Part shown: in pieces, positions 1 through 51,411 of the stretch
How positions within the stretch are numbered: the stretch's first letter is position 1
Layout: each line of letters starts with the position of its first letter
NCBI GenBank assembly: GCA_963622735.1
Contig: CAVFIT010000027.1
Coordinates: 1-51,411, forward strand
From: Phocaeicola dorei
GTDB lineage: Bacteria > Bacillota_I > Bacilli_A > RFN20 > CAG-288
Length of the DNA: 51,411 nucleotides
Direction: 5' to 3'
Translations under genes and position numbers: made by a program
Notes under the pieces: generated by a model
What the model was told of the DNA's origin: nothing
Database searches by the model: none
What the model saw: the letters and a program-made list of their open reading frames with translations, nothing else

Positions 1-91
1 AGATGAACTTAGTCATGCTTAAAAAGATAAAATCAAAATCTTGTATAGCATGTGTTTTCTCATCTTATTTCATTTCAAATCATTTATTTAA

Positions 92-122
92 AGATTAGTG
101 TTTGTTCACTAATCTTTTTTTT
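92..122 (+). terminator. Rho-independent-type hairpin directly 5' of the permease RBS; either the terminator of an upstream gene or a leader attenuator
   Basis: AGATTAGTG (92-100) / loop TTTGTT / CACTAATCT (107-115), then a T7 run, followed at once by AGGAGG (123-128) and ATG 133. Confidence 0.55.
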
Positions 123-132
123 AGGAGGAATT

Positions 133-1596
133 ATGGAAAAAGAAAATGATTTAGTTCTAGATGTTGAACAAAGTCCAACTAAAATCAAAGACTGGTTCTT
201 GTTTAGTGTTCAACACATTTTAGCTATGTTAGTAGCATGTATTACTGTGCCTTTACTAACTGGACTTCCTATTGCAGCTACTTTAATTAGTGCTGGTATA
301 GGTACAATATTCTATATTGTTGTTACAAAATTTAAATCACCAGTATTCTTATCTTCTAGCTTTGCTTATTTATCTCCAATGTCGTCAGCACTTAGTATAG
401 GTTTAATAAATAAAGCTGGTATGGTTAATGGAAACATGAACTATCTTGCCTTAATTTTAGGTATGGTAATGGTTGCTTGTGTTTATACAATAATCGCATT
501 AGTTGTCAAATTATGTGGTACTAAATGGTTAAATAAAGTATTACCTCCAATTATTGTTGGACCTGTTATTATGGTAATTGGGTTATCTTTATCTAGTTCA
601 GCAGTTAGTTTTATTACTACTGATAATTCTAATAATTATAATTTAATGGCGTTTGTATGTGGATTAGTTGCTTTAATTGTCACTGCATTATGTTCACATT
701 ATTCTAAAAAGATGTTAAAACTAATACCTTTTGTTATAGGTATTTCTTCAGGTTATATATTTGCATTAATAGTTACTTTAATTGGATATACAGCTTGTAA
801 AAATGAATATTTTAATTTAGTAGACTTTACTCCTTTTATTAATATATTCTCACCAGAAAAAATATCACTTGCTTCATTTATTAATTATAAATTATTTGTT
901 CCTAATGATGCTGAATCATTTATTTTCTTAAGATTTGATGAAATTAGTAGATTTGATTGGTCTACAATTGGTCAAGTAATGTTATTATTTATTCCTGTTA
1001 GTTTAGTTACTGTATGTGAGCATATCGGTGATCATGAAAACTTAGGAAATATTATCCATAGAGATTTATTAAATAAAGAACCTGGTATGGATCGTACTTT
1101 ACTTGGTGATGGTATTGCTACAGGAATATCAGGGGTATTATGTGGTGCTGCTAATACAACATATGGTGAAAATGTCGCAGTTGTTGGTATGACAAAAATC
1201 GCATCTACTAAAGTAGTATTTTCAGCAGCTATTATGACAGTTATAATTGGTTTTATTACACCATTTTCAACTTTACTTCAAACAATTCCTCATTGTGTAA
1301 CTGGTGGAGTAGCATTAGTCTTATATGGATTTATCGCTTCTAGTGGTGTAAAAATGTTAATTTCAGAAAGAATTGATTTTAATAAGAGTAAAAACATCTT
1401 TGTCGCTAGTGTAATATTAGTTGCAGGTATTGGTGGATTAGTATTAAAGTTTGGTGATCCAAGCAAACCTACAATTCAAATTACTTCTATTGCTGTTAGT
1501 ATGTTATTAGGTATTTTCTTTAACTTAATTTTAAAAGATAAAAAAGAAGATATTTGTGAAAGTGAAACTAATAAAGAAGGAATAAAAAAAGAATAA
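133..1596 (+). CDS. pyrP: Uracil permease, NCS2 (uracil/xanthine permease) family
   Basis: ORF-track 52..1596 trimmed to Met28, which follows AGGAGG. Polytopic protein with the NCS2 signature LLGDGIATGISGVLCGAANTTYGENVAVVGMTK. Confidence 0.85.
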   Translation: MEKENDLVLDVEQSPTKIKDWFLFSVQHILAMLVACITVPLLTGLPIAATLISAGIGTIFYIVVTKFKSPVFLSSSFAYLSPMSSALSIGLINKAGMVNGNMNYLALILGMVMVACVYTIIALVVKLCGTKWLNKVLPPIIVGPVIMVIGLSLSSSAVSFITTDNSNNYNLMAFVCGLVALIVTALCSHYSKKMLKLIPFVIGISSGYIFALIVTLIGYTACKNEYFNLVDFTPFINIFSPEKISLASFINYKLFVPNDAESFIFLRFDEISRFDWSTIGQVMLLFIPVSLVTVCEHIGDHENLGNIIHRDLLNKEPGMDRTLLGDGIATGISGVLCGAANTTYGENVAVVGMTKIASTKVVFSAAIMTVIIGFITPFSTLLQTIPHCVTGGVALVLYGFIASSGVKMLISERIDFNKSKNIFVASVILVAGIGGLVLKFGDPSKPTIQITSIAVSMLLGIFFNLILKDKKEDICESETNKEGIKKE

Positions 1597-1617
1597 AAAA
1601 TTGTACTTGTTTAATCT

Positions 1618-1758
1618 ATATATGTTAAAATGAAAAAGCATATATAGACTTATAGTTATATGAATGCATAAAGGAGACATGTTAATATGCAATTAAAATT
1701 CGTAAAAAAGGCTGCAGTATTATCTTTAGGCTTAGTTAGCTTAGTTAGCTGTGGTAAT
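1618..1758 (+). repeat. Copy 1 of a duplicated promoter + 5' leader + lipoprotein signal-peptide block
   Basis: ATATATGTTAAAAT...ATATAGACTTATAGTtATATGAATGCATAAAGGAGACA...ATGCAATTAAA...GGCTGCAGTATTATCTTTAGGCTTAGTTAGCTTAGTTAGCTG is nearly identical to 2781-2918. Confidence 0.85.
1623..1631 (+). promoter_or_regulatory. Extended -10 promoter element (TGtTAAAAT)
   Basis: TG at 1623-1624 and TAAAAT at 1626-1631, about 55 nt upstream of ATG 1687. The same element occurs at 2786-2794 and 38285-38293. Confidence 0.5.
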
Positions 1759-2295
1759 ACCGCTAGTAGTAGTTCTATTAGTAGTGGCGATGGTTATTTA
1801 GAAACAGATTTTGCCACATTTAAAACACAAGCTACAGAGGCTTTAAAATCAAAAACAGCTTATACATCTTGTAAAATAGTAGAAGATGTAAAATCTACTT
1901 CAGCTGGTAAACCACATGAAGAAGAAATAACAGCTGATGCTAATATGAGTGGAAGAACATTTGTTGCTAAAGCTGATGCAGATCCAAAAGCTCTTGCTCT
2001 TATATATGGTGTAAATTCGTATTCTTTAAGTGCTTTAATTGAAACAGATCAATCAAGTGATATTATTTATAAATTCTACACAAGTAATGTTGGATTTAGA
2101 TGTGAAGGTTTAGTAGAAAGTAATACAACAATAACTGGTGGTTCATCTTATTTACATAGCACTAATACAATTGAATATGATATCGATGGTTATATGACAA
2201 GCTATGTAGTTATTTATGAAAATAAAGTAACCTATAATAGTGCTACAACAGTTACTTCTGGTACAACTACAATATCATTTACATATACTAAGTAA
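1687..2295 (+). CDS. Lipoprotein of unknown function (paralog A)
   Basis: AAGGAG RBS; signal peptide MQLKFVKKAAVLSLGLVSLVSC with lipobox LVSC|G; paralogous to 2847..3419. Confidence 0.85.
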   Translation: MQLKFVKKAAVLSLGLVSLVSCGNTASSSSISSGDGYLETDFATFKTQATEALKSKTAYTSCKIVEDVKSTSAGKPHEEEITADANMSGRTFVAKADADPKALALIYGVNSYSLSALIETDQSSDIIYKFYTSNVGFRCEGLVESNTTITGGSSYLHSTNTIEYDIDGYMTSYVVIYENKVTYNSATTVTSGTTTISFTYTK

Positions 2296-2363
2296 TAAAT
2301 AAATTGAAATAGTCATTATTTATAGGCTAATTTATCTATAGTATTTATCTAACTAATTTATTA

Positions 2364-2418
2364 ACATCCTAATTTAGTCATTTTCATAAATGAATTTGAC
2401 TTAATGGGATGTTTTTTC
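2364..2418 (+). terminator. Rho-independent terminator of lipoprotein gene A
   Basis: ACATCCTAATTTAGTC ... GACTTAATGGGATGT imperfect inverted repeat followed by TTTTTT. Confidence 0.55.
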
Positions 2419-2780
2419 ATTTATATCATATTTCTTAAAATTGTTTTTACTCTTATGTATAAATTTAAAGCTTTCAGTCTACTTAATACATAAAAGTGTG
2501 CGTTTGCACAAAAATAAGTATTAAGTGATTAATTATATATAAAAAATAGATTCCTTTTTAAACAATAAATAATCTATGTATAGTAGGATGATTAGAATCA
2601 TTATTACTAGCTAAAACTATAAAAACTGAGGAATCTTAAATTAAACAACATGCAATTTCATAATATCCTTTACACTAAATATAAATTTCTCTAGATTGAT
2701 ACGAATATTTACTAGAAAAAACAAGACTATTTTCGTCTTTTAGTATTAAATCTAAAAATAATAATTAATAATAGAGAAAA

Positions 2781-2918
2781 ATATATGTTAAAATAAAAAT
2801 ACTCATATAGACTTATAGTCATATGAATGCATAAAGGAGACAAAACATGCAATTAAATTTTTTAAAAAAGGCTGCAGTATTATCTTTAGGCTTAGTTAGC
2901 TTAGTTAGCTGCGGTAGT
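2781..2918 (+). repeat. Copy 2 of the duplicated promoter + leader + signal-peptide block
   Basis: Near-identical to 1618-1758 at nucleotide level. Confidence 0.85.
2786..2794 (+). promoter_or_regulatory. Extended -10 promoter element (TGtTAAAAT)
   Basis: Same element as 1623-1631, in the equivalent position upstream of ATG 2847. Confidence 0.5.
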
Positions 2919-3419
2919 ACTTATTCAGAAACAGATTTTGCCACATTCAAAGAAAAAGCTACAGAAGCTTTAAAATCAGAAACAACTTATTCTTCTTGTA
3001 AAGTTGCTTTGAAAAAAACAACAACTACTGGTGGTAAAACAACAAACGAAAATTATGAAATTGACTACACTATTAATGGAAGAACATTTGTTGCTAAAGC
3101 TGATGCAAAAGCTGAAGCTCTATTATTTGCAGATATTATAAACGTTTATACATTAGATACTTTAATTAAGGTTGATTTATCAAATAATACAACTTATAAA
3201 TTCTATACAGGTGCTGCATTTAAATGTGAAAGAACAGTAGAAAGTAGTTTTTCAGCTCTTGGTGTTAAGTATGAACAAAAGCTTGTTGATTCTATTGAAT
3301 ATGATAATGATGGTTTTATAAAGAACTTTAAAGAAACATCTACTGAAAAAGGTTCTAGTTCTAGCGCTTCAACTACTAATAGTGGTGAAGAAACAGTTAC
3401 ATTTACCTATACTAAGTAA
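2847..3419 (+). CDS. Lipoprotein of unknown function (paralog B)
   Basis: MQLNFLKKAAVLSLGLVSLVSC|G lipobox. Conserved blocks ETDFATFK, GRTFVAKADA, YKFYT and C-terminal TFTYTK are shared with paralog A. Confidence 0.85.
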   Translation: MQLNFLKKAAVLSLGLVSLVSCGSTYSETDFATFKEKATEALKSETTYSSCKVALKKTTTTGGKTTNENYEIDYTINGRTFVAKADAKAEALLFADIINVYTLDTLIKVDLSNNTTYKFYTGAAFKCERTVESSFSALGVKYEQKLVDSIEYDNDGFIKNFKETSTEKGSSSSASTTNSGEETVTFTYTK

Positions 3420-3441
3420 TTAATATATTTAAAATAATAAA

Positions 3442-3474
3442 AGGTTAACATTTTATAAGTGTTAATCTTTTTTA
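3442..3474. terminator. Bidirectional terminator between convergent genes
   Basis: AGGTTAACA (3442-3450) pairs with TGTTAATCT (3460-3468, one G-U pair), followed by a T6 run. Overlaps the stop of the minus-strand MATE gene. Confidence 0.6.
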
Positions 3475-4875
3475 GTTTTTTAAAAGTTTTTCTTGATTAA
3501 AGTTTTCTATTTCCATTTTCTTAAATACTTTAGGTATATAAATTAAATAACAAGTAGTTGAAATAATAGCAGAGGCTATATCACATAATGGTTCAGCATA
3601 AAAACACCCATCAACATTTTTAGTAATTAAAGGAATAATAAATACTGCAGGAATATAAATAAATACTTTTCTTGCTAAAGATAACCAAATGGAGAAATGA
3701 GCTTGTCCTAATCCAGTAAGACCATCTACAAATACATATTGGAAAGATAATGGGATGATACCTATCATATAAATAATAATAAATTTATATGCAGCATTTA
3801 CTATTTCCATATTGATGTTAGATTTTCCAATTCCTATAAATAAGGTTGCAAAAGGTTTAGCAAGCACAAAAGATAAACCAAAGCATATTGAAGTAAATAT
3901 TAGTGCAAATGCGATAAGCTGTTTTTCAGCTTTAATAATTAAATTTTTATTATTAGCTCCATAATTATAGCCAAGTATTGGTTGAGTACCACTAGATATT
4001 CCAAGAAGTGGACCAGTAATTAAAGTCATAAAAGCTTGAACGATTGTATTGACTTCAATATAAAAATCCCCTTGATTTCCGCCATGTAATTTTAAAGCTG
4101 TGTTTAATAAAATTAAAATTATAGAATCTGTAGCCATAATTATAAAAGGTGAAAATCCTAGTTTTAAAATTTGGCCCATTAATTTAATGTCGTAATTACC
4201 TAAAGATAATTTAATAGTTGCTTTTTTTATTAAAATAAATAATACAAATAAGAATGATATAAATTGAGAAATGATAGTAGCAGTAGCAGCCCCTTTAACA
4301 CCTAAATTAAAAGCGTACATAAATAATGGATCTAATCCTATATTTAATAAACATCCAATAATAGTAGTAGCCATAGCTTTAATTGATTCACCTTGAGCTA
4401 TTAAATACTGATTTAAACTAGAAGTTAAGACTGCAAAAAATGTGCCAATTAAATAGATATATAAATAGTCTTTAGCATAGGAAATAGAATTATCACTAGC
4501 GCCAAATAAATATAATAATTGAGTACCAAAACTATAGAAAATTATTATTAAGATGATAGAAATAACAATAGACATTAATAAAGCATTTGATAGTATTTTC
4601 TTTGCTTTAGGATAGTTTTTACTTCCAAGTGCCATTGAAAAAATAGGTGCACCACCTAGTCCAATCCAAGAAGCAAAAGAAGTTATAAAAGTGACAATAG
4701 GGGCACACACTCCTACACCAATTAATGCTATTTCACCTATGTTTGGTAAATTTCCTACATATATTCTATCTACTATGTTATATAAAACATTAATCAACTG
4801 AGCAATCATTGATGGAATTGCTAATTTAAAGATAGTTTTTAAAGTGTTTGAATCACCAAGATAGGAACTTTTCAT
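3472..4875 (-). CDS. MATE family efflux transporter
   Basis: 467 aa, about 12 TM; typical MATE N-terminus (LKTIFKLAIPSMIAQLINVLYNIVDRIYVG). Confidence 0.85.
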   Translation of the reverse strand: MKSSYLGDSNTLKTIFKLAIPSMIAQLINVLYNIVDRIYVGNLPNIGEIALIGVGVCAPIVTFITSFASWIGLGGAPIFSMALGSKNYPKAKKILSNALLMSIVISIILIIIFYSFGTQLLYLFGASDNSISYAKDYLYIYLIGTFFAVLTSSLNQYLIAQGESIKAMATTIIGCLLNIGLDPLFMYAFNLGVKGAATATIISQFISFLFVLFILIKKATIKLSLGNYDIKLMGQILKLGFSPFIIMATDSIILILLNTALKLHGGNQGDFYIEVNTIVQAFMTLITGPLLGISSGTQPILGYNYGANNKNLIIKAEKQLIAFALIFTSICFGLSFVLAKPFATLFIGIGKSNINMEIVNAAYKFIIIYMIGIIPLSFQYVFVDGLTGLGQAHFSIWLSLARKVFIYIPAVFIIPLITKNVDGCFYAEPLCDIASAIISTTCYLIYIPKVFKKMEIENFNQEKLLKN

Positions 4876-4941
4876 AAATTTTAAATATCAAAGACAAGAA
4901 GAATATTATCACTTATTGAAATTAAAAACAATAAAAGTAAA

Positions 4942-6096
4942 CTATTTTAAAGTGAATGTAAGAGTAGAAGGTTGATGGTCTGAATATTCAAATCCTGTAC
5001 CGACTTTACTAGTATAAACATCGTTTACTTCAACATTATTAGATACAATAAATCCATCTACAGTTGATACAAAAGTAAAACCAGGAGTATAAACTACATC
5101 ACAATCTCTACAACTAGGATTTGAATCACTTGCATATATTTTATAATTATCATCAAATGCACAAGATTTATTTTCATCAAACATAAAACTTAACCAGTCA
5201 GGTTTTTGTTGATCTACTATGTCTTTATAAGCAAAATTAGCACTAGTATATTGAGGATATAAAGGATTATTTGTTAGTAAATCGTGATTAAAATCACCAG
5301 CAGCTATTACATAATTACCTTTTGAATATTCACTATTCATGTAATCGTGAAGTTCTTTTATTTGTTGATTTCTAATTTTTCCACCTTCATCATAAGCAGA
5401 CATATGAGAATTAATAAATATTAATTGTTTACCATTATTAGTATTAATTTTATTAATAATAAAACATCTATCTAAATCAAAGAACTTAGAAAAAGAAGTA
5501 GAAATTGTGTATTCTTGTCTATAAGAAGAGACAATGTCATATTTAGATAATGATAATAATCCTGATATAGCTCCACCTATAGGGTCATTAAGTGGATAAC
5601 ATAAATAAGCTGATTCATAATTGTTACCAAATGTATTAGAGTAAGTATCAAAAGAATTAATTAAATATTCTTTTTGATTTACATGGTAAGCTCTATTACT
5701 AGATACATCGACTTCTTGAAAAGCATAAAAATCACTATTTAATTGTTTATTTACTTCACTTATTCCACTAGTATTTTTTTCTACATCTTCTTTTGATATG
5801 GCTTTACCATATTTACCTTTAACTTTACTACCATCTTTATTAATACCTTCATCCATAAAGAAAGTGAAATTAGGAGAATAAGCTCCAAATCCGATATTAG
5901 AAGTAGTCATTTTTAAGGTTTCGCCAGTCTTAATTGTATTATTAATATTTTTATTATTAACAGTTAAATCTTTAGAACCTATTCTATGATATGAGCATAC
6001 TACATATAATAAATATCCACCTACAACTAAAGCAGGAACTAAAATCACGATACATAATACAATTAAAAATATTTTTAAGCCTTTTTTCTTTTTCAT
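4942..6096 (-). CDS. Membrane-anchored endonuclease/exonuclease/phosphatase (EEP) family protein
   Basis: N-terminal TM anchor; EEP motifs FQEVD, AAGDFNHD and SDHQP; start is adjacent to the MerR stop (same operon). Confidence 0.75.
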   Translation of the reverse strand: MKKKKGLKIFLIVLCIVILVPALVVGGYLLYVVCSYHRIGSKDLTVNNKNINNTIKTGETLKMTTSNIGFGAYSPNFTFFMDEGINKDGSKVKGKYGKAISKEDVEKNTSGISEVNKQLNSDFYAFQEVDVSSNRAYHVNQKEYLINSFDTYSNTFGNNYESAYLCYPLNDPIGGAISGLLSLSKYDIVSSYRQEYTISTSFSKFFDLDRCFIINKINTNNGKQLIFINSHMSAYDEGGKIRNQQIKELHDYMNSEYSKGNYVIAAGDFNHDLLTNNPLYPQYTSANFAYKDIVDQQKPDWLSFMFDENKSCAFDDNYKIYASDSNPSCRDCDVVYTPGFTFVSTVDGFIVSNNVEVNDVYTSKVGTGFEYSDHQPSTLTFTLK

Positions 6097-6098
6097 AT

Positions 6099-6845
6099 TT
6101 AAATAGTTCCTTTCATCAACAAATAAGTGGGAAATTTGTATTCTTTTTCAACTATTTCATATATCATTAATAAAGAATCTACATCTTCTAAAGATGGATT
6201 AGTTGATAATTTGAAATATAAATCTTGTTTAGGAAGAGTAATAATCTTATGATTTGGATTTTTAACTTTTAACATATTTGTAAGAGCTATAAAAATATAT
6301 TGTTTAATAAGACCATTTTCTTTTTGTTTTAATATTCCATATAGATATGATACATTTTCTTCAGGATATAAATCAAATAAATTAGCGATGGCTTTATCAT
6401 ATTCTATAGAAGAAACTTCACCTTCAAACGGACATATTAATAGATTAGTTTTATTATGATTAAATGGTAAATATTCATCAAAATTACATTTATCTTGTAT
6501 TTTCTTTTGCTGAGAAATTAAATCAATCATATTTAATCCGGATTTAAGTTGATCAATTTTCTTTATGATTTCATTTTTAGAATATAAAGTAAATTCATCA
6601 TAATTTATAACTCCATCTTTTATAAACTTATTTTTGATAACGTTTAAAGGTATGTTTAAAAATAAAGATAGTAAAATAATATTAGTTATTTTAAGTTGAT
6701 CTCTAGTGTAATAACGATAAAGACTACTTGGATCAGTATAACTTGGTGTTAGAATACCGATTTTTTCATAATAACGTAAAGCTTTTATACTTAATCCTGA
6801 TATTTTTGAAAATTCACCTATAGAGAAATACTTTTTAGGTTTCAT
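6099..6845 (-). CDS. MerR family transcriptional regulator with C-terminal effector-binding-like domain (BmrR-like architecture)
   Basis: HTH FSIGEFSKISGLSIKALRYYEKIGIL...YRYY; 248 aa. Confidence 0.85.
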   Translation of the reverse strand: MKPKKYFSIGEFSKISGLSIKALRYYEKIGILTPSYTDPSSLYRYYTRDQLKITNIILLSLFLNIPLNVIKNKFIKDGVINYDEFTLYSKNEIIKKIDQLKSGLNMIDLISQQKKIQDKCNFDEYLPFNHNKTNLLICPFEGEVSSIEYDKAIANLFDLYPEENVSYLYGILKQKENGLIKQYIFIALTNMLKVKNPNHKIITLPKQDLYFKLSTNPSLEDVDSLLMIYEIVEKEYKFPTYLLMKGTI

Positions 6846-6848
6846 ATC

Positions 6849-6879
6849 TTGACTCTCCCATATGGGTATAGTTTAACAT
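6849..6879 (+). promoter_or_regulatory. MerR-type promoter: -35 TTGACT, 19-nt spacer containing the palindrome CCCATATGGG, -10 TAACAT
   Basis: TTGACT 6849-6854; spacer 6855-6873 (19 nt); perfect palindrome 6857-6866; TAACAT 6874-6879. Lies between the divergent MerR gene and the MATE gene. Confidence 0.6.
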
Positions 6880-6901
6880 ATTTATTTGTCAAGAGGTAAT
6901 T

Positions 6902-8257
6902 ATGAGTAAACATTATAAGACAACAGATTTATTAAAATTTGCATTTCCTACAATTATCATGATGATATTTGTAAATATATATGGTGTTGTTGATGCTTTA
7001 TTTGTTTCAAATATAGAAGGGGATACTGCATTTAGCGGTATGAATTTAATATTACCTTATGTTATGTTACTTGGTACATTTGGATATATGTTTGGTACAG
7101 GAGGCTCAGCTTTAATATCAAAAACATATGGTGAAGGTGATATAAAAAGAGGAAATAGATATTTTACAATGCTAATAGAAACTCTAACTGTTATTGGTGT
7201 AATATGTGCAATAGTTGGCTATTTTACTATTAAACCAGTTTCTCAATTATTTGGTGCTACTCAAGAAATGTTAGATTATTGTATAGATTATGGAACAATT
7301 ATTGTTATTTTCTTACCATTTTTTGTTATTCAAAATGCGTTTCAATCTTATATGGTATTAGCAAATAAACCTAATTTAGGATTTGTATTTTGCTTAATTG
7401 CTGGATTAACTAATACTTTATTTGATTTTATTTTCATTTATATATGTAGATTAGGAGTTATAGGTGCAAGTATAGCTACAGGTATTTCTCAAGTAGTTGG
7501 AGCTATTTTACCTGTAAGTTATATAATTTTATTTAAAGATAAGAATCAACTTAAATTTGAAAAAACAAAATATGAAATTAAACCAGTTGTTGATGCTGCT
7601 ACAAATGGACTTTCTGAAATGGTTGCAAATGTTTCTATGTCTTTAGTTAACATCTTATTTAATGCACAATTGATGCAATATATTGGACAAAATGGGGTTA
7701 CTGCATATGGAATTATTATGTATGTAGGATTCTTATTTACTGGAGTATATTTTGGTTATTCAGTTGGTGTTGCTCCAATTATTGGATTCCAATATGGTGC
7801 TAAAAATAATAAAGAATTACAGTCGTTATTAAAAAAGAGTTTATTAATATATGTAGGATTTGGAATAGTTTGTGCATCTAGTATTATCGGTTTAGCAAGA
7901 ATATTAGCTAGTGCTTTTATTAGAAATAACGAGGAATTATTAAATTTAAGTACATTAGCTTTACGTTTATATTCAATCGGTTATTATTTTTCAGGATTTA
8001 ATATATTTTTATCTTCCTTCTTTACAGATTTAAATAATGGATTTGTATCTGGTGTTATTTCTTTACTTAGAACATTAGTATTTCAAATAATTGCTATTTA
8101 TGTAATGCCATTATTATGGGGTATTAATGGATTATGGTTATCTATTGTAGCTGCTGAATTATTATCTTTAATTGTCTCTTTTGGTTTCTTATTTATAAAA
8201 AATAAACAGTATCATTACTTTAAAGAAAAAGAATTAGTACAAGAAAATCAAGCGTAA
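6902..8257 (+). CDS. MATE family efflux transporter, likely target of the divergent MerR regulator
   Basis: 451 aa polytopic protein; MATE N-terminus LLKFAFPTIIMMIFVNIYGVVDALFVS. Confidence 0.85.
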   Translation: MSKHYKTTDLLKFAFPTIIMMIFVNIYGVVDALFVSNIEGDTAFSGMNLILPYVMLLGTFGYMFGTGGSALISKTYGEGDIKRGNRYFTMLIETLTVIGVICAIVGYFTIKPVSQLFGATQEMLDYCIDYGTIIVIFLPFFVIQNAFQSYMVLANKPNLGFVFCLIAGLTNTLFDFIFIYICRLGVIGASIATGISQVVGAILPVSYIILFKDKNQLKFEKTKYEIKPVVDAATNGLSEMVANVSMSLVNILFNAQLMQYIGQNGVTAYGIIMYVGFLFTGVYFGYSVGVAPIIGFQYGAKNNKELQSLLKKSLLIYVGFGIVCASSIIGLARILASAFIRNNEELLNLSTLALRLYSIGYYFSGFNIFLSSFFTDLNNGFVSGVISLLRTLVFQIIAIYVMPLLWGINGLWLSIVAAELLSLIVSFGFLFIKNKQYHYFKEKELVQENQA

Positions 8258-8313
8258 AAACAGGATATTTTTGAATTTGATAAATAAAAAATAGTATTTA
8301 TATGTATGAAAAA

Positions 8314-8346
8314 AGACTTAGCTGTTGAACTAAGTCTATTTTTATT
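8314..8346. terminator. Bidirectional terminator (MATE gene / tRNA-Lys)
   Basis: AGACTTAG (8314-8321) / CTAAGTCT (8330-8337), with A-run upstream and T-run downstream. Confidence 0.65.
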
Positions 8347-8350
8347 TAAA

Positions 8351-8426
<76 letters not shown>

Positions 8427-8451
8427 ATTAGCGTATTAATAACGCTAAATA

Positions 8452-8480
8452 ATAATAATACATAAGCGCAATTTTTTCAA
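8452..8480 (-). promoter_or_regulatory. Candidate sigma-A promoter for tRNA-Lys
   Basis: On the minus strand: TTGAAA (8480-8475), 17-nt spacer, TATTAT (8457-8452). A 7-bp hairpin TTAGCGT/ACGCTAA (8428-8448) lies between it and the tRNA. Confidence 0.4.
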
Positions 8481-8570
8481 GTATTTTGTATAAAAGTTTT
8501 TAACTAGTGTTTTGTAATACGCTTTCATAATTAGTAAACTAACAAATTATTTACAAGTAATTTACAAAGA

Positions 8571-9809
8571 ATGAACAATCTAGTAAAATCATATTGTTTA
8601 AAAAAGGATACTTTAGATATGATTACTTCATTAAGTGTTAATACATTATCAAGTGTTAGTTCAATTTCTATAGGAAACTTTTTCTATCTTTTAGGTCAAT
8701 CACCTCTAATTGTAATTACAGTATTACTGGCTTTAGGGGTTGTTTTTATTAATGGATGGACTGATGCTCCTAACGCAGTTGCTACATGTATTTCAACAAA
8801 AGCTATTTCGCCTAAAAAGGCAATTATTATGTCAGCTGTATTTAATTTCATCGGCGTTATGATTTTCTCACTATTTGCAGCTGGTGTTGCTGATACAATT
8901 GCTGGAATTGTAGATTATGGTTCTTTCCAAGCTGGAGATGCTAGTTCAATATCAAATGCTAAAAACGCGTTAGTCGGTTTATCTGCTGGTATGATTGGTG
9001 TTGTTGCTTGGGGAATTCTAGCTTGGGCAGTTGGTGTTCCTTCATCTGAATCTCACGCATTAATTGCTGGTTTAACTGGATCTTGTTTTGCATTAATCGT
9101 AATGGGAAAAACAGCTACTCCAGGTGGACAAGCATGGGCTGAAGTAGGTATAGGATTTGTAATTTCAAGTGTAGTAGGGTTAGTCTTAGGATTTTTAGTT
9201 ACTCGCTTAATTGAAAAGATTTGTTATAAAATGACAAGAAGCAAGACTACTAAGTTCTTTAAGTGGGCTCAAATTACTTCTGCTGCAGGTATGTCACTTG
9301 CTCATGGCGCTCAAGATGGATTAAAGTTTGTTGGTGTTATTTATCTTTGTTTATATTTAGGAACTATCGCATTTCCTAATTCAAATATAGGTACACTAGT
9401 TAATCCTAATACAGAAGGTTTTTCTTTAAATTTTATTAATGCACCTGCATTTTTATGGTTACCTATATTAGTTTCATTAGTTATGGGTATTGGTACAAGT
9501 ATTGGTGGATATAGAATTATTAAAAAAGTCGGTATGGGTATGGTAGATTTACAACCTTATCAAGGATTTGCTACTGATATATCTGCTTTTATTGCTTTAA
9601 TGGTTTCTTCTTTATTTGGTTGGCCAGTTTCAACTTCTCAAGTTAAAACATGTTCTATTATTGGTGTTGGTTTAACTAGAGGTGTAAAAGCAGTTAACTG
9701 GAAAATCGCTTTAGATATGGTATTAACGTGGGTGTTTACTTTCCCAGGTTGTATATTGATTGGTTTTGTTATGACGTATTTGCTATTTGCTATACCAGGT
9801 ATTTGTTAA
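8571..9809 (+). CDS. pit: Inorganic phosphate transporter, PiT family
   Basis: Polytopic; GWTDAPNAVATCISTKA and AHGAQDG motifs. The real start may be ATG 8619 (Met17). Confidence 0.85.
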   Translation: MNNLVKSYCLKKDTLDMITSLSVNTLSSVSSISIGNFFYLLGQSPLIVITVLLALGVVFINGWTDAPNAVATCISTKAISPKKAIIMSAVFNFIGVMIFSLFAAGVADTIAGIVDYGSFQAGDASSISNAKNALVGLSAGMIGVVAWGILAWAVGVPSSESHALIAGLTGSCFALIVMGKTATPGGQAWAEVGIGFVISSVVGLVLGFLVTRLIEKICYKMTRSKTTKFFKWAQITSAAGMSLAHGAQDGLKFVGVIYLCLYLGTIAFPNSNIGTLVNPNTEGFSLNFINAPAFLWLPILVSLVMGIGTSIGGYRIIKKVGMGMVDLQPYQGFATDISAFIALMVSSLFGWPVSTSQVKTCSIIGVGLTRGVKAVNWKIALDMVLTWVFTFPGCILIGFVMTYLLFAIPGIC

Positions 9810-9823
9810 GGAGGATATAGGTT

Positions 9824-10462
9824 ATGTCAATATTTAAAAAGAAAACAAATTATTTCTTTGAACAATTTGTGATTGTTGGAGATTTTTCTTTAAAAGCAGT
9901 TGAAACATTGAAAAATGGTTTAGAGAATTTTAAAAGTGAAAATTCTTTACAATTAAAAAATGATGTCCACGCTATTGAGCATCATGCTGATTTAGTTAAA
10001 CATGAAGTTGAAGAAAGATTAGCAAAAGAATTTATAACCCCTATTGATAGAGAAGATATTTTCTTATTATTAAATAACATTGATGATTTAACTGATTCTA
10101 TTGATGAAATTTCTTATAAACTTTATATGAGAAACTACGAAAAATTACCTGAACATACTACTGAATTTTTACAAAAAAGCTACGATGCTATTGTCGCAGT
10201 TAATGAAGTATTAAAAGCATTAACTAAATCTTTTAATGATAAAAATACATTGGATCCTTTAATTGAAAAGGTTAAATCTATTGAAGAAGATGCTGATCAT
10301 TTATATGAAGAACATGTTCACGCATTATATTCTTCTGATTCTAAATTATCTTATAGAGATATTGTTTTAATTGAAAAAGTATATTCTATGTTTGAATATG
10401 TTACCGATAAATGTAGAGATATTACTAGAACAGTATCTATTATCATGTACAAGAATATGTAA
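9824..10462 (+). CDS. DUF47 / PhoU-like Pit accessory protein
   Basis: 212 aa helical protein directly after pit. Typical DUF47 pattern (HxIEHxADxxxHEV..., PIDREDI, second EEDADHLYEE repeat). Confidence 0.8.
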   Translation: MSIFKKKTNYFFEQFVIVGDFSLKAVETLKNGLENFKSENSLQLKNDVHAIEHHADLVKHEVEERLAKEFITPIDREDIFLLLNNIDDLTDSIDEISYKLYMRNYEKLPEHTTEFLQKSYDAIVAVNEVLKALTKSFNDKNTLDPLIEKVKSIEEDADHLYEEHVHALYSSDSKLSYRDIVLIEKVYSMFEYVTDKCRDITRTVSIIMYKNM

Positions 10463-10463
10463 A

Positions 10464-10489
10464 AATGGTTGAAAAAAACCATTTTTTTT
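10464..10489 (+). terminator. Rho-independent terminator
   Basis: AATGGTT / GAAAAA / AACCATT followed by a T-run. Confidence 0.75.
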
Positions 10490-10502
10490 GTTAAAGTTTA
10501 TT

Positions 10503-10600
10503 TTTGAATGAGGGAGTAGGTTGCTTCTAAAAGTGACATGCCAACATACTGGATGATCTAAAGTCCTGGTTTGTCTTAAAATCCGAGACTCATGATGTGG
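10503..10600 (+). promoter_or_regulatory. yybP-ykoY (Mn2+) riboswitch
   Basis: Conserved GAGGGAGTAG (L1-like) and GTGACAT (L3-like) boxes. P1 candidate ATGAG (10508-10512) / CTCAT (10589-10593), the latter preceded by GAGAC. Sits directly upstream of mntP. Confidence 0.8.
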
Positions 10601-10611
10601 GTTTTTGAGTT

Positions 10612-11205
10612 ATGGATTTTTTAAATATTTTTCTTGTCTCACTTTCAATGAGTGTAGACGCTATGACAGTTAATGCAACTAACGGTATTAAAAACGAGAA
10701 CATAAAAAAATACAAGCTTGTTTTAATTGGCTTAGTTTTTGGTGTGTTTCAGTTTGTTATGCCTTTAATAGGTTATTTTATAGCCTATGCTTTTAGGCAA
10801 TATTTAGATAATATTAAGACTGCTATTCCTTGGATTGCTTTTGCTTTGTTAATGTTTTTAGCTATTAATTCGTTTGTTGAATTTATTAAAGAAAGAAAAG
10901 CTAAAGATGATGAATTAACTCCTAAAGATGGTGATAAGATTTCTTTATGGACAATATTTACTCAAGCTATTGCTACAAGTATTGACGCGTTATGTATTGG
11001 TTTTGTTTATTGTACATCTACTATTCCTGATGCTTTAATTATATTTACTTGTATAGGTGTGACTACATTTATATTATCTGCTTTAACTGGATTATTTGCT
11101 AATAAGCTAGCTGGTATACTTGAAAAGTGGGCTTCTTTAATTGCTAGTATTGTATTTGTGATTGTAGCTATTAAGATTTTGCTTGAAGGTTTAGGAATTA
11201 TTTAA
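10612..11205 (+). CDS. mntP: Manganese efflux pump MntP
   Basis: 197 aa, 6 TM; duplicated motifs LSMSVDAMTV and ATSIDALCIG; preceded by the Mn riboswitch. Confidence 0.85.
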   Translation: MDFLNIFLVSLSMSVDAMTVNATNGIKNENIKKYKLVLIGLVFGVFQFVMPLIGYFIAYAFRQYLDNIKTAIPWIAFALLMFLAINSFVEFIKERKAKDDELTPKDGDKISLWTIFTQAIATSIDALCIGFVYCTSTIPDALIIFTCIGVTTFILSALTGLFANKLAGILEKWASLIASIVFVIVAIKILLEGLGII

Positions 11206-11212
11206 TTGTAGA

Positions 11213-11241
11213 CTATTTGATTAATTTCAAATAGTTTTTTT
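11213..11241 (+). terminator. Rho-independent terminator
   Basis: CTATTTGA / TTAATT / TCAAATAG followed by T7. Confidence 0.8.
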
Positions 11242-11310
11242 AAAAACAAATTTACTCCACAAATAATATAATTTTAGTAAAAGTGGAGTATAACATTAAT
11301 AGGTGATGTT

Positions 11311-11613
11311 ATGAATATTTTGGATGATGTATTATATAAAGAAAAACAAAGAAATATCAAAATGTAAGAACAATATAATCAGTTAATATCTAATATGCCG
11401 TTAGGATGTGTAATAATTAAAAAAATAGGTAACAATGAATATTGTTATTTACACTATAAAGAAAACGGCAAAACAAAAAATAAATATTATGGCGATATTT
11501 CAAAATATCAAGATTTAAAAAATGAAATTGATAAAAGAAAACACTATGAAAAAATGTTAAATATTCTAAAAAAAGAATATGTCAGAATAGAAAGGATGGA
11601 AAAAATTAAATGA
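11311..11613 (+). pseudogene. About 100-codon small charged protein gene interrupted by an in-frame TAA (11365-11367); the ORF-track piece is 11395..11613
   Basis: A good RBS (AGGTGA) precedes ATG 11311. Reading MNILDDVLYKEKQRNIKM*EQYNQLISNMPLGC... stays in one frame. There is no RBS before ATG 11395. Confidence 0.55.
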
Positions 11614-12098
11614 AATTATATTATGGGATAGATTTAATTGTCGATAATCCTAAAATAATCAGTGCAAATAGACCTTTAGATTTTGGCGATGGCTTTTATT
11701 TGACTACAAGTTATGAACAAGCTAAAAAATGGGCTTTAAGGGTTAAAACAAGAAATAATTCTAATGCTTGTTATGTGAATTTATATACAATCGATTTAGA
11801 TAAATGTTTAAATGAATTAACAGTGACTAAGTTTGATTTAGCTAATAAAGATTGGTTGGAGTTTGTTTGTAATAATAGAAAAGGAATTATTAGTTCATCT
11901 TATTATGATATGGCTATTGGACCAGTAGCTGATGATAGTGTATATTCACTAATTACTAGGTATGAAAATGGTATATATGATTTACAAGAAACGTTAAAAA
12001 GATTAAAAGTAGAAATACTTAAAGATCAAATATTGTTTCATACTGAAAAGTCACTTAAATATTTAACCTTTGAAGGAGTAGAAGAAATTTATGACTAG
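11610..12098 (+). CDS. DUF3990 domain protein
   Basis: 162 aa; N-terminal LYYG...PLDFGDGFYLTTSYEQAKKWA pattern recalled for DUF3990; ATGA overlap with the upstream gene. Confidence 0.7.
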   Translation: MKLYYGIDLIVDNPKIISANRPLDFGDGFYLTTSYEQAKKWALRVKTRNNSNACYVNLYTIDLDKCLNELTVTKFDLANKDWLEFVCNNRKGIISSSYYDMAIGPVADDSVYSLITRYENGIYDLQETLKRLKVEILKDQILFHTEKSLKYLTFEGVEEIYD

Positions 12099-12327
12099 AA
12101 AAGATTTTGAAGATTTGTTAACTATAATAGTTACTAATACTGTATCAATAATAATTAAACAGACAAAATGGGATGAAGAATACGCTTTAAATAGATTTAT
12201 AAAATCAAAAGTTTATAAAAATTTAGAAAAAGAAGACACAAAAGTGTGGCATTTAAGCCCTTTGATGCTTGCTAGATTATTTCAAGAAGAAAGAGAGGGA
12301 AATTTAGTATGGCCACAAATAATGTAG
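12091..12327 (+). CDS. DUF3791-like small helical protein
   Basis: 78 aa; 8-nt overlap with the DUF3990 gene. This is the typical companion position, and the sequence assignment is from memory only. Confidence 0.55.
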   Translation: MTRKDFEDLLTIIVTNTVSIIIKQTKWDEEYALNRFIKSKVYKNLEKEDTKVWHLSPLMLARLFQEEREGNLVWPQIM

Positions 12328-12533
12328 TTAGTAAAACATTAGAATTTAAGGTATATTGTTTTGAAGCGTATAAAAATAAATATGGATTAACTGGACAAGA
12401 ATGTTTAAATATTTTTAATAAATATAAAGTGTTCAATTATTTAAATGATTTTTATGATGTATTACACACTACATCTAATGAATATGTATTAGATGATATT
12501 GATATTTATATTAACGCACGTAAAGAAAAATAA
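12309..12533 (+). CDS. DUF3791 domain protein
   Basis: 74 aa; FKVYCFEAYKNKYGLTGQECLNIFNKYKVFNYLNDFYDVLHTTSNEYVLDDIDIYI matches the recalled DUF3791 pattern. Confidence 0.7.
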   Translation: MATNNVVSKTLEFKVYCFEAYKNKYGLTGQECLNIFNKYKVFNYLNDFYDVLHTTSNEYVLDDIDIYINARKEK

Positions 12534-12537
12534 TTTT

Positions 12538-12563
12538 AGAGTCATTTATTATGGCTCTTTTTA
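12538..12563 (+). terminator. Rho-independent terminator
   Basis: AGAGTCAT / TTATT / ATGGCTCT (one G-U pair) followed by TTTT. Confidence 0.65.
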
Positions 12564-12649
12564 TATTATTAGAGGATTTATTATGAAAAAAAATGATAAA
12601 AACGATAATAATCATCAAATTTATAATAACTATGATGAAGATTAATTTA

Positions 12650-12686
12650 TGAAAGCGTTTAACTTTATTTTATTTAATAGTATAAT
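12650..12686 (+). promoter_or_regulatory. cre/LacI-type operator-like site overlapping a candidate promoter
   Basis: TGAAAGCGTTTAAC (12650-12663) overlaps the -35 TTTAAC (12658-12663); 17-nt spacer; -10 TATAAT (12681-12686). Confidence 0.4.
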
Positions 12687-12710
12687 AATACTTGTAATAG
12701 AGGATTAATT

Positions 12711-13589
12711 ATGCAATTTAGATTAATGTATCCAGGATTTAAGCCTAAAGCTTTTACTGTTAGTTATGATGATGGAATTATCCAAGATGTTAAATTAGTT
12801 GAAATATTGAATAAATATTCAATTAAGGGAACGTTTAATCTTAATAGTGGATTACAAGGACAAGAAAAGTTTAGAGATGGACTTTATCAAGATCATATTG
12901 ATTGTCATGTAATGAATTTTAAAGATTATCCTCATTTATATGATAATTTTGAAATTGCCTGTCATACTTATTCTCATCCTCATTTAGAAGATATTTCTTT
13001 TTCTAAACAAGAAGAAGAAATTAAAAAGAATATAGAATATTTAAATAAAGAATTTAATAGGAAAGTTCAAGGATTTGCATATCCTTATGGAACTTATAAT
13101 AAAGATAGTCTAGATGTATTAAATAAACTTGGTATTAAATACGCTAGAACAACTAAATCCACATATAGCTTTAATAGACCATATAATTTCTTATTATGGC
13201 ATCCTACTATTCATCATAGAGATCCTCATTTATTTGAGGTATTGGATAATTTCTTTCACAGTTATGATGAACTAGGAGTCTTCTATTTATGGGGACATGG
13301 TTATGAATTCGCCTTAGATGATAACTTTGATTTAATTGAAAGGGTTAGTAAAGTTATTTCTTCTCATAAGGAAGTGTTCTTAGCTACAAATTTAGAAATA
13401 TGTGATTATATTAAAGCAGCTGAGATGGTTTATTTTAGAAAGACGTCAAGTGGATATGATAATAATCAAGAAGAAGGTTATTTTTTTAATCCATCTTCTA
13501 TAGATGTTTATTTAATTACTCCTCAAGGCAAAAAACTAGTCGTGCATCCATTAGAAAGGTTACAATATCATGAACAAAAACAAATTTAA
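12711..13589 (+). CDS. Polysaccharide deacetylase (NodB homology / CE4-like), cytoplasmic
   Basis: NodB motifs FTVSYDDG and HTYSHPH; no signal peptide. Confidence 0.75.
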   Translation: MQFRLMYPGFKPKAFTVSYDDGIIQDVKLVEILNKYSIKGTFNLNSGLQGQEKFRDGLYQDHIDCHVMNFKDYPHLYDNFEIACHTYSHPHLEDISFSKQEEEIKKNIEYLNKEFNRKVQGFAYPYGTYNKDSLDVLNKLGIKYARTTKSTYSFNRPYNFLLWHPTIHHRDPHLFEVLDNFFHSYDELGVFYLWGHGYEFALDDNFDLIERVSKVISSHKEVFLATNLEICDYIKAAEMVYFRKTSSGYDNNQEEGYFFNPSSIDVYLITPQGKKLVVHPLERLQYHEQKQI

Positions 13590-14583
13590 TGACAAAATCG
13601 TATCACTTGGAGAAATTATGCTAAGATTAACTCCTCCTGATTACACAAGAATTGAACACGCTAATTCTTATTTAGCAAATTATGGAGGTGGGGAAGCTAA
13701 CGTTATTGTTTCTTTATCTCATTTAGGACATAATTGTCACTTTATTACTAGATTACCACCTAATCAATTAGGGGATGGAGCTGTTGAACACTTATTAGCC
13801 CATGGAGTAAAGACAGATTATATAGTAAGAGGTTCTTCTATTATGGGTATTTATTTCCTTGAATCAGGATTTGGTGGAAGACCAGGTAGAGTTATTTATA
13901 ATAGAAAACACTCCGCATTTACTAGAATTACTGCTAGTGAATTAGATTTAGATGAAATATTCCATGATGCTACATGGTTCCATATTTCTGGTATTACTTT
14001 AGCTTTAGGTGAAAAAGCAAGAAGTGTCGCTTTAGAATGTTTAAAGTATTGTAAAAAATACGGCGTTAAGGTTTCATTTGACTTTAACTATAGAGCAACA
14101 TTATGGTCAGTTGAAGATGCTAGAAAAGTCTATCCTTTAGTTATGCCTTATGTAAATGTTGTATTTGCCTCTCCATATGACTTTAGAGAAATATTACAAA
14201 TTGGACAAGATTTAAATGATGATGATTTAATGCGTTTAGCTATTAAAACCTATAATCTTGATTGGATCTTTGGTAAAACAAGAAAGATTTTCTCTTCTAC
14301 AGAAAATGCAATGAGAGCTTATGTATATTGTGCAAATGGTGGATATTATGCTACAGAAGAATATACATTCCAAATTTTTGATAGAATAGGGGCAGGGGAT
14401 GCTTTTGCTAGTGGAGTTATTCATGGTCTTATTTCTAGACCTAAAGATTCTAAGTTTGCAGCTAACTTTGGTATTATTAATTCAATTTTAAAGCAAACAA
14501 TATTTGGAGATGTTTCTACATTTGGTGAACAAGAAATCTTAGAATATATGGAAACACAAGGGAAAGCAGAGGTAAAAAGATAA
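13570..14583 (+). CDS. kdgK: 2-dehydro-3-deoxygluconokinase (PfkB family), copy 1
   Basis: SLGEIMLRL...YGGGEANV...DRIGAGDAFASG; paralog of 37188..38213. Confidence 0.8.
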   Translation: MNKNKFNDKIVSLGEIMLRLTPPDYTRIEHANSYLANYGGGEANVIVSLSHLGHNCHFITRLPPNQLGDGAVEHLLAHGVKTDYIVRGSSIMGIYFLESGFGGRPGRVIYNRKHSAFTRITASELDLDEIFHDATWFHISGITLALGEKARSVALECLKYCKKYGVKVSFDFNYRATLWSVEDARKVYPLVMPYVNVVFASPYDFREILQIGQDLNDDDLMRLAIKTYNLDWIFGKTRKIFSSTENAMRAYVYCANGGYYATEEYTFQIFDRIGAGDAFASGVIHGLISRPKDSKFAANFGIINSILKQTIFGDVSTFGEQEILEYMETQGKAEVKR

Positions 14584-14584
14584 A

Positions 14585-15259
14585 ATGAAAATTATTGGTA
14601 TTGGTGATTCTATAATGGCTTTTTACGATTCTAGTGAATATCCTCAAACTGGTTGGTTACAAATGCTAGATCGTTATATGATTGATCCTAAAAAAGTTAT
14701 TATCCATGATTATGCTTTAAAAGGACGTTCTACAAAATCATTTGTTGATGAAGGTCAATATAAATTAGCCTTAGATGATGTAAAAAAAGGCGATTATGTA
14801 TTTATTAGTTTTGGTCATAATGATGAAAAAGAATTTGATCCAAGTAGATATTGTCCTGCCTATGGTTCTTATCAAGAAAACTTAGCTATGTTTTATAAAG
14901 ATGTAGTATCTAAAGGTGCAACACCAGTATTTTTCTCGTCTGTTGAAAGAATGTTATATGATCAAAAAGGTGTATTAACTCATTCTCATGGTGATTATAT
15001 TAAAGCTATGGAAGATATCTGTAAAAAAATAGGTGCTATTTATATTGATTTAAATAAATTAACATATGATTTTTATAATAAACACACATTTGAAGGCAAT
15101 AGAAAATATATCATGACTTTATTACCTGGAGAATACGCAAATTTCCCAGATGGAAATAAAGACACAACTCATTTAACAGTTACTGGTGCTATGAATATTT
15201 GTAGACTATTAGTACCTGAGTTAAAGAAAATTAAAGGCTTAGATAAACTATTTAAATAA
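14585..15259 (+). CDS. SGNH/GDSL hydrolase, rhamnogalacturonan acetylesterase-like (CE12)
   Basis: Blocks GIGDSIM, GRSTKSF, GHNDE and DTTHLT; no signal peptide. Confidence 0.7.
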   Translation: MKIIGIGDSIMAFYDSSEYPQTGWLQMLDRYMIDPKKVIIHDYALKGRSTKSFVDEGQYKLALDDVKKGDYVFISFGHNDEKEFDPSRYCPAYGSYQENLAMFYKDVVSKGATPVFFSSVERMLYDQKGVLTHSHGDYIKAMEDICKKIGAIYIDLNKLTYDFYNKHTFEGNRKYIMTLLPGEYANFPDGNKDTTHLTVTGAMNICRLLVPELKKIKGLDKLFK

Positions 15260-15337
15260 TTTCTTGTGCTTAGTGCATAATAATTATTTTGTTATTTGTA
15301 ATATCATAAGTTAGTAGGAATAGAAAGAGAGAAAACT

Positions 15338-16501
15338 ATGGGATTAGAATTAAGAGATATAGTTAAAATTTATGATAATGGTTTCCAAGCTGTTACAGAT
15401 TTTAACCTTTCAATTAAAGACAAAGAATTCATAATTTTTGTTGGTCCTTCTGGATGTGGTAAATCAACAACATTAAGAATGATTGCTGGTCTTGAAACAA
15501 TTACAAAAGGTATATTTGATATTGATGGTAAAGTAGTAAATGATTTATCACCTAAAGATCGTGGTATCGCAATGGTCTTCCAATCATATGCTTTATACCC
15601 AAACTTAACAGTTTATGAAAATATGGCCTTTGGTCTTGAACTTGCTGGTTTTGATGAAGATGTTATTGAACAAAGAGTTAAAGAAGCCGCTGAAATTTTA
15701 AATTTAACAGCTTATTTAGATAGAAAGCCTAGAGCTTTATCTGGTGGTCAAAGACAAAGAGTCGCTTTAGGTAGAGCTATTATTAGACATGCTAAGATTT
15801 TCTTAATGGATGAACCTTTATCTAACCTTGATGCTAAATTAAGAGTTGAAATGCGTTCTGAATTAATTAAGATTCATAGACAAGTTGGTGCTACAACAAT
15901 CTATGTTACTCATGACCAAATCGAAGCTATGACAATGGCTGATAGAATCGTTGTTATGAACTTAGGTAGAATTCAACAAGTTGGTACACCTAAAGAATTA
16001 TATTTCCATCCTCAAAACTTATTCGTCGCAGGATTTATTGGTGACCCTCCAATGAATTTCATCAACGGACATTTAGATGGTAATAATTTTGTAAGTGATG
16101 ATGGTGTATTAACACTTGATATTTCTAACCAAGGTGAATATTACTTAAAATCATTAGAAGGTAAGAGATTAGTATTTGCTTATAGACCTGAACATGTTAA
16201 ATATGAAATAGGTACACCTAAAGCAGATTTCTATAAATTATCTGGTAAAGTCGAAGTTAGTGAAATGCTTGGTGATATTCAAAACGTTTATGTTAATATC
16301 GGTGCAGCTAAATCTGTATTAAAAGCAACTCCTAGCCAAACATTTGCAATTGATTCTAATGTTGAATATTATGTTGATAAACATGATGTTAGATTCTTTG
16401 ATGCTGACACAGAAAATGTTATCACAAATGAAGAATTAGAATATGGTAAAGCTGATTTAGGTAATCCAAAAGCTAAAAAAGTAGAAAAAATAGATAAATA
16501 A
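15338..16501 (+). CDS. Sugar-type ABC transporter ATP-binding protein (MsmK/UgpC/MalK-like), with no cognate permease adjacent
   Basis: Walker A GPSGCGKST, LSGGQRQR, Walker B FLMDEPLSNLD, and a MalK-type C-terminal domain. Confidence 0.9.
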   Translation: MGLELRDIVKIYDNGFQAVTDFNLSIKDKEFIIFVGPSGCGKSTTLRMIAGLETITKGIFDIDGKVVNDLSPKDRGIAMVFQSYALYPNLTVYENMAFGLELAGFDEDVIEQRVKEAAEILNLTAYLDRKPRALSGGQRQRVALGRAIIRHAKIFLMDEPLSNLDAKLRVEMRSELIKIHRQVGATTIYVTHDQIEAMTMADRIVVMNLGRIQQVGTPKELYFHPQNLFVAGFIGDPPMNFINGHLDGNNFVSDDGVLTLDISNQGEYYLKSLEGKRLVFAYRPEHVKYEIGTPKADFYKLSGKVEVSEMLGDIQNVYVNIGAAKSVLKATPSQTFAIDSNVEYYVDKHDVRFFDADTENVITNEELEYGKADLGNPKAKKVEKIDK

Positions 16502-16502
16502 T

Positions 16503-19055
16503 ATGTCAGGTGATATTACTTCAGTATCTAAAAAGGAATTAGATAGAAGAAACTTCATCCTGACAGGTAATATATGGAAAGTTGTTTTTACAATCAGCTT
16601 TCCTTTATTTTTATACTCGTTGTTTCAATATCTATATTCGTTTGTAGATGTTTTACTTGCTAACCAAATATCAAAAGAAGCTAGCGATTGTGTATCAATG
16701 ATTTCTCAATTTACTACCATGGTTCAATCTATTGGTGATGGATTAGCTGCAGGTGGTGCTATATTAATAGCTAGAGAAATAGGTAAAAATAATTATAAGA
16801 AAGCTCAAAGCTTATCAAGTACTTTATTTATTTATATTTTCGCAATTACTATATTAACTGATTTGATATTTATTCCTTTTGCTAAGCCTATTATGAGAAT
16901 GAATGGTTTAACAGAAGATTTAATTAATGTAGGGTATAATTACTTTATTATTAATATTGTTAATTCTTCAATTGTTATTGTTAATAGTGTATTTATTGGT
17001 TTACAAAAAGCTAAAGGATCTACTAAAAGTATTTCTTTATTTAACATAATGATTGTTCTTATTAAGATTGGCTTATCTTATTTATTTGTATATGGTCTTA
17101 ATCTTAAAGATACTACTTATATCGCTTTAGCTACATTATGTGCTAATTCTACATTGTTTATAATAATGTTATGTGGATATATGTTTAGAAAATCATATCT
17201 ATTCCACTTTTCGTTTAAAAATGTAGACTTCTCCTTTAAAACAGGCAAAAAAGTAACTCTTATATCATTTCCAATATTCTTAGGTAAGTTCGTATTTAGT
17301 TTTGGTAAAAGTATTATTAATACAATGACTGCTAATAAGTTTCCTAACCAAGGTGTAGTTGGTGCACTAGGTGTATCTAATTCAATAGGTGGAATGGGAA
17401 CTAAAGCTATGTCTAGTATTGAAGACTCAACTAGTAGTATTATTTCTCAAAACATCGGTAATGGTGATTATAAAAGAGCGTTACAAACTTTCTATGTAGG
17501 GTTAGTTTATAATGTGATTTTAGGAGTTGTTGCAGTTATTTTATTAACTGTATTTAATAATCAAATTGTTAGTTTTTATACTCAAAATATAACTGATGCA
17601 GCTAGTAGAGCTGAAAGAGAAGCAATGATTTCTGAAATTTTCTTTTATGAAAAGATGGGGATTATTACTTTAGGAATTAACTCAGCTGTACTTGGTTTAT
17701 TATACGGATTTGGCTATACAAAAATATCAATGGTTATTAATTTGTTAAGAGTATTTGGATTTAGAGTTCCATCATTAATTGCTATGTTTTATATATTTCC
17801 AAACTTTGGAATAGACTATGGTTGGAAAGCTGTAGGTATAGCGATGGGATTTTCAAATATAATGATTGGTATAGTAGCTATAATTGTTGCTATAATAATA
17901 GTAGTAAAAATTAAAAAACAAGAACAAAAAAGAAAGGAACTTCAAACTATGATTGATCAAACTAAAAAAGAGAAAGTAGAAAAGTTTATTAAAAACTATT
18001 TAAATGAATTTACTTTCTACAAAAAAGAAAAGAACATTAAATGGTGTTATGAAGATGGTATTGTATTAAATGGTGCAATGCAGCTTTATAAAACTACTAA
18101 AGATAAGTTCTACTTAGACTTTGTAGTAAATCATTTTGATCAATGTATTCAAGATGATGGTACAATTTTAACTTATTCCCCTGAAGAAAAGAACATTGAT
18201 AATGTAGAAGAAGGTATGTCTTTATTCTTACTTAATCAAATTAAGCATGAAGATAAATATGATAAAGCTTTAAAATTATTAGAATATCAATTAACAATCA
18301 TGCCTAGAACTAAATCAGGTTCTTTCTGGCATAAAGATATCTATCCAAATCAAATCTGGTTAGATGGTTTATATATGGGAATGCCATTTTATGCAAGTGT
18401 TACTTGTAGAGATCATTCTATTAAACAAAAAGATGATATTATTAACCAATTTAAAAATGTTGAAAAATATAATTATGAACCTAGCTTAAATTCATTTATG
18501 CATTGTTATGATGAGACAAAATCTATGCAATGGGCTAGTAAAGAAACTGGTAGATCTCCAAATGTTTGGTTAAGATCAGTAGGGTGGCTAGGTATGGCTA
18601 GTAGTGATGTTTATGAAATTTTTAAAGAAGGTGGATTTAGTTTATCTAAACGTTATTTAAAAGGTTTCTTACAAAAAGTCATCTCTACTATTGAACCATT
18701 AGAAGATAAAAAGACTCATTTATTCTATGATTTACCTTTATTACCTAATCAAGAAGGTAACTATTTAGAAACTAGTGGCTCTTTAATGATTGCATACGCT
18801 TATTTAAAAGGTGCTAGATTAAAGATGCTTGATTCTAGCGCAAGTAAAAAAGGTAGTGTCATTTTAGAAAGTGTTATTGATAACTATTTAACTGAAACAG
18901 AACTTAAAAACGTTTGTAAAGTATCTGGCCTTGATGGAAAGAAGAGAAATGGTAGTGTTGAATACTATCTTTCTGAAGAAGTTTGCTCTAACGATTCAAA
19001 AGGTGTTGCACCTTTAATGATGGCTTATAGTGAATATTTAAAGGCATGTAAGTAA
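16503..19055 (+). CDS. Fusion ORF: MATE-type 12-TM domain (aa 1 to about 470) plus unsaturated rhamnogalacturonyl/glucuronyl hydrolase domain (GH105/GH88 fold, aa 483-850)
   Basis: The N-terminal half is MATE-like. The C-terminal half has WCYEDGIVLNGA, IWLDGLYMGMPFYA, WLRSVGWLGMA and ETSGSLMIAYAYLKG. There is no stop between them in this sequence. Confidence 0.75.
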   Translation: MSGDITSVSKKELDRRNFILTGNIWKVVFTISFPLFLYSLFQYLYSFVDVLLANQISKEASDCVSMISQFTTMVQSIGDGLAAGGAILIAREIGKNNYKKAQSLSSTLFIYIFAITILTDLIFIPFAKPIMRMNGLTEDLINVGYNYFIINIVNSSIVIVNSVFIGLQKAKGSTKSISLFNIMIVLIKIGLSYLFVYGLNLKDTTYIALATLCANSTLFIIMLCGYMFRKSYLFHFSFKNVDFSFKTGKKVTLISFPIFLGKFVFSFGKSIINTMTANKFPNQGVVGALGVSNSIGGMGTKAMSSIEDSTSSIISQNIGNGDYKRALQTFYVGLVYNVILGVVAVILLTVFNNQIVSFYTQNITDAASRAEREAMISEIFFYEKMGIITLGINSAVLGLLYGFGYTKISMVINLLRVFGFRVPSLIAMFYIFPNFGIDYGWKAVGIAMGFSNIMIGIVAIIVAIIIVVKIKKQEQKRKELQTMIDQTKKEKVEKFIKNYLNEFTFYKKEKNIKWCYEDGIVLNGAMQLYKTTKDKFYLDFVVNHFDQCIQDDGTILTYSPEEKNIDNVEEGMSLFLLNQIKHEDKYDKALKLLEYQLTIMPRTKSGSFWHKDIYPNQIWLDGLYMGMPFYASVTCRDHSIKQKDDIINQFKNVEKYNYEPSLNSFMHCYDETKSMQWASKETGRSPNVWLRSVGWLGMASSDVYEIFKEGGFSLSKRYLKGFLQKVISTIEPLEDKKTHLFYDLPLLPNQEGNYLETSGSLMIAYAYLKGARLKMLDSSASKKGSVILESVIDNYLTETELKNVCKVSGLDGKKRNGSVEYYLSEEVCSNDSKGVAPLMMAYSEYLKACK

Positions 19056-19132
19056 AATAGTTAGTTGACTAACTAAATTTGGTGTATACTATTATTGTTA
19101 AGTAATTATAGAAAGGAAACAAAAAAATAATT

Positions 19133-20617
19133 ATGTCTGAACAATTACCTATCTTAAATTCTAAAATCCATGAAAAGAAGAAAGCTCCTATTAAAATTTT
19201 ACAATTTGGAGAAGGAAACTTCTTAAGAGCTTTTATTGACTGGATGATTCAACAATTAAACGATCGTACATCCTATAATGGACATGTATGTGTAGTTCAA
19301 CCTTTACCTGGTGGAAGAATTAAAGAATTAGCCGACCAAGATGGCTTATATACAGTTATCTTACAAGGTATTAATGAAGAAGGAAAAGCTGTTAAAACTC
19401 ATCAAGTTATCGATGTATTAGATGATTTTGTTAATCCTTATGCCGATTATGAAAAATATTTAAAATATGGTGAATCAAAGGATTTAGAAGTTATTATTTC
19501 TAATACTACAGAAGCTGGTATTTCTTTTGATGAAGCTGATTTAACTAATGATTTAGCTCATACTGCTCCTAGTTCTTATCCTGGTAAATTATATGCCTTA
19601 CTTGAAAGAAGATATCAAGTTTTAGGTAAAAAAGGTGAAATCGCTATTATGCCTTGTGAATTAATTGATGATAATGGTGATAAATTAAAAGAAGTCTTAT
19701 TAAAGATTGCTCATGGTAGAAAAGCCGATGCAGGTTTTGTTGATTTTATTGAACATTCTTGCCATTTCACATCTTCATTAGTTGATAGAATCGTTCCTGG
19801 TTTCCCTAGAGATGAATTCTCTTCATTATGTGAACAATATGGCTATGTTGATAACAACATGGTTAAAGGTGAATATTTTAATCTCTTAGTTTATAGAAAA
19901 GAAAGTTTCTGTGAAAAGGTCTTCCCATTACATCAAATCGGTGAACCTGTTCATTGTATCTATGTAGATGATGTTCATCCTTATAAACAAAGAAAAGTTA
20001 GATGCTTAAATGGTACTCATTCTTCTATGGTTCCTGTTAGCTATTTAGCAGGTATTAATGAAGTTAAAGAATCTTTAGAAGATGAAGTAATTGGAGAATT
20101 TGTCAAACATGAATTATTTGATGAAATTGTTCCTACAGTTAAAGTTAAAGATGTTGATCAATTTGCTAAAGATGTATTCAAACGTTTCTTAAATCCTTAT
20201 GTTCATCACTTATTAATGTCTATCGCTTTAAATTCTATTCCTAAGTTTAAAGAAAGAGACTTACCTACAATTATTGATTCTTATAATAAAAATGGTGTCT
20301 GGCCTAAACATTTAATGTTTGCTATGGCTAGCTTAATTAAATTCTACAAAGGTTATAGAATTGTTGATGGTAAAAAAGAAGAAATCAAATTAGCTGATTC
20401 AGCTGAAAACATCGCTTTCTTTAAAGGCGTTTGGGATAAATATGATGCTAGTAAAGATGTTAAAGCTTTAACTCATGAAGTTTTATCTAATACATCTTTA
20501 TGGGATCAAGATTTAACCAAATTAGCTGGTTTTGAAGATGTTATTTGTAAAGATTTAGAAATTGTTATTGCTGGTGAAGCTGATTTCAAAAATACTGTTA
20601 AAAATTTTATTAAGTAA
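19133..20617 (+). CDS. uxaB: Tagaturonate reductase (altronate oxidoreductase)
   Basis: ILQFGEGNFLRAFIDWMI N-terminus; mannitol dehydrogenase family length (494 aa). Confidence 0.85.
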   Translation: MSEQLPILNSKIHEKKKAPIKILQFGEGNFLRAFIDWMIQQLNDRTSYNGHVCVVQPLPGGRIKELADQDGLYTVILQGINEEGKAVKTHQVIDVLDDFVNPYADYEKYLKYGESKDLEVIISNTTEAGISFDEADLTNDLAHTAPSSYPGKLYALLERRYQVLGKKGEIAIMPCELIDDNGDKLKEVLLKIAHGRKADAGFVDFIEHSCHFTSSLVDRIVPGFPRDEFSSLCEQYGYVDNNMVKGEYFNLLVYRKESFCEKVFPLHQIGEPVHCIYVDDVHPYKQRKVRCLNGTHSSMVPVSYLAGINEVKESLEDEVIGEFVKHELFDEIVPTVKVKDVDQFAKDVFKRFLNPYVHHLLMSIALNSIPKFKERDLPTIIDSYNKNGVWPKHLMFAMASLIKFYKGYRIVDGKKEEIKLADSAENIAFFKGVWDKYDASKDVKALTHEVLSNTSLWDQDLTKLAGFEDVICKDLEIVIAGEADFKNTVKNFIK

Positions 20618-20622
20618 TTATT

Positions 20623-22092
20623 ATGAAAGACGTAATTTTAATTAATAAAAATGATGATGTTTATATCGCCCTTCACGATTTAAAAAAGGGCGATGTAATT
20701 GAAGAAGGTATCGTTTTAAACGAAGATATCAAGCAAGCTCATAAAATTGCTAGAACCGATCTTAAAAAAGGCCATAAAGTAGTTAAATATGGTGAAGTAA
20801 TTGGTCAACTTACTTGTGATGTAAAAAAAGGTAGTTGGATCCATTCTCATAATATGGTTACTACATTAAATGAGTCTCCTACCTATTCTTATAATAAATA
20901 TATTCCTGAAAATGAAAAAGCTAGTAAGAAAACATTTATGGGATATGTTAGAAAAGATGGTAGAGTTGGTATAAGAAATGATTTATATATTATTCCTACT
21001 GTAGGATGTGTTAATTCAATTATTTCTCAAATTAAATTAAAGTTTATTCTTAAACATCCAGAAATGGAACAAGCTGTTAAAATCGCTACACATCCTTATG
21101 GTTGTAGTCAACTTGGTGATGACTTTGATATTACTAGATTAATATTACAAGGTATTGCTTGTAATCCTAATGCTGGTGGTGTATTAGTTGTCGGTTTAGG
21201 TTGTGAAAATAACCGTTTAAAAGACTTTATGGATTCAATGCCAGCTCATGATAGTTCAAGAGTTATTTCTTATCAATCTCAAGATGTTACTAATGAAATT
21301 GAATATGGAGTTAGTCAACTTGAAAAGCTCTATGAAATTTGTAAACAAGATAAAAGAGTTGAATGTGGCTTAGATAAACTAGTCTTAGGCTTAAAATGTG
21401 GTGGTTCTGATGGTTTTTCAGGAATCACTGCTAACCCTTTACTTGGTAGAGTTTCTGAAATTGTTGGAGCTAGTGGTGGTAAAGTTTTACTTACTGAAGT
21501 TCCTGAAATGTTTGGGGCTGAACAATTATTAATGAATAGAGCTAAAGATGAGACTGAATTTAAAAAAGTCGTCGCTTTAATTGAAAATTTCAAAGCTTAT
21601 TATGCTAGAAATAATCAAGTTTGTTATGAAAATCCATCCCCTGGAAATAAAGATGGTGGAATTACTACATTAGAAGAAAAATCATTAGGCTGTATTCAAA
21701 AAGCTGGCCATATGGAAGTAGAAGATACTTTAGATTATGGTGATAGAGTAAAAGTTAATGGTTTATCTTTAGTAAATGGTCCTGGTAATGATATTGTTGC
21801 TGGTACTAATGTTGCTGCAAGTGGAGCTACTATTTTATGTTTTACAACTGGTAGAGGTACTCCATATGGATCAATTATTCCTACAGTTAAGATTGCTACA
21901 AATCATAAGTTAGCAAATTTCAAACCTGATTGGATTGATTTTGATTCTCAAGTAGTATTTGAAGAAGGCTTTGAAAAAGCTGCTGAACAATTATTAGACT
22001 ATATCTTAGATATTTGTTCAGGCAAGCCTACAAAAGCTGATATCAATGGTAATTTACAAATCGCTATATTTAAACAAGGTGTCACTTTATAA
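20623..22092 (+). CDS. uxaA: Altronate dehydratase
   Basis: N-terminal SAF-like domain plus UxaA core (GLGCEN, GGSDGFSGITANP); 489 aa. Confidence 0.85.
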   Translation: MKDVILINKNDDVYIALHDLKKGDVIEEGIVLNEDIKQAHKIARTDLKKGHKVVKYGEVIGQLTCDVKKGSWIHSHNMVTTLNESPTYSYNKYIPENEKASKKTFMGYVRKDGRVGIRNDLYIIPTVGCVNSIISQIKLKFILKHPEMEQAVKIATHPYGCSQLGDDFDITRLILQGIACNPNAGGVLVVGLGCENNRLKDFMDSMPAHDSSRVISYQSQDVTNEIEYGVSQLEKLYEICKQDKRVECGLDKLVLGLKCGGSDGFSGITANPLLGRVSEIVGASGGKVLLTEVPEMFGAEQLLMNRAKDETEFKKVVALIENFKAYYARNNQVCYENPSPGNKDGGITTLEEKSLGCIQKAGHMEVEDTLDYGDRVKVNGLSLVNGPGNDIVAGTNVAASGATILCFTTGRGTPYGSIIPTVKIATNHKLANFKPDWIDFDSQVVFEEGFEKAAEQLLDYILDICSGKPTKADINGNLQIAIFKQGVTL

Positions 22093-22110
22093 TTAAGGAG
22101 AAAAATAAAA

Positions 22111-23526
22111 ATGAGTGAATTTTTAGGTAAAGATTTCTTATTAGATAATGATGTTAGTAAGAAATTATATAATGAACATGCTGCAAAGATGCCAATTTTT
22201 GATTTCCATTGTCATCTTGTTCCAAAACAAATCTATGAAGATTACAAATTCAAAAACATCACTGAAGCTTGGTTAGGTGCTAACCACTATGGTGATCACT
22301 ATAAATGGAGATTACTTAGAGAATTTGGTGTACCTGAAGAATATATTACAGGTGATAAAGACGACAGAGAAAGATTTAATAAATTCGCTGAAGTCATGCC
22401 TTATATGGTAGGTAACCCAATTTATATTTGGACTCACTTTGAATTACAAAAATATTTTGGTATTACAAAACCTTTATCTCCTGCTACAGCTGATGAAATT
22501 TGGAATACATGTAATGAAAAGTTAAAAACATTAACAGCAAGAGAAATGATGTATTTAAATAACGTCGATACAGTTTATACAACTGATGATCCTGTTGATG
22601 ATTTACATTATCATGAATTAATGGCTAAAGATCCTACATTAAAGGTTCATGTTTTCCCAGCTTGGAGACCTGATAAAGCTTTAAATGTTGAAAGAGATAC
22701 ATTTATTCCTTGGATTAATCAATTAGAAAAAGTTTTAAATAGAAAACTTTCTTCTTTACAAGATTTATTAGATGGCTTAGATGAAAGATTAAAGTTCTTT
22801 GTTGATCATGGATGCTGTGCTACTGATCACGCCTTAGATATAGTTTGTTATAAAAAGGGAACTACATATGAACAAGCCAATGCAGTTTATTTAAAAGGTA
22901 TTAAAGGTGAAGTTATCACTGATGAAGATCAAGATATGTATAAAGGCTTTGTCATGGCTCATTTAGGTAGACAATACCATAAATATAACTTAGTACAAGA
23001 AATTCATATTGGTGCTTTAAGAAATAACTCTTCAAGAATGTATAGTAAACTTGGTGCTGATACTGGTTATGATGCAGTTTTAGATGCACCTGTTAGTGTT
23101 CGTTTATCTCAATTATTAGATGATTTAGATTCTACAAACGAATTACCTAAGACAATCTTATTTACATTAAATAGTTCAGATTATCCTGCATTAGTTAACT
23201 TAAAGAATTGCTTCCAAGGTGGAATGAAAGGTAAGATTCAACTTGGTACAGCATGGTGGTTTGAAGATCATATCTATGGTATGCAAAAACAAATCTCTTT
23301 CTTAAATAACGGTGGTTTATTATCTTGCTTTGTTGGTATGTTAACTGACTCTAGATCTTTCTTATCTTATCCTAGACATGATTTATTTAGAAGAATCTTA
23401 TGTGGATATTTAGGTGATTTAGTTGAAAAAGGTATGTATCCTTCTTCTAAAGAAGATATTGAATTCTTAGGAAAGATTGTTGAAGATATTTCTTATAACA
23501 ACGCTAAAGCCTATTTCAAAAGATAA
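22111..23526 (+). CDS. uxaC: Glucuronate (uronate) isomerase
   Basis: FLGKDFLL...MPIFDFHCHL N-terminus; 471 aa. Confidence 0.9.
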   Translation: MSEFLGKDFLLDNDVSKKLYNEHAAKMPIFDFHCHLVPKQIYEDYKFKNITEAWLGANHYGDHYKWRLLREFGVPEEYITGDKDDRERFNKFAEVMPYMVGNPIYIWTHFELQKYFGITKPLSPATADEIWNTCNEKLKTLTAREMMYLNNVDTVYTTDDPVDDLHYHELMAKDPTLKVHVFPAWRPDKALNVERDTFIPWINQLEKVLNRKLSSLQDLLDGLDERLKFFVDHGCCATDHALDIVCYKKGTTYEQANAVYLKGIKGEVITDEDQDMYKGFVMAHLGRQYHKYNLVQEIHIGALRNNSSRMYSKLGADTGYDAVLDAPVSVRLSQLLDDLDSTNELPKTILFTLNSSDYPALVNLKNCFQGGMKGKIQLGTAWWFEDHIYGMQKQISFLNNGGLLSCFVGMLTDSRSFLSYPRHDLFRRILCGYLGDLVEKGMYPSSKEDIEFLGKIVEDISYNNAKAYFKR

Positions 23527-23540
23527 TTAATTAAAAATTA

Positions 23541-23570
23541 AAATGACTTAGAATTAAATCTAGGTCATTT
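23541..23570. terminator. Bidirectional terminator between uxaC and the pectinesterase gene
   Basis: AAATGACTTAG / CTAGGTCATTT inverted repeat (one mismatch), flanked by A- and T-runs. Confidence 0.65.
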
Positions 23571-24505
23571 TATTTGTATTTTTTAATACATTCTTTATAA
23601 ATAGCAGGTATTTTATTTATTTGAGTAGACCATTCTACTCTATTTTTATTACTTGGATATTCTACAAAACGGGAAGTTAAATATCTTATAGATGATTTAT
23701 CCCAGTTATTAAAGCCTAATGAGTTAATATGATTACCATAATTACATTTAATAAATACTGATTTTCCAAAGTCTCTCCAAGGTCTACCTAGGTATACTCT
23801 TTGTTGAGGTATTGTTAAGGAAGTGAAATCACATTTATAAAACATAAATCCAAATTCATTTTTTAAGGAGTGGCCAGGAGCAGTAACATGAGATATAGAA
23901 TAAGACATATCTTCAATAGAGTCTATTTGACATTTATTAAAATATGCATCTCCTGCACCGAAGATAAAATCATTAGTACCTTGAATATAGCAGTTTTTAA
24001 AATATGTAAAACAGGTGCCTTGTTTATAACGTTCATCATCAGGTATAAAGTCTATATAACGTAAGACTAAATCATCAGGTAAAGGACCTATAAATAAAGT
24101 GTCTAGCATCGATTTAATTGTACATTTAATAAAATGATTGTTATTACCATATACACCTAGTGCGACTTGTTGTCCTTTTTTATATGGGTTAATTGAATCG
24201 TTAATTACAGTGATGTTTGTAAATGTGTTATTATCACCTGTAATTTTTAAACTAGCAGTTCTCCATGTGGAATTTTCTTTTCCATCCTCATTTTGCTGTC
24301 TAGCGTATTTACTACCGATTAATTTAACTTCTTTTATTCCGATAATATCAAAATTAGAGTAAGTAAATTTAATATTACCTTTAATAGTAGATGGTTTGAT
24401 TTTAATTGTATATCTGTTGGTTTTATCTACTTTTCTAATTTGTTTACAAATTGAATTTAGTTTAGATATATCTTCTATTGTATAAATGAATTTATTTTTG
24501 TTCAT
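23570..24505 (-). CDS. Pectinesterase (CE8), cytoplasmic
   Basis: QQVALGV, GTNDFIFG and YLGRPW motifs; no signal peptide. Confidence 0.85.
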   Translation of the reverse strand: MNKNKFIYTIEDISKLNSICKQIRKVDKTNRYTIKIKPSTIKGNIKFTYSNFDIIGIKEVKLIGSKYARQQNEDGKENSTWRTASLKITGDNNTFTNITVINDSINPYKKGQQVALGVYGNNNHFIKCTIKSMLDTLFIGPLPDDLVLRYIDFIPDDERYKQGTCFTYFKNCYIQGTNDFIFGAGDAYFNKCQIDSIEDMSYSISHVTAPGHSLKNEFGFMFYKCDFTSLTIPQQRVYLGRPWRDFGKSVFIKCNYGNHINSLGFNNWDKSSIRYLTSRFVEYPSNKNRVEWSTQINKIPAIYKECIKKYK

Positions 24506-24563
24506 AATTTTTATCTTTTTTATTTTATAATAATATTGTAAATAGTTAAAGGAAAATAGTTAT

Positions 24564-25397
24564 ATGAAATTTAAATATGGTATTAGAGGTCATGATTTAG
24601 TTACTAAATCTAATGTTGAAGAACTTGTAGTTCAATTAAAAAAGTATGAAATTGATTATATTCAATTAGTATTTCCTAAAACATTTGAAAATTATTCTTA
24701 TTCATTAGACTATGTTAATCATGTAAAAGATGTATTAGAATCTAACAATATTAAAATAGCGATGCTTGGAGCTTATTTTAATCCTGTTCATTCAGATGTT
24801 AATGTTGTCAATAAAGGAATTAGTAATTTTAAATCTAATTTAGATATTATGAATATATTAAATGCTAATTTTGTAGGTTCTGAAACAGGATCTTTTAATG
24901 ATTCACCTTGGATATATGTTCCTAAAAATAGAACTGAAGAAGGATATCAACAATCTAAAAAAGTATTTCAAGAATTAGTTGAATATGCTAAAAAAGTAAA
25001 TGGTAATGTAATTATTGAACCTGCTTTTGGTCATGTTATGTATTCTGTTAGTTGTTTAAAAAGATTAGTAGATGAATTAAATAGTCCTAATGTTTTTGTT
25101 ACTATTGATTTATATAATTTATTAGATGTGTCTAATTTTGATAAAAGAGATGAAATATTTTTAGACGCTATGAAGACATTTAATTCTAAAATTAAAATAA
25201 TTCATTTAAAAGATGGTGATATAGTAGATAATAAATTAGTTCAATTAGCACCTGGTAAAGGTAAGTTTAATTATCCTTATATGTTAGATCTTATAAGCAA
25301 GTATTGTCCTGATGCTACACTAGTATTTGAAGGGGTTAAAGTAGAAGATTTATCCTTTTCAAAAGAACATTTAAAAAATATAGAAAAAAATATTTAA
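24564..25397 (+). CDS. Sugar phosphate isomerase/epimerase (xylose isomerase-like TIM barrel)
   Basis: 277 aa with a general AP-endonuclease-2/TIM-barrel pattern (IHLKD, VFEG). Specific function not recognisable. Confidence 0.6.
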   Translation: MKFKYGIRGHDLVTKSNVEELVVQLKKYEIDYIQLVFPKTFENYSYSLDYVNHVKDVLESNNIKIAMLGAYFNPVHSDVNVVNKGISNFKSNLDIMNILNANFVGSETGSFNDSPWIYVPKNRTEEGYQQSKKVFQELVEYAKKVNGNVIIEPAFGHVMYSVSCLKRLVDELNSPNVFVTIDLYNLLDVSNFDKRDEIFLDAMKTFNSKIKIIHLKDGDIVDNKLVQLAPGKGKFNYPYMLDLISKYCPDATLVFEGVKVEDLSFSKEHLKNIEKNI

Positions 25398-25414
25398 ATG
25401 AAAATATTTTCATA

Positions 25415-25428
25415 TAAAAGCGCTTTTA
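25415..25428. promoter_or_regulatory. Perfect 14-bp palindrome TAAAAGCGCTTTTA (LacI/CcpA-type operator-like)
   Basis: Self-complementary with a central GCGC; differs from the cre core TGAAAGCGCTTTCA at two symmetric positions. Confidence 0.35.
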
Positions 25429-25448
25429 CTAAAAAACGTTAAGAAAAT

Positions 25449-25471
25449 GCCTTAGTGATAAGGCTTTTTTA
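25449..25471 (+). terminator. Rho-independent terminator
   Basis: GCCTTA / GTGA / TAAGGC followed by T6. Confidence 0.75.
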
Positions 25472-25474
25472 TTT

Positions 25475-25488
25475 TGTAAACGATTACA
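25475..25488. promoter_or_regulatory. cre-like site, full match to TGWAANCGNTNWCA
   Basis: TGTAAACGATTACA, about 50 nt upstream of the -35 of the ABC operon promoter. Confidence 0.5.
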
Positions 25489-25537
25489 TTTAAGTGCTTA
25501 CAGCACAAAAAATATGTGTTTTTTGCATAAAAAAATG

Positions 25538-25566
25538 TTGCAAAATGTAAGCCCTTTAGTTATATT
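25538..25566 (+). promoter_or_regulatory. Sigma-A type promoter of the ABC importer operon
   Basis: TTGCAA (25538-25543), 17-nt spacer, TATATT (25561-25566). Confidence 0.5.
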
Positions 25567-25622
25567 AATTATGTATCAAAAAAGCTTTTGCGTCTTTTTT
25601 GTATCACTAGAAAGCGGAAGAG

Positions 25623-26453
25623 GTGTCTAAACAGTCATTTAAAGCATTGGATCTATTAGTATTTTCATTATTAAGTGCGGGTAGTGAAGCTCTTATAATA
25701 TTCGGATTTAATAATATAGGAAAATATGATGGGTACATTGTTTCATTTACCGTAGTACTTAGTTTAATATCTATCTATCGTTGGAATGTACTTGGGATAA
25801 TTCCTGGAATAGTAGGTGGGGCAACATCAATTTGTATGTCTCTAACTAAAGATATTTCATTAGGATACATATTAGCTAACACACTCTCCTATTTTTTCTT
25901 ATTATTTGTTCTTATTTGGTTTAAGAAAAATGATAAAAAGAAAATGCTAAGTGATTCATTGAAGATGATAGGCTATTACCTAAGCGGATACTTGTTGTTC
26001 GAGATAGGTAAATGCATATGCTTTGTAGTTGGTACACCTAATGTGGCTAACTTAGGTAAAGTTCTTATTACTTATGTAGTATGGGATTTACTTAATATCT
26101 TAGTTGGTGGAGCAGTGTTCTATATAGCTTGTAAGCAAAAAACAATTGTTTACGATATGAATCAATATCTAATTGAGCAACATAGTGGAACGCCTACTTC
26201 AAGAATTAGAGATGATGTTAGCAATTATTCTAAATTAGAAGAAATGGCTGAAGCTGATGATGTAAGTGATATTGCATTATTAGATGGAGGTACTCTTTCA
26301 GAAAGTGATTTAAAACTTATGAATGAGACATTTAGAAAACAGACAGGAGCTTCTAATAGATATGTGGAAGAGCAAAAAGCTAAACAAGCATATCAAAAAC
26401 AAAAAGACTTAAAAAAGTCAGATAAGGAAAATGGAGGTCGACAAGATGATTAA
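25623..26453 (+). CDS. Uncharacterised membrane protein of about 6 TM with a roughly 90-aa charged/acidic C-terminal tail; first gene of the ABC operon
   Basis: GTG start (uncertain, RBS spacing poor); six hydrophobic segments; tail EEMAEADDVSDIALLDGGTLSESDL...KQKDLKKSDKENGG. Confidence 0.65.
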   Translation: MSKQSFKALDLLVFSLLSAGSEALIIFGFNNIGKYDGYIVSFTVVLSLISIYRWNVLGIIPGIVGGATSICMSLTKDISLGYILANTLSYFFLLFVLIWFKKNDKKKMLSDSLKMIGYYLSGYLLFEIGKCICFVVGTPNVANLGKVLITYVVWDLLNILVGGAVFYIACKQKTIVYDMNQYLIEQHSGTPTSRIRDDVSNYSKLEEMAEADDVSDIALLDGGTLSESDLKLMNETFRKQTGASNRYVEEQKAKQAYQKQKDLKKSDKENGGRQDD

Positions 26454-27453
26454 AGCAAGTGATGCAGAAATTGAAAATCTAGAGAGAACCTATTGGTCTA
26501 GAAAATGGAAGTCAATAGCAGGCGATTGGCGTTTATATGCAATGCTTGTGCCATTATTCTTCTTCCTTATTTGTTGGAAATATTCACCAATTGGAACAAT
26601 GATTATGTCATTTAAAAACTATAATCCTTCTGATCAGGCTTATGGTTCTAACTGGATCGGTGTTTATTGGTTTAGTGAATTGATGTTTGGTAGTATGTCT
26701 ACTGAATTCTGGAGAGCTTTTAGAAACACATTTACATTATCATTTTATGGTATGATATTTGGTTTCCCATTCCCAATCATTTTAGCCTTAATGTTCTCAG
26801 AAATTAAATGTACAGGTTATAGAGCAGTTGCTCAAGTCTTATGTTACTTACCTAAGTTTGTTTCAACAGTTGTTATTACTTCTTTAACAGTATTATTATT
26901 ACAACAACAAGTTAAAGATTCTTCTGGTAATGTATTACAACATCCAGGTCCTATTGCCCAAATCTTCGTTTCTATTACTGGTAATGAAAATTTAGCTATT
27001 ATGAGAGATCCAAGATGCTTTAGAGCAGTTTATCAAGTTACTGGTATTTGGGAAGCTGCTGGTTATGGTTCTATTGTTTACTTTGCTGCTATTTTAGGTA
27101 TTTCACCTACAAGTTATGAAGCTGCAAGAATCGATGGCGCTACAAAAGGTCAACAAGTTAGATATGTTACTTTACCTGGTATCACTTCAACATTAGTTAT
27201 TATGTTAATTCTTGAAATTGGTAAGTTATTAACTATTGGTTATGAAAAAGTTATCTTATTAGAAGGTACAACTCAAGACTTATACGAAACTGCTGAAACA
27301 ATTTCAACATATGTATGGCATTTACAACAAGGTTCTAGTGTTAATTTAGGTGCAGGTGCTGCTGCTGATATGTTTAACTCAGTTATTTCTATGTTACTTG
27401 TTATTGGTTCTAACCAAATTGCAAAGAAAGTCTCTAAGACTTCATTATATTAA
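26446..27453 (+). CDS. Sugar ABC transporter permease, LplB/YteP-like
   Basis: ORF-track 26431 trimmed to the ATG 8 nt after GGAGG; EAA loop YEAARIDGATKGQQVRYVTLP. Confidence 0.9.
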   Translation: MIKASDAEIENLERTYWSRKWKSIAGDWRLYAMLVPLFFFLICWKYSPIGTMIMSFKNYNPSDQAYGSNWIGVYWFSELMFGSMSTEFWRAFRNTFTLSFYGMIFGFPFPIILALMFSEIKCTGYRAVAQVLCYLPKFVSTVVITSLTVLLLQQQVKDSSGNVLQHPGPIAQIFVSITGNENLAIMRDPRCFRAVYQVTGIWEAAGYGSIVYFAAILGISPTSYEAARIDGATKGQQVRYVTLPGITSTLVIMLILEIGKLLTIGYEKVILLEGTTQDLYETAETISTYVWHLQQGSSVNLGAGAAADMFNSVISMLLVIGSNQIAKKVSKTSLY

Positions 27454-27474
27454 TAGAAAGGGAGGCTTAAATTT

Positions 27475-28422
27475 ATGCAAAATACAAACGCACAAGTAGA
27501 AGATAAGAAAAAATATAAAGCCAAGAAAGATGGCTTTGGAAGAATGACAGGAAGTGAAATCGGATTTAAGATATTTGCTTATGTCTTTGTTACAATCTTC
27601 GCATTAATTTGTTTATATCCTTTCGTATATGCTATCTCTGCTGCATTATCAGGAATTGATGCATTCGAAGGTGGTAGAGTTATTTTATGGCCAGTTGATG
27701 TTCAAGGTGAAGCATTCTTAGATGTTTTTAAAACAACAGGCTTCTGGTTAGCTTATACAAACACCTTATTCTTAACCTTATTTGGTACAATTTGGTGTAT
27801 GTTTATTGGTATCTTAGGTGGTTATGCATTATCTAAGAAAAGATTATTCGGTCATAAGTTCTTCAACTTCGCATTAGTTTTCACAATGTGGTTTACAGCT
27901 GGTATGATTCCTACATACTTAAACTTCAAGGGCACACAAGATGTTTTCAAAGCTGTAGGTATCATTGATGAAAAATGGATGGTTGTTATAGCTATGGGTA
28001 TGTCAGCTTATAACATTATCTTATTAAGAAATGCTTTCGAAAGTGTTCCAAAAGAAATTGAAGAAGCTGCTATTGTTGATGGTGCTAATGAATTCCAATT
28101 AGTTTCTAAAATTTATACACCAATGTCTAAAGCTACAATAGCTACAGTTGCATTATTCTTTGGTATCTCAAGATGGAATGGTTACTTCTGGGCAAAACAA
28201 ATGTTAACTACTACAGATGCTCCATTACAAGTCTTTATTAGATCAACACTTGATCAATATCAAACAGATACAGAAATTGCATCTTCTTGGTCTAAAATAT
28301 ATGCACCTAACTCATTTATCTATGCAATGATTGTTTGTGCTATTATTCCTATTATTATTATTTACCCATTTATTCAAAAATACTTTGCCGCAGGTGTTAA
28401 CCTTGGTGGTGTTAAAGAATAA
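27475..28422 (+). CDS. Sugar ABC transporter permease, LplC/YtcP-like
   Basis: EAA loop EEAAIVDGANEFQLVSKIYTP; 6 TM. Confidence 0.9.
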   Translation: MQNTNAQVEDKKKYKAKKDGFGRMTGSEIGFKIFAYVFVTIFALICLYPFVYAISAALSGIDAFEGGRVILWPVDVQGEAFLDVFKTTGFWLAYTNTLFLTLFGTIWCMFIGILGGYALSKKRLFGHKFFNFALVFTMWFTAGMIPTYLNFKGTQDVFKAVGIIDEKWMVVIAMGMSAYNIILLRNAFESVPKEIEEAAIVDGANEFQLVSKIYTPMSKATIATVALFFGISRWNGYFWAKQMLTTTDAPLQVFIRSTLDQYQTDTEIASSWSKIYAPNSFIYAMIVCAIIPIIIIYPFIQKYFAAGVNLGGVKE

Positions 28423-28502
28423 TTTATTAAATTTGATTTAAATCTATTTGACACTTAGATTTAAAATATAAAACTGCTTTATTGAAAGGAGATTAATTAA
28501 AA

Positions 28503-30758
28503 ATGAAAATCAAAAAAAGCATGTTCGCATTACTTGCAACTGGTTTACTTGCAGTAACTAGCTGTAATAATACAAATTCTGGTAGTTCTTCAACTAGTAG
28601 TGCTAGATCTTTACCTAGTGGTGATGGCGAAACAATTAATATGTCAGTCATGTATCAAAAATCTGGTACAAGAATGAGCTATGCTAGTGATGATGAAGAT
28701 AATAAAGTCTTCAAAGATTTTAGACAAGATGGAAAATCTGCAGAAGATGGTTATTCAGATGATTCTAATGGATACACCCATAATGGTAAAACTTATCATA
28801 AAGGTGATTTAAAACCAGTTTGGAAAGCTGTTCAAGATAAATTAAACTTCAAAATTGGTGATAAAACTCCTACTTCTTCAACAAAAATTGCGGATGCATT
28901 TAGTTTATTACAAACAAATGCCTTTGCTGATGTAAACATCGCTCAAGGTTCTGCTTCTTCAATTGTTGATGAAGGTACAACAAAAAATACAATTCTTGAT
29001 TTAAATGAATATCTTGATTTAATGCCTAATTTCAGATCATTCTTAGAATCTAACCCTGCTATCAAAAATATGATTTCTGATGCTAATGGTAAAATCTATT
29101 ATGCTCCTTACTTTGATGGTATGGATGATATAGAAAGAACATTATTAGTTAGAGTTGATTGGGTACAAACATTATTAGATGGCGATTTACCTACTGATGG
29201 TAAAACATTAGATAATTTAGGTGCATATACTCCTTTCTATCCTGAATCTGAAACTAAAACAGTAGAAGTTGTTAAAGCTGATGGAACTGGTAAAACAACT
29301 ATCACAAAGAAAAAGACTAAGAATATTATTACAATTCAAAATAGTTTAGCCACAAAATCTGGTAAAGAATTAGTTAAAGCATTAAGAGATTATATTGATT
29401 CAACATACGCTGGTGTTTATACAAAGAGATCTGATTTATTCTGTGGACAAAATGCTGCTTATGATGTTGATGAATTAATTGCTTTATTTAGATGCGTTAA
29501 GGCTTGTAGTGCTACATTAACAGGTGAAGCCGATAAAGATATTTATCCTTTATTCCCTAGAGATGAAACAAATGATAGAACAGCTGACTTATGGAGATTT
29601 ACACAATTCTTCGGTGTAAGAGGTGGTGAATCTAGAAGTGGCTACTTATACATTGATAGCGAAGGTAAAATTAAAGATGCAAGAGGCCAAGCTGATATGG
29701 CTAATGCAGTTGAAAAATTAAATCAAATGTATAAAGAAGGTTTAATTTTAAAGAACTTTGATAGTAGAACTTCTGCTGGTCTTGATAATTCTGAATTCAG
29801 AAAACAATTATTACAAGGTAAGAAGATGTATGGTTTTGCTACATATGATTATGTACAAACATCAGTTGTCTTCAATGATGATGATTCTATTAATAGTCAA
29901 AATGACGGTAAATTCTTATTTGCACCTATTATGCCTGCTACAGCAAAATGGAATGGATCTGATAATTACTCATTCTTTACTGAATCATGGAGAAGTGTTA
30001 AGACAGAAGGTTGGTTTATCACAGCTGCTACAGCAAATGATGAAAAGAAATTATCTAAGTGCTTACAAATCTTTGATTACTTCTATTCAACTGAAGGTAA
30101 CAGATTAATGTCTTATGGACCTGATGAATATTTAGCACACGATGCAAATAACAATATTAAATATATTAACTATCAAGGAAAACAAGTCCCTCAATTATCT
30201 GATGAAACATTACAAGAAATAAAAGTTAAAGCAGCTGGTAACTATACTAACTACTATCGTTATTGGATTGGTGCTACATATCCAGTTGGTTATGTTAAAG
30301 AACAAGGTATGGAATATCAAACAGTTTCTACTCATAAAAATACTGATGGTGTTTCTGCTAGAGATTATTTAGATAGAATTAACAATGCTATTTCTACTGG
30401 TGTATTAAAGCATGTCAATTTTGCTACAGATAATGCAGATAAGTTCTATAACATTGTTCCTACAACATTCTCATTTAAAAAGAGTGAACAAACAGCCGTC
30501 AGCTCTAACTATACTGATTTAGATGGTTATATTAATAACACAAAAGGTAAGACAAATGCTTGGACAAAGATTGTTAAATCTGATACAGGATTTGCTGGCG
30601 CTGATGCTGATAAATTTACAACAAAAGATACTTATATAAAATATATTAACGAAACATTAAAATGTGATAGTTTAGTTGAAATTTATCAAAGAGCTTATGA
30701 TAGAATGGTTGGTAATACAACAACTACTGCCGCTATTATAGGTAAAGAAAATTACTAA
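28503..30758 (+). CDS. Extracellular solute-binding lipoprotein (LplA/YtcQ-like), unusually long at 751 aa
   Basis: Lipobox LLAVTSC|N, a Ser-rich linker, and operon position after the two permeases. Confidence 0.85.
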   Translation: MKIKKSMFALLATGLLAVTSCNNTNSGSSSTSSARSLPSGDGETINMSVMYQKSGTRMSYASDDEDNKVFKDFRQDGKSAEDGYSDDSNGYTHNGKTYHKGDLKPVWKAVQDKLNFKIGDKTPTSSTKIADAFSLLQTNAFADVNIAQGSASSIVDEGTTKNTILDLNEYLDLMPNFRSFLESNPAIKNMISDANGKIYYAPYFDGMDDIERTLLVRVDWVQTLLDGDLPTDGKTLDNLGAYTPFYPESETKTVEVVKADGTGKTTITKKKTKNIITIQNSLATKSGKELVKALRDYIDSTYAGVYTKRSDLFCGQNAAYDVDELIALFRCVKACSATLTGEADKDIYPLFPRDETNDRTADLWRFTQFFGVRGGESRSGYLYIDSEGKIKDARGQADMANAVEKLNQMYKEGLILKNFDSRTSAGLDNSEFRKQLLQGKKMYGFATYDYVQTSVVFNDDDSINSQNDGKFLFAPIMPATAKWNGSDNYSFFTESWRSVKTEGWFITAATANDEKKLSKCLQIFDYFYSTEGNRLMSYGPDEYLAHDANNNIKYINYQGKQVPQLSDETLQEIKVKAAGNYTNYYRYWIGATYPVGYVKEQGMEYQTVSTHKNTDGVSARDYLDRINNAISTGVLKHVNFATDNADKFYNIVPTTFSFKKSEQTAVSSNYTDLDGYINNTKGKTNAWTKIVKSDTGFAGADADKFTTKDTYIKYINETLKCDSLVEIYQRAYDRMVGNTTTTAAIIGKENY

Positions 30759-30766
30759 AAACTTAT

Positions 30767-30794
30767 GTTAGAAGGGAGAAATCTCCCTTCTAAC
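30767..30794 (+). terminator. Perfect 13-bp stem hairpin after the binding-protein gene (intra-operon attenuator / mRNA stabiliser)
   Basis: GTTAGAAGGGAGA (30767-30779) / TCTCCCTTCTAAC (30782-30794), followed by TTATATTT. Confidence 0.6.
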
Positions 30795-30826
30795 TTATAT
30801 TTAATAACAATAGAAAAGGAGAAGAT

Positions 30827-31453
30827 ATGGAAAACGTAACTAGCAATTCTTCACTTAAAGAAAATAAAATATTTAAAGATAGCCGCATTGCTAAAGTTCA
30901 AAAAATGATTTGGTGGGTAATGCTATTAGTGTTTGCTTTACTTTGTGTATATGCTTTAGTAATGTCTACACCTATTGCTAATTTAATGTTTGCTGATGAA
31001 GATGGTTTAGCAGATATGTTAAATTATATGAAACCATTAAATGATGCAATCATTTTATTAGGTATATTTGGTATATTATTTGCATTTGGATATAAACTTA
31101 CTAGATCTAATGTTAGAGGTAAATATTACATATCAAATTTTGTGTTCATGATTGCTCAATCAATTTACACATTAGTTGCAGGTGTTGTTTCCTTAATTAT
31201 TGTTATTAAATATCAATCTATGTACAATAATTTAAGATTTGAAGATATTAATGATGTTTTATATTTCACAAAGCCTGGTGTAGAAATGAAACCTAGTGAT
31301 ATTATTGGAATGGCTGCATTCGGTTATATCTTAGCAGTAGTTATTATATTAGTTACATTATTAAGTGTTTATGTTCTTGTTGGAAAATACTTAAAAGAAA
31401 AAAGTGAAGTTAAAAATATTGAAACTACAGCTGATGTAGAATTAGGAAAATAA
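30827..31453 (+). CDS. Uncharacterised 4-TM membrane protein (208 aa)
   Basis: AGGAG RBS; polar N-terminus, 2 TM, basic loop (KLTRSNVRGKYY), 2 TM, charged tail. Confidence 0.7.
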   Translation: MENVTSNSSLKENKIFKDSRIAKVQKMIWWVMLLVFALLCVYALVMSTPIANLMFADEDGLADMLNYMKPLNDAIILLGIFGILFAFGYKLTRSNVRGKYYISNFVFMIAQSIYTLVAGVVSLIIVIKYQSMYNNLRFEDINDVLYFTKPGVEMKPSDIIGMAAFGYILAVVIILVTLLSVYVLVGKYLKEKSEVKNIETTADVELGK

Positions 31454-31464
31454 GGAGATTACTT

Positions 31465-32058
31465 ATGGAAAAAGAAAATAAAACTAATGAATACATTGAT
31501 GTAGAAAATACTCCAACAAAAAAGAGATCATTCTTTAATAGAATTGGTACTAATATTCAAGCTTATTTCAAACCTACAGATGTTCAAAAAGATATTTTAA
31601 GATATAAATCAAACTCATTAGCTAGATCATTTTGCTTTATAGCTATTATATGTAACTGTTTAGCATTCTTATTTGTCTATTCTACAATGACTAAGGTTTC
31701 TTATTTAACTGGTATTGATATCGTATTTAACATTTTATTCATGTTATTTACATTCTTAACAGCTGAAAAAATCAAAGTTTATAATAAGAATTCTTCCTTT
31801 GCTGCTTTAGGATTAGGTTTATTAGAAATAACACATTATTTCTGGTATATATTAATTATCTATACACAAGAAGGTTCTATTGAAGCTTGGGTTAACTATG
31901 CTGATTTAATTTTAATGATGGTATCTGGTGGCTTATTAATTGTTGCTGCTATTGCTAACTACTTTAGAAGTAGCATCCTTGAGAATTATTTAAATACTCT
32001 TGCTGAAACAGACGCTACAGCTAAATTAGATTTATTAAGTAAGAAAGGTGGTAAATAA
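31465..32058 (+). CDS. Uncharacterised 4-TM membrane protein (197 aa)
   Basis: AAGGAG RBS; same topology as the previous gene (basic loop EKIKVYNKNSS). Confidence 0.7.
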   Translation: MEKENKTNEYIDVENTPTKKRSFFNRIGTNIQAYFKPTDVQKDILRYKSNSLARSFCFIAIICNCLAFLFVYSTMTKVSYLTGIDIVFNILFMLFTFLTAEKIKVYNKNSSFAALGLGLLEITHYFWYILIIYTQEGSIEAWVNYADLILMMVSGGLLIVAAIANYFRSSILENYLNTLAETDATAKLDLLSKKGGK

Positions 32059-32061
32059 TAT

Positions 32062-33132
32062 ATGGCATCATTATCATTACAACATCTTCAAAAAGTTTAT
32101 GATAACGGCGTATTAGCTGTTGAAGACTTCAATCTTGAAGTTAAAGATGGAGAATTTATTGTCTTAGTTGGTCCTTCTGGATGTGGTAAATCTACTACAT
32201 TAAGAATGATTGCTGGCTTAGAAGGTATTACTTCTGGTAAATTCTACATTGGAGATAAAGACGTTACAAATAAAGCTAGTAAAGATAGAGATATCGCTAT
32301 GGTTTTCCAAAACTATGCTTTATATGGTAACATGTCAATTTATCAAAATATGGGTTTCTCTTTAATGTTAAGAAAAGAAGATCCTGAAATTATTCACCAA
32401 AAGGTTATGGCTGCTGCCAAAATCTTAGACTTATATGCTCAATTAAATAAAAAACCTGCAGCTTTATCTGGTGGTCAAAGACAAAGAGTTGCTATGGGTA
32501 GAGCTATTGTTAGAGATCCTAAAGTATTCTTATTTGATGAACCTTTATCAAATCTTGATGCTAAATTAAGATCTTCAATGAGACGTGAAATTAAATTATT
32601 ACACCATAGATTAGGTGCAACAATGTTATATGTTACTCATGACCAAACAGAAGCTTTAACACTTGCTGATAGAATCGTTGTTATGTCAATGGGTAAAGTC
32701 CAACAAATTGGTACTCCTAATGAAATCTATAACGATCCTAACAATATGTTTGTTGCTTCATTTATTGGTACACCTCCTACAAATTTCTTCCATGGACATG
32801 TCCAAGAAAATACATTTGTAAGTAAAGATGGTGAAATTGTATTTAATTTACCTAAAGGCTATTCTAAATTAGCTAATGTAAATGATTTAGTATTAGGTGT
32901 TAGACCTGAACATGTTCATCTTGGCGGAAATGTTAATTTCACAGTTGAATTAGTTGAACACTTAGGACCTTATTCATTAGTACATGGTAAATTAGATGGA
33001 ACTGATTGTGTATTTAAACTTAAAGGTTGGTTAGAATATGCAGTTGGAGAAGTAATTAAGATTGGCATTGATACAGAAAAAGTTTATTTCTTCGCTGATG
33101 AAGATGGACAACGTATTAGAAAGGATAACTAA
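32062..33132 (+). CDS. Sugar-type ABC transporter ATP-binding protein (MsmK/MalK-like)
   Basis: GPSGCGKST, LSGGQRQR and FLFDEPLSNLD; paralog of 15338..16501. Confidence 0.9.
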   Translation: MASLSLQHLQKVYDNGVLAVEDFNLEVKDGEFIVLVGPSGCGKSTTLRMIAGLEGITSGKFYIGDKDVTNKASKDRDIAMVFQNYALYGNMSIYQNMGFSLMLRKEDPEIIHQKVMAAAKILDLYAQLNKKPAALSGGQRQRVAMGRAIVRDPKVFLFDEPLSNLDAKLRSSMRREIKLLHHRLGATMLYVTHDQTEALTLADRIVVMSMGKVQQIGTPNEIYNDPNNMFVASFIGTPPTNFFHGHVQENTFVSKDGEIVFNLPKGYSKLANVNDLVLGVRPEHVHLGGNVNFTVELVEHLGPYSLVHGKLDGTDCVFKLKGWLEYAVGEVIKIGIDTEKVYFFADEDGQRIRKDN

Positions 33133-33134
33133 TT

Positions 33135-33782
33135 ATGGCAGAAAAAGATGAAAATATAATTTCTGAAGAAGTCAAAGTTGATTCTTCTAGTACAATTGAC
33201 CAAGCAAGTTATACTAAATCTGGATTTGAACTTTCATTAAATAGATCTTTAATTTCATTAAAAAATCATATTTATAAAGTTCCTATGTTAGTAACTATCT
33301 TAAGTACAATTTTCTTCTATTGTACAATCTTTATTAAGGTAAGAGCTATATTTGTTTTACCTAACAATAATGCAGTTACAGATTTCTATACAGCTATGTA
33401 TTCTACTAGTGGTATGTTATTCTTCTTTACAGCATTATTCTCAATATTATTTGTTGTAGCTTATATGAATGCTAATGGTAAACATGTCTCTAGTAAAAAG
33501 AAGTGGACAATGATGACTATTTATTATGTTATGGCTGCTGCTCAAATAGCATTAGATGTAATGTTAATATTAACATTAAATAAATATATTTCTGATTATC
33601 CTGATATTGGTTATAAAGTTAATGATAGTGTTAATATGCAAGTTATGCCAGTTTCAGTTACATGGTCTTGGATTCATATTATTACATTATGTTTAGCAAT
33701 TGTTTTATCAATTTTAGCAATTGTTTTACAACCTGCATTTAAGAAAATTAAAGTTGATATTTCTTTTAAAAAGAAAATATAG
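33135..33782 (+). CDS. Uncharacterised 4-TM membrane protein (215 aa)
   Basis: Same topology class (polar N-terminus, 2 TM, basic loop NANGKHVSSKKKW, 2 TM). Confidence 0.7.
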   Translation: MAEKDENIISEEVKVDSSSTIDQASYTKSGFELSLNRSLISLKNHIYKVPMLVTILSTIFFYCTIFIKVRAIFVLPNNNAVTDFYTAMYSTSGMLFFFTALFSILFVVAYMNANGKHVSSKKKWTMMTIYYVMAAAQIALDVMLILTLNKYISDYPDIGYKVNDSVNMQVMPVSVTWSWIHIITLCLAIVLSILAIVLQPAFKKIKVDISFKKKI

Positions 33783-33800
33783 ATTAGAAAAATTAAATAA

Positions 33801-34343
33801 ATGAAAAATAAAGATAATAATTCTATTACTAATAATGAAACTAAACAAGAAGATAATATCTATAAAGTTTCTTTCTTAGGTAGAATACCTTACGTCATCA
33901 AAGCTTTATTTATAAAATATTGGTTCTTTGGCGCTGCTTATTTCTTTATTAATATGGGCCTAGGAACTTATATGAGTGATTCCTGGGCCTTAACTATTAT
34001 TAATGGATTATTTCTAGGTATATGCTATGATTTTCTAATATTTCCAATATTTAAAATAATGGATACATATAAAGAAGAATCTAGAAATCATGTTTTATTT
34101 AGAAATAGAAAATTCTATTCTGTAATAATTAATATTGCATATGGAGTAGTTCTAGCAGTAGTTACTTATACAATTTGTTCTTGCTTTACTTTGTTAATTG
34201 CTAAAGTTAGAGTTGGTACATGGTGGTTTAGAGAACCATTTAGTTATGCTTTAGTTAATCTTATAGTTGATAGTGCATTCTTATCAATTAAATATGGATT
34301 AGTATGTTTAATTAAAAAATTATTTAATAGGGAGACTTTATAA
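33801..34343 (+). CDS. Uncharacterised membrane protein (180 aa, about 4 TM)
   Basis: Hydrophobic segments; its stop overlaps the start of the GH28 gene. Confidence 0.65.
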   Translation: MKNKDNNSITNNETKQEDNIYKVSFLGRIPYVIKALFIKYWFFGAAYFFINMGLGTYMSDSWALTIINGLFLGICYDFLIFPIFKIMDTYKEESRNHVLFRNRKFYSVIINIAYGVVLAVVTYTICSCFTLLIAKVRVGTWWFREPFSYALVNLIVDSAFLSIKYGLVCLIKKLFNRETL

Positions 34344-35884
34344 TGAAATTCAATGCTTTATTTATATCAGCAACATCCGCTTGTTTTGAATTAGTTAATA
34401 ACGATATTTATTTTTGTAAAGATAAATATGATGTTTTAGTTAACGGTGAAAAAGTTTTATCTGATATAAATACAAATGTATTTTCTATTTATGATTTACA
34501 ACCTAATAGAAAATATACCATTCAAGTAGGAGATGATAAACTTGATATCACTACAAAAAATGTCTCTATTATTCTTCATTCAAAAGATTTTGTAAATCCT
34601 TCAAAAACTAATGATGATACATTGACTTTACAAGCTGCAATTAATTGCTTACCTAAAAATGGATTATTAGTTATTGATGAAGGTGATTATCATATTACAA
34701 CATTATTTTTAAAATCTGATATGACTTTACAGCTTAATAAAGGTGCTAGATTGTTAGCAAATACTGATATTAATAGTTACCCTTTAATTCCTGGTGAAGC
34801 TAAATATTATGATTCAGATAAAATGATGCAACTTGGTTGTTGGGAAGGTAATCCATTTGTTTGTAAAACAAGTATTATTACAGCTTTCCATCAAGAAAAC
34901 ATTGATATTGTCGGTTTAGGTACAATTGATGGACAAGCTCAAAATTCTGATTTCTGGAAAGATGTTAAAAAACTACCTTGGGGTAGACCTAGAGATATTC
35001 ATTTCAACGATTGTAAAAATCTAAATATGCATGGTGTTACTATTTGTAATACACCTTGTTGGACAATTCACCCTTATTTTTGTGATCACACAGGTTGGTA
35101 TGATTTAATTGTTAATAATCCTGCTACTGGAGCTCCTAATACTGATGGTATGGATCCAGAAGCTTGTGATGATATTAAAGTAATTGGTGTAAATTTCTCA
35201 GTTGGTGATGATTGTATTGCTGTTAAATCTGGTAAATACTATATTGGTAAAACCTATAAAAAACCTACAAAGAATTTAGTTATTAGAAACTGCTACATGC
35301 ATAGAGGCCATGGTGGGGTAGTTCTAGGTAGTGAAATTGGTGCTGGTACAAAAGATATTCAAGTTGAAAGATGTATCTTTGAAGGTACTGATAGAGGCTT
35401 AAGAATAAAAACTAGAAGAGGAAGAGGCAAAGATTCAGTTATTGATGGTGTCGTATTTAAAGATATCATTATGAAAAATGTTTTAACTCCTTTAGTTGTA
35501 AATATGTTCTATTTTTGTGATCCTGATGGAAAAACAGAATATGTTTATTCAAAAGAAAAATTACCTGTAGATGACAAAACACCTTATATAGGTAGTTTCG
35601 TATTTGACAATATTCACGCTACAAACGCTGAATATGCATTAGGTTGGTTTTATGGATTACCTGAACAACCTATCGGTTCAATTACTATTAAAAATTCATC
35701 ATTTACAGTTAAAAAAGACGCAAAGCCTGGTATGCCTGCAATGATGTCTTATATTGATGAACAATGTAAACTTGGTTTTTACTTTAATAACGTTAAAAAT
35801 GTTAAATTTGAAAATGTAGAAGCAAGTGGATTTGAAGGTGAAAAAGTTATTTTAAATAACGTAGATTCATTTAAAGAGGAATAA
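34343..35884 (+). CDS. Glycoside hydrolase family 28 (exo-polygalacturonase type) with N-terminal beta-sandwich domain
   Basis: GH28 motifs NTDGMDPE, GDDCIAVKSG, RGHGGVVLGSE and RIKT. Confidence 0.9.
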   Translation: MKFNALFISATSACFELVNNDIYFCKDKYDVLVNGEKVLSDINTNVFSIYDLQPNRKYTIQVGDDKLDITTKNVSIILHSKDFVNPSKTNDDTLTLQAAINCLPKNGLLVIDEGDYHITTLFLKSDMTLQLNKGARLLANTDINSYPLIPGEAKYYDSDKMMQLGCWEGNPFVCKTSIITAFHQENIDIVGLGTIDGQAQNSDFWKDVKKLPWGRPRDIHFNDCKNLNMHGVTICNTPCWTIHPYFCDHTGWYDLIVNNPATGAPNTDGMDPEACDDIKVIGVNFSVGDDCIAVKSGKYYIGKTYKKPTKNLVIRNCYMHRGHGGVVLGSEIGAGTKDIQVERCIFEGTDRGLRIKTRRGRGKDSVIDGVVFKDIIMKNVLTPLVVNMFYFCDPDGKTEYVYSKEKLPVDDKTPYIGSFVFDNIHATNAEYALGWFYGLPEQPIGSITIKNSSFTVKKDAKPGMPAMMSYIDEQCKLGFYFNNVKNVKFENVEASGFEGEKVILNNVDSFKEE

Positions 35885-35886
35885 TA

Positions 35887-36441
35887 ATGCAAGATGTAAA
35901 TTATATTTATTTATCAATGACAACATCAATTGATAATTCTATTATCATGAAGATGTTTTCGCGTATTTTAAGTGATTATAAATATGATATAGATTTTGTA
36001 GATGATGTTATTAGTTTATCTTTAAATGGTGGTAGTAAGTCATTATCAATTTTACAAGCTAGTTTACAAGCGATGGGAGAAGATGTTAATACTCATTTTA
36101 AAGGATTAGTTTGTCCTTGCTTTAATGATAATTTTCCTAAATACTTAAAATTTGTAAAAGAAGATAAATTTTTATACCTTTTTGAAATTTCTCAAATGCA
36201 TAAAGACTTATATTGTGATAATATAAATATGTTAGATGGTATTGATGATTATACACTTGAATCAGTTAAGTGTTACATCGAAATGGGAAATTCACCTACA
36301 CTAGCTGCTTATAAGTTATTTGTTCATAGAAATACAATTACTTATAGAGTTGATAAATTTACTCAAGATTTAAGAATTGATTTATCAAGCTTTCCTAATT
36401 GTGTGTTTATTTACAATCTTATTTCAGCAAAATTAAATTAA
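35887..36441 (+). CDS. Short PucR/CdaR-type C-terminal HTH protein (candidate local regulator)
   Basis: C-terminal SPTLAAYKLFVHRNTITYRVDKF resembles the PucR HTH. Only 184 aa, and the usual large sensor domains are absent. Confidence 0.6.
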   Translation: MQDVNYIYLSMTTSIDNSIIMKMFSRILSDYKYDIDFVDDVISLSLNGGSKSLSILQASLQAMGEDVNTHFKGLVCPCFNDNFPKYLKFVKEDKFLYLFEISQMHKDLYCDNINMLDGIDDYTLESVKCYIEMGNSPTLAAYKLFVHRNTITYRVDKFTQDLRIDLSSFPNCVFIYNLISAKLN

Positions 36442-36570
36442 TTTAATCCTAGAAATAGGTTAAATACATAAACAAAAACCCCAGTTTATGTTATAAAAAA
36501 GAAAGTGTGCATTTCTAATGGGTATTTTAAAAAGAAAATGCTATAAGCACAAATAGCTAGGAGGTTATAT

Positions 36571-37188
36571 ATGGATGTATTAAGTAGAGTTCATGAGATT
36601 GGTATTGTTCCAGTTGTTGTTTTAAACAAAGTAGAAGATACAATTCCAACAATGAAGACTTTAGTAGAAGGGGATGTTCCTGTAGCAGAAATTTGCTTTA
36701 GAACTCCTTGTGCAGCAGAATGTATTAAATTAGCTGCTAAAGAATGTAAAGATGTTTTAGTCGGTGCAGGTACAGTAATTAACGCTGAACAATGTGAACA
36801 AGCTATCGCTTGTGGTGCTAAATTCATCGTTTCACCTGGTTTTTCTCAAGGTGTATGTGATGTTTGTAAAAAACACAATATTCCTTACTTACCTGGTATT
36901 GTTACACCTACAGAAGTTATTCAAGCAATTGATAATGGCATTACAACAGTCAAATTCTTCCCAGCAGGTGTATTTGGCGGTTTAAAAGCTATCAAGGCAA
37001 TGGGTGCTGCATTTACAACAGTTAAATTCATGCCTACAGGTGGTGTTGATAATTCTAATTTAGCAGAATTTGTTCAATGTGATAAAATCATTGCTTGTGG
37101 TGGTTCTTGGTTATTAAAAGGAACTCATGAAGAACAAGTTGCTAAATGTTTAGAAGCTAGAAAGATTATTAAGGAGAATAGAAAATAA
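36571..37188 (+). CDS. eda: 2-dehydro-3-deoxyphosphogluconate (KDPG) aldolase
   Basis: 205 aa; GIVPVVVL, AEICFRTP, GAGTV, KFFPA and PTGGV. Confidence 0.9.
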   Translation: MDVLSRVHEIGIVPVVVLNKVEDTIPTMKTLVEGDVPVAEICFRTPCAAECIKLAAKECKDVLVGAGTVINAEQCEQAIACGAKFIVSPGFSQGVCDVCKKHNIPYLPGIVTPTEVIQAIDNGITTVKFFPAGVFGGLKAIKAMGAAFTTVKFMPTGGVDNSNLAEFVQCDKIIACGGSWLLKGTHEEQVAKCLEARKIIKENRK

Positions 37189-38213
37189 TGGCAAAAGTAG
37201 TTACAATGGGAGAAATCATGTTAAGATTATCTTCTGCAGGAAATTCAAGATTTGTTCAAGCTCAATCTTTAGATGTATGCTATGGTGGTGGTGAAGCTAA
37301 CGTTGCAGTTTCATTAGCAAACTATGGTCATGATGCATATTTTGTATCTAAAGTCCCTGATCATGAAATTGGTCAATGTGCAGTTAATGCTTTAAGAAGA
37401 TATGGCGTTCATGATGATTATATCGCAAGAGGCGGTGATCGTTTAGGTATCTATTATTTAGAAACTGGTGCTTCTATGAGAGCAAGTAAAGTTATCTATG
37501 ATAGAGCTAACTCTGCTATTGCTGAAGCTGATGCTTCTGATTTCGATTTTGATAAGATTTTTGAAGGTGCTTCTTGGTTCCACTGGTCTGGAATTACTCC
37601 AGCTATTTCTGATAAATCAGCTGAAAATTTAAAATTAGCTCTTATCGCTGCTAAAAAGCATGGTGTTACAGTTTCTTGTGACTTAAACTTCCGTAAAAAA
37701 TTATGGACATCTGAAAAAGCTATTTCTATCATGAAACCTTTAATGAAATATGTTGATGTCTGTATCGGTAATGAAGAAGATGCTGAATTATGCTTAGGCT
37801 TTAAACCTGATGCTGATGTTACTGGTGGTAAAACAGATGCTGCTGGTTATCATAAGATTTTTGAACAAATGGCTAAAGAATTTGGATTCAAATATGTTGT
37901 TTCAACATTAAGAGAATCATATTCTGCTACACATAATGGTTGGAAAGCTTTAATTTATAACGGAAAAGATTTCTATGAATCCAAACATTATGACATTAAC
38001 CCTATTATCGATAGAGTTGGTGGTGGTGACTCTTTCTCTGGCGGTTTAATTCACGGTTTATTAAAATGGCCTGAAGATCAAGGTAAAGCCCTTGAATTTG
38101 CAGTTGCTGCTTCTGCTTTAAAGCATACAATTCCTGGAGATTTAAACTTAGTCTCTGAAAAAGAAGTTCTTGCTTTAGCTGGCGGTGATGCTTCTGGTAG
38201 AGTTCAAAGATAA
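37188..38213 (+). CDS. kdgK: 2-dehydro-3-deoxygluconokinase, copy 2
   Basis: TMGEIMLRL...YGGGEANVAVSL...DRVGGGDSFSGG. Confidence 0.9.
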   Translation: MAKVVTMGEIMLRLSSAGNSRFVQAQSLDVCYGGGEANVAVSLANYGHDAYFVSKVPDHEIGQCAVNALRRYGVHDDYIARGGDRLGIYYLETGASMRASKVIYDRANSAIAEADASDFDFDKIFEGASWFHWSGITPAISDKSAENLKLALIAAKKHGVTVSCDLNFRKKLWTSEKAISIMKPLMKYVDVCIGNEEDAELCLGFKPDADVTGGKTDAAGYHKIFEQMAKEFGFKYVVSTLRESYSATHNGWKALIYNGKDFYESKHYDINPIIDRVGGGDSFSGGLIHGLLKWPEDQGKALEFAVAASALKHTIPGDLNLVSEKEVLALAGGDASGRVQR

Positions 38214-38234
38214 TTAACTTTTTGATAAAAATAA

Positions 38235-38265
38235 AGATATGTTAGATTTCTAGCATATCTTTTTA
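38235..38265 (+). terminator. Rho-independent terminator
   Basis: AGATATG ... CATATCT followed by TTTT. Confidence 0.7.
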
Positions 38266-38284
38266 TAATTTATAATTATAAATA

Positions 38285-38293
38285 TGTTAAAAT
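38285..38293 (+). promoter_or_regulatory. Extended -10 promoter element (TGtTAAAAT) for kduI
   Basis: TG 38285-38286 and TAAAAT 38288-38293, about 30 nt upstream of ATG 38322. Confidence 0.5.
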
Positions 38294-38321
38294 ATATTAT
38301 ATAAGGAGATTATAAATAATC

Positions 38322-39158
38322 ATGAAATTAACAGTTAGAGATTATTGCAATCAAAAAGATTACAAACATTATGACACAGCTAGATTAAGAGAAGAATTCT
38401 TAATCGAAGATGTATTTGGTATCGATGAAGCTAAATTCACATATTCTTACATTGATAGAATTATTGCAGGTGGTATTGTCCCTGCTAGTAAAGAAGTAGT
38501 TTTAGATTCCGCCCCTGAACTTAGATCACCTACATTTTTGGCAAGAAGAGAAATGGGTGTTATTAATATCGGCGGTAAAGGTATTATTAAAGTAGATGGT
38601 GTTAAATATGAATTAGGTACATGGGATGCTATTTATATTGGTAGAGGAGTTAAAGTAGTTACTTTTGATTCTGTTGATTATAAAAATCCTGCTAAATTCT
38701 ACATCAATTCTTGTCCTGCTCATAAAGAATATCCTACAGTTTTAATTCCAAAAGAAAAAGCTGATAATAGACATATCGGTAGTAAAGAAGGATGTAATGA
38801 AAGAACAATTCATAGATATATTGTTCCTGAAACATGTAAATCCTGTCAATTAGATATGGGATTAACTCATCTTGAAGAAGGTTCAATTTGGAACACAATG
38901 CCTTGCCATACACATGCAAGAAGAATGGAAGTTTATCTCTATTTTGATATTAAACCCACAGATTGTGTATTCCACTTTATGGGTCCTGGTGATGAAACAA
39001 GACACATAGTTATGCATAATGAAGAAGCTGTCATTTCACCTAGCTGGTCTATTCACTCTGGTGCTGGTACTAGAAACTATACCTTTATTTGGGGTATGTG
39101 TGGTGAAAATCAAGACTTTGATGATATGGATGAAATCTCACCAAAGGATTTAAAATAA
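38322..39158 (+). CDS. kduI: 5-dehydro-4-deoxy-D-glucuronate isomerase
   Basis: 278 aa cupin; typical KduI length and N-terminus; HTHARRMEVYLYF metal-site region. Confidence 0.85.
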   Translation: MKLTVRDYCNQKDYKHYDTARLREEFLIEDVFGIDEAKFTYSYIDRIIAGGIVPASKEVVLDSAPELRSPTFLARREMGVINIGGKGIIKVDGVKYELGTWDAIYIGRGVKVVTFDSVDYKNPAKFYINSCPAHKEYPTVLIPKEKADNRHIGSKEGCNERTIHRYIVPETCKSCQLDMGLTHLEEGSIWNTMPCHTHARRMEVYLYFDIKPTDCVFHFMGPGDETRHIVMHNEEAVISPSWSIHSGAGTRNYTFIWGMCGENQDFDDMDEISPKDLK

Positions 39159-39172
39159 TTATATAAGAAAAT

Positions 39173-39201
39173 AACTGCTGATTGATTAGTCAGCAGTTTT
39201 T
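39173..39201. terminator. Bidirectional terminator
   Basis: AACTGCTGA / TCAGCAGTT followed by a T-run; convergent genes on both sides. Confidence 0.75.
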
Positions 39202-39231
39202 AAATTCAATTAAATATTTAAAATTAATTTA

Positions 39232-39726
39232 TTAGTTTGAAGAGTTTTCTGTATTATTATTAGTATTACTATTATTTTCCTTTTTGATATTTTTCTTAAG
39301 TGGTATTACTAAACAGTTATATAAAAAACCTAAGCCTAATGATAATCCTGTTACTAGCGCCATTAAATATTCATATAATCTTTTTGTATCTACATCTGGT
39401 TCAGAAAATAATTTACTAGTAAACCCTAAAAATACATATAAATAGACTACGCCACCTACTAAAAATGCGATTTTTAAAATAATTCTAATAATAAAATAGA
39501 CTTTATAATATACTTTGCTTAATGAGTTAGCTAATAAAACAGAGAATAATAATATAAAGAAACTAATATAAATACTATGAATAAATAAACATCTTTTAAT
39601 ATATTCAGGTTCATTTTTTAAATAAAATATTTGTTCATTTAAATATGCCAAAGGAATAATAAGCGAAATTAATATAATTAAATATATAATGTATTTATTT
39701 CTAAAAAGAAATTTAATTGCTTTCAT
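39232..39726 (-). CDS. Uncharacterised 4-TM membrane protein with Asn-rich tail
   Basis: 164 aa, four hydrophobic segments; 12 nt downstream of the secreted-protein gene. Confidence 0.65.
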   Translation of the reverse strand: MKAIKFLFRNKYIIYLIILISLIIPLAYLNEQIFYLKNEPEYIKRCLFIHSIYISFFILLFSVLLANSLSKVYYKVYFIIRIILKIAFLVGGVVYLYVFLGFTSKLFSEPDVDTKRLYEYLMALVTGLSLGLGFLYNCLVIPLKKNIKKENNSNTNNNTENSSN

Positions 39727-39738
39727 AAAAATACTCCT

Positions 39739-40707
39739 TTATTTTGAAACAAAAGTTGTAGAAGTGATTACTTCATCTATAGTTGGCTTATTAATAAATT
39801 GATACCAAGGGACATTTATTTTTATAAAGGGAGCTGAAGTAGATAGTTCTAAATCAGAAAAATTAATGCTTCTTCCACTTTTTTGATGAGAATAATATCC
39901 AGAAAAACTTGATCTTACAACAGTTGAATAGACAGGAGCAAAATAGGCTCCTAAAGTAAATGAAAAATTACTATATTGTTGTTTTAACAGTGATTCTTGA
40001 TTTCCATAATCAGGATCAGGTTTTGTTTCAACGTATCTATCAGCAGGTAGTGTATATTTTAATAAAAAATGTTGACCTATACCATAAGAAAAACTATCAA
40101 TATCTGTTGAATAACTATCTTTTGTTATTGTATGTGATTTTGTATATTCTTCATGTTTAGGTGAAGAAATGGATGATTTATAGTCATAATAATAGTATTC
40201 ATCATAGAATAATTTGGATGAAAATTTCATTTTTTGACCTGAATTAGTATTAACATATTGCATTTGATTTTCATTACCAAAATAAACTCCTATTATATCA
40301 GTCAATCTATCTGCAGGTGTTACTAACCAATCAACATTTACCTTTACATAATAATAACTTGAAGCAACATTTTCAATATTAAACCATGTAACATAGGTTT
40401 CAATTTTTCTATTATTTTTTGATGAACTTGAATTACCATCAATATTAGCTTTTTTAATCTTATCATTTTTATTTGAAAATTTAGATATAGAAACTATATT
40501 CATTTTAGAATATTCAAGTAGTTCGTTTTTAGTCAAAGATTTAATTTCTTTATCAGTTACACCCATACTAAGCATCTTATTGTAGTCTGTTTGATAAATT
40601 TTTAAGCCATTATCATTTATCATTACTAAATTACTATTTGATTTTGTAAATATAGTTGATTGTAAACATATAGTTAATATTATACTTGTTAATATGTTTT
40701 TTTTCAT
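39739..40707 (-). CDS. Secreted Tyr/Ser-rich protein of unknown function
   Basis: Signal peptide MKKNILTSIILTICLQSTIFT; 322 aa with beta-rich, aromatic-rich composition. Confidence 0.7.
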   Translation of the reverse strand: MKKNILTSIILTICLQSTIFTKSNSNLVMINDNGLKIYQTDYNKMLSMGVTDKEIKSLTKNELLEYSKMNIVSISKFSNKNDKIKKANIDGNSSSSKNNRKIETYVTWFNIENVASSYYYVKVNVDWLVTPADRLTDIIGVYFGNENQMQYVNTNSGQKMKFSSKLFYDEYYYYDYKSSISSPKHEEYTKSHTITKDSYSTDIDSFSYGIGQHFLLKYTLPADRYVETKPDPDYGNQESLLKQQYSNFSFTLGAYFAPVYSTVVRSSFSGYYSHQKSGRSINFSDLELSTSAPFIKINVPWYQFINKPTIDEVITSTTFVSK

Positions 40708-40814
40708 ATTTGATAAATAACTCTCCCTTTACTAGTCTATTAGATATATTGTTTATTGTCAACAACTTTAAATAAAACTAAAATGAATATTGAACTTTTA
40801 AAATTTCACCTATA

Positions 40815-40862
40815 TAAAAAGACTGTTTCCAACCTATTTATTATCTAGGTTTTCAACAGTCT
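40815..40862 (-). terminator. Rho-independent terminator of ppdK
   Basis: On the minus strand: AGACTGTTGAAAACCT...AGGTTGGAAACAGTCT long hairpin followed by TTTTT. Confidence 0.75.
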
Positions 40863-40876
40863 ATTTGTTTTAAATA

Positions 40877-43567
40877 TTAGTAAGAATATTTACCATCAGC
40901 TTTGATTTTAGCATGAGCTGCAGCAAGTCTTGCACCTGGAACTCTAAATGGAGAACAAGAAACATAGTCAATACCTGCATCTTGGAATATTTCAATTGAT
41001 TCAGGATCACCACCTGCTTCACCACAAATACCACAATGTAAATCAGGGTTAACTTGTTTACCTTCTTTTACTGATAAAGCGATTAAACGTTTAACAGCAT
41101 CAGCATCAATTGTCTTAAATGGATCAAAGTCCAATAAGTTATTATCTAAATATTGATTGATAAATGTAGAATAATCGTTTCTAGAAAATCCATAAGTGAA
41201 TTGAGTTAAATCGTTTGTACCATAAGAGAAGTAAGCAGCGTGTGCACCAATTTCTCCACCTGTTAAAGCGGCACGAGGAGTTTCAATCATTGTACCAACA
41301 ATGTATTTGAGTTTCTTATCATAACTAGATTCAGAAATGATTTTATCAGCAACTTCACTTACTAAGTTTTTGATAAAGACAAATTCTTTATCTTCAACAA
41401 CTTGAGGAACCATGATAGAAGCAGTAATATGAACTTTCTTACCTTTAGTTTTAGATAATGTTTCTTCAGCTCTTAAAGCAGCTTTAATAACAGCTTCAGC
41501 TTGCATTTTACCAATTTCAGGATAGACAACATCTAATCTACATCCACGTAAACCCATCATAGGATTTGTCATATGAAGTTGACGAATTCTTGCTTTAATA
41601 GCATCAACTGATTTGCCAGTTTTATTTGCTAAATCAATAATATCTTCTTCTTTAGAAGGTAAGTATTCATCTAAAGGTGGATCAAGTAATCTTACATTGA
41701 GATTTAATCCATTTAAGGCTAAATACATATTATAGAAATCTTCTTCTTGGAATTTTTCTAATTGATTTAAGTATTTAACTCTTTCTTGGGTTGTATCAGA
41801 TAAGATCATTTCTTGCATGATAATTAATCTATCTTTACCTCTAAACATGTGTTCAGTTCTACATAAGCCAATACCTTTAGCACCAAATCTAATTGAATTT
41901 TTGGCTTCTTCAGGAGTGTCAGCATTTGCAAATACTTCAATATGAGCATATTTATCAGCCCATTTTAAGATTTTAATAAAGTTAGGATTATCTCCACCTT
42001 CTTTAGTTTGGACTTCACCATCATAAATAACACCAGTAGAACCATTAATAGAGATGATATCGCCTTGTTTATAAGTGTGACCATTTAATGTCATTGTTTT
42101 ATTAACTTCATCAACTATTAATTCTGAACAGCCAGTAACACATGTTTTACCAATTTGTCTAGCAACAACAGCAGCATGAGAAGTCATACCACCTCTTTTT
42201 GTTAAAACACCTTGAGCAGCAACCATACCAGCTAAATCTTCAGGAGATGTTTCACCTCTTACTAATATTAATTTAGCTTTCTTGTCTTTTTTAACTAAAT
42301 CCATAGCTTCTTCAGCTGTAAAGACAATATGACCAACAGCAGCACCAGGACCAGCAGGATTACCTCTACCAATAATTGTAGCTTTCTTTTCTGATTCAGT
42401 TACAAATGTAGGGTGTAATAATTGATCTAAGGATCTGGGATCAACTCTTAAAAGAGCTTCTTGTTCATTAACTAATCCTTCTTTAACTAAATCTGAAGCA
42501 ATTTGTAAAGCGGCAGGACCAGTTCTTTTACCATTTCTTGTTTGTAAGAAATATAATGTACCATCTTCTACTGTAAATTCAAAATCTTGCATATCTTTAT
42601 AATGCTTTTCTAATTTTTTAGCAGAAGTGACTAATTGTTTATAAATATTTGGTTGTTGTTTTTCTAATGCATCGATATGTAAAGGAGTTCTAATACCAGC
42701 AACAACATCTTCACCTTGGGCTTCAATTAAGTATTCAGCAAAGATTTTATTTTTACCATCTGTAGGTTGTCTAGTAAAACCAACGCCAGTACCAGAGTTT
42801 TGATTCATGTTACCAAATGCCATCATTTGAACATTAACAGCTGTACCCCATGAATAAGGAATGTTATTCATTTTTCTATATAAGTCAGCTCTAGGATTGT
42901 CCCATGAAGAGAAGATAGCTTTTACAGCTGTCATTAATTGTTGTTTTGGATCAGAAGGAAAATCTTCTTTGAATGTATCTTTATAGTATTTTTTATATTT
43001 ACTAATTAATGTTTTTAAATCATCAACATCAACTTCAAAATCGTTTTTAAGTCCTTTTTCTTTTTTGATTTGATCTAACATTGCATCCATGTTATCTCTT
43101 GGATGTCCTTTAGCAATATTAGTAAACATTAAGATAAATCTTCTATAGCAATCATAAGCGAATCTAGGTTTACCAGATTGTTTTGCTAAAGCTTCAACAG
43201 ATTGATCGTTTAAACCTAAGTTTAAAATTGTATCCATCATACCAGGCATACTAACTCTAGCACCAGATCTAACTGATACTAATAAAGGTTTAGGTCCTTT
43301 ACCAAATGTTTTACCTGTTCTTTTTTCTAACTCTTTAATACCTTGTTCAATTTGCTTTTCTAATAAAGCAGGTATTTTCTTTTTTGAATCATAATAAAGA
43401 GTACAAGCTTGTGTAGTGATAGTAAATCCATCAGGAATAGTAATGCCGATATGAGCCATTTCAGCTAAACCAGCACCTTTACCACCTAAAAGAGGTTTAC
43501 CAAGACCATAAGCGTCTTTAAAAGCATATACATATTGAATAGCTTTTGTATTTTGTTTTGTAGACAT
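40877..43567 (-). CDS. ppdK: Pyruvate, phosphate dikinase
   Basis: 896 aa; phospho-His loop RGGMTSHAAVVARQIG; GLCRTEHMF; PEP-utilising TIM barrel C-terminus. Confidence 0.95.
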   Translation of the reverse strand: MSTKQNTKAIQYVYAFKDAYGLGKPLLGGKGAGLAEMAHIGITIPDGFTITTQACTLYYDSKKKIPALLEKQIEQGIKELEKRTGKTFGKGPKPLLVSVRSGARVSMPGMMDTILNLGLNDQSVEALAKQSGKPRFAYDCYRRFILMFTNIAKGHPRDNMDAMLDQIKKEKGLKNDFEVDVDDLKTLISKYKKYYKDTFKEDFPSDPKQQLMTAVKAIFSSWDNPRADLYRKMNNIPYSWGTAVNVQMMAFGNMNQNSGTGVGFTRQPTDGKNKIFAEYLIEAQGEDVVAGIRTPLHIDALEKQQPNIYKQLVTSAKKLEKHYKDMQDFEFTVEDGTLYFLQTRNGKRTGPAALQIASDLVKEGLVNEQEALLRVDPRSLDQLLHPTFVTESEKKATIIGRGNPAGPGAAVGHIVFTAEEAMDLVKKDKKAKLILVRGETSPEDLAGMVAAQGVLTKRGGMTSHAAVVARQIGKTCVTGCSELIVDEVNKTMTLNGHTYKQGDIISINGSTGVIYDGEVQTKEGGDNPNFIKILKWADKYAHIEVFANADTPEEAKNSIRFGAKGIGLCRTEHMFRGKDRLIIMQEMILSDTTQERVKYLNQLEKFQEEDFYNMYLALNGLNLNVRLLDPPLDEYLPSKEEDIIDLANKTGKSVDAIKARIRQLHMTNPMMGLRGCRLDVVYPEIGKMQAEAVIKAALRAEETLSKTKGKKVHITASIMVPQVVEDKEFVFIKNLVSEVADKIISESSYDKKLKYIVGTMIETPRAALTGGEIGAHAAYFSYGTNDLTQFTYGFSRNDYSTFINQYLDNNLLDFDPFKTIDADAVKRLIALSVKEGKQVNPDLHCGICGEAGGDPESIEIFQDAGIDYVSCSPFRVPGARLAAAHAKIKADGKYSY

Positions 43568-43905
43568 ATAATCTCCTTCTAATTATTTTATGCACTTTAA
43601 AAAATGCATGTTACCACTACTATTATATATGTATTTTATGCTTAAAAACATAAAAATTTGATAAGATTTTATAGAATATTTAAAAATGAATTATTTTTGC
43701 ATGAATTAGAGTATTAATTATATGAATAAATATTAAGATGAGAATATAAAAATAAAATTTTTAAAATTTAATTTATGTTAAAATTTACTTAAAATATTGT
43801 TATTGATAAAATGATAGTGTAAGGGCATACATATATTATAAAAGGAAGTCTATATGAAAAATAAAAAATAAAAAATTTATTGATTTGTGTGAGCTTACTT
43901 AATAT

Positions 43906-44529
43906 TTGTGGATATGTTACGTTAAGTTTAATATTAGGTTACAACGAATTTATAAAATGTCATGGATATTTTCTTATGAAGAAGAATGTAAGTATATTAA
44001 GCCTGCACAAGGACCAATGCTTATAGACACTGTACCTACTATAGATAAATCGTTTTTGATTGATAATTTTGGTGAAGGAAATAGTGGTACTTGGTCTCAA
44101 ACAATTGATGATGCAGCAAAAAAATTCTTAACAGGGAAAGATGTTAAATATGAATTTTACAATAGGTATTGGCATTTTGGACATGTAACTGATCCAATTA
44201 AAAATAATAATGAACCAGTTATCTTATTTGGTAGTTTACCAGGTAATCCAGTAGGATTTGATGATGCAGATTCTGCAGGTAGTTATAGCGGTGATTATGG
44301 AAACCACGCGGTTGTTGTTTATGGATATTATCCTAATGATAATAGATTGATATGTCATTATGGATGGCAAGATGATAAAAAGTATACAAAAGTAGTTATT
44401 TCTTATCCTAGTTATTTTAAATTAGGTAGTATGTTTGCTATTTTAAATAAATCAGAACATAGATGTTGTTTAAGTTATTATGATGAATCAGATGCAATGG
44501 AATATTATTGTGCAAGGGGGTGTATATAA
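43906..44529 (+). CDS. Papain-fold (C39/C10-like) peptidase-like protein, probably N-terminally damaged; the start is doubtful (TTG 43906 or ATG 43957)
   Basis: GNHAVVVYGYYPNDNRLICHYGWQD resembles the His block of C39_2/C10-type cysteine peptidases. The upstream ATG 43854 with a good RBS is out of frame. Confidence 0.4.
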   Translation: MWICYVKFNIRLQRIYKMSWIFSYEEECKYIKPAQGPMLIDTVPTIDKSFLIDNFGEGNSGTWSQTIDDAAKKFLTGKDVKYEFYNRYWHFGHVTDPIKNNNEPVILFGSLPGNPVGFDDADSAGSYSGDYGNHAVVVYGYYPNDNRLICHYGWQDDKKYTKVVISYPSYFKLGSMFAILNKSEHRCCLSYYDESDAMEYYCARGCI

Positions 44530-44530
44530 A

Positions 44531-45139
44531 ATGATTAAAAAGAAATACTTAATGTTATTAACAGTACCTTTAATTACTTTAACTTCGTGTGGTGGAAACT
44601 ATATTAAAGCTGGAAAATATAATGTCGTTTCAATAGATAAAGAAGTGTCTGGAGTTATTACAAAAGACATGAAAATGGAATATTATGAACTTAAAAATGC
44701 TTTTTATTCAAAAATAGAATTAGCAAAAGATTTGGAGAAATTAGATTCATTAAAAGGCTATATGATTAGTATGAATTATAGTGTTAATAAGGATGGACAA
44801 AGTTATGATGCCAATTCTTATATGGTTTATAAATTTACTAATTGTGGATTAGCACAGTATCCTGTTATTAAAATTGATAACTATATGATGCCTACAATTA
44901 TGAGTGAGCCAATAAAAGAATTATATGAAAATAAACATTATACAAAAGGTTATTTATGTAGATATTCACCAATATATAATGATGATGGTGGTAAAAAAGT
45001 ATACTTTACTTTCTATTTAGTTAACTTTGAATATGATGAAAATGGTAATATAAAAGGTGATATAAAAACTGATCCACTTCAATATGTAGACTATGATATT
45101 ACTGATGAAATTAAAGTAACATTTCAGTTACAAGAATAA
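44531..45139 (+). CDS. Lipoprotein of unknown function
   Basis: ORF-track 44480 trimmed to Met18 after the AAGGGGG RBS; MIKKKYLMLLTVPLITLTSC|G lipobox. Confidence 0.8.
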   Translation: MIKKKYLMLLTVPLITLTSCGGNYIKAGKYNVVSIDKEVSGVITKDMKMEYYELKNAFYSKIELAKDLEKLDSLKGYMISMNYSVNKDGQSYDANSYMVYKFTNCGLAQYPVIKIDNYMMPTIMSEPIKELYENKHYTKGYLCRYSPIYNDDGGKKVYFTFYLVNFEYDENGNIKGDIKTDPLQYVDYDITDEIKVTFQLQE

Positions 45140-45173
45140 TTAAAAGAGCTGCTGGTATTAATTATCAGCAGTT

Positions 45174-46127
45174 TTATAATGTTTTAATTATTACTTCAGG
45201 ATAAGAAGATATTTCCTTAGTGGAAGAATTATAACCAAAACGTTCACCAAAGCCATCTTGATAATTTAAATATTCTTGAAAATTATAATAATGATCATAA
45301 GTATAAAATACTTTTCTATTTTCTAATGATACTAAACTAGATAATCCATAATTATAACGAGAATATACTATTCTTAGTGTACCTCTTGTTATTCTTGTAT
45401 TATTAGTATTATAATTTTTTCCACCTATATCTACTTCATAATAATCGTATAAACTACCACTTCCTGGTAAGCTAGGTTCATTAGGATATTTATTAGTGTC
45501 ATTTGAAAAATAAGAGTGATTATAACGAGAATATTTACCCCAGATTGAAGAAGATACAACACTTTTTGATGAAAAGTAATTACCTGGAACATCTCCAAAG
45601 GCTTGAATGTAACTTGCTACTTCATTGATACTAACATATCCTCCACCTTTATATATTTTATTTACGATATTTAAATTATAATCGTAAACTACATATGTGT
45701 TTCCATTATCTTCAAAACTAGAGGTGTAATATTTAACATATTTTGAATTTTCTTTAGGTTGATTAGAAAAATTAGAAGTAGTGGAATTAAAACTTAAGTC
45801 AATAGATCCAGACATAAATCCATGTTTAGATCTATAATAACTATCTAAATAACTAGTAGAAGGGGAATAATTAGAATAAAATTCACTACTAGTCATATTT
45901 ATATAAGGATCTAAATTGTTTTCTAAACTAGAAGTATAATAAGAATTAGAAGAAATTGAAGAAGTAGATTCAATATTAGACAATATATCTGATGATAAAT
46001 CTTGATTACTAGAGTAATATTCACTAGAAATATTTGAATTAGAACTAGAATTAAATTCAAAATTTAATGAGCAAGAATTAAGAGTTAATAATGATAATAA
46101 ACTAGTGAGTATTATTCTTTTTTTCAT
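45174..46127 (-). CDS. Lipoprotein with C-terminal barnase / RNase N1-T1 family ribonuclease domain
   Basis: Lipobox LLTLNSC|S and a Ser/Asn/Tyr-rich linker. The C-terminal domain aligns by eye to barnase: VASYIQAFGDVPGNYFS, FSND, LPG, YYEVDI, TRGTLRIVYS, YTYDHYYNF. Confidence 0.8.
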   Translation of the reverse strand: MKKRIILTSLLSLLTLNSCSLNFEFNSSSNSNISSEYYSSNQDLSSDILSNIESTSSISSNSYYTSSLENNLDPYINMTSSEFYSNYSPSTSYLDSYYRSKHGFMSGSIDLSFNSTTSNFSNQPKENSKYVKYYTSSFEDNGNTYVVYDYNLNIVNKIYKGGGYVSINEVASYIQAFGDVPGNYFSSKSVVSSSIWGKYSRYNHSYFSNDTNKYPNEPSLPGSGSLYDYYEVDIGGKNYNTNNTRITRGTLRIVYSRYNYGLSSLVSLENRKVFYTYDHYYNFQEYLNYQDGFGERFGYNSSTKEISSYPEVIIKTL

Positions 46128-46281
46128 ATGGAATTATTCTAATATATTAAATAATTTTAAAACAAGGAAAATGGGATAAATTTAATTATATTTAGGTTAT
46201 TATTTAAATGTTTTATAGTAAAAATCATATACAAATAAGTTGTAGGTGTTTTAAATTAAATATGATATTATATTTAAGAAT

Positions 46282-47817
46282 ATGAAAAAAATATTAAAAC
46301 CATTAACATTATCTATATTAATAATTACATTATCTTCTTGTTCATTTAACACTTCTTCAAGTCAAGTAAATAATAGTAATACAAATTCATCTACTGTTAG
46401 TATAGATTTAAGTAACTCAAATTCTTCTACTAGTAGTGTTTCTAAATCTTATAAAAATGAAATAGTAACTATATATGCAGTTAATGATATGCATGGTAAG
46501 ATTAAAAATACTAGTAAATATACAGGTATTGTTGGTTTACAAGGGGCTATAAAAAATGACGCTAGATATGATGAAGAATCATTTGTAATATCTAGTGGTG
46601 ATATGTGGCAAGGTAGTTATCTTTCTGGTAATGATAAAGGAGAAACTACTACTTTATTAATGAATGATTTCGGTTTTAAGTCTATGACACTTGGAAATCA
46701 TGAATTTGACTGGGGAATTAGTCAAATTAAATCTAATATGGAAGTCGCTGACTTTCCATTATTATGTGCTAATTTAATAGATGAAAATGGTAAAAAAGCA
46801 ACATGGGTAGATGATTATACAATTGTAGATTGTGGTACCAATTATAAAGTAGGTATTGTTGGTTTAATAGATAAAGTAGAATCTTCTATAAAATCTACTA
46901 AACTAGAAGGTTACACTTTTTCTAGTAATTTAACATTCGTTTATAAAGCTGTAAGTGATTGTAAACAAGCAGGAGCTGATGCAGTTATTTTGTCTATTCA
47001 TGGAGACCAAGATGCTTCATATGTTAATAGTATTCAAAAATTAGATGATTTAGATGTAGTAGGAATATTTGGAGGACATTCTCATTCTTATCAATATGAA
47101 CCTACTTCTTCTTATATTAAAATTCCTTATGTTCAAGGTGGATCGGATTCTAATGGTTATTGTTCTATGACAATAAATAAAACTACTAATAAAGCAATTA
47201 GTATATCTTATACAACTTTAGATCCATCTAATGTAAATACTTATATTAAAACTGCTGATTCTAATTTCGCTAGTAAAGTAAATGCTTATATTCAATCTAC
47301 TCCTGATCCTATTGTAGGATATGTTCAAGGTAATTGGACAAAAGATAAGACTGCTAATTTAGTATTAAAAGCAATGTTTGAAGCCTGTAAGATTCAATTT
47401 CCAGATGAGAATTATACAACTAGTAGTTTAATTGCTGTTCATAATACTGCAGGTGTTAGAGGTAGTTTACCTGTTTCTAACTCCGCAAAAGAAATCACAA
47501 TGGATGATATTCAAATAGTATCACCATTTGACAATGCAGTTGTACTATTAAAAGAAAATACAGTTAGTACATCTCAATTGAGCAATAATTATTGTTATCC
47601 TATGGTTACTTCTGTTACTAATAATCAAGTATATGATGTAGTAGTTATTGATTTTTTAATATCTAATTCTAGATATTGTTATGGAACTTTTGATACATCT
47701 AATACTGAAAATTTATTAGATAAAGATGGTAACGATTATATTATTTATGATGTTGTAGCAGATTATATTACTAGAAATTCATCTTCTACAAATCCTATAC
47801 TCGCTTCTGATTATTAA
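46282..47817 (+). CDS. 5'-nucleotidase / metallophosphoesterase lipoprotein (UshA-like)
   Basis: Lipobox TLSSC|S; motifs VNDMHGK, SGDMWQGS, GNHEFD and GGHSH; C-terminal nucleotidase domain. Confidence 0.85.
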   Translation: MKKILKPLTLSILIITLSSCSFNTSSSQVNNSNTNSSTVSIDLSNSNSSTSSVSKSYKNEIVTIYAVNDMHGKIKNTSKYTGIVGLQGAIKNDARYDEESFVISSGDMWQGSYLSGNDKGETTTLLMNDFGFKSMTLGNHEFDWGISQIKSNMEVADFPLLCANLIDENGKKATWVDDYTIVDCGTNYKVGIVGLIDKVESSIKSTKLEGYTFSSNLTFVYKAVSDCKQAGADAVILSIHGDQDASYVNSIQKLDDLDVVGIFGGHSHSYQYEPTSSYIKIPYVQGGSDSNGYCSMTINKTTNKAISISYTTLDPSNVNTYIKTADSNFASKVNAYIQSTPDPIVGYVQGNWTKDKTANLVLKAMFEACKIQFPDENYTTSSLIAVHNTAGVRGSLPVSNSAKEITMDDIQIVSPFDNAVVLLKENTVSTSQLSNNYCYPMVTSVTNNQVYDVVVIDFLISNSRYCYGTFDTSNTENLLDKDGNDYIIYDVVADYITRNSSSTNPILASDY

Positions 47818-47824
47818 TAAAATA

Positions 47825-47862
47825 CTGTTAGATAAATACTAGGAATTTATCCTAAAAAATCT
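47825..47862 (+). terminator. Rho-independent terminator
   Basis: CTGTTAGAT ... ATCTAACAG followed by TTTTT. Confidence 0.7.
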
Positions 47863-47984
47863 AACAGTTTTTAATTTATCTACAAACTATAAACATACAT
47901 ATTTAACATCAATTTAATTAAACTAAAAATTTGATATAATCTACTAGAATAGATGTACTAATTAATAGGAGTAAAAGTTTCATT

Positions 47985-49301
47985 ATGAATATTATTTTGT
48001 TATCAGGTGGTTCAGGTAAAAGATTATGGCCATTATCAAATGATGTAAGAAGTAAACAATTTATTAAGATCTTTAAAAATGAGAATGGTGAATATGAATC
48101 AATGGTACAAAGAATGTATCATTCTATTAAGAAAATAGATAAAGACGCTAATGTAACTATTGCTACATCTAAATCACAAGTGTCTGAACTTGTTAATCAA
48201 TTAGGTGAAGATATTAATTTATCTATTGAACCATCTAGAAAAGACACTTTTCCTGCAATAGTTTTAGCAACTTCTTATCTTCATGATGTAAAAGGAATTT
48301 CATTAGATGAATCTGTTGTTATTTGTCCAGTAGATCCTTATGTAGATGATAATTATTTTAAGGCTTTAGAAAGACTTTATATTTTAGCTAAACAAGGTAC
48401 ATCTAATTTAACTTTAATGGGAGTTGAACCTACTTATCCATCTTCAAAATATGGTTATATAATACCTAAAACTAAAGATGAGGTTTCTTTAGTGTCTTCT
48501 TTTAAAGAAAAACCAAGTCAAGAACAAGCAAAAGAATATATTAAACAAGGTGCTTTATGGAATGCAGGTATATTTGCATATAAGATTAGCTATGTATTAG
48601 ATATTGCACATAAGTTAATAGATTTTAGTGATTATTATGATTTATTTTCTAAATATGATAGTGTTAATAAAATTAGTTTTGATTATGCTGTAGTTGAAAA
48701 AGAACCATCTATTCAAGTAATGCGCTTTAATGGGTTATGGAAAGATTTAGGTACTTGGAATACATTAGTTGAAGCTATGGAAGAAGATTGTATAGGGAAT
48801 ATTATTTTAAATGACAAGTGTAATAATGTTAAAGCTATTAATTCTTTAAATGTTCCACTTGTTTGTATGAATTTAAATGATTTAATTGTTGTATCTTCTT
48901 TTGAAGGGATTTTAGTTACTACTAAAGAAGGTTCTTCTAATATTAAACCTATTGTTGAAAAAATCGATGATTATAAAATAAAATACGCTGAGAAAAGTTG
49001 GGGGAAATATCAAGTTATTGATTTTAATGATACCTCTATTACAGCTAAAATAACGCTTAATAAAAACCATCAAATGTCATATCATGCTCATCAATATAGG
49101 GATGAAATATGGACTATTTTATTAGGTGAAGGGAAAGTTATTGTTGATGGAATGAGTCAACATGTCCATAAAGGGGATGTTATTACTATTCAATCAGGAT
49201 GTAAACATACAATAATTGCAGATAGTGATATTGAATTAATTGAAGTTCAATTAGGTAATAATATCGATGTAAAAGATAAGAAAAAATATGAGTTTGAATA
49301 A
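47985..49301 (+). CDS. manC: Mannose-1-phosphate guanylyltransferase with C-terminal cupin domain
   Basis: LSGGSGKRLWPLS nucleotidyltransferase N-terminus; C-terminal cupin (HAHQYRDEIW...G). Confidence 0.8.
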   Translation: MNIILLSGGSGKRLWPLSNDVRSKQFIKIFKNENGEYESMVQRMYHSIKKIDKDANVTIATSKSQVSELVNQLGEDINLSIEPSRKDTFPAIVLATSYLHDVKGISLDESVVICPVDPYVDDNYFKALERLYILAKQGTSNLTLMGVEPTYPSSKYGYIIPKTKDEVSLVSSFKEKPSQEQAKEYIKQGALWNAGIFAYKISYVLDIAHKLIDFSDYYDLFSKYDSVNKISFDYAVVEKEPSIQVMRFNGLWKDLGTWNTLVEAMEEDCIGNIILNDKCNNVKAINSLNVPLVCMNLNDLIVVSSFEGILVTTKEGSSNIKPIVEKIDDYKIKYAEKSWGKYQVIDFNDTSITAKITLNKNHQMSYHAHQYRDEIWTILLGEGKVIVDGMSQHVHKGDVITIQSGCKHTIIADSDIELIEVQLGNNIDVKDKKKYEFE

Positions 49302-50292
49302 TAGTATAGAACCATTTAAGCTTCGCCCTACTAGTAAAGATTCTTTATGGGGTGGTAAAAGACTTATTGAGGAATTTAATAAAAATATTGATGTGTTTCC
49401 ACTTGCAGAATCATGGGAATGTTCAACTTATCCACATATGGAATCTATAGTGGATTCAGGTGAATTTGAAAATATGAAATTAACAGATGTTTTAAATAAA
49501 CATCCTGAATATATAGGAACTCATCCTAAAATTATTAATAATCAAATACCAGTTTTAGTCAAATTTATAGATGCTAATAAGGATTTATCAATCCAAGTTC
49601 ATCCAGATGATGAATATGCAAAAATTCATGAAAATGGAATATTAGGTAAAACTGAAATGTGGTATGTAGTTGATGCTAGTAAAGATGCATCAATTATATA
49701 TGGATTTCATCATGAAGTAACTAAACAGCAAATAAAAGAAGCGATTAAAAATGGTGATTTAGAAAAATACATGAATAAAATACATGTTAAACCACAAGAA
49801 GTATATTTTATTCCACCTGGACTAGTACATGCTATATGTAAAGGTTGCTTAATCATTGAAATTCAACAATCAAGTGATTTGACATATAGATTATATGATT
49901 ATAATAGACTTGATAAAACTAATCAGTTTAGAAAGCTTAGTATAGATAAAGGGTTAGATGTAGCAAATTTAAAACCAGTAGAAAAACCACATCAAAGTTT
50001 AAATGTTTATAATTTTAAGCAAGGTAGAATAAGTCAATTACTTGCAAGATGTAAATATTTTCAAGTAGAAAGATTTATTATAAATACTCAAAATAGAAAA
50101 GAATCAGCTTCATTTAAAACTGATTCTTCCTCATTTCAAATATTACTTTGTTATCGTGGATGTGGATCTATTATAAATATAAATACAGGTAATACAATTA
50201 CTTTTAATCAAGGTGATTGTATATTTGTTCCTGCTAATTCAGATGAATTAAAAATATATGGACAAAGTGAATTTATAAATGTTCGTTGTTAA
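49288..50292 (+). CDS. manA: Mannose-6-phosphate isomerase, class I
   Basis: LWGG, VLVKFIDA...LSIQVHPDD, TEMWYV and HAI motifs. Confidence 0.85.
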   Translation: MSLNNSIEPFKLRPTSKDSLWGGKRLIEEFNKNIDVFPLAESWECSTYPHMESIVDSGEFENMKLTDVLNKHPEYIGTHPKIINNQIPVLVKFIDANKDLSIQVHPDDEYAKIHENGILGKTEMWYVVDASKDASIIYGFHHEVTKQQIKEAIKNGDLEKYMNKIHVKPQEVYFIPPGLVHAICKGCLIIEIQQSSDLTYRLYDYNRLDKTNQFRKLSIDKGLDVANLKPVEKPHQSLNVYNFKQGRISQLLARCKYFQVERFIINTQNRKESASFKTDSSSFQILLCYRGCGSIININTGNTITFNQGDCIFVPANSDELKIYGQSEFINVRC

Positions 50293-50343
50293 TTGAAAAT
50301 ATATTTTAAAACGTGAAAAACTTTTTGTCTTGATAATAATATA

Positions 50344-50956
50344 TTAGCAATTGGCGATTAAATCTTTTAATCTAATAAAATAATCAAATCTAGGTAATAA
50401 GAAGTCAGATTTACCTCTAGTATTAGTATTTAAAATACCTTCTTGTGATAATCTTTTCTTATATATTGCTAGTGAACCTTTTGTCATATTTAATTTATCC
50501 ATTATTTCTTGATTACTAGTTATACCATTTGCAATTAAAGATAAAATTTTTTGTTCGGTGTTTGTTAGTTCGTTATAAATAATTTCATAACTCCAATCAC
50601 CAATTTTTAAATCAAATTCTTTAATCACTTTGTTTGTTAATGCTGTTAGGTTATTTCTAAATAATATATCTCCTAGCAATTGATAAGCCATTTTCATATA
50701 AAAGGCTAGCTAATTGTTCTAACATATTATCAGATTGGGTTAATCTAGCTACAACCCAGTCTTTTTTGCTTTTATAACAATCTAATATGTGGCTAAGTGT
50801 TACAGTTTTACCACAACCTCTAGGACCAGTAAGTATATAAACGGTATTTCTAGTATTAATATCATTAAAATCATCAAATATTGATGCTATTTGGTAATCT
50901 CTTTGTATTATTTTCTCGTTGGTTCTACCAAAAGAAATAGAAAATGGATTTTGCAT
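50344..50956 (-). pseudogene. Decayed P-loop ATPase + winged-HTH gene: frameshifted into two overlapping ORFs and internally truncated
   Basis: The N-terminal piece has Walker A GPRGCGKT but no Walker B region. The C-terminal piece (different frame, overlap 50657-50697) has an HTH-like EQKILSLIANGITSNQEIMDKLNMTKGSLAIYKKRL. AGGAGG RBS before ATG 50956. Confidence 0.6.
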
Positions 50957-50974
50957 AGATTATCCTCCTAAAAA

Positions 50975-51054
50975 CATTGTACTTCATTGTACTTTTAAAA
51001 ATAAGTTGTACTTCGTTGTACTTTTATATTTTTATTGTACTTCATTGTACTTCT
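50975..51054. repeat. Three tandem units of about 29 bp, each holding two TTGTACTT octamers 10 bp apart (six phased octamers)
   Basis: TTGTACTT at 50977, 50987, 51006, 51016, 51035 and 51045; core TTGTACTTC(A/G)TTGTACTT. Confidence 0.9.
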
Positions 51055-51174
51055 TACAGCCTCTCACCTGGAGAGTTAAATGTGAAACTCGCTTGGAATT
51101 TATTAGAAAATTATAAAAACTCACTCGGAATTTGTTTTTTAAAATAGATAATGGACAAAAGGTGGGGATTAAAG

Positions 51175-51411
51175 ATGTATTTTAAAAGAAAAATAGATGT
51201 TAGTTTAGACAAGTAGTTAAATGTATCAAATTCAACACCTTGTTTAATTGTTGGCATTGGACAATGTGGTAAAACAGAAAGTGTTAGAGAATTAGCAAAA
51301 AGAAATAATTTAAAGTTGATTGAGATAAATTTTTGGAATAATCCAGAATATATTCAAGACTTTGAAAATGAATTAGACGTTGATATTATTATTTTAAATA
51401 TTTCATTAAGA
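51175..51411 (+). pseudogene. AAA_14/DUF4143-type ATPase gene, 5' part only (window end), with an in-frame TAG
   Basis: GGTGGGG RBS; MYFKRKIDVSLDK*LNVSNSTPCLIVGIGQCGKTESV. The TAG (51214-51216) sits where I recall this family having Trp (TGG); Walker A GQCGKT. Confidence 0.55.

Follow-up and report, generated by a model that had tools for sequence, protein, structure and literature searches.

Four small overlapping genes form a compact islet between mntP and a polysaccharide deacetylase gene in the stretch of DNA analysed here (51,411 nucleotides, called the window throughout). They raise two questions: what kind of system the genes encode, and whether this copy of it still works. The original prediction had described them as a possible toxin-antitoxin-like or other conflict module that might be decaying. 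On balance, and with moderate confidence, we conclude that the islet represents a four-gene variant of the candidate system PDC-M13, in a degenerate state. The PDC set comprises 145 PADLOC candidate systems whose genes were picked out for lying within BREX, DISARM or type I R-M loci (Payne, Hughes, Fineran and Jackson, bioRxiv 10.1101/2024.01.29.577857). In rumen genomes, PDC-M13 is one of the candidate systems found most often (3,324 calls); its core cassette is common, and its function is known at candidate level only. The core family is thus already catalogued. The variant with a putative regulator and operator that we describe is modestly new, and the apparently toxin-null natural alleles are an incremental novelty.

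Layout and borders of the islet

The mntP gene (10612-11205) lies immediately upstream of the islet and the polysaccharide deacetylase gene (12711-13589) downstream. The features of the islet are the following.

11210..11241, forward strand: upstream terminator-like hairpin and T-run, which ends mntP and forms the left edge of the islet
11253..11294, forward strand: promoter and putative operator, consisting of an inverted repeat and a -10 box
11311..11613, forward strand: gene 1, with a remnant ORF at 11395-11613 (72 aa) by table-11 ORF calling
11610..12098, forward strand: gene 2, 162 aa, DUF3990, putative toxin
12091..12327, forward strand: gene 3, 78 aa, PDC-M13B-family partner protein, intact
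12309..12533, forward strand: gene 4, 74 aa, DUF3791 partner protein (PDC-M13C), intact
12538..12563, forward strand: intrinsic terminator of the operon, 8 pairs of which 3 are G-C pairs, then a T-run (terminator scan)

The four open reading frames (11311/11395-11613, 11610-12098, 12091-12327 and 12309-12533) lie on one strand and overlap by an ATGA, by 8 nt and by 19 nt, as had been read from the sequence at the outset. The terminators proposed on both sides also stood up when they were folded against shuffled sequences. The upstream hairpin has an 11-bp A/T-rich stem (dG -10.7 kcal/mol, z -4.4) and the downstream hairpin at 12538-12563 has a dG of -9.0 (z -5.2), each being better than every shuffle. 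The consensus terminator scan scores the downstream hairpin only, because the upstream stem is all A/T.

On the left, homology to G002, a genome of the same genus, reaches its limit at window position 11207. No empty site was found among nine genomes of the same genus, in which the flanks lie on different contigs or next to other genes, and a clean insertion junction cannot be drawn because the two flanks are not adjacent in these congeners. A target-site duplication was considered and rejected: the flanking direct repeats are short and A/T-rich (18 nt at 83% identity, at 11198 and 12670), they lie inside native sequence, and we judged them to be due to chance. With a GC content of 22-25%, the islet is slightly more A/T-rich than its flanks (25-38%), which is not diagnostic. 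The source genome is a 1.2-Mb metagenome bin, 77% complete and in 161 contigs, with one copy of DUF3990. The family is found in 11 of 41 relatives of this genome, a patchy and mobile distribution.

Gene 2, a predicted ADP-ribosyltransferase-like toxin

The product of gene 2 had been named a DUF3990 protein without any database search, and an HMM search against Pfam bears this out: it matches PF13151 over the full length of the model (1-152 of 152) with an E-value of 3.7e-45 and 153.8 bits against a gathering cut-off of 32.2. It also matches the PADLOC model PDC-M13A (E 5.8e-58). No sequence-level match to any solved structure was found for the four proteins of the islet and their profiles, and gene 2 has no RES-domain match in Pfam. 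The AlphaFold (AF2) model of gene 2, built from 41 sequences, is confident (pLDDT 92.3). Its best Foldseek matches are ParT (6d0i, 6d0h) and a RES toxin (9r35), at a probability of 0.95-0.96; these are the sole high-probability matches in the PDB and their scores are modest (E about 0.015, TM 0.44-0.51). Arr and LT-IIB are found lower in the list. The top matches are all ADP-ribosyltransferases, which is the fold that the original prediction had proposed to look for. Pfam includes DUF3990 in its ADP-ribosyltransferase clan (PMC7955679), and the C-terminal domain of the Serratia T6SS effector Rhs5 is a DUF3990 domain (PMC4524185). In Rhs5 of Serratia marcescens, the domain is the predicted toxin tip of a large secreted polymorphic toxin and has an immunity gene downstream (PMC4524185), whereas in the window it is encoded on its own in an operon for stand-alone cytoplasmic proteins.

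Two motifs characterise DUF3990, a near-invariant YHGS on strand 1 and an invariant DFGxGFY leading into strand 2. Judging from what is established for the class, they would correspond in pattern to the His and Tyr motifs of the H-Y-E/D transferases. All 83 readable copies from other loci have the His-Gly of YHGS, and the expected NAD-binding histidine is absent from the window copy, which reads YYGI. The odd N-terminus of this protein, remarked on from the start, is therefore real (LYYGI in the window against the family consensus YHGS). We suggest that an intact gene 2 would encode an NAD-dependent ADP-ribosyltransferase-type toxin of the H-Y-acid class, with toxicity and ADP-ribosylation as its predicted properties. 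A literature search found no experimentally shown activity for any member of DUF3990, DUF3791, DUF6788 or PDC-M13, in keeping with the earlier statement that neither DUF3990 nor DUF3791 is known to have an experimentally defined function.

ParST and Xre-RES supply the best structural matches of the DUF3990 model (6d0h, 6d0i, 9r35). ParT and RES proteins are small NAD-using toxins encoded in compact autoregulated operons, and some DUF3990 proteins in relatives of the window genome are fused to, or encoded upstream of, Xre-type HTH proteins, which is a toxin-antitoxin-like layout. However, the DUF3990 protein has no sequence similarity to ParT or RES, its motifs are H-G-S and G-F-Y rather than R-E-S, and its partners are two small non-HTH proteins encoded downstream rather than one upstream antitoxin.

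The ADP-ribosyltransferase fold also includes non-toxic enzymes, Arr is among the weaker fold matches of our model, and no toxicity data were found in the literature. DUF3990 could accordingly be imagined as a benign enzyme that handles NAD or ADP-ribose or modifies nucleic acids, Tpt1-like or Arr-like for example, with the small proteins as its substrates or cofactors. We consider this very unlikely based on the following observations: the best fold matches are toxins of toxin-antitoxin systems, the domain is used as the tip of an Rhs effector, the layout resembles that of toxin-antitoxin operons and some relatives have Xre partners, the distribution is patchy and mobile, and, as described below, null alleles of the enzyme gene are found repeatedly beside intact partner genes. 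A toxin remains our preferred assignment for gene 2.

Genes 3 and 4, the partner proteins

Genes 3 and 4 had been described as two DUF3791 genes. This is correct for gene 4, whose product matches PF12668 (E 3.2e-22, 78.7 bits against a gathering cut-off of 25) as well as the PADLOC model PDC-M13C (E 5.7e-26). For gene 3 it is wrong in detail, because DUF3791 is matched by none of its 34 relatives and the gene-3 profile has no significant similarity to that of gene 4. Gene 3 itself has no Pfam match and is recognised by PDC-M13B (E 1.9e-21). The two genes were also considered as paralogues, and this was rejected on the profile-profile comparison, which is not significant (hhalign probability 1%). 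By these comparisons gene 3 is a separate family without a Pfam model.

The trio of genes 2, 3 and 4 was found in 83 of the 84 loci examined and has the order 2-3-4 in 78 of them; gene 3 is present in all 84 and gene 4 in 83. For the neutralisation that defines a type II toxin-antitoxin system, the finding that bears on the matter is this co-inheritance of the partners with gene 2 (83/84). As small helical proteins that almost always accompany gene 2, the products of genes 3 and 4 would most likely keep the toxin inactive, whether as a two-part antitoxin, as an immunity factor or as a sensor. Release of the toxin could then follow phage infection, loss of the element or another such trigger. 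In CmdTAC and DarTG too, an effector with the ADP-ribosyltransferase fold is restrained by co-encoded proteins, the arrangement that we propose for the window family, and CmdTAC likewise has three parts (PMC11618068). Searches of the four proteins against Pfam and PADLOC found no homology to CmdT, CmdA, CmdC, DarT or DarG, no SecB-like chaperone and no macrodomain.

Distribution and neighbourhood of the family

A scan of one genome per species yielded at least 493 relatives. The two DUF families had been said to be recurrently linked in Firmicutes, which is too narrow, as the trio is found in Bacillota, Bacteroidota, Spirochaetota, Planctomycetota, Verrucomicrobiota, Fibrobacterota and others. 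The islet proteins have no matches in NCBIfam and no significant ones in PHROGs. The flanks of the loci vary widely; about one in seven of the genes immediately upstream belongs to a type I R-M, type IIG or BREX system, and several loci directly adjoin HsdM, HsdS or PglX genes. The inspection of neighbourhoods that the original prediction had called for thus gives a divided answer, in that an association with defence genes is seen in the family but not at the window copy, which is surrounded by metabolic genes and lies outside any defence island.

Genes 2, 3 and 4 of the window match the A, B and C models of PDC-M13, and they are adjacent on one strand (11610-12533). The window copy differs from PDC-M13 in three ways: the candidate system was defined by guilt-by-embedding, whereas the window copy is not embedded in a defence locus; the window copy adds a DUF6788 gene and a putative operator that fall outside the PADLOC models; and it is mutationally damaged. 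The PDC-M13 matches, the ADP-ribosyltransferase clan together with the Rhs tip, and the fold matches to ParT and RES all support the description of the islet as a toxin-antitoxin-like or conflict module. We regard this as the best available reading, and it is a supported one; an anti-phage role is what we infer from it.

The family might instead serve mainly as an addiction module, stabilising plasmids and integrative elements by post-segregational killing rather than defending against phages. It is carried by 86 of 72,556 PLSDB plasmids, many of them small and non-mobilizable, and it is rare in phages (9 of 50,697 phage records). Four-gene copies often adjoin RepA_N, integrase, excisionase-type HTH, ArdA or PemK genes, and the palindrome that overlaps the promoter (see below) is typical of autoregulated toxin-antitoxin operons. 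These observations make addiction a real possibility, although one that we place well short of even. The PDC systems go back to genes that PADLOC found inside BREX, DISARM and type I R-M loci, members of the family sit directly beside HsdM, HsdS or PglX genes, and, moreover, addiction and defence are not exclusive roles. We therefore retain the conflict module, with defence as its suggested role.

Gene 1 and the inverted repeat at the promoter

The full frame of gene 1 comprises 100 codons from the ATG at 11311 and is preceded by a ribosome-binding site (AGGTGA, 11301-11306). In hmmscan, its match to DUF6788 (PF20586) is 13-14 bits, below the cut-off of 27.2. PF20586 reaches an E-value of 0.1 or less in 3 of 14 gene-1 relatives (best 7e-4), and a precomputed PF20586 match is recorded for 120 of 120 gene-1 homologues among the matches listed. 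None of the PADLOC models matches gene 1. It is present in 16 of the 84 loci, each time directly upstream of gene 2, and all five of the further homologues that we looked up precede DUF3990, gene 3 and DUF3791. Fusion of gene 1 to larger proteins was considered and dropped, as an exhaustive profile search gave 1,734 representative clusters, nearly all of which consist of free-standing proteins of about 100 aa. The gene-1-bearing modules were also considered as one clade, and this was rejected since the gene-2 tree, weakly resolved and built on a short protein, puts them in at least seven groups.

A perfect 8-bp inverted repeat, TACTCCAC (11253-11260) and GTGGAGTA (11283-11290), precedes gene 1. 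The repeat brackets the -35 element, and its downstream arm extends into the -10 box at 11289-11294; a TTGAC -35 is usually present in the spacer. The repeat is kept in L001, a close relative with the same flanks, and in L003, which is at a different chromosomal site, although the L003 spacer has diverged. Between loci, the arms covary (TACCCCAC, TACACCAC, TACACAAC, TACTCTAC). This layout is found in 15 of 17 loci that have gene 1 compared to 5 of 65 that do not (none of them perfect) and 4.6% of shuffles, so that the candidate operator palindrome at the promoter is confined almost wholly to the gene-1-bearing variant.

We conclude that gene 1 is probably an optional autoregulator of the four-gene variant, and a putative operator-binder, because it is accompanied by a covarying inverted repeat around the promoter. 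Its product would most likely bind the repeat and autoregulate the operon. The model of the gene 1 protein is confident (pLDDT 94.5) and consists of a helix, a three-stranded sheet and a long helix. Its matches are weak and non-significant, and they are mixed, namely integrase arm-type and AP2 DNA-binding domains but also prefoldin; it is therefore the co-occurrence with the repeat, and not the fold, that argues for DNA binding. A dedicated, optional gene 1 with its candidate operator would constitute a fourth component that is not in the PADLOC model.

The fold could equally be read in another way. The helix-beta-helix model has similarly weak matches to prefoldin beta subunits and to integrase arm domains, and tripartite ADP-ribosyltransferase systems with a chaperone exist (CmdTAC, PMC11618068). 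Gene 1 might on these grounds encode a coiled-coil protein of the prefoldin type that serves the toxin complex as a chaperone or adaptor, as in toxin-antitoxin-chaperone systems, with some other protein binding the repeat. We think this unlikely, given that the repeat is almost restricted to loci with gene 1 and that covariation of the arms is expected if a co-evolving dimer encoded by the module reads both half-sites; in addition, no SecB-like match was found. An autoregulator is thus our preferred role for gene 1.

The controller (C) proteins of R-M systems are helix-turn-helix proteins. Their small regulator genes are coupled in translation to a toxic gene downstream, and the palindromic operator in front of them overlaps their own promoter. 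Gene 1 is similarly coupled in translation to the toxin gene and stands behind a palindromic putative operator overlapping its own promoter. It differs from the C proteins in its predicted fold (helix, three-stranded sheet and long helix in place of a helix-turn-helix), and its binding to DNA is the predicted rather than the established element of the comparison. A bolder proposal, which we put forward only tentatively, is that the DUF6788 protein is the first of a new class of small 'controller' proteins that bind DNA, with a three-stranded sheet between two long helices and a distant likeness to integrase arm-type or AP2 domains. Such a protein would read a palindrome that co-evolves with it, TACnCnAC-N22-25-GTnGnGTA, and that clamps the promoter of a mobile operon for an ADP-ribosyltransferase toxin; it would thereby time expression of the toxin on entry into a new host. 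Were this true, the recurrent toxin-null alleles (H5Y in the window and, in a common gut lineage, a stop at codon 13) would show that lost control was survived only by killing the toxin.

Probable decay of the window copy

The original prediction had noted an in-frame stop in gene 1 and had suspected decay. For comparison we used L001 and L002, a relative about 98% identical to the window with the same flanks, and polarised the changes with L003 as an outgroup module. L001 and L002 have an intact 100-codon gene 1, and their gene 2 reads LYHGT. The stop is present as described (TAA, 11365-11367, Q19 to stop); the codon is CAA in L001, L002 and L003, and the stop is hence derived in the window. 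The remnant ORF at 11395-11613 has no ribosome-binding site. In gene 2, two changes are derived in the window, H5Y (codon 11622-11624, CAT to TAT) and T7I (ACA to ATA). The -10 box, TATAAC in the window, is TATAAT in the relatives and is again a derived change; among the other repeat-bearing copies, 16 of 17 have TATAAT, and L025, a decayed copy in which gene 2 is split, has CATAAT. The three key changes are all C/T and, in the assembly sequence of the bin, each is located at the most conserved element of its feature. Compared to L001, gene 2 shows 9 nonsynonymous and 6 synonymous changes and the other three genes together show 3 and 8, all of these being small counts. The two partner genes (3 and 4) remain intact, and the protein sequence of gene 3 is identical to that of L001.

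The suspicion of decay is supported, as both the TAA and the His-to-Tyr change are derived when judged by the relative and the outgroup. We suggest that the window copy is probably dead, because its regulator has acquired a stop, its toxin has lost the key histidine and its promoter is weakened. From the stop, H5Y and T7I, and TATAAC, we would expect the toxin to be probably inactive and the operon to be poorly expressed, and we add that a tyrosine at position 5 of gene 2 might retain some activity. As an experimental subject the window copy would be poor; the intact types represented by L001, L003, L110 and L111 suit better.

Damage to the toxin gene is not confined to the window. In an independent broken copy, codon 13 of DUF3990 is a stop and genes 1, 3 and 4 are intact; its lineage is present in more than 200 assembly blocks. 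The sole other copy found with Tyr in place of His, L112, reads YYAS and lacks gene 1, and its gene 3 is interrupted by a stop.

Of course, the module in the window could still function, if H5Y does no harm or shifts the specificity, gene 1 can be dispensed with and the true -10 is not TATAAC; or else the three changes could be consensus errors of the bin. Gene 1 is absent from 68 of the 84 loci (about 80%), and the trio can therefore stand alone; genes 3 and 4 are intact, as is the remainder of gene 2, and a genome in 161 contigs is a bin in which such errors could arise. We nevertheless consider a functional module or a set of errors improbable. The three changes are all derived and all fall at the most conserved element, the His-Gly is retained in every one of the 83 readable copies from other loci, the only other copy with the tyrosine is itself wrecked, and gene 2 has an excess of nonsynonymous change. 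A probably dead copy remains the reading that we prefer. Judging from the natural His-to-Tyr and nonsense alleles, the histidine of YHGS would be the residue whose loss neutralises the toxin, and these alleles would offer a ready catalytic-dead control.

Probable loss and decay of module genes in related loci

Among the loci that lack gene 1, the DUF6788-type putative autoregulator, only L082 has a convincing promoter palindrome, the inverted repeat that is the putative operator (5850-6000, TACACAGC...GTTGTGTA TATAAT). Its presence there suggests that gene 1 was lost recently at L082. A profile search for gene 1 also matched 16 separate stretches of one 5,185-aa protein (P0319), which are probably a repetitive coiled-coil artefact.

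In L112 (positions 1-360), the place of gene 1 upstream of DUF3990 (gene 2, the putative toxin) is occupied by a AAATTACAA(C/T) tandem-repeat run, with a remnant, GTGAAGTATAAT, immediately 5' of gene 2.

L112, P0003: DUF3990 copy with Tyr replacing the family His of YHGS

The DUF3990 of one gut lineage (L105, L107, L108 and L109, about 3300-3800) reads MKLYHGSNAAAA*PKL..., with a stop at codon 13 and a frame that is otherwise open beyond it; genes 1, 3 and 4 are intact. The index lists the gene 1 protein of this lineage (P0140) for 210 assembly blocks. At L106, ArdA-containing DNA takes the place of the module beyond gene 2.

Relatives of the window's genome also show two other DUF3990 layouts (L094:1258-2115, L089:1489-2773): an Xre-HTH fused at the DUF3990 N-terminus and followed by a 160-aa protein, and a DUF3990 of 227 aa with, next to it downstream, a 206-aa protein that carries an Xre-HTH at its C-terminus.

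Duplicated start of the deacetylase gene

In the window, the sequence that comprises the deacetylase gene's ribosome binding site and start (TAATAGAGGATTAATTATG) has a second copy 128 nt upstream.

Window 12567-12588 and 12695-12716: duplicated deacetylase RBS/start, 86% identity over 22 nt

The upstream copy begins a 20-codon ORF (window 12583-12645), and the roughly 98% identical relative L001 differs in sequence from the window across this stretch.

Follow-up and report, generated by a model that had tools for sequence, protein, structure and literature searches.

A MATE transporter–GH105 hydrolase gene fusion in a pectin locus of gut Bacilli, with a conserved, probable start site at the domain junction

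The fused gene and its locus

The window analyzed here, a stretch of 51,411 nucleotides, contains on its forward strand an open reading frame of 850 codons plus a TAA stop (16503..19055). The first-pass annotation had described it as a complete 12-helix MATE transporter joined in frame to a complete GH105-type hydrolase, and open reading frame, Pfam matches and AlphaFold2 model agree on this architecture. The predicted product begins with a MATE domain (residues 1–468; 16503..17906), continues through a short linker helix and ends in an intact unsaturated uronyl hydrolase domain of family GH105 (residues 483–850; 17949..19052). The AlphaFold2 model of the whole protein has a pLDDT of 88.4 and a pTM of 0.78. 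TM12 (residues 442–468) and the Lys/Glu-rich cytoplasmic linker (residues 469–482), together encoded at 17826..17948, form one uninterrupted helix in the model (residues 442–483), and mean pLDDT values in blocks of 10 residues are 89–94 across residues 441–490.

The transporter domain matches Pfam PF01554 (MatE) as two tandem repeats (E = 6.5e-28; 97.9 bits against a cut-off of 24.9), while its score of 114.5 bits for the NCBIfam model TIGR00797 (matE) lies under the cut-off of 147.4, which marks it as a divergent member of the MATE family. The model shows 12 transmembrane helices with both termini in the cytoplasm. The loops predicted to face inward contain 31 Lys and Arg residues and those outside 9, which places the C-terminal enzyme on the cytoplasmic side, as had been proposed. 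In Foldseek comparisons the domain superimposes on PfMATE with TM-scores of 0.88–0.90 (0.90 for 3wbn), and its sequence matches include DinF-BH and PfMATE. Like these DinF-subfamily transporters (DinF-BH, 4lz6 and 5c6n; PfMATE, 3vvn, 4mlb and 6fhz), it has 12 helices, two MatE repeats and the Pro and Asp of TM1, although only about 15–19% of its sequence is identical to theirs. Asp49 in TM1 (codon 16647..16649) aligns with D40 of DinF-BH and D41 of PfMATE, and Pro34 (codon 16602-16604) with P26 of PfMATE; neither varies among 65 fused proteins. We take the aspartate at this position to be the proton-coupling site of MATE transporters; the structure 5c6n differs from 5c6o and 4lz6 solely by Asn in its place. 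The second site of PfMATE, D184 in TM5, is replaced by Ser, and the basic residues K188, K262, K269 and R421, specific to this subfamily, stand in place of N, Q, M and L.

The hydrolase domain matches Pfam PF07470 (Glyco_hydro_88) over residues 495–848 and model positions 8–351 of 352 (E = 3.3e-67). This Pfam family covers GH105 as well. Sequence matches in the PDB include 4wu0 (E = 1e-72) and YteR (1nc5; E = 8.6e-52), and Foldseek recovers the (alpha/alpha)6-barrel fold, with TM-scores of 0.91 for 4wu0 (rmsd 2.4) and 0.90 for 2gh4 and 1nc5. Asp621 of the WLDG motif (codon 18363..18365) aligns with Asp143 of YteR, the residue named in the title of PDB entry 2gh4 (YteR/D143N/dGalA-Rha), and His610, His667, Asp670 and Arg691 align with further conserved residues of YteR. 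All five are invariant in the 65 fused proteins. The domain thus looks like an intact unsaturated uronyl hydrolase, and its position in a pectin operon is consistent with the predicted hydrolysis of 4,5-unsaturated uronyl saccharides. Fold, WLDG aspartate, cytoplasmic location and pectin-locus context are shared with the GH105 enzymes YteR and YesR of Bacillus subtilis and CA_C0359 of Clostridium acetobutylicum (1nc5, 2gh4, 4wu0); these, however, are free soluble proteins of about 360–373 amino acids, whereas the present domain follows a 12-helix transporter as its C-terminal extension. As regards the candidate substrates, dGalA-Rha and dGalA-GalA, those enzymes are unsaturated rhamnogalacturonyl hydrolases, while the locus described here, with CE8, GH28 and Uxa, looks more suited to homogalacturonan than to RG-I.

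The fused gene follows a gene for an MsmX-like ABC ATPase (15338..16501, forward strand), the TAA stop of which lies 1 nt before the ATG of the fusion (TAATATG), so that the two genes are probably translationally coupled. This adjacency of msmX and MATE is conserved in all relatives and outgroups. The conserved operon context (12711..25397) comprises genes for a CE4 deacetylase, a KDG kinase, a GDSL/CE12 esterase, MsmX and MATE-GH105, followed by UxaB, UxaA, UxaC, CE8 on the minus strand and a TIM-barrel isomerase-like protein. Its gene order is repeated in the related loci L001–L028, with CE4-KdgK-GDSL-MsmX-[MATE-GH105]-UxaB-UxaA-UxaC as the conserved synteny. The rest of the pectin locus (26431..39158, forward strand) encodes ABC permeases, a 751-amino-acid lipoprotein, a second MsmX, GH28, a PucR-type regulator, KDPG aldolase, a second PfkB kinase and KduI (38322-39158). 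We also considered the MATE domain as an exporter of the dead-end GH105 product DKI; this idea is weakened by the presence in the window of KduI, KDPG aldolase and two PfkB kinases, through which DKI would probably be catabolized.

Distribution of fused and separate forms

A search for proteins combining PF01554 and PF07470, which the first-pass annotation had suggested as a check, retrieved the full architecture in 64 protein clusters of 834–893 amino acids, with identities from 96% down to 46% at 99–100% coverage. Comparison of the orthologous loci, from about 25 GTDB species genomes and from metagenomes, gave the same picture: in every complete locus the orthologue is one stop-to-stop reading frame in the same pectin/galacturonate operon, and all 43 such frames that are complete in both domains are fused. 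Some of the relatives carrying the fused gene belong to the GTDB order RFN20, and the fused genes span GC contents of 27–58%. Clustering at 50% reduces the fused family to a single representative, in keeping with one origin, and no second, independent MATE-GH105 fusion was found among the best 150 matches in a search of 1.84 billion representatives; the fusion thus appears to have arisen once and not by convergence. MATE-GH105 is a genuine, old gene fusion across a clade of uncultured gut Bacilli.

Separate forms of the two genes occur in a few lineages. In L160 and L099, which come from different studies and have the same junction, transporter and hydrolase are two genes with an ATGA overlap (AAGAAAGGAACGATATGA in L160), so that the coupled two-gene state that had been imagined for the window does exist in a relative. 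In L161 the two genes overlap by 20 nt. In L027, with the same synteny, the MATE domain is absent and a stand-alone GH105 gene is preceded by the same 9-mer, AGAAAGGAA, that is found at the junction of the window. A search of the msmX-GH105 spacer of L027 for a MATE remnant (blastn-short, tblastx) returned nothing but this shared 9-mer; in the absence of a scar, the choice between deletion and ancestral absence rests on trees and on the identities of neighboring genes. In neighbor-joining trees, which carry no support values, the split forms seem to be nested among fused forms. In all four of these relatives the hydrolase begins exactly at the junction site, in agreement with the earlier suggestion that the motif and ATG in the window are the native hydrolase start. 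Met483 would accordingly be the ancestral start of the hydrolase, inherited from a formerly separate gene and probably still used.

Sequence constraint at the domain junction

In the window, a Shine-Dalgarno-like sequence, AGAAAGGAA (17931..17939, forward strand), complementary to the 3' tail of 16S rRNA, precedes the in-frame ATG of Met483 (17949..17951) at an aligned spacing of about 8 nt. The AAAGGAA (17933-17939) located 9 nt ahead of this ATG in the first-pass annotation is present and the ATG is in frame; so are the three A-runs of the Lys-rich linker, at 17906-17910 (5 nt), 17913-17918 (6 nt) and 17926-17931 (6 nt). The +1 frame, with a TAA at 17905-17907, is open from 17908 to a TGA at 17950-17952 that overlaps the ATG as ATGA, again as described. 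The predicted duplex energy of the motif is -10.3 kcal/mol, compared with a median of -7.2 for the starts of open reading frames in the window, and a Shine-Dalgarno sequence as strong precedes just 0.7% of the ATGs in the window. The motif is stronger than that of the primary start of the fused gene, which is weak in the window and in relatives. The mRNA around the junction is unusually unstructured (mean z of +1.25, positive in 22 of 23 sequences), a value confounded by the A-rich Lys and Glu codons; the A-rich, Shine-Dalgarno-like and unstructured character of the junction is in part a consequence of the composition of the linker. Programmed frameshifting at the junction was considered and rejected, as most relatives have ATGC or ATGT in place of the ATGA with its +1 TGA, and so was -1 slippage, since the A AAA AAG-like run of the window is out of the needed register and not conserved.

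The junction was surveyed in 23 representatives sharing less than 80% identity. At the position of the motif in the window, a perfect AGGAGG is found in 16 of them and a match at five of six positions in another 5, giving 21 in total, 18 of which have it 5–8 nt ahead of an in-frame ATG; the window and L001 carry the weaker AGAAAGGAA and not GGAGG. By comparison, AGGAGG-like motifs precede only 2.6% of the other in-frame ATG or GTG codons of the same genes. A start codon lies at or within two codons of the position of Met483 throughout (ATG in 22/23, only a TTG in the remaining one), and two sequences outside the survey, L022 and L015, have GTG. The exceptions are of two types: L083/L084, accounting for 2 of the 23 representatives, have the Met but lack the motif, and L010/L088 have the motif and only a TTG 11 nt away.

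The constraint acts on codons. The junction Glu is encoded by GAG in 20 of 20 sequences, compared with at most 0.61 in other Glu columns and 41% overall, and the junction Lys by AAG in 15 of 17, the highest value among 32 Lys columns. The codon after the Glu begins with G in most sequences though the amino acid varies (E, G, A, D or V), the exceptions being AAC in L007, CAG in L017 and AAA in L083/L084. Where the amino acids themselves are replaced, by Gln, Met or Trp-Arg, the motif persists; in L013, for example, GGAGG is kept through Trp-Arg codons. In a sliding-window analysis, the five codons over the motif rank first among 828 windows for synonymous conservation (pseudo-z of 15.3; mean 1.4, sd 2.7), and the window just past the junction start codon ranks third; because the sequences are phylogenetically related, the pseudo-z and binomial figures overstate significance and are not true probabilities. 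These control-column and sliding-window tests replaced a synonymous recoding of each sequence, a null that is too weak in GC-rich genomes and in which the fraction of recodings with a motif at least as strong ranged from 0.01 to 0.64.

Four of the relatives have recoded AGG to Met (PMC8629427), and their fused genes contain 36–41 AGG and 4–10 ATG codons each. In such genomes AGG gradually takes the place of ATG at elongator Met positions, and initiation codons make up a larger share of the ATGs still present. The only ATGs common to all four species are those of the gene start and of the junction Met. Taken together, codon usage and start-codon retention indicate that the junction Shine-Dalgarno motif and start codon are under selection, and are not a decaying relic. 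The three explanations offered initially (a very recent fusion, a slippage-switchable state or an assembly homopolymer error) missed this main point.

Probable products of the fused gene and possible role of the transporter

Since both motif and start codon have been kept at the domain boundary, the single reading frame most likely gives two products. We favor, with a probability of about 0.7, an old and selected fusion that yields a tethered MATE-GH105 protein and a free GH105 enzyme. Translation from the weak primary start, probably linked to that of msmX just before it, would give a membrane-tethered protein of ~97 kDa, in which the last MATE helix would continue through the short helical linker into a hydrolase on the cytoplasmic face. 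The stronger internal site, the original Shine-Dalgarno sequence and start codon of the hydrolase, would have been maintained by selection since the fusion and would give a free GH105 of ~43 kDa. From the conservation pattern we infer that this site initiates translation in vivo. Either form of the enzyme would act on pectic oligosaccharides, probably imported by the ABC system of the locus, and cleave off their 4,5-unsaturated uronate; its products would enter the KduI and the UxaCBA/KdgK/aldolase pathways encoded nearby.

ArcB/ArcB-C offers a precedent, a membrane protein with an internal start that coincides exactly with a domain boundary (bioRxiv 10.1101/520783). In both cases the primary protein is membrane-anchored, an SD-like sequence and start codon lie at the boundary of the C-terminal soluble domain, and a diffusible copy of that domain is predicted to be released. 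The ArcB-C product has been shown by blot and Ribo-RET, whereas the free GH105 is deduced from sequence conservation. Unlike that of ArcB, the internal start of MATE-GH105 derives from a once separate gene, and some lineages have re-split the gene or lost its upstream part. In-frame internal starts comparable to that of MATE-GH105 are also those of CheA-L/S, ClpB, IF2 and SctQ.

The strongest competing explanation, which we nevertheless consider unlikely, accepts the conserved fusion and holds that the junction does not initiate, so that only the 97-kDa protein is made and the motif is kept as a constraint on a Lys-Glu-Glu hinge or as a ribosome pause that lets TM12 insert ahead of the emergence of the soluble domain. 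The amino acids of the linker are indeed conserved and Lys-Glu-Glu codons readily form AAGGAGGA, the recoding null is exceeded only weakly in GC-rich genomes, and the L083/L084 and L010/L088 types lack the motif and the ATG, respectively. However, the codon signal exceeds amino-acid conservation and outlasts amino-acid replacement, and a pause site needs no start codon, whereas ATG or GTG is kept at the junction, including an ATG in 4/4 of the genomes in which most other Met codons became AGG. Moreover, the same site is the actual start in L027, L160 and L161.

The remaining explanations, those of the first-pass annotation, fare considerably worse. We regard it as very improbable that the locus is phase-variable, with the length of an A-run toggling between the fused and the two-gene state. 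Both states do occur in the clade, with split forms seemingly nested among fused ones, and the window has the +1-frame TGA overlapping the ATG. However, A-runs of 5–6 nt are short if slipped-strand mispairing is to be efficient; they are constant between assemblies and interrupted in L001, and neither the runs nor the ATGA overlap are conserved. All 11 close variants keep the frame, and the split lineages, of which L160 and L099 share their junction, represent fixed and divergent sequences, not polymorphisms. A very recent fusion with an undecayed relic of the two-gene ancestor is excluded by the spread of the fused form. The ribosome-binding site and ATG are still recognizable in the window, but fused orthologues extend clade-wide with conserved synteny to 46% identity and over the whole GC range, with synonymous sites largely randomized elsewhere, and a relic free of selection would not show the highest synonymous conservation in the gene. 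Finally, a homopolymer error of sequencing or assembly, with two coupled genes in reality, is suggested by three A-runs within 45 nt of the junction and by the ATGA-coupled pair, as in L160/L099, that one A fewer would create, but can practically be dismissed: 11/11 distinct sequences of the cluster sharing at least 90% identity with the window (from NCBI, JGI, ENA and Logan) encode 850 amino acids, two independent Logan assemblies (93.8% nucleotide identity) have the same A-run lengths as the window, L001 (82% nucleotide identity) has interrupted runs and is still in frame, and all complete orthologues and 64 clusters are fused.

MATE transporters are known for pumping drugs, toxins and metabolites out of the cell. 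To our knowledge, all characterized members are exporters and none has been tied to polysaccharide catabolism; our literature searches, including full text, for a MATE fused to GH105 or rhamnogalacturonyl hydrolase, or connected with altronate or pectin, returned nothing relevant. Unlike DinF-BH and PfMATE, MATE-GH105 is encoded in an operon for sugar-acid catabolism and has an enzyme at its C-terminus, an arrangement that matches no drug-efflux role known so far. Related MATEs are likewise found in hexuronate loci, several Bacillota lineages having unfused members in their Uxa operons, and the subfamily also occurs fused to an alpha/beta-hydrolase esterase and, in a single instance, to a CE8 pectinesterase. 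This residence in hexuronate loci, the fusions to other pectin enzymes and the Lys and Arg residues in TM5, TM7 and TM11 make a pectin-linked, possibly anionic solute our best guess for the substrate.

A bolder proposal, which we put forward tentatively and hold to be doubtful, is that the domain serves specifically to transport anionic pectic oligosaccharides or uronates, and not to export drugs or by-products, and that it hands its substrate directly to enzymes tethered at its cytoplasmic opening. If true, it would be the first carbohydrate-handling MATE, and the internal start would determine how much of the enzyme is tethered and how much is free. The proposal would explain why three independent fusions (GH105, esterase and CE8) share a substrate class and not a product, and would account for the unfused members in Uxa operons and for the gain of Lys and Arg in TM5, TM7 and TM11. 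The record of MATEs as exporters makes an uptake role awkward, and the ABC importer encoded in the same locus counts against it. The oligogalacturonide and uronate importers of pectinolytic bacteria include TogMNAB (an ABC system), TogT, ExuT and KdgT. MATE-GH105 resembles them in lying within a pectin/hexuronate locus beside Uxa, Kdu and Kdg enzymes; the likeness is one of genomic role only, as these importers are ABC, GPH or MFS proteins and MATE-GH105 belongs to the MOP/MATE group.

For annotation, our results mean that the locus should be recorded as one gene with two likely products and not 'corrected' as a frameshift. The AGG-to-Met recoded genomes offer a simple way to find internal starts, and the locus presents an unusually clean series of separate genes, overlapping genes, fusion with an internal start, re-splitting and loss of the upstream half. 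The fixation of this MATE subfamily in pectin/hexuronate operons of gut Bacillota points to an unrecognized transport step in the use of dietary fiber, and its repeated fusion to pectin-processing enzymes strengthens this hint.

Domain architecture and age of the MATE-GH105 fusion

The first-pass annotation had described a MATE transporter fused in frame to a GH105-type unsaturated uronyl hydrolase, and re-inspection of the sequence bore out this ORF (MATE-GH105; 16503-19055, plus strand, 850 codons followed by TAA) together with all details of the junction between the two domains. These comprise an AAAGGAA motif at 17933-17939, an in-frame ATG at 17949 coding for Met483, a +1-frame TGA at 17950-17952 that overlaps this ATG as ATGA, a TAA at 17905-17907 after which the +1 frame is open, and three A-runs of 5, 6, and 6 nt. 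Pfam assigned two MatE repeats and a nearly full-length Glyco_hydro_88 domain (PF07470) at residues 495-848. An AlphaFold2 model built with 65 homologues as input (pLDDT 88.4, pTM 0.78) contains 12 TM helices, the last of which (TM12, 442-468) forms a single helix with the onward stretch to residue 483. Since the model has 12 TM helices and Lys and Arg residues number 31 in the predicted cytoplasmic loops versus 9 in the outer loops, the hydrolase domain is predicted to lie on the cytoplasmic side, as the annotation had argued.

Both domains look functional. The hydrolase domain matches the GH105 structures 4wu0 (E = 1e-72) and YteR (1nc5, E = 8.6e-52) with TM-scores of 0.90-0.91. In the alignment, D621 of its WLDG motif falls on YteR D143, which PDB 2gh4 carries in mutated form (YteR/D143N), and H610, H667, D670, and R691 likewise fall on conserved positions of YteR; none of the five varies among 65 fused proteins. 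In structural comparison, the MATE domain fits PfMATE at a TM-score of ∼0.9, and DinF-BH is its closest match in sequence. The invariant residues P34 and D49 align with PfMATE P26 and D41, the D49 position being that of DinF-BH D40, whereas the position of PfMATE D184 is occupied by Ser. In contrast to the fused MATE, which has K188, K262, K269, and R421, DinF-BH carries N, Q, M, and L at these positions and PfMATE N, Q, and M at the first three, R421 being unaligned. Of these four basic residues, K262 is conserved in at least 90% of the fused proteins and the other three never vary.

The annotation had offered three readings of the single ORF: a slippage-switchable state, a very recent fusion, or a homopolymer error of the assembly. 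A search of 5.8 billion proteins yielded 64 clusters of 834-893 aa with both Pfam domains, ranging from 96% down to 46% identity at 99-100% coverage, and in every complete orthologous locus found by scanning GTDB species genomes and metagenomes both domains lay inside one stop-to-stop ORF. The genomes with fused loci span 27-58% GC and stem from many assemblers and studies. The cluster at ≥90% identity to the window protein holds 11 distinct sequences (NCBI, JGI, ENA, Logan). As all 11 have 850 aa, and as the A-runs are interrupted yet the frame is unchanged in the relative L001 (82% nucleotide identity), a homopolymer switch is without support. A very recent origin is excluded by the spread of the fused clusters in identity and GC content. 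An assembly error is likewise excluded by the 64 fused clusters, the uniform length of the close variants, and A-run lengths that are identical in two independent assemblies (93.8% nucleotide identity). The fusion is real.

Probable internal ribosome-binding site and start codon

Alignment of the junction DNA of the orthologues revealed that nearly all carry (A/C)AGGAGG 5-8 nt before the in-frame ATG. Among 23 representatives with pairwise identities below 80%, AGGAGG was perfect in 16 and matched at 5/6 positions in another five, the spacing being 5-8 nt in 18 of the 21 motif-bearing sequences; for the remaining in-frame ATG/GTG codons of these genes, the frequency of such a motif was just 2.6%. 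The motif is kept despite changes in the encoded residues, its first codon specifying Lys, Gln, or Met and its third, which in most sequences begins with G, Glu, Gly, Ala, Asp, or Val. One relative (L013) encodes Trp-Arg (TGG AGG) and retains GGAGG.

Codon usage was compared with control columns drawn from the same sequences. The junction Glu codon was GAG in 20/20 sequences (≤0.61 in the other 16 Glu columns, 41% overall) and the junction Lys codon AAG in 15/17, the top of 32 Lys columns, while the most GAA-biased Glu columns were the two directly after the Met (GAG in 0/17 and 3/18). In a sliding scan of synonymous identity, the window containing the Shine-Dalgarno (SD) motif ranked first of 828 (pseudo-z 15.3; mean 1.4, sd 2.7) and the one directly 3' of the start codon third. 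Rank 2 fell on residues 44-48 (about 16632-16646) in TM1, beside the invariant Asp49. Gene by gene, the SD duplex energy at the junction Met beats that of all or nearly all other ATGs, and the internal SD is stronger than that of the primary start. Predicted mRNA structure at the junction is low, a value confounded by composition. The start position is occupied by GTG in L022 and L015; L083 and L084 have the Met and lack the SD, and in L010 and L088 the SD is present with a TTG 11 nt away as the sole start candidate. The conservation pattern shows nucleotide-level selection at the junction, which is the principal new finding.

The window itself has AGAAAGGAA instead of GGAGG. This motif pairs with the UCCUUUCU portion of the 16S tail at -10.3 kcal/mol, compared with a median of -7.2 for window ORF starts; an equally strong site occurs at just 0.7% of all window ATGs, and motifs of the GAAAGGA type with similar spacing are used by several real window genes. 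Pairing strength, rarity, and this usage make an internal start plausible in the window genome too, weaker than in most relatives.

Relatives with AGG recoded to Met have AGG at conserved Met columns of the fused gene (L019, L021, L023, and L026; metagenome copies L092, L093, L101, and L102). The fused genes of four such species contain 36-41 AGG codons, mostly in Met or Leu columns, and 4-10 ATGs, and only two ATGs are common to all four, one at the start of the gene and the other at the junction Met. Because elongator Met has largely shifted to AGG and initiation needs AUG, retention of the junction ATG is as predicted for an initiation codon. In such genomes, the leftover ATGs may serve more widely to flag initiation codons.

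Natural variants and proposed history of the fusion

By neighbour-gene identities, L027 and the fused L002 are equally near to the window. In L027, synteny is unchanged, the MATE is absent, and GH105 begins at the homologous Met behind TAGAAAGGAAAGATT. MATE and GH105 are two genes in L160, overlapping as ATGA with AAGAAAGGAAC ahead, and L099, from another study, has an identical junction; in L161, the genes overlap by 20 nt behind AAAGGAGAA. The homologous junction site is the true hydrolase start in L027, L160, and L161. The msmX-GH105 spacer of L027 (7800-8000) also contains a hairpin (AGTTAAGC...GCTTAACT) and then a T-run directly upstream of the SD, where a separate GH105 transcript may begin.

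Remoter relatives show the order MsmX-MATE-GDSL-GH105-GH28, with MATE and GH105 as separate genes. The fused family collapses to one representative at 50% clustering, and neighbour-joining trees, which carry no support values, recover the fused genes as one monophyletic clade, inside which the split and MATE-less forms branch. The simplest history leads from linked genes to a single fusion retaining the internal start, followed by occasional fission or loss, both of which are tolerable by virtue of that start.

Pectin locus, possible MATE substrate, and proposed products

The MATE-GH105 gene is part of a pectin/galacturonate locus. It is preceded by genes for a CE4 deacetylase (12711-13589), KDG kinase, a GDSL/CE12 esterase (14585-15259), and an MsmX-type ATPase, and followed by UxaB, UxaA, UxaC, a CE8 pectinesterase (23570-24505, minus strand), a TIM-barrel protein, ABC permeases, a 751-aa lipoprotein, a second MsmX, GH28, a PucR-type regulator, KDPG aldolase, a second PfkB kinase, and KduI. 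The order CE4-KdgK-GDSL-MsmX-[MATE-GH105]-UxaB-UxaA-UxaC is kept in all relatives. Signal peptides are absent from the three esterases (CE4, GDSL/CE12, CE8). In contrast, the 751-aa ORF (28503-30758), which has no Pfam match and lies directly downstream of the two ABC permease genes, carries the lipoprotein signal LAVTSC; decorated oligomers thus probably enter through the ABC system and are then processed in the cell. This distribution of signals suggests intracellular de-esterification of esterified pectic oligomers. The locus also contains small, conserved, membrane-like ORFs without Pfam match (o276, o208, o197, o215, and o180; regions 25623-26453, 30827-32058, and 33135-34343), of which o276 is syntenic in relatives. 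Two further MATE paralogues of the window (3472-4875, minus strand; 6902-8257, plus strand), which share ∼25% identity with the MATE part of the fusion, adjoin a MerR-type regulator (6099-6845) and look like ordinary efflux pumps.

In other Bacillota, MATE homologues that are not fused (33-42% identity) turn up repeatedly in Uxa/hexuronate loci. Members of this subfamily are also joined to an alpha/beta-hydrolase esterase (BD-FAE/Abhydrolase_3), in the proteins P0097, P0098, and P0141. The gene for P0097 (L164, 6001-8202) is followed by a second MATE, its divergent neighbour is an MsmX-UxaB-UxaA-TIM operon, and its junction reads AAGAAAGGATATAAAGGT-ATG, with AAGAAAGGA followed by 9 nt and the ATG. 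A fusion with CE8 pectinesterase (P0163, 811 aa; L165, 1043-3478) has no Met at the junction, is found on one 3.5-kb contig only, and may represent an isolated case or an artefact. A further instance of pectin enzymes joined to one another comes from another lineage, where P0171 (707 aa; recovered in the representative search) is a secreted GH105-CE8 protein with an N-terminal signal peptide. The common substrate class of the three partner enzymes, together with the additional basic TM residues, suggests that the MATE may handle an anionic compound derived from pectin. To our knowledge, all characterised MATEs are exporters, and an ABC importer is already encoded in the locus. With KduI encoded in the locus, DKI is unlikely to be exported as waste.

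Automatic database annotation already labels this architecture, one such label being 'rhamnogalacturonyl hydrolase YesR/Na+-driven multidrug efflux pump', and full-text literature searches returned no description of it. MATE-GH105 is a new combination of known parts, namely a MATE, a GH105, and a probable in-frame internal start. SD-like motifs are reported to be generally depleted within genes (PMC5100845), which makes a conserved strong SD inside this gene notable. The closest documented parallel is ArcB/ArcB-C, where a conserved internal start at a membrane-protein domain boundary frees a diffusible C-terminal domain (bioRxiv 10.1101/520783). The msmX stop and the fused-gene ATG are separated by 1 nt (TAATATG), the primary start has a poor SD, and in relatives its ATG often overlaps the msmX stop. 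Ribosomes coupled to msmX would produce a limited amount of membrane-inserted MATE-GH105, and those loading at the internal SD would provide extra free GH105.

Follow-up and report, generated by a model that had tools for sequence, protein, structure and literature searches.

Results

The window, which is the whole stretch of 51,411 nt that was analysed, carries on its + strand a putative sugar importer operon with several additional genes for uncharacterised membrane proteins. The first gene of the operon, here called U (25623–26453), encodes an uncharacterised membrane protein of 276 aa and overlaps by 23 nt the gene for an LplB/AlgM1-like permease, P1 (26431–27453). A second, LplC/AlgM2-like permease gene, P2 (27475–28422), is followed by SBP (28503–30758), coding for a solute-binding lipoprotein of 751 aa with a VTSC lipobox at residues 17–20. 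The 68-nt gap between SBP and the next gene contains, also on the + strand, a hairpin with a 12-bp stem that includes six G-C pairs (30767–30794, detected by pattern scan only), which may act as a partial terminator or an mRNA-stabilising element setting a high ratio of SBP to membrane subunits. Downstream lie two genes for four-TM proteins, A (30827–31453, 208 aa) and B (31465–32058, 197 aa), then ATP1 (32062–33132), coding for a MalK/MsmX-like ATPase of 356 aa, and two further genes for four-TM proteins, C (33135–33782, 215 aa) and D (33801–34343, 180 aa). The gaps are short: 11 nt between A and B, 3 nt between B and ATP1, 2 nt between ATP1 and C, and 18 nt between C and D. The stop codon of D overlaps the start of a gene for a GH28 polygalacturonase (34343–35884), and the gene for a small PucR-type HTH_30 regulator, conserved in Bacilli-type loci only, follows (35887–36441). 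Shine-Dalgarno-like motifs precede A, B, C and GH28. An initial annotation of this DNA had described four-TM ORFs bracketing the ATPase gene of an ABC operon; the positions that it gave agree exactly with ours, and its sizes and the tight spacing hold.

P1 and P2 each match Pfam BPD_transp_1 and contain an EAA coupling loop (YEAARIDGATKG in P1, EEAAIVDGANEF in P2). Their best PDB matches are AlgM1 (1e-63) and AlgM2 (7e-71), respectively. SBP has no Pfam match; phmmer relates it to AlgQ1/AlgQ2 at 1e-16 and to Smon0123-type binding proteins at 4e-9, and its length ranges from 686 to 967 aa across the loci examined. In ATP1, the Walker A (GPSGCGKST), signature (LSGGQRQR) and Walker B (FLFDEP) motifs are all present, together with a TOBE/OB domain. 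The protein matches Pfam ABC_tran, OB_MalK and TOBE_2, exceeds the NCBIfam cut-off for UgpC, resembles MsmX (1e-105) and AlgS (6e-100), and scores far higher as a UgpC/MalK protein than as an ECF ATPase. As judged from homology, the core consisting of P1, P2, ATP1 and the lipoprotein SBP is a type I ABC importer of the CUT1, LplABC-AlgM type.

The locus encodes a second MalK-like ATPase, and ATP1 belongs to a clade separate from it, with identities of 0.68 and 0.72 within the two clades and 0.49 between them. Residues specific to the ATP1 clade occur at 12–15 per 100 in residues 88–235, which presumably include the stretch that contacts the membrane subunits in MalK, and at 2.5 per 100 in the regulatory domain. 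Sequence comparison thus indicates that ATP1 is dedicated to this gene module.

We collected 113 loci, in each case starting from a homologue of D, the most distant of which share 26% identity; the searches included one with a nine-sequence alignment of D. In every contig that was long enough (34 of 34), the order U-P1-P2-SBP-A-B-ATPase-C-D was intact; the remaining D-seeded loci keep the same order in part. The surrounding catabolic genes do shuffle while the order of the nine genes stays fixed. Likewise, the adjacent regulator differs by lineage (HTH_30, GntR/FCD or none) and A–D persist. None of the D family members sampled lies outside the module. Seven loci in which A or B seemed to be missing were traced to an artefact of ORF selection, the genes being present. 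Their sources are metagenome-assembled genomes assigned to Bacilli, Mollicutes, Clostridia and Oscillospiraceae by their labels, as well as metagenomes of rumen and gut; all examples of the module are in uncultured genomes. The linkage to the transporter is strongly conserved across the D-seeded loci. Since the five extra proteins are always encoded in the operon, this importer probably has parts that are absent from the described pumps of its class.

Several lines of evidence bear on A–D as proteins. Orthologues were found in more than 100 loci, and dN/dS values between the window and a second locus, L001, are 0.16–0.26, as compared to 0.16 for the ATPase and 0.26 for the binding protein. With this many orthologous loci, and with dN/dS in the range of the ATPase and the binding protein, we conclude that A–D are real genes under purifying selection and not chance ORFs. 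Each of the four proteins has four hydrophobic segments, a polar N-terminal tail, a basic C-terminal tail and a basic TM2–TM3 loop with three to five Lys/Arg residues, for which an N-in/C-in topology is predicted. The common architecture that had been attributed to the first three proteins holds for A, B and C, but was drawn too narrowly, as D has the same topology. An AlphaFold model of D consists of four long helices (pLDDT 91, pTM 0.83); that of A, built from an alignment of six close homologues, also shows four long helices, at low confidence (pLDDT 54, too low for a fold search). Both models, with this reservation for A, agree with the predicted four-helix topology.

Conservation in A, B and C peaks in the cytoplasmic juxtamembrane loops (0.60–0.70, compared to 0.22–0.39 for the outside loops). 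In A, residues R97, Y100, Y101 and N104 are invariant within the TM2–TM3 loop motif RxxRxxYYxSN, and the outside loops vary in length. B is the best conserved of the four, with R46, Y47 and N50 in a cytoplasmic motif preceding TM1 (D-I-L-R-Y-x-x-N) and K104 and Y106 in the TM2–TM3 loop. Conserved positions in C are K43, within a pre-TM1 LK(N/R) motif, F97 and H181. D is marked by the motif IPxxxKAxxxKxWFxGAxxFF, by E145–P146 and by D157. The loops facing outwards show the lowest conservation and the greatest variation in length, which disfavours a second substrate-capture module, one of three roles that the initial annotation had offered.

U was not included in the initial annotation but is part of the same conserved set as A–D, being located upstream of P1 in all complete loci. 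It has five to six hydrophobic segments, residues D10, E22 and R53 that are invariant among 29 orthologues, and an acidic cytoplasmic tail with a conserved LLDGGTLSxxxL motif. The idea that U resembles an ECF S component was rejected, as no ECF membrane component was matched in Pfam or NCBIfam.

We then asked whether the five proteins belong to known families. Neither the window proteins nor any of the 29–85 members per family gave a consistent Pfam or NCBIfam match, and no S or T component of ECF transporters was matched by U, A, B, C or D in either database. DUF624 (PF04854) was matched neither by the window proteins at E<=1 nor by the alignment members of A, B, C, D and U at E<=0.01. This bears out the earlier view that the proteins are uncharacterised and lack clear similarity to DUF624 proteins. 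There was also no Pfam match to TRAP DctQ or TTT TctB among A–D, and the operon lacks any gene resembling DctM or TctA. PDB sequence-profile searches with all five families returned only chance-level matches, and Foldseek found no fold match in the PDB for the D model (best E-value 2.1, TM-score <=0.38). Word-indexed homologue searches retrieved only four to five close relatives each for A (five), B and D; an exhaustive profile search showed that the D family comprises at least 213 clusters at 50% identity. Overall, the searches placed none of the proteins in a known family of unrelated function, and the survey of loci gave no sign of a loss of linkage. Our literature searches revealed no description of such a module, which is weak evidence of novelty given incomplete coverage; the module thus appears to be undescribed.

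Relationships among the families were examined with hhalign. A and C, using alignments of 29–39 sequences, aligned over 157 columns with a probability of 84.7% and an E-value of 6.7e-6, a score of a kind that membrane-helix composition can inflate; a P1–P2 control gave 96.5%. The relation was detected neither by blastp nor by hhalign with 2–5 sequences (<=1%). A and C are therefore probable distant paralogues. Corresponding values were 27% for B with A, 9% for B with C, at most 2% for D with the others and 0.9% for B with D, so that at the level of these profiles no relationship is detectable between B and D, or between either of them and A/C. Of the suggestion that the first three proteins are distant paralogues, the A–C part is supported, over the full length of the proteins, and the part concerning B is not.

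The gene that follows D encodes a hydrolase in 94 of the 105 loci in which it is not cut by a contig end (GH28 in 78 of all 113 loci, GH88 in 15 and GH4 in 1). In ten loci, D is followed by a second ATPase gene and no hydrolase; the adjacency is thus frequent, not universal. The GH28 protein of the window has all four catalytic motifs (NTDG at 266, GDDC at 288, GHGG at 322 and RIK at 354) and is predicted to be cytoplasmic since it lacks a signal peptide. In-frame D–GH28 fusions were found in three separate 50%-identity clusters (P0050, P0052 and P0062), one with all catalytic motifs intact and two in which they are lost. Other apparent fusions, C–D (L034), U–P1 (L045 and L117) and D–GH28 (L046), proved to be artefacts of a masked N run or of alternative-frame ORFs in high-GC DNA. 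The same window also encodes a MatE membrane domain fused to GH88, a second case of a membrane-tethered pectin-oligomer hydrolase.

Discussion

Type I ABC importers are among the best understood membrane machines, with an accepted set of parts: a pair of permeases, an ATPase in two copies and a binding protein. We consider the chances about even that A–D and U serve a pectic-oligosaccharide ABC importer as dedicated accessory partners embedded in the membrane, with D docking a hydrolase at the exit of the importer. By homology, P1, P2, an ATP1 dimer and SBP would act as a normal type I importer. A–D would surround the two permeases within the membrane and touch the cytoplasmic side of the permeases and/or ATP1, because their conserved surfaces are intramembrane and cytoplasmic; contacts are thus expected there and not with the substrate outside. 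A and C, as probable paralogues, could take equivalent places, one on each half of the pseudo-symmetric P1/P2 dimer. This argument from pseudo-symmetry is limited to one pair, as B and D showed no detectable relationship. D, with its C-terminus in the cytoplasm, would keep an exo-acting cytoplasmic hydrolase, which is GH28 here and GH88 or GH4 in some other lineages, at the exit, so that imported oligogalacturonides would be hydrolysed while emerging. That A–D associate physically with the transporter, that A and C hold these places and that substrate is channelled to the hydrolase is what we infer from genomic evidence. Among the three roles put forward in the initial annotation, that of accessory subunits fits best. 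A counter-point to the accessory-subunit reading is that the solved homologue AlgM1M2SS-AlgQ2 (PDB 4TQU) works without extra subunits, so that the core should suffice for transport.

A stronger version of this proposal, which we regard as doubtful, is a nine-component importer supercomplex in which U and A–D are stoichiometric subunits and D docks the hydrolase, forming a transport metabolon. If this were true, uncultured Firmicutes of gut and rumen would possess a type I ABC importer of a new architectural class, in which import of pectin oligomers and their first hydrolysis are physically coupled.

The completeness of the core by homology to AlgM1M2SS-AlgQ2 also lends itself to a different and, in our estimate, unlikely explanation, namely that A–D, alone or together with U, make up a separate membrane complex that serves pectin catabolism in a way of its own, such as uptake of another product or export of a by-product, and are co-inherited through the shared pathway. 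Conserved polar or charged residues within helices (D157 in D, H181 in C and E22 in U) would suit a translocation path, and five families with no known relatives leave function unconstrained. Linkage at the level of a pathway, however, usually tolerates rearrangement, whereas here the order is fixed even where D proteins share only 26–45% identity, and the gene pairs are split around the ATPase gene with gaps of 2–3 nt while nearby catabolic genes shuffle.

The symmetric layout A-B-[ATPase]-C-D and the probable A–C paralogy could also mean that A+B and C+D are halves of a novel second membrane domain (2 x 8 helices) served by the same ATPase dimer, giving two translocators on one motor or a composite one. 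The conserved cytoplasmic loops might then be coupling elements, and the module has an ATPase clade of its own. We find this improbable: the B–D comparison shows that the halves are not duplicates, A–D contain no EAA-like coupling motif and two canonical EAA permeases are already there, and the D fold is unlike any ABC membrane domain in the PDB.

Comparably improbable is that A–D help the permeases, or the very large SBP, to assemble or remain stable and are not themselves active parts. Small four-TM proteins do serve as scaffolds in TRAP (DctQ) and TTT (TctB) transporters, and the SBP is unusually large. Yet conservation is lowest in the outside loops, where contact with the SBP would be expected, and four families plus U are many for scaffolding alone. 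This explanation overlaps with that of accessory partners and is inseparable from it by sequence.

Slightly less credible still is that A–D have a sensory or regulatory role and signal transport flux or substrate either to a transcription factor or to the regulatory domain of the ATPase. BceAB-type exporters offer a precedent, as their activity is sensed by membrane partners, and Bacilli-type loci have the small HTH_30 regulator after GH28. That regulator is not conserved while A–D persist, which weakens the regulatory role suggested in the initial annotation; in addition, A–D lack kinase, PAS, HAMP or other signalling domains, and clade-specific residues are rare in the regulatory domain of ATP1. 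Finally, that the A–D ORFs are spurious or decaying, for which only their annotation as 'hypothetical protein' speaks, has next to no probability and is already refuted by their orthologues, dN/dS values, invariant motifs and the high-confidence D fold.

A strictly conserved set of five proteins around a dedicated ATPase suggests an expanded transporter architecture or a device coupling import to hydrolysis. The carriers are uncultured gut and rumen bacteria with reduced genomes that appear to live on pectin fragments; the module therefore also marks pectin-oligomer scavenging in those ecosystems and may be a key adaptation to it. The five families add to the conserved membrane proteins whose function is still sought, and with nine genes the module is well defined and directly testable.

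Several known systems share features with this module. A–D resemble DctQ and TctB in their size (160–230 aa), in having four helices with N-in/C-in topology, in being poorly conserved in sequence and in always occurring with a larger translocator, which makes DctQ and TctB a functional analogy as membrane scaffolds. The partner here, in contrast, is an ATP-driven type I ABC importer, and no DctM/TctA gene is present. Membrane-tethered or transporter-coupled glycoside hydrolases offer a conceptual analogy only, as D–GH28 and MatE–GH88 likewise join a cytoplasmic hydrolase to a membrane domain; we know of no described ABC importer with a dedicated subunit for attaching a hydrolase.

Among solved systems, the alginate importer AlgM1M2SS-AlgQ2 of Sphingomonas sp. 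A1 matches each of the four core parts best, and it likewise imports acidic uronate oligomers. Its binding protein has about 500 aa, compared to the 751-aa lipoprotein here, and the solved complex consists of M1, M2, S2 and Q2 only, with no counterpart of U, A, B, C or D. That this closest solved homologue is complete with four kinds of subunit supports the initial view that the present arrangement is unusual for a CUT1/LplABC-type importer. The LplABC, YtcQP-YteP and YesOPQ systems of Bacillus pectin loci share the permease and SBP types and the pectin context, and depend on a shared MsmX encoded elsewhere. Alongside them these loci carry a single DUF624 membrane protein (YesL, YesV or YteU) whose role is unknown; such a gene is present in the rhamnogalacturonan locus of B. 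subtilis (PMC6120924). The module described here differs from the Bacillus loci in having five non-DUF624 proteins, in a fixed order and interleaved with a dedicated ATPase.

Organization of the locus

In the window, whose G+C content is about 28%, the operon forms a single, tightly packed row of plus-strand genes between terminator-like hairpins at positions 25449–25464 and 38233–38262, both recognized by pattern match only. The first gene, U (25623–26453), codes for a membrane protein of no described family and was missing from the initial annotation's list. It is followed by genes for the permeases P1 (26431–27453) and P2 (27475–28422), both BPD_transp_1 proteins with an EAA loop, and for SBP (28503–30758), a lipoprotein solute-binding protein of 751 aa. 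Between the SBP gene and gene A lies a strong, perfect 12-bp hairpin (30767–30794, likewise a pattern match only), which may set the level of the binding protein above that of the downstream membrane subunits. Genes for four small proteins with four transmembrane segments (4-TM) then flank that of the MalK/UgpC-type ATPase ATP1 (32062–33132): A (30827–31453) and B (31465–32058) precede it, and C (33135–33782) and D (33801–34343) follow. The exact positions originally assigned to the four ORFs were confirmed, as was their tight spacing. Gaps of 11, 3, 2 and 18 nt separate A, B, ATP1, C and D, and the D stop codon overlaps the start of a GH28 polygalacturonase gene (34343–35884), whose product lacks a signal peptide and retains four of four catalytic motifs.

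On the same strand, 3' of GH28, are genes for a small HTH_30 regulator, KDPG aldolase and KDG kinase, then KduI. The region 5' of the operon codes for UxaC, UxaA, a tagaturonate-reductase-type dehydrogenase, a pectin methylesterase, esterases and a second MalK/UgpC-like ATPase (15338–16501, plus strand, 387 aa) without adjoining permease genes. By this gene content, the locus is a pectin/galacturonate utilisation island. The pectin methylesterase (23570–24505, minus strand, 311 aa) lacks a hydrophobic signal sequence at its N-terminus, so that de-esterification may be a cytoplasmic step acting on oligomers that are imported still methylated.

Coding constraint and topology of A–D

Orthologues of A–D from a related MAG are 79–86% identical, with dN/dS values of 0.16–0.26 against 0.16 for the ATPase and 0.26 for the binding protein. 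In more distant relatives, A–D retain 40–61% identity, compared with 77–81% for the permeases. The four ORFs are real genes, and the alternative that they are spurious is excluded.

All four proteins show four hydrophobic segments together with a polar N-tail, and their TM2–TM3 loop and C-tail are basic. Given the basic loop and C-tail, the positive-inside rule predicts an N-in/C-in orientation for all four. An AlphaFold model of D consists of four long helices (pLDDT 91, pTM 0.83). The model of A, for which close homologues were the sole input, also shows four long helices, with the low confidence of a poor prediction.

Family searches and relationships among the five proteins

A–D had been described as uncharacterised, and this description held: HMM searches of the window proteins against Pfam and NCBIfam gave no DUF624 match, and neither U nor A–D matched any model better than E = 0.005. 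When every member of deep alignments (29 sequences for A, 32 for B, 35 for C, 85 for D and 29 for U) was compared with Pfam, only scattered, single-member chance matches were obtained. Profile searches of all PDB sequences with the five families gave results at chance level at best, and a Foldseek search of the PDB with the D model found no match (best E 2.1, TM-score ≤0.38). The extra proteins also failed membership tests for DUF624, DctQ/TctB and ECF components. Their public records are titled 'hypothetical protein [Bacilli bacterium]'.

Profile comparison with two to five sequences per family detected no relationships among A–D and U. With 29–39 sequences per family, hhalign aligned A and C over their full length (probability 84.7%, E 6.7e-6, 157 columns), where the control pair P1–P2 scored 96.5%. 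The other pairs scored lower (A–B 27%, U–B 19%, B–C 9%, any pair with D ≤2%). A and C are therefore probably distant paralogues. The earlier suggestion that A, B and C are all distant paralogues gains support for A and C and is unsupported for B. Beyond A and C, profile comparison does not demonstrate common ancestry of the five proteins, which have topology in common.

Conserved segments and lineage variants

In A, B and C, conservation peaks in membrane-adjacent cytoplasmic segments: the TM2–TM3 loop of A (RxxRxxYYxSN, 0.70), a segment before TM1 of B (DILRYxxN, 0.68) and the corresponding pre-TM1 segment of C (0.60). Conservation is lowest in the outside loops (0.22–0.39), whose length varies by tens of residues. 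This pattern argues against extracellular substrate capture, disfavouring the second substrate-capture module proposed initially, and points to contacts inside the membrane or at its cytoplasmic face.

The B protein of one lineage is extended at its cytoplasmic N-terminus by ~70–90 aa rich in charged, heptad-like sequence, which may form a coiled coil (L022 7455–8282, L024 7464–8285, L028 7421–8209 and L043 7487–8275, all loci gathered via D homologues). The cytoplasmic tail of U contains a motif, LLDGGTLSxxxL, that is nearly invariant in Bacilli-type loci; the shorter Clostridia-type U (174–226 aa) has no such tail.

Conservation of linkage

When 1.84 billion representatives were searched exhaustively with a D profile, 213 clusters (50% identity) were found. 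A pattern scan that took a single genome for each species yielded 34 loci, whose MAGs all bear the label Bacilli, Bacillales, Mollicutes, Erysipelotrichaceae, Clostridia or Oscillospiraceae, some of these labels being clearly wrong. A metagenome scan with a distant D subgroup, which bears an N-terminal YYxLxxDxVD extension, added 80 loci from rumen and gut samples. ORFs were called and labelled with HMMs of the window families, giving 113 D-containing loci, every one of them found via D. Six module-bearing MAG contigs (L012, L026, L028, L031–L033) have titles naming Prevotella, Bacteroidaceae, Phocaeicola dorei, Azospirillum or Lachnospiraceae; these 'cleanbin' assembly labels look unreliable, because gene content and order match those of 'Bacilli bacterium' loci.

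C lies immediately 5' of D in 101 of the 113 loci, the remainder being nine contig starts and three pipeline misses. The entire order U-P1-P2-SBP-A-B-ATPase-C-D is present in all contigs long enough to hold it (34/34), and shorter contigs show the matching partial order. Seven loci apparently without A or B proved to contain both genes on re-examination. Four apparent gene fusions were artefacts on inspection. None of the sampled D homologues was found outside the nine-gene block. In this D-seeded survey, the five proteins are associated with the importer genes throughout, and the linkage with an LplABC-type transporter is conserved in related genomes.

Possible coupling to cytoplasmic hydrolases

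In the 113 loci, the gene 3' of D codes for GH28 in 78 cases, GH88 in 15 and GH4 in one, all three being families of cytoplasmic pectin-oligomer hydrolases. In three separate clusters, D and GH28 form an in-frame fusion with D on the N-terminal side; the catalytic motifs are complete in one and lost in two. Such fusions are topologically consistent, since the D C-terminus is predicted to be cytoplasmic and the window GH28 has no signal peptide. In the two that have lost them, the metagenomic fusion proteins P0050 and P0062, the GH28-like part has none of the four catalytic motifs (NTD, DD, GHG, RIK) yet is kept and fused to D, which suggests a non-catalytic role, perhaps in binding or structure.

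The window also contains a single 850-aa ORF (16503–19055, plus strand) in which a MATE-family part with about 12 TM segments precedes a Glyco_hydro_88 domain (residues 495–848, 3e-67). This MatE–GH88 fusion is an independent example of a membrane-tethered pectin-oligomer hydrolase, parallel to D–GH28; the combination of a multidrug-exporter-type membrane domain with a cytoplasmic unsaturated-uronyl hydrolase is unusual.

A possible role for the five proteins

We give about an even chance to a reading in which U and A–D are accessory partners dedicated to a pectic-oligosaccharide importer, acting at the membrane and its cytoplasmic face. A would take on one permease half the place that C takes on the other, and D would keep the hydrolase at the transporter exit. 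We infer physical association with the importer, and channelling, from these patterns. That the proteins form an independent membrane complex serving the same pathway seems unlikely, and a second, split membrane domain driven by the same ATPase quite improbable.

The in-module ATPase forms a clade distinct from the second MalK-like ATPase, which lies near the module in both lineages and also occurs in the window. Identities are 0.68 and 0.72 within clades and 0.49 between them, and all but one sequence have their nearest neighbour in their own class. Clade-specific residues number 12–15 per 100 in residues 88–235, compared with 2.5 per 100 in the regulatory domain. By comparison with MalK, residues 88–235 include the helical subdomain in contact with the membrane subunits. 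Orthologues of the second ATPase lie one to four genes 3' of D in many Clostridia-type loci; it could be the shared ATPase of MsmX type or else serve the module as a second motor subunit.

A role as scaffolding or assembly factors, which overlaps with that of accessory partners, is about as improbable as a split domain. Sensors or regulators are the least probable reading; across the 113 loci, the flanking regulator type and catabolic genes vary and the nine-gene block is constant.

Comparison with known importers

Accessory membrane subunits of ABC importers go unmentioned in a 2026 review of bacterial glycoside transporters, and targeted literature searches found nothing comparable to the module. 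Despite its relationship to AlgQ1/Q2, SBP matches no Pfam SBP model; its length is 751 aa in the window and 938–967 aa in some Clostridia-type loci (L035, L036, L039), against ~500 aa in solved relatives. The L008 lineage has a second copy of a 749-aa binding-protein gene 5' of U (1524–3773 and 7071–9320).

The best solved matches are AlgM1 for P1 (1e-63), AlgM2 for P2 (7e-71), AlgQ1/Q2 for SBP (1e-16), and MsmX (1e-105) and AlgS (6e-100) for ATP1. The system resembles a CUT1/AlgM-type importer in its working and is one at its core. The crystal structure of its closest solved relative, the alginate importer AlgM1M2SS-AlgQ2, contains only the four core kinds of chain. Since all four core parts are matched there, the five extra proteins supplement a canonical importer and do not replace a missing part. 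The module, so far known only from uncultured organisms, combines this canonical importer type with five new protein families.
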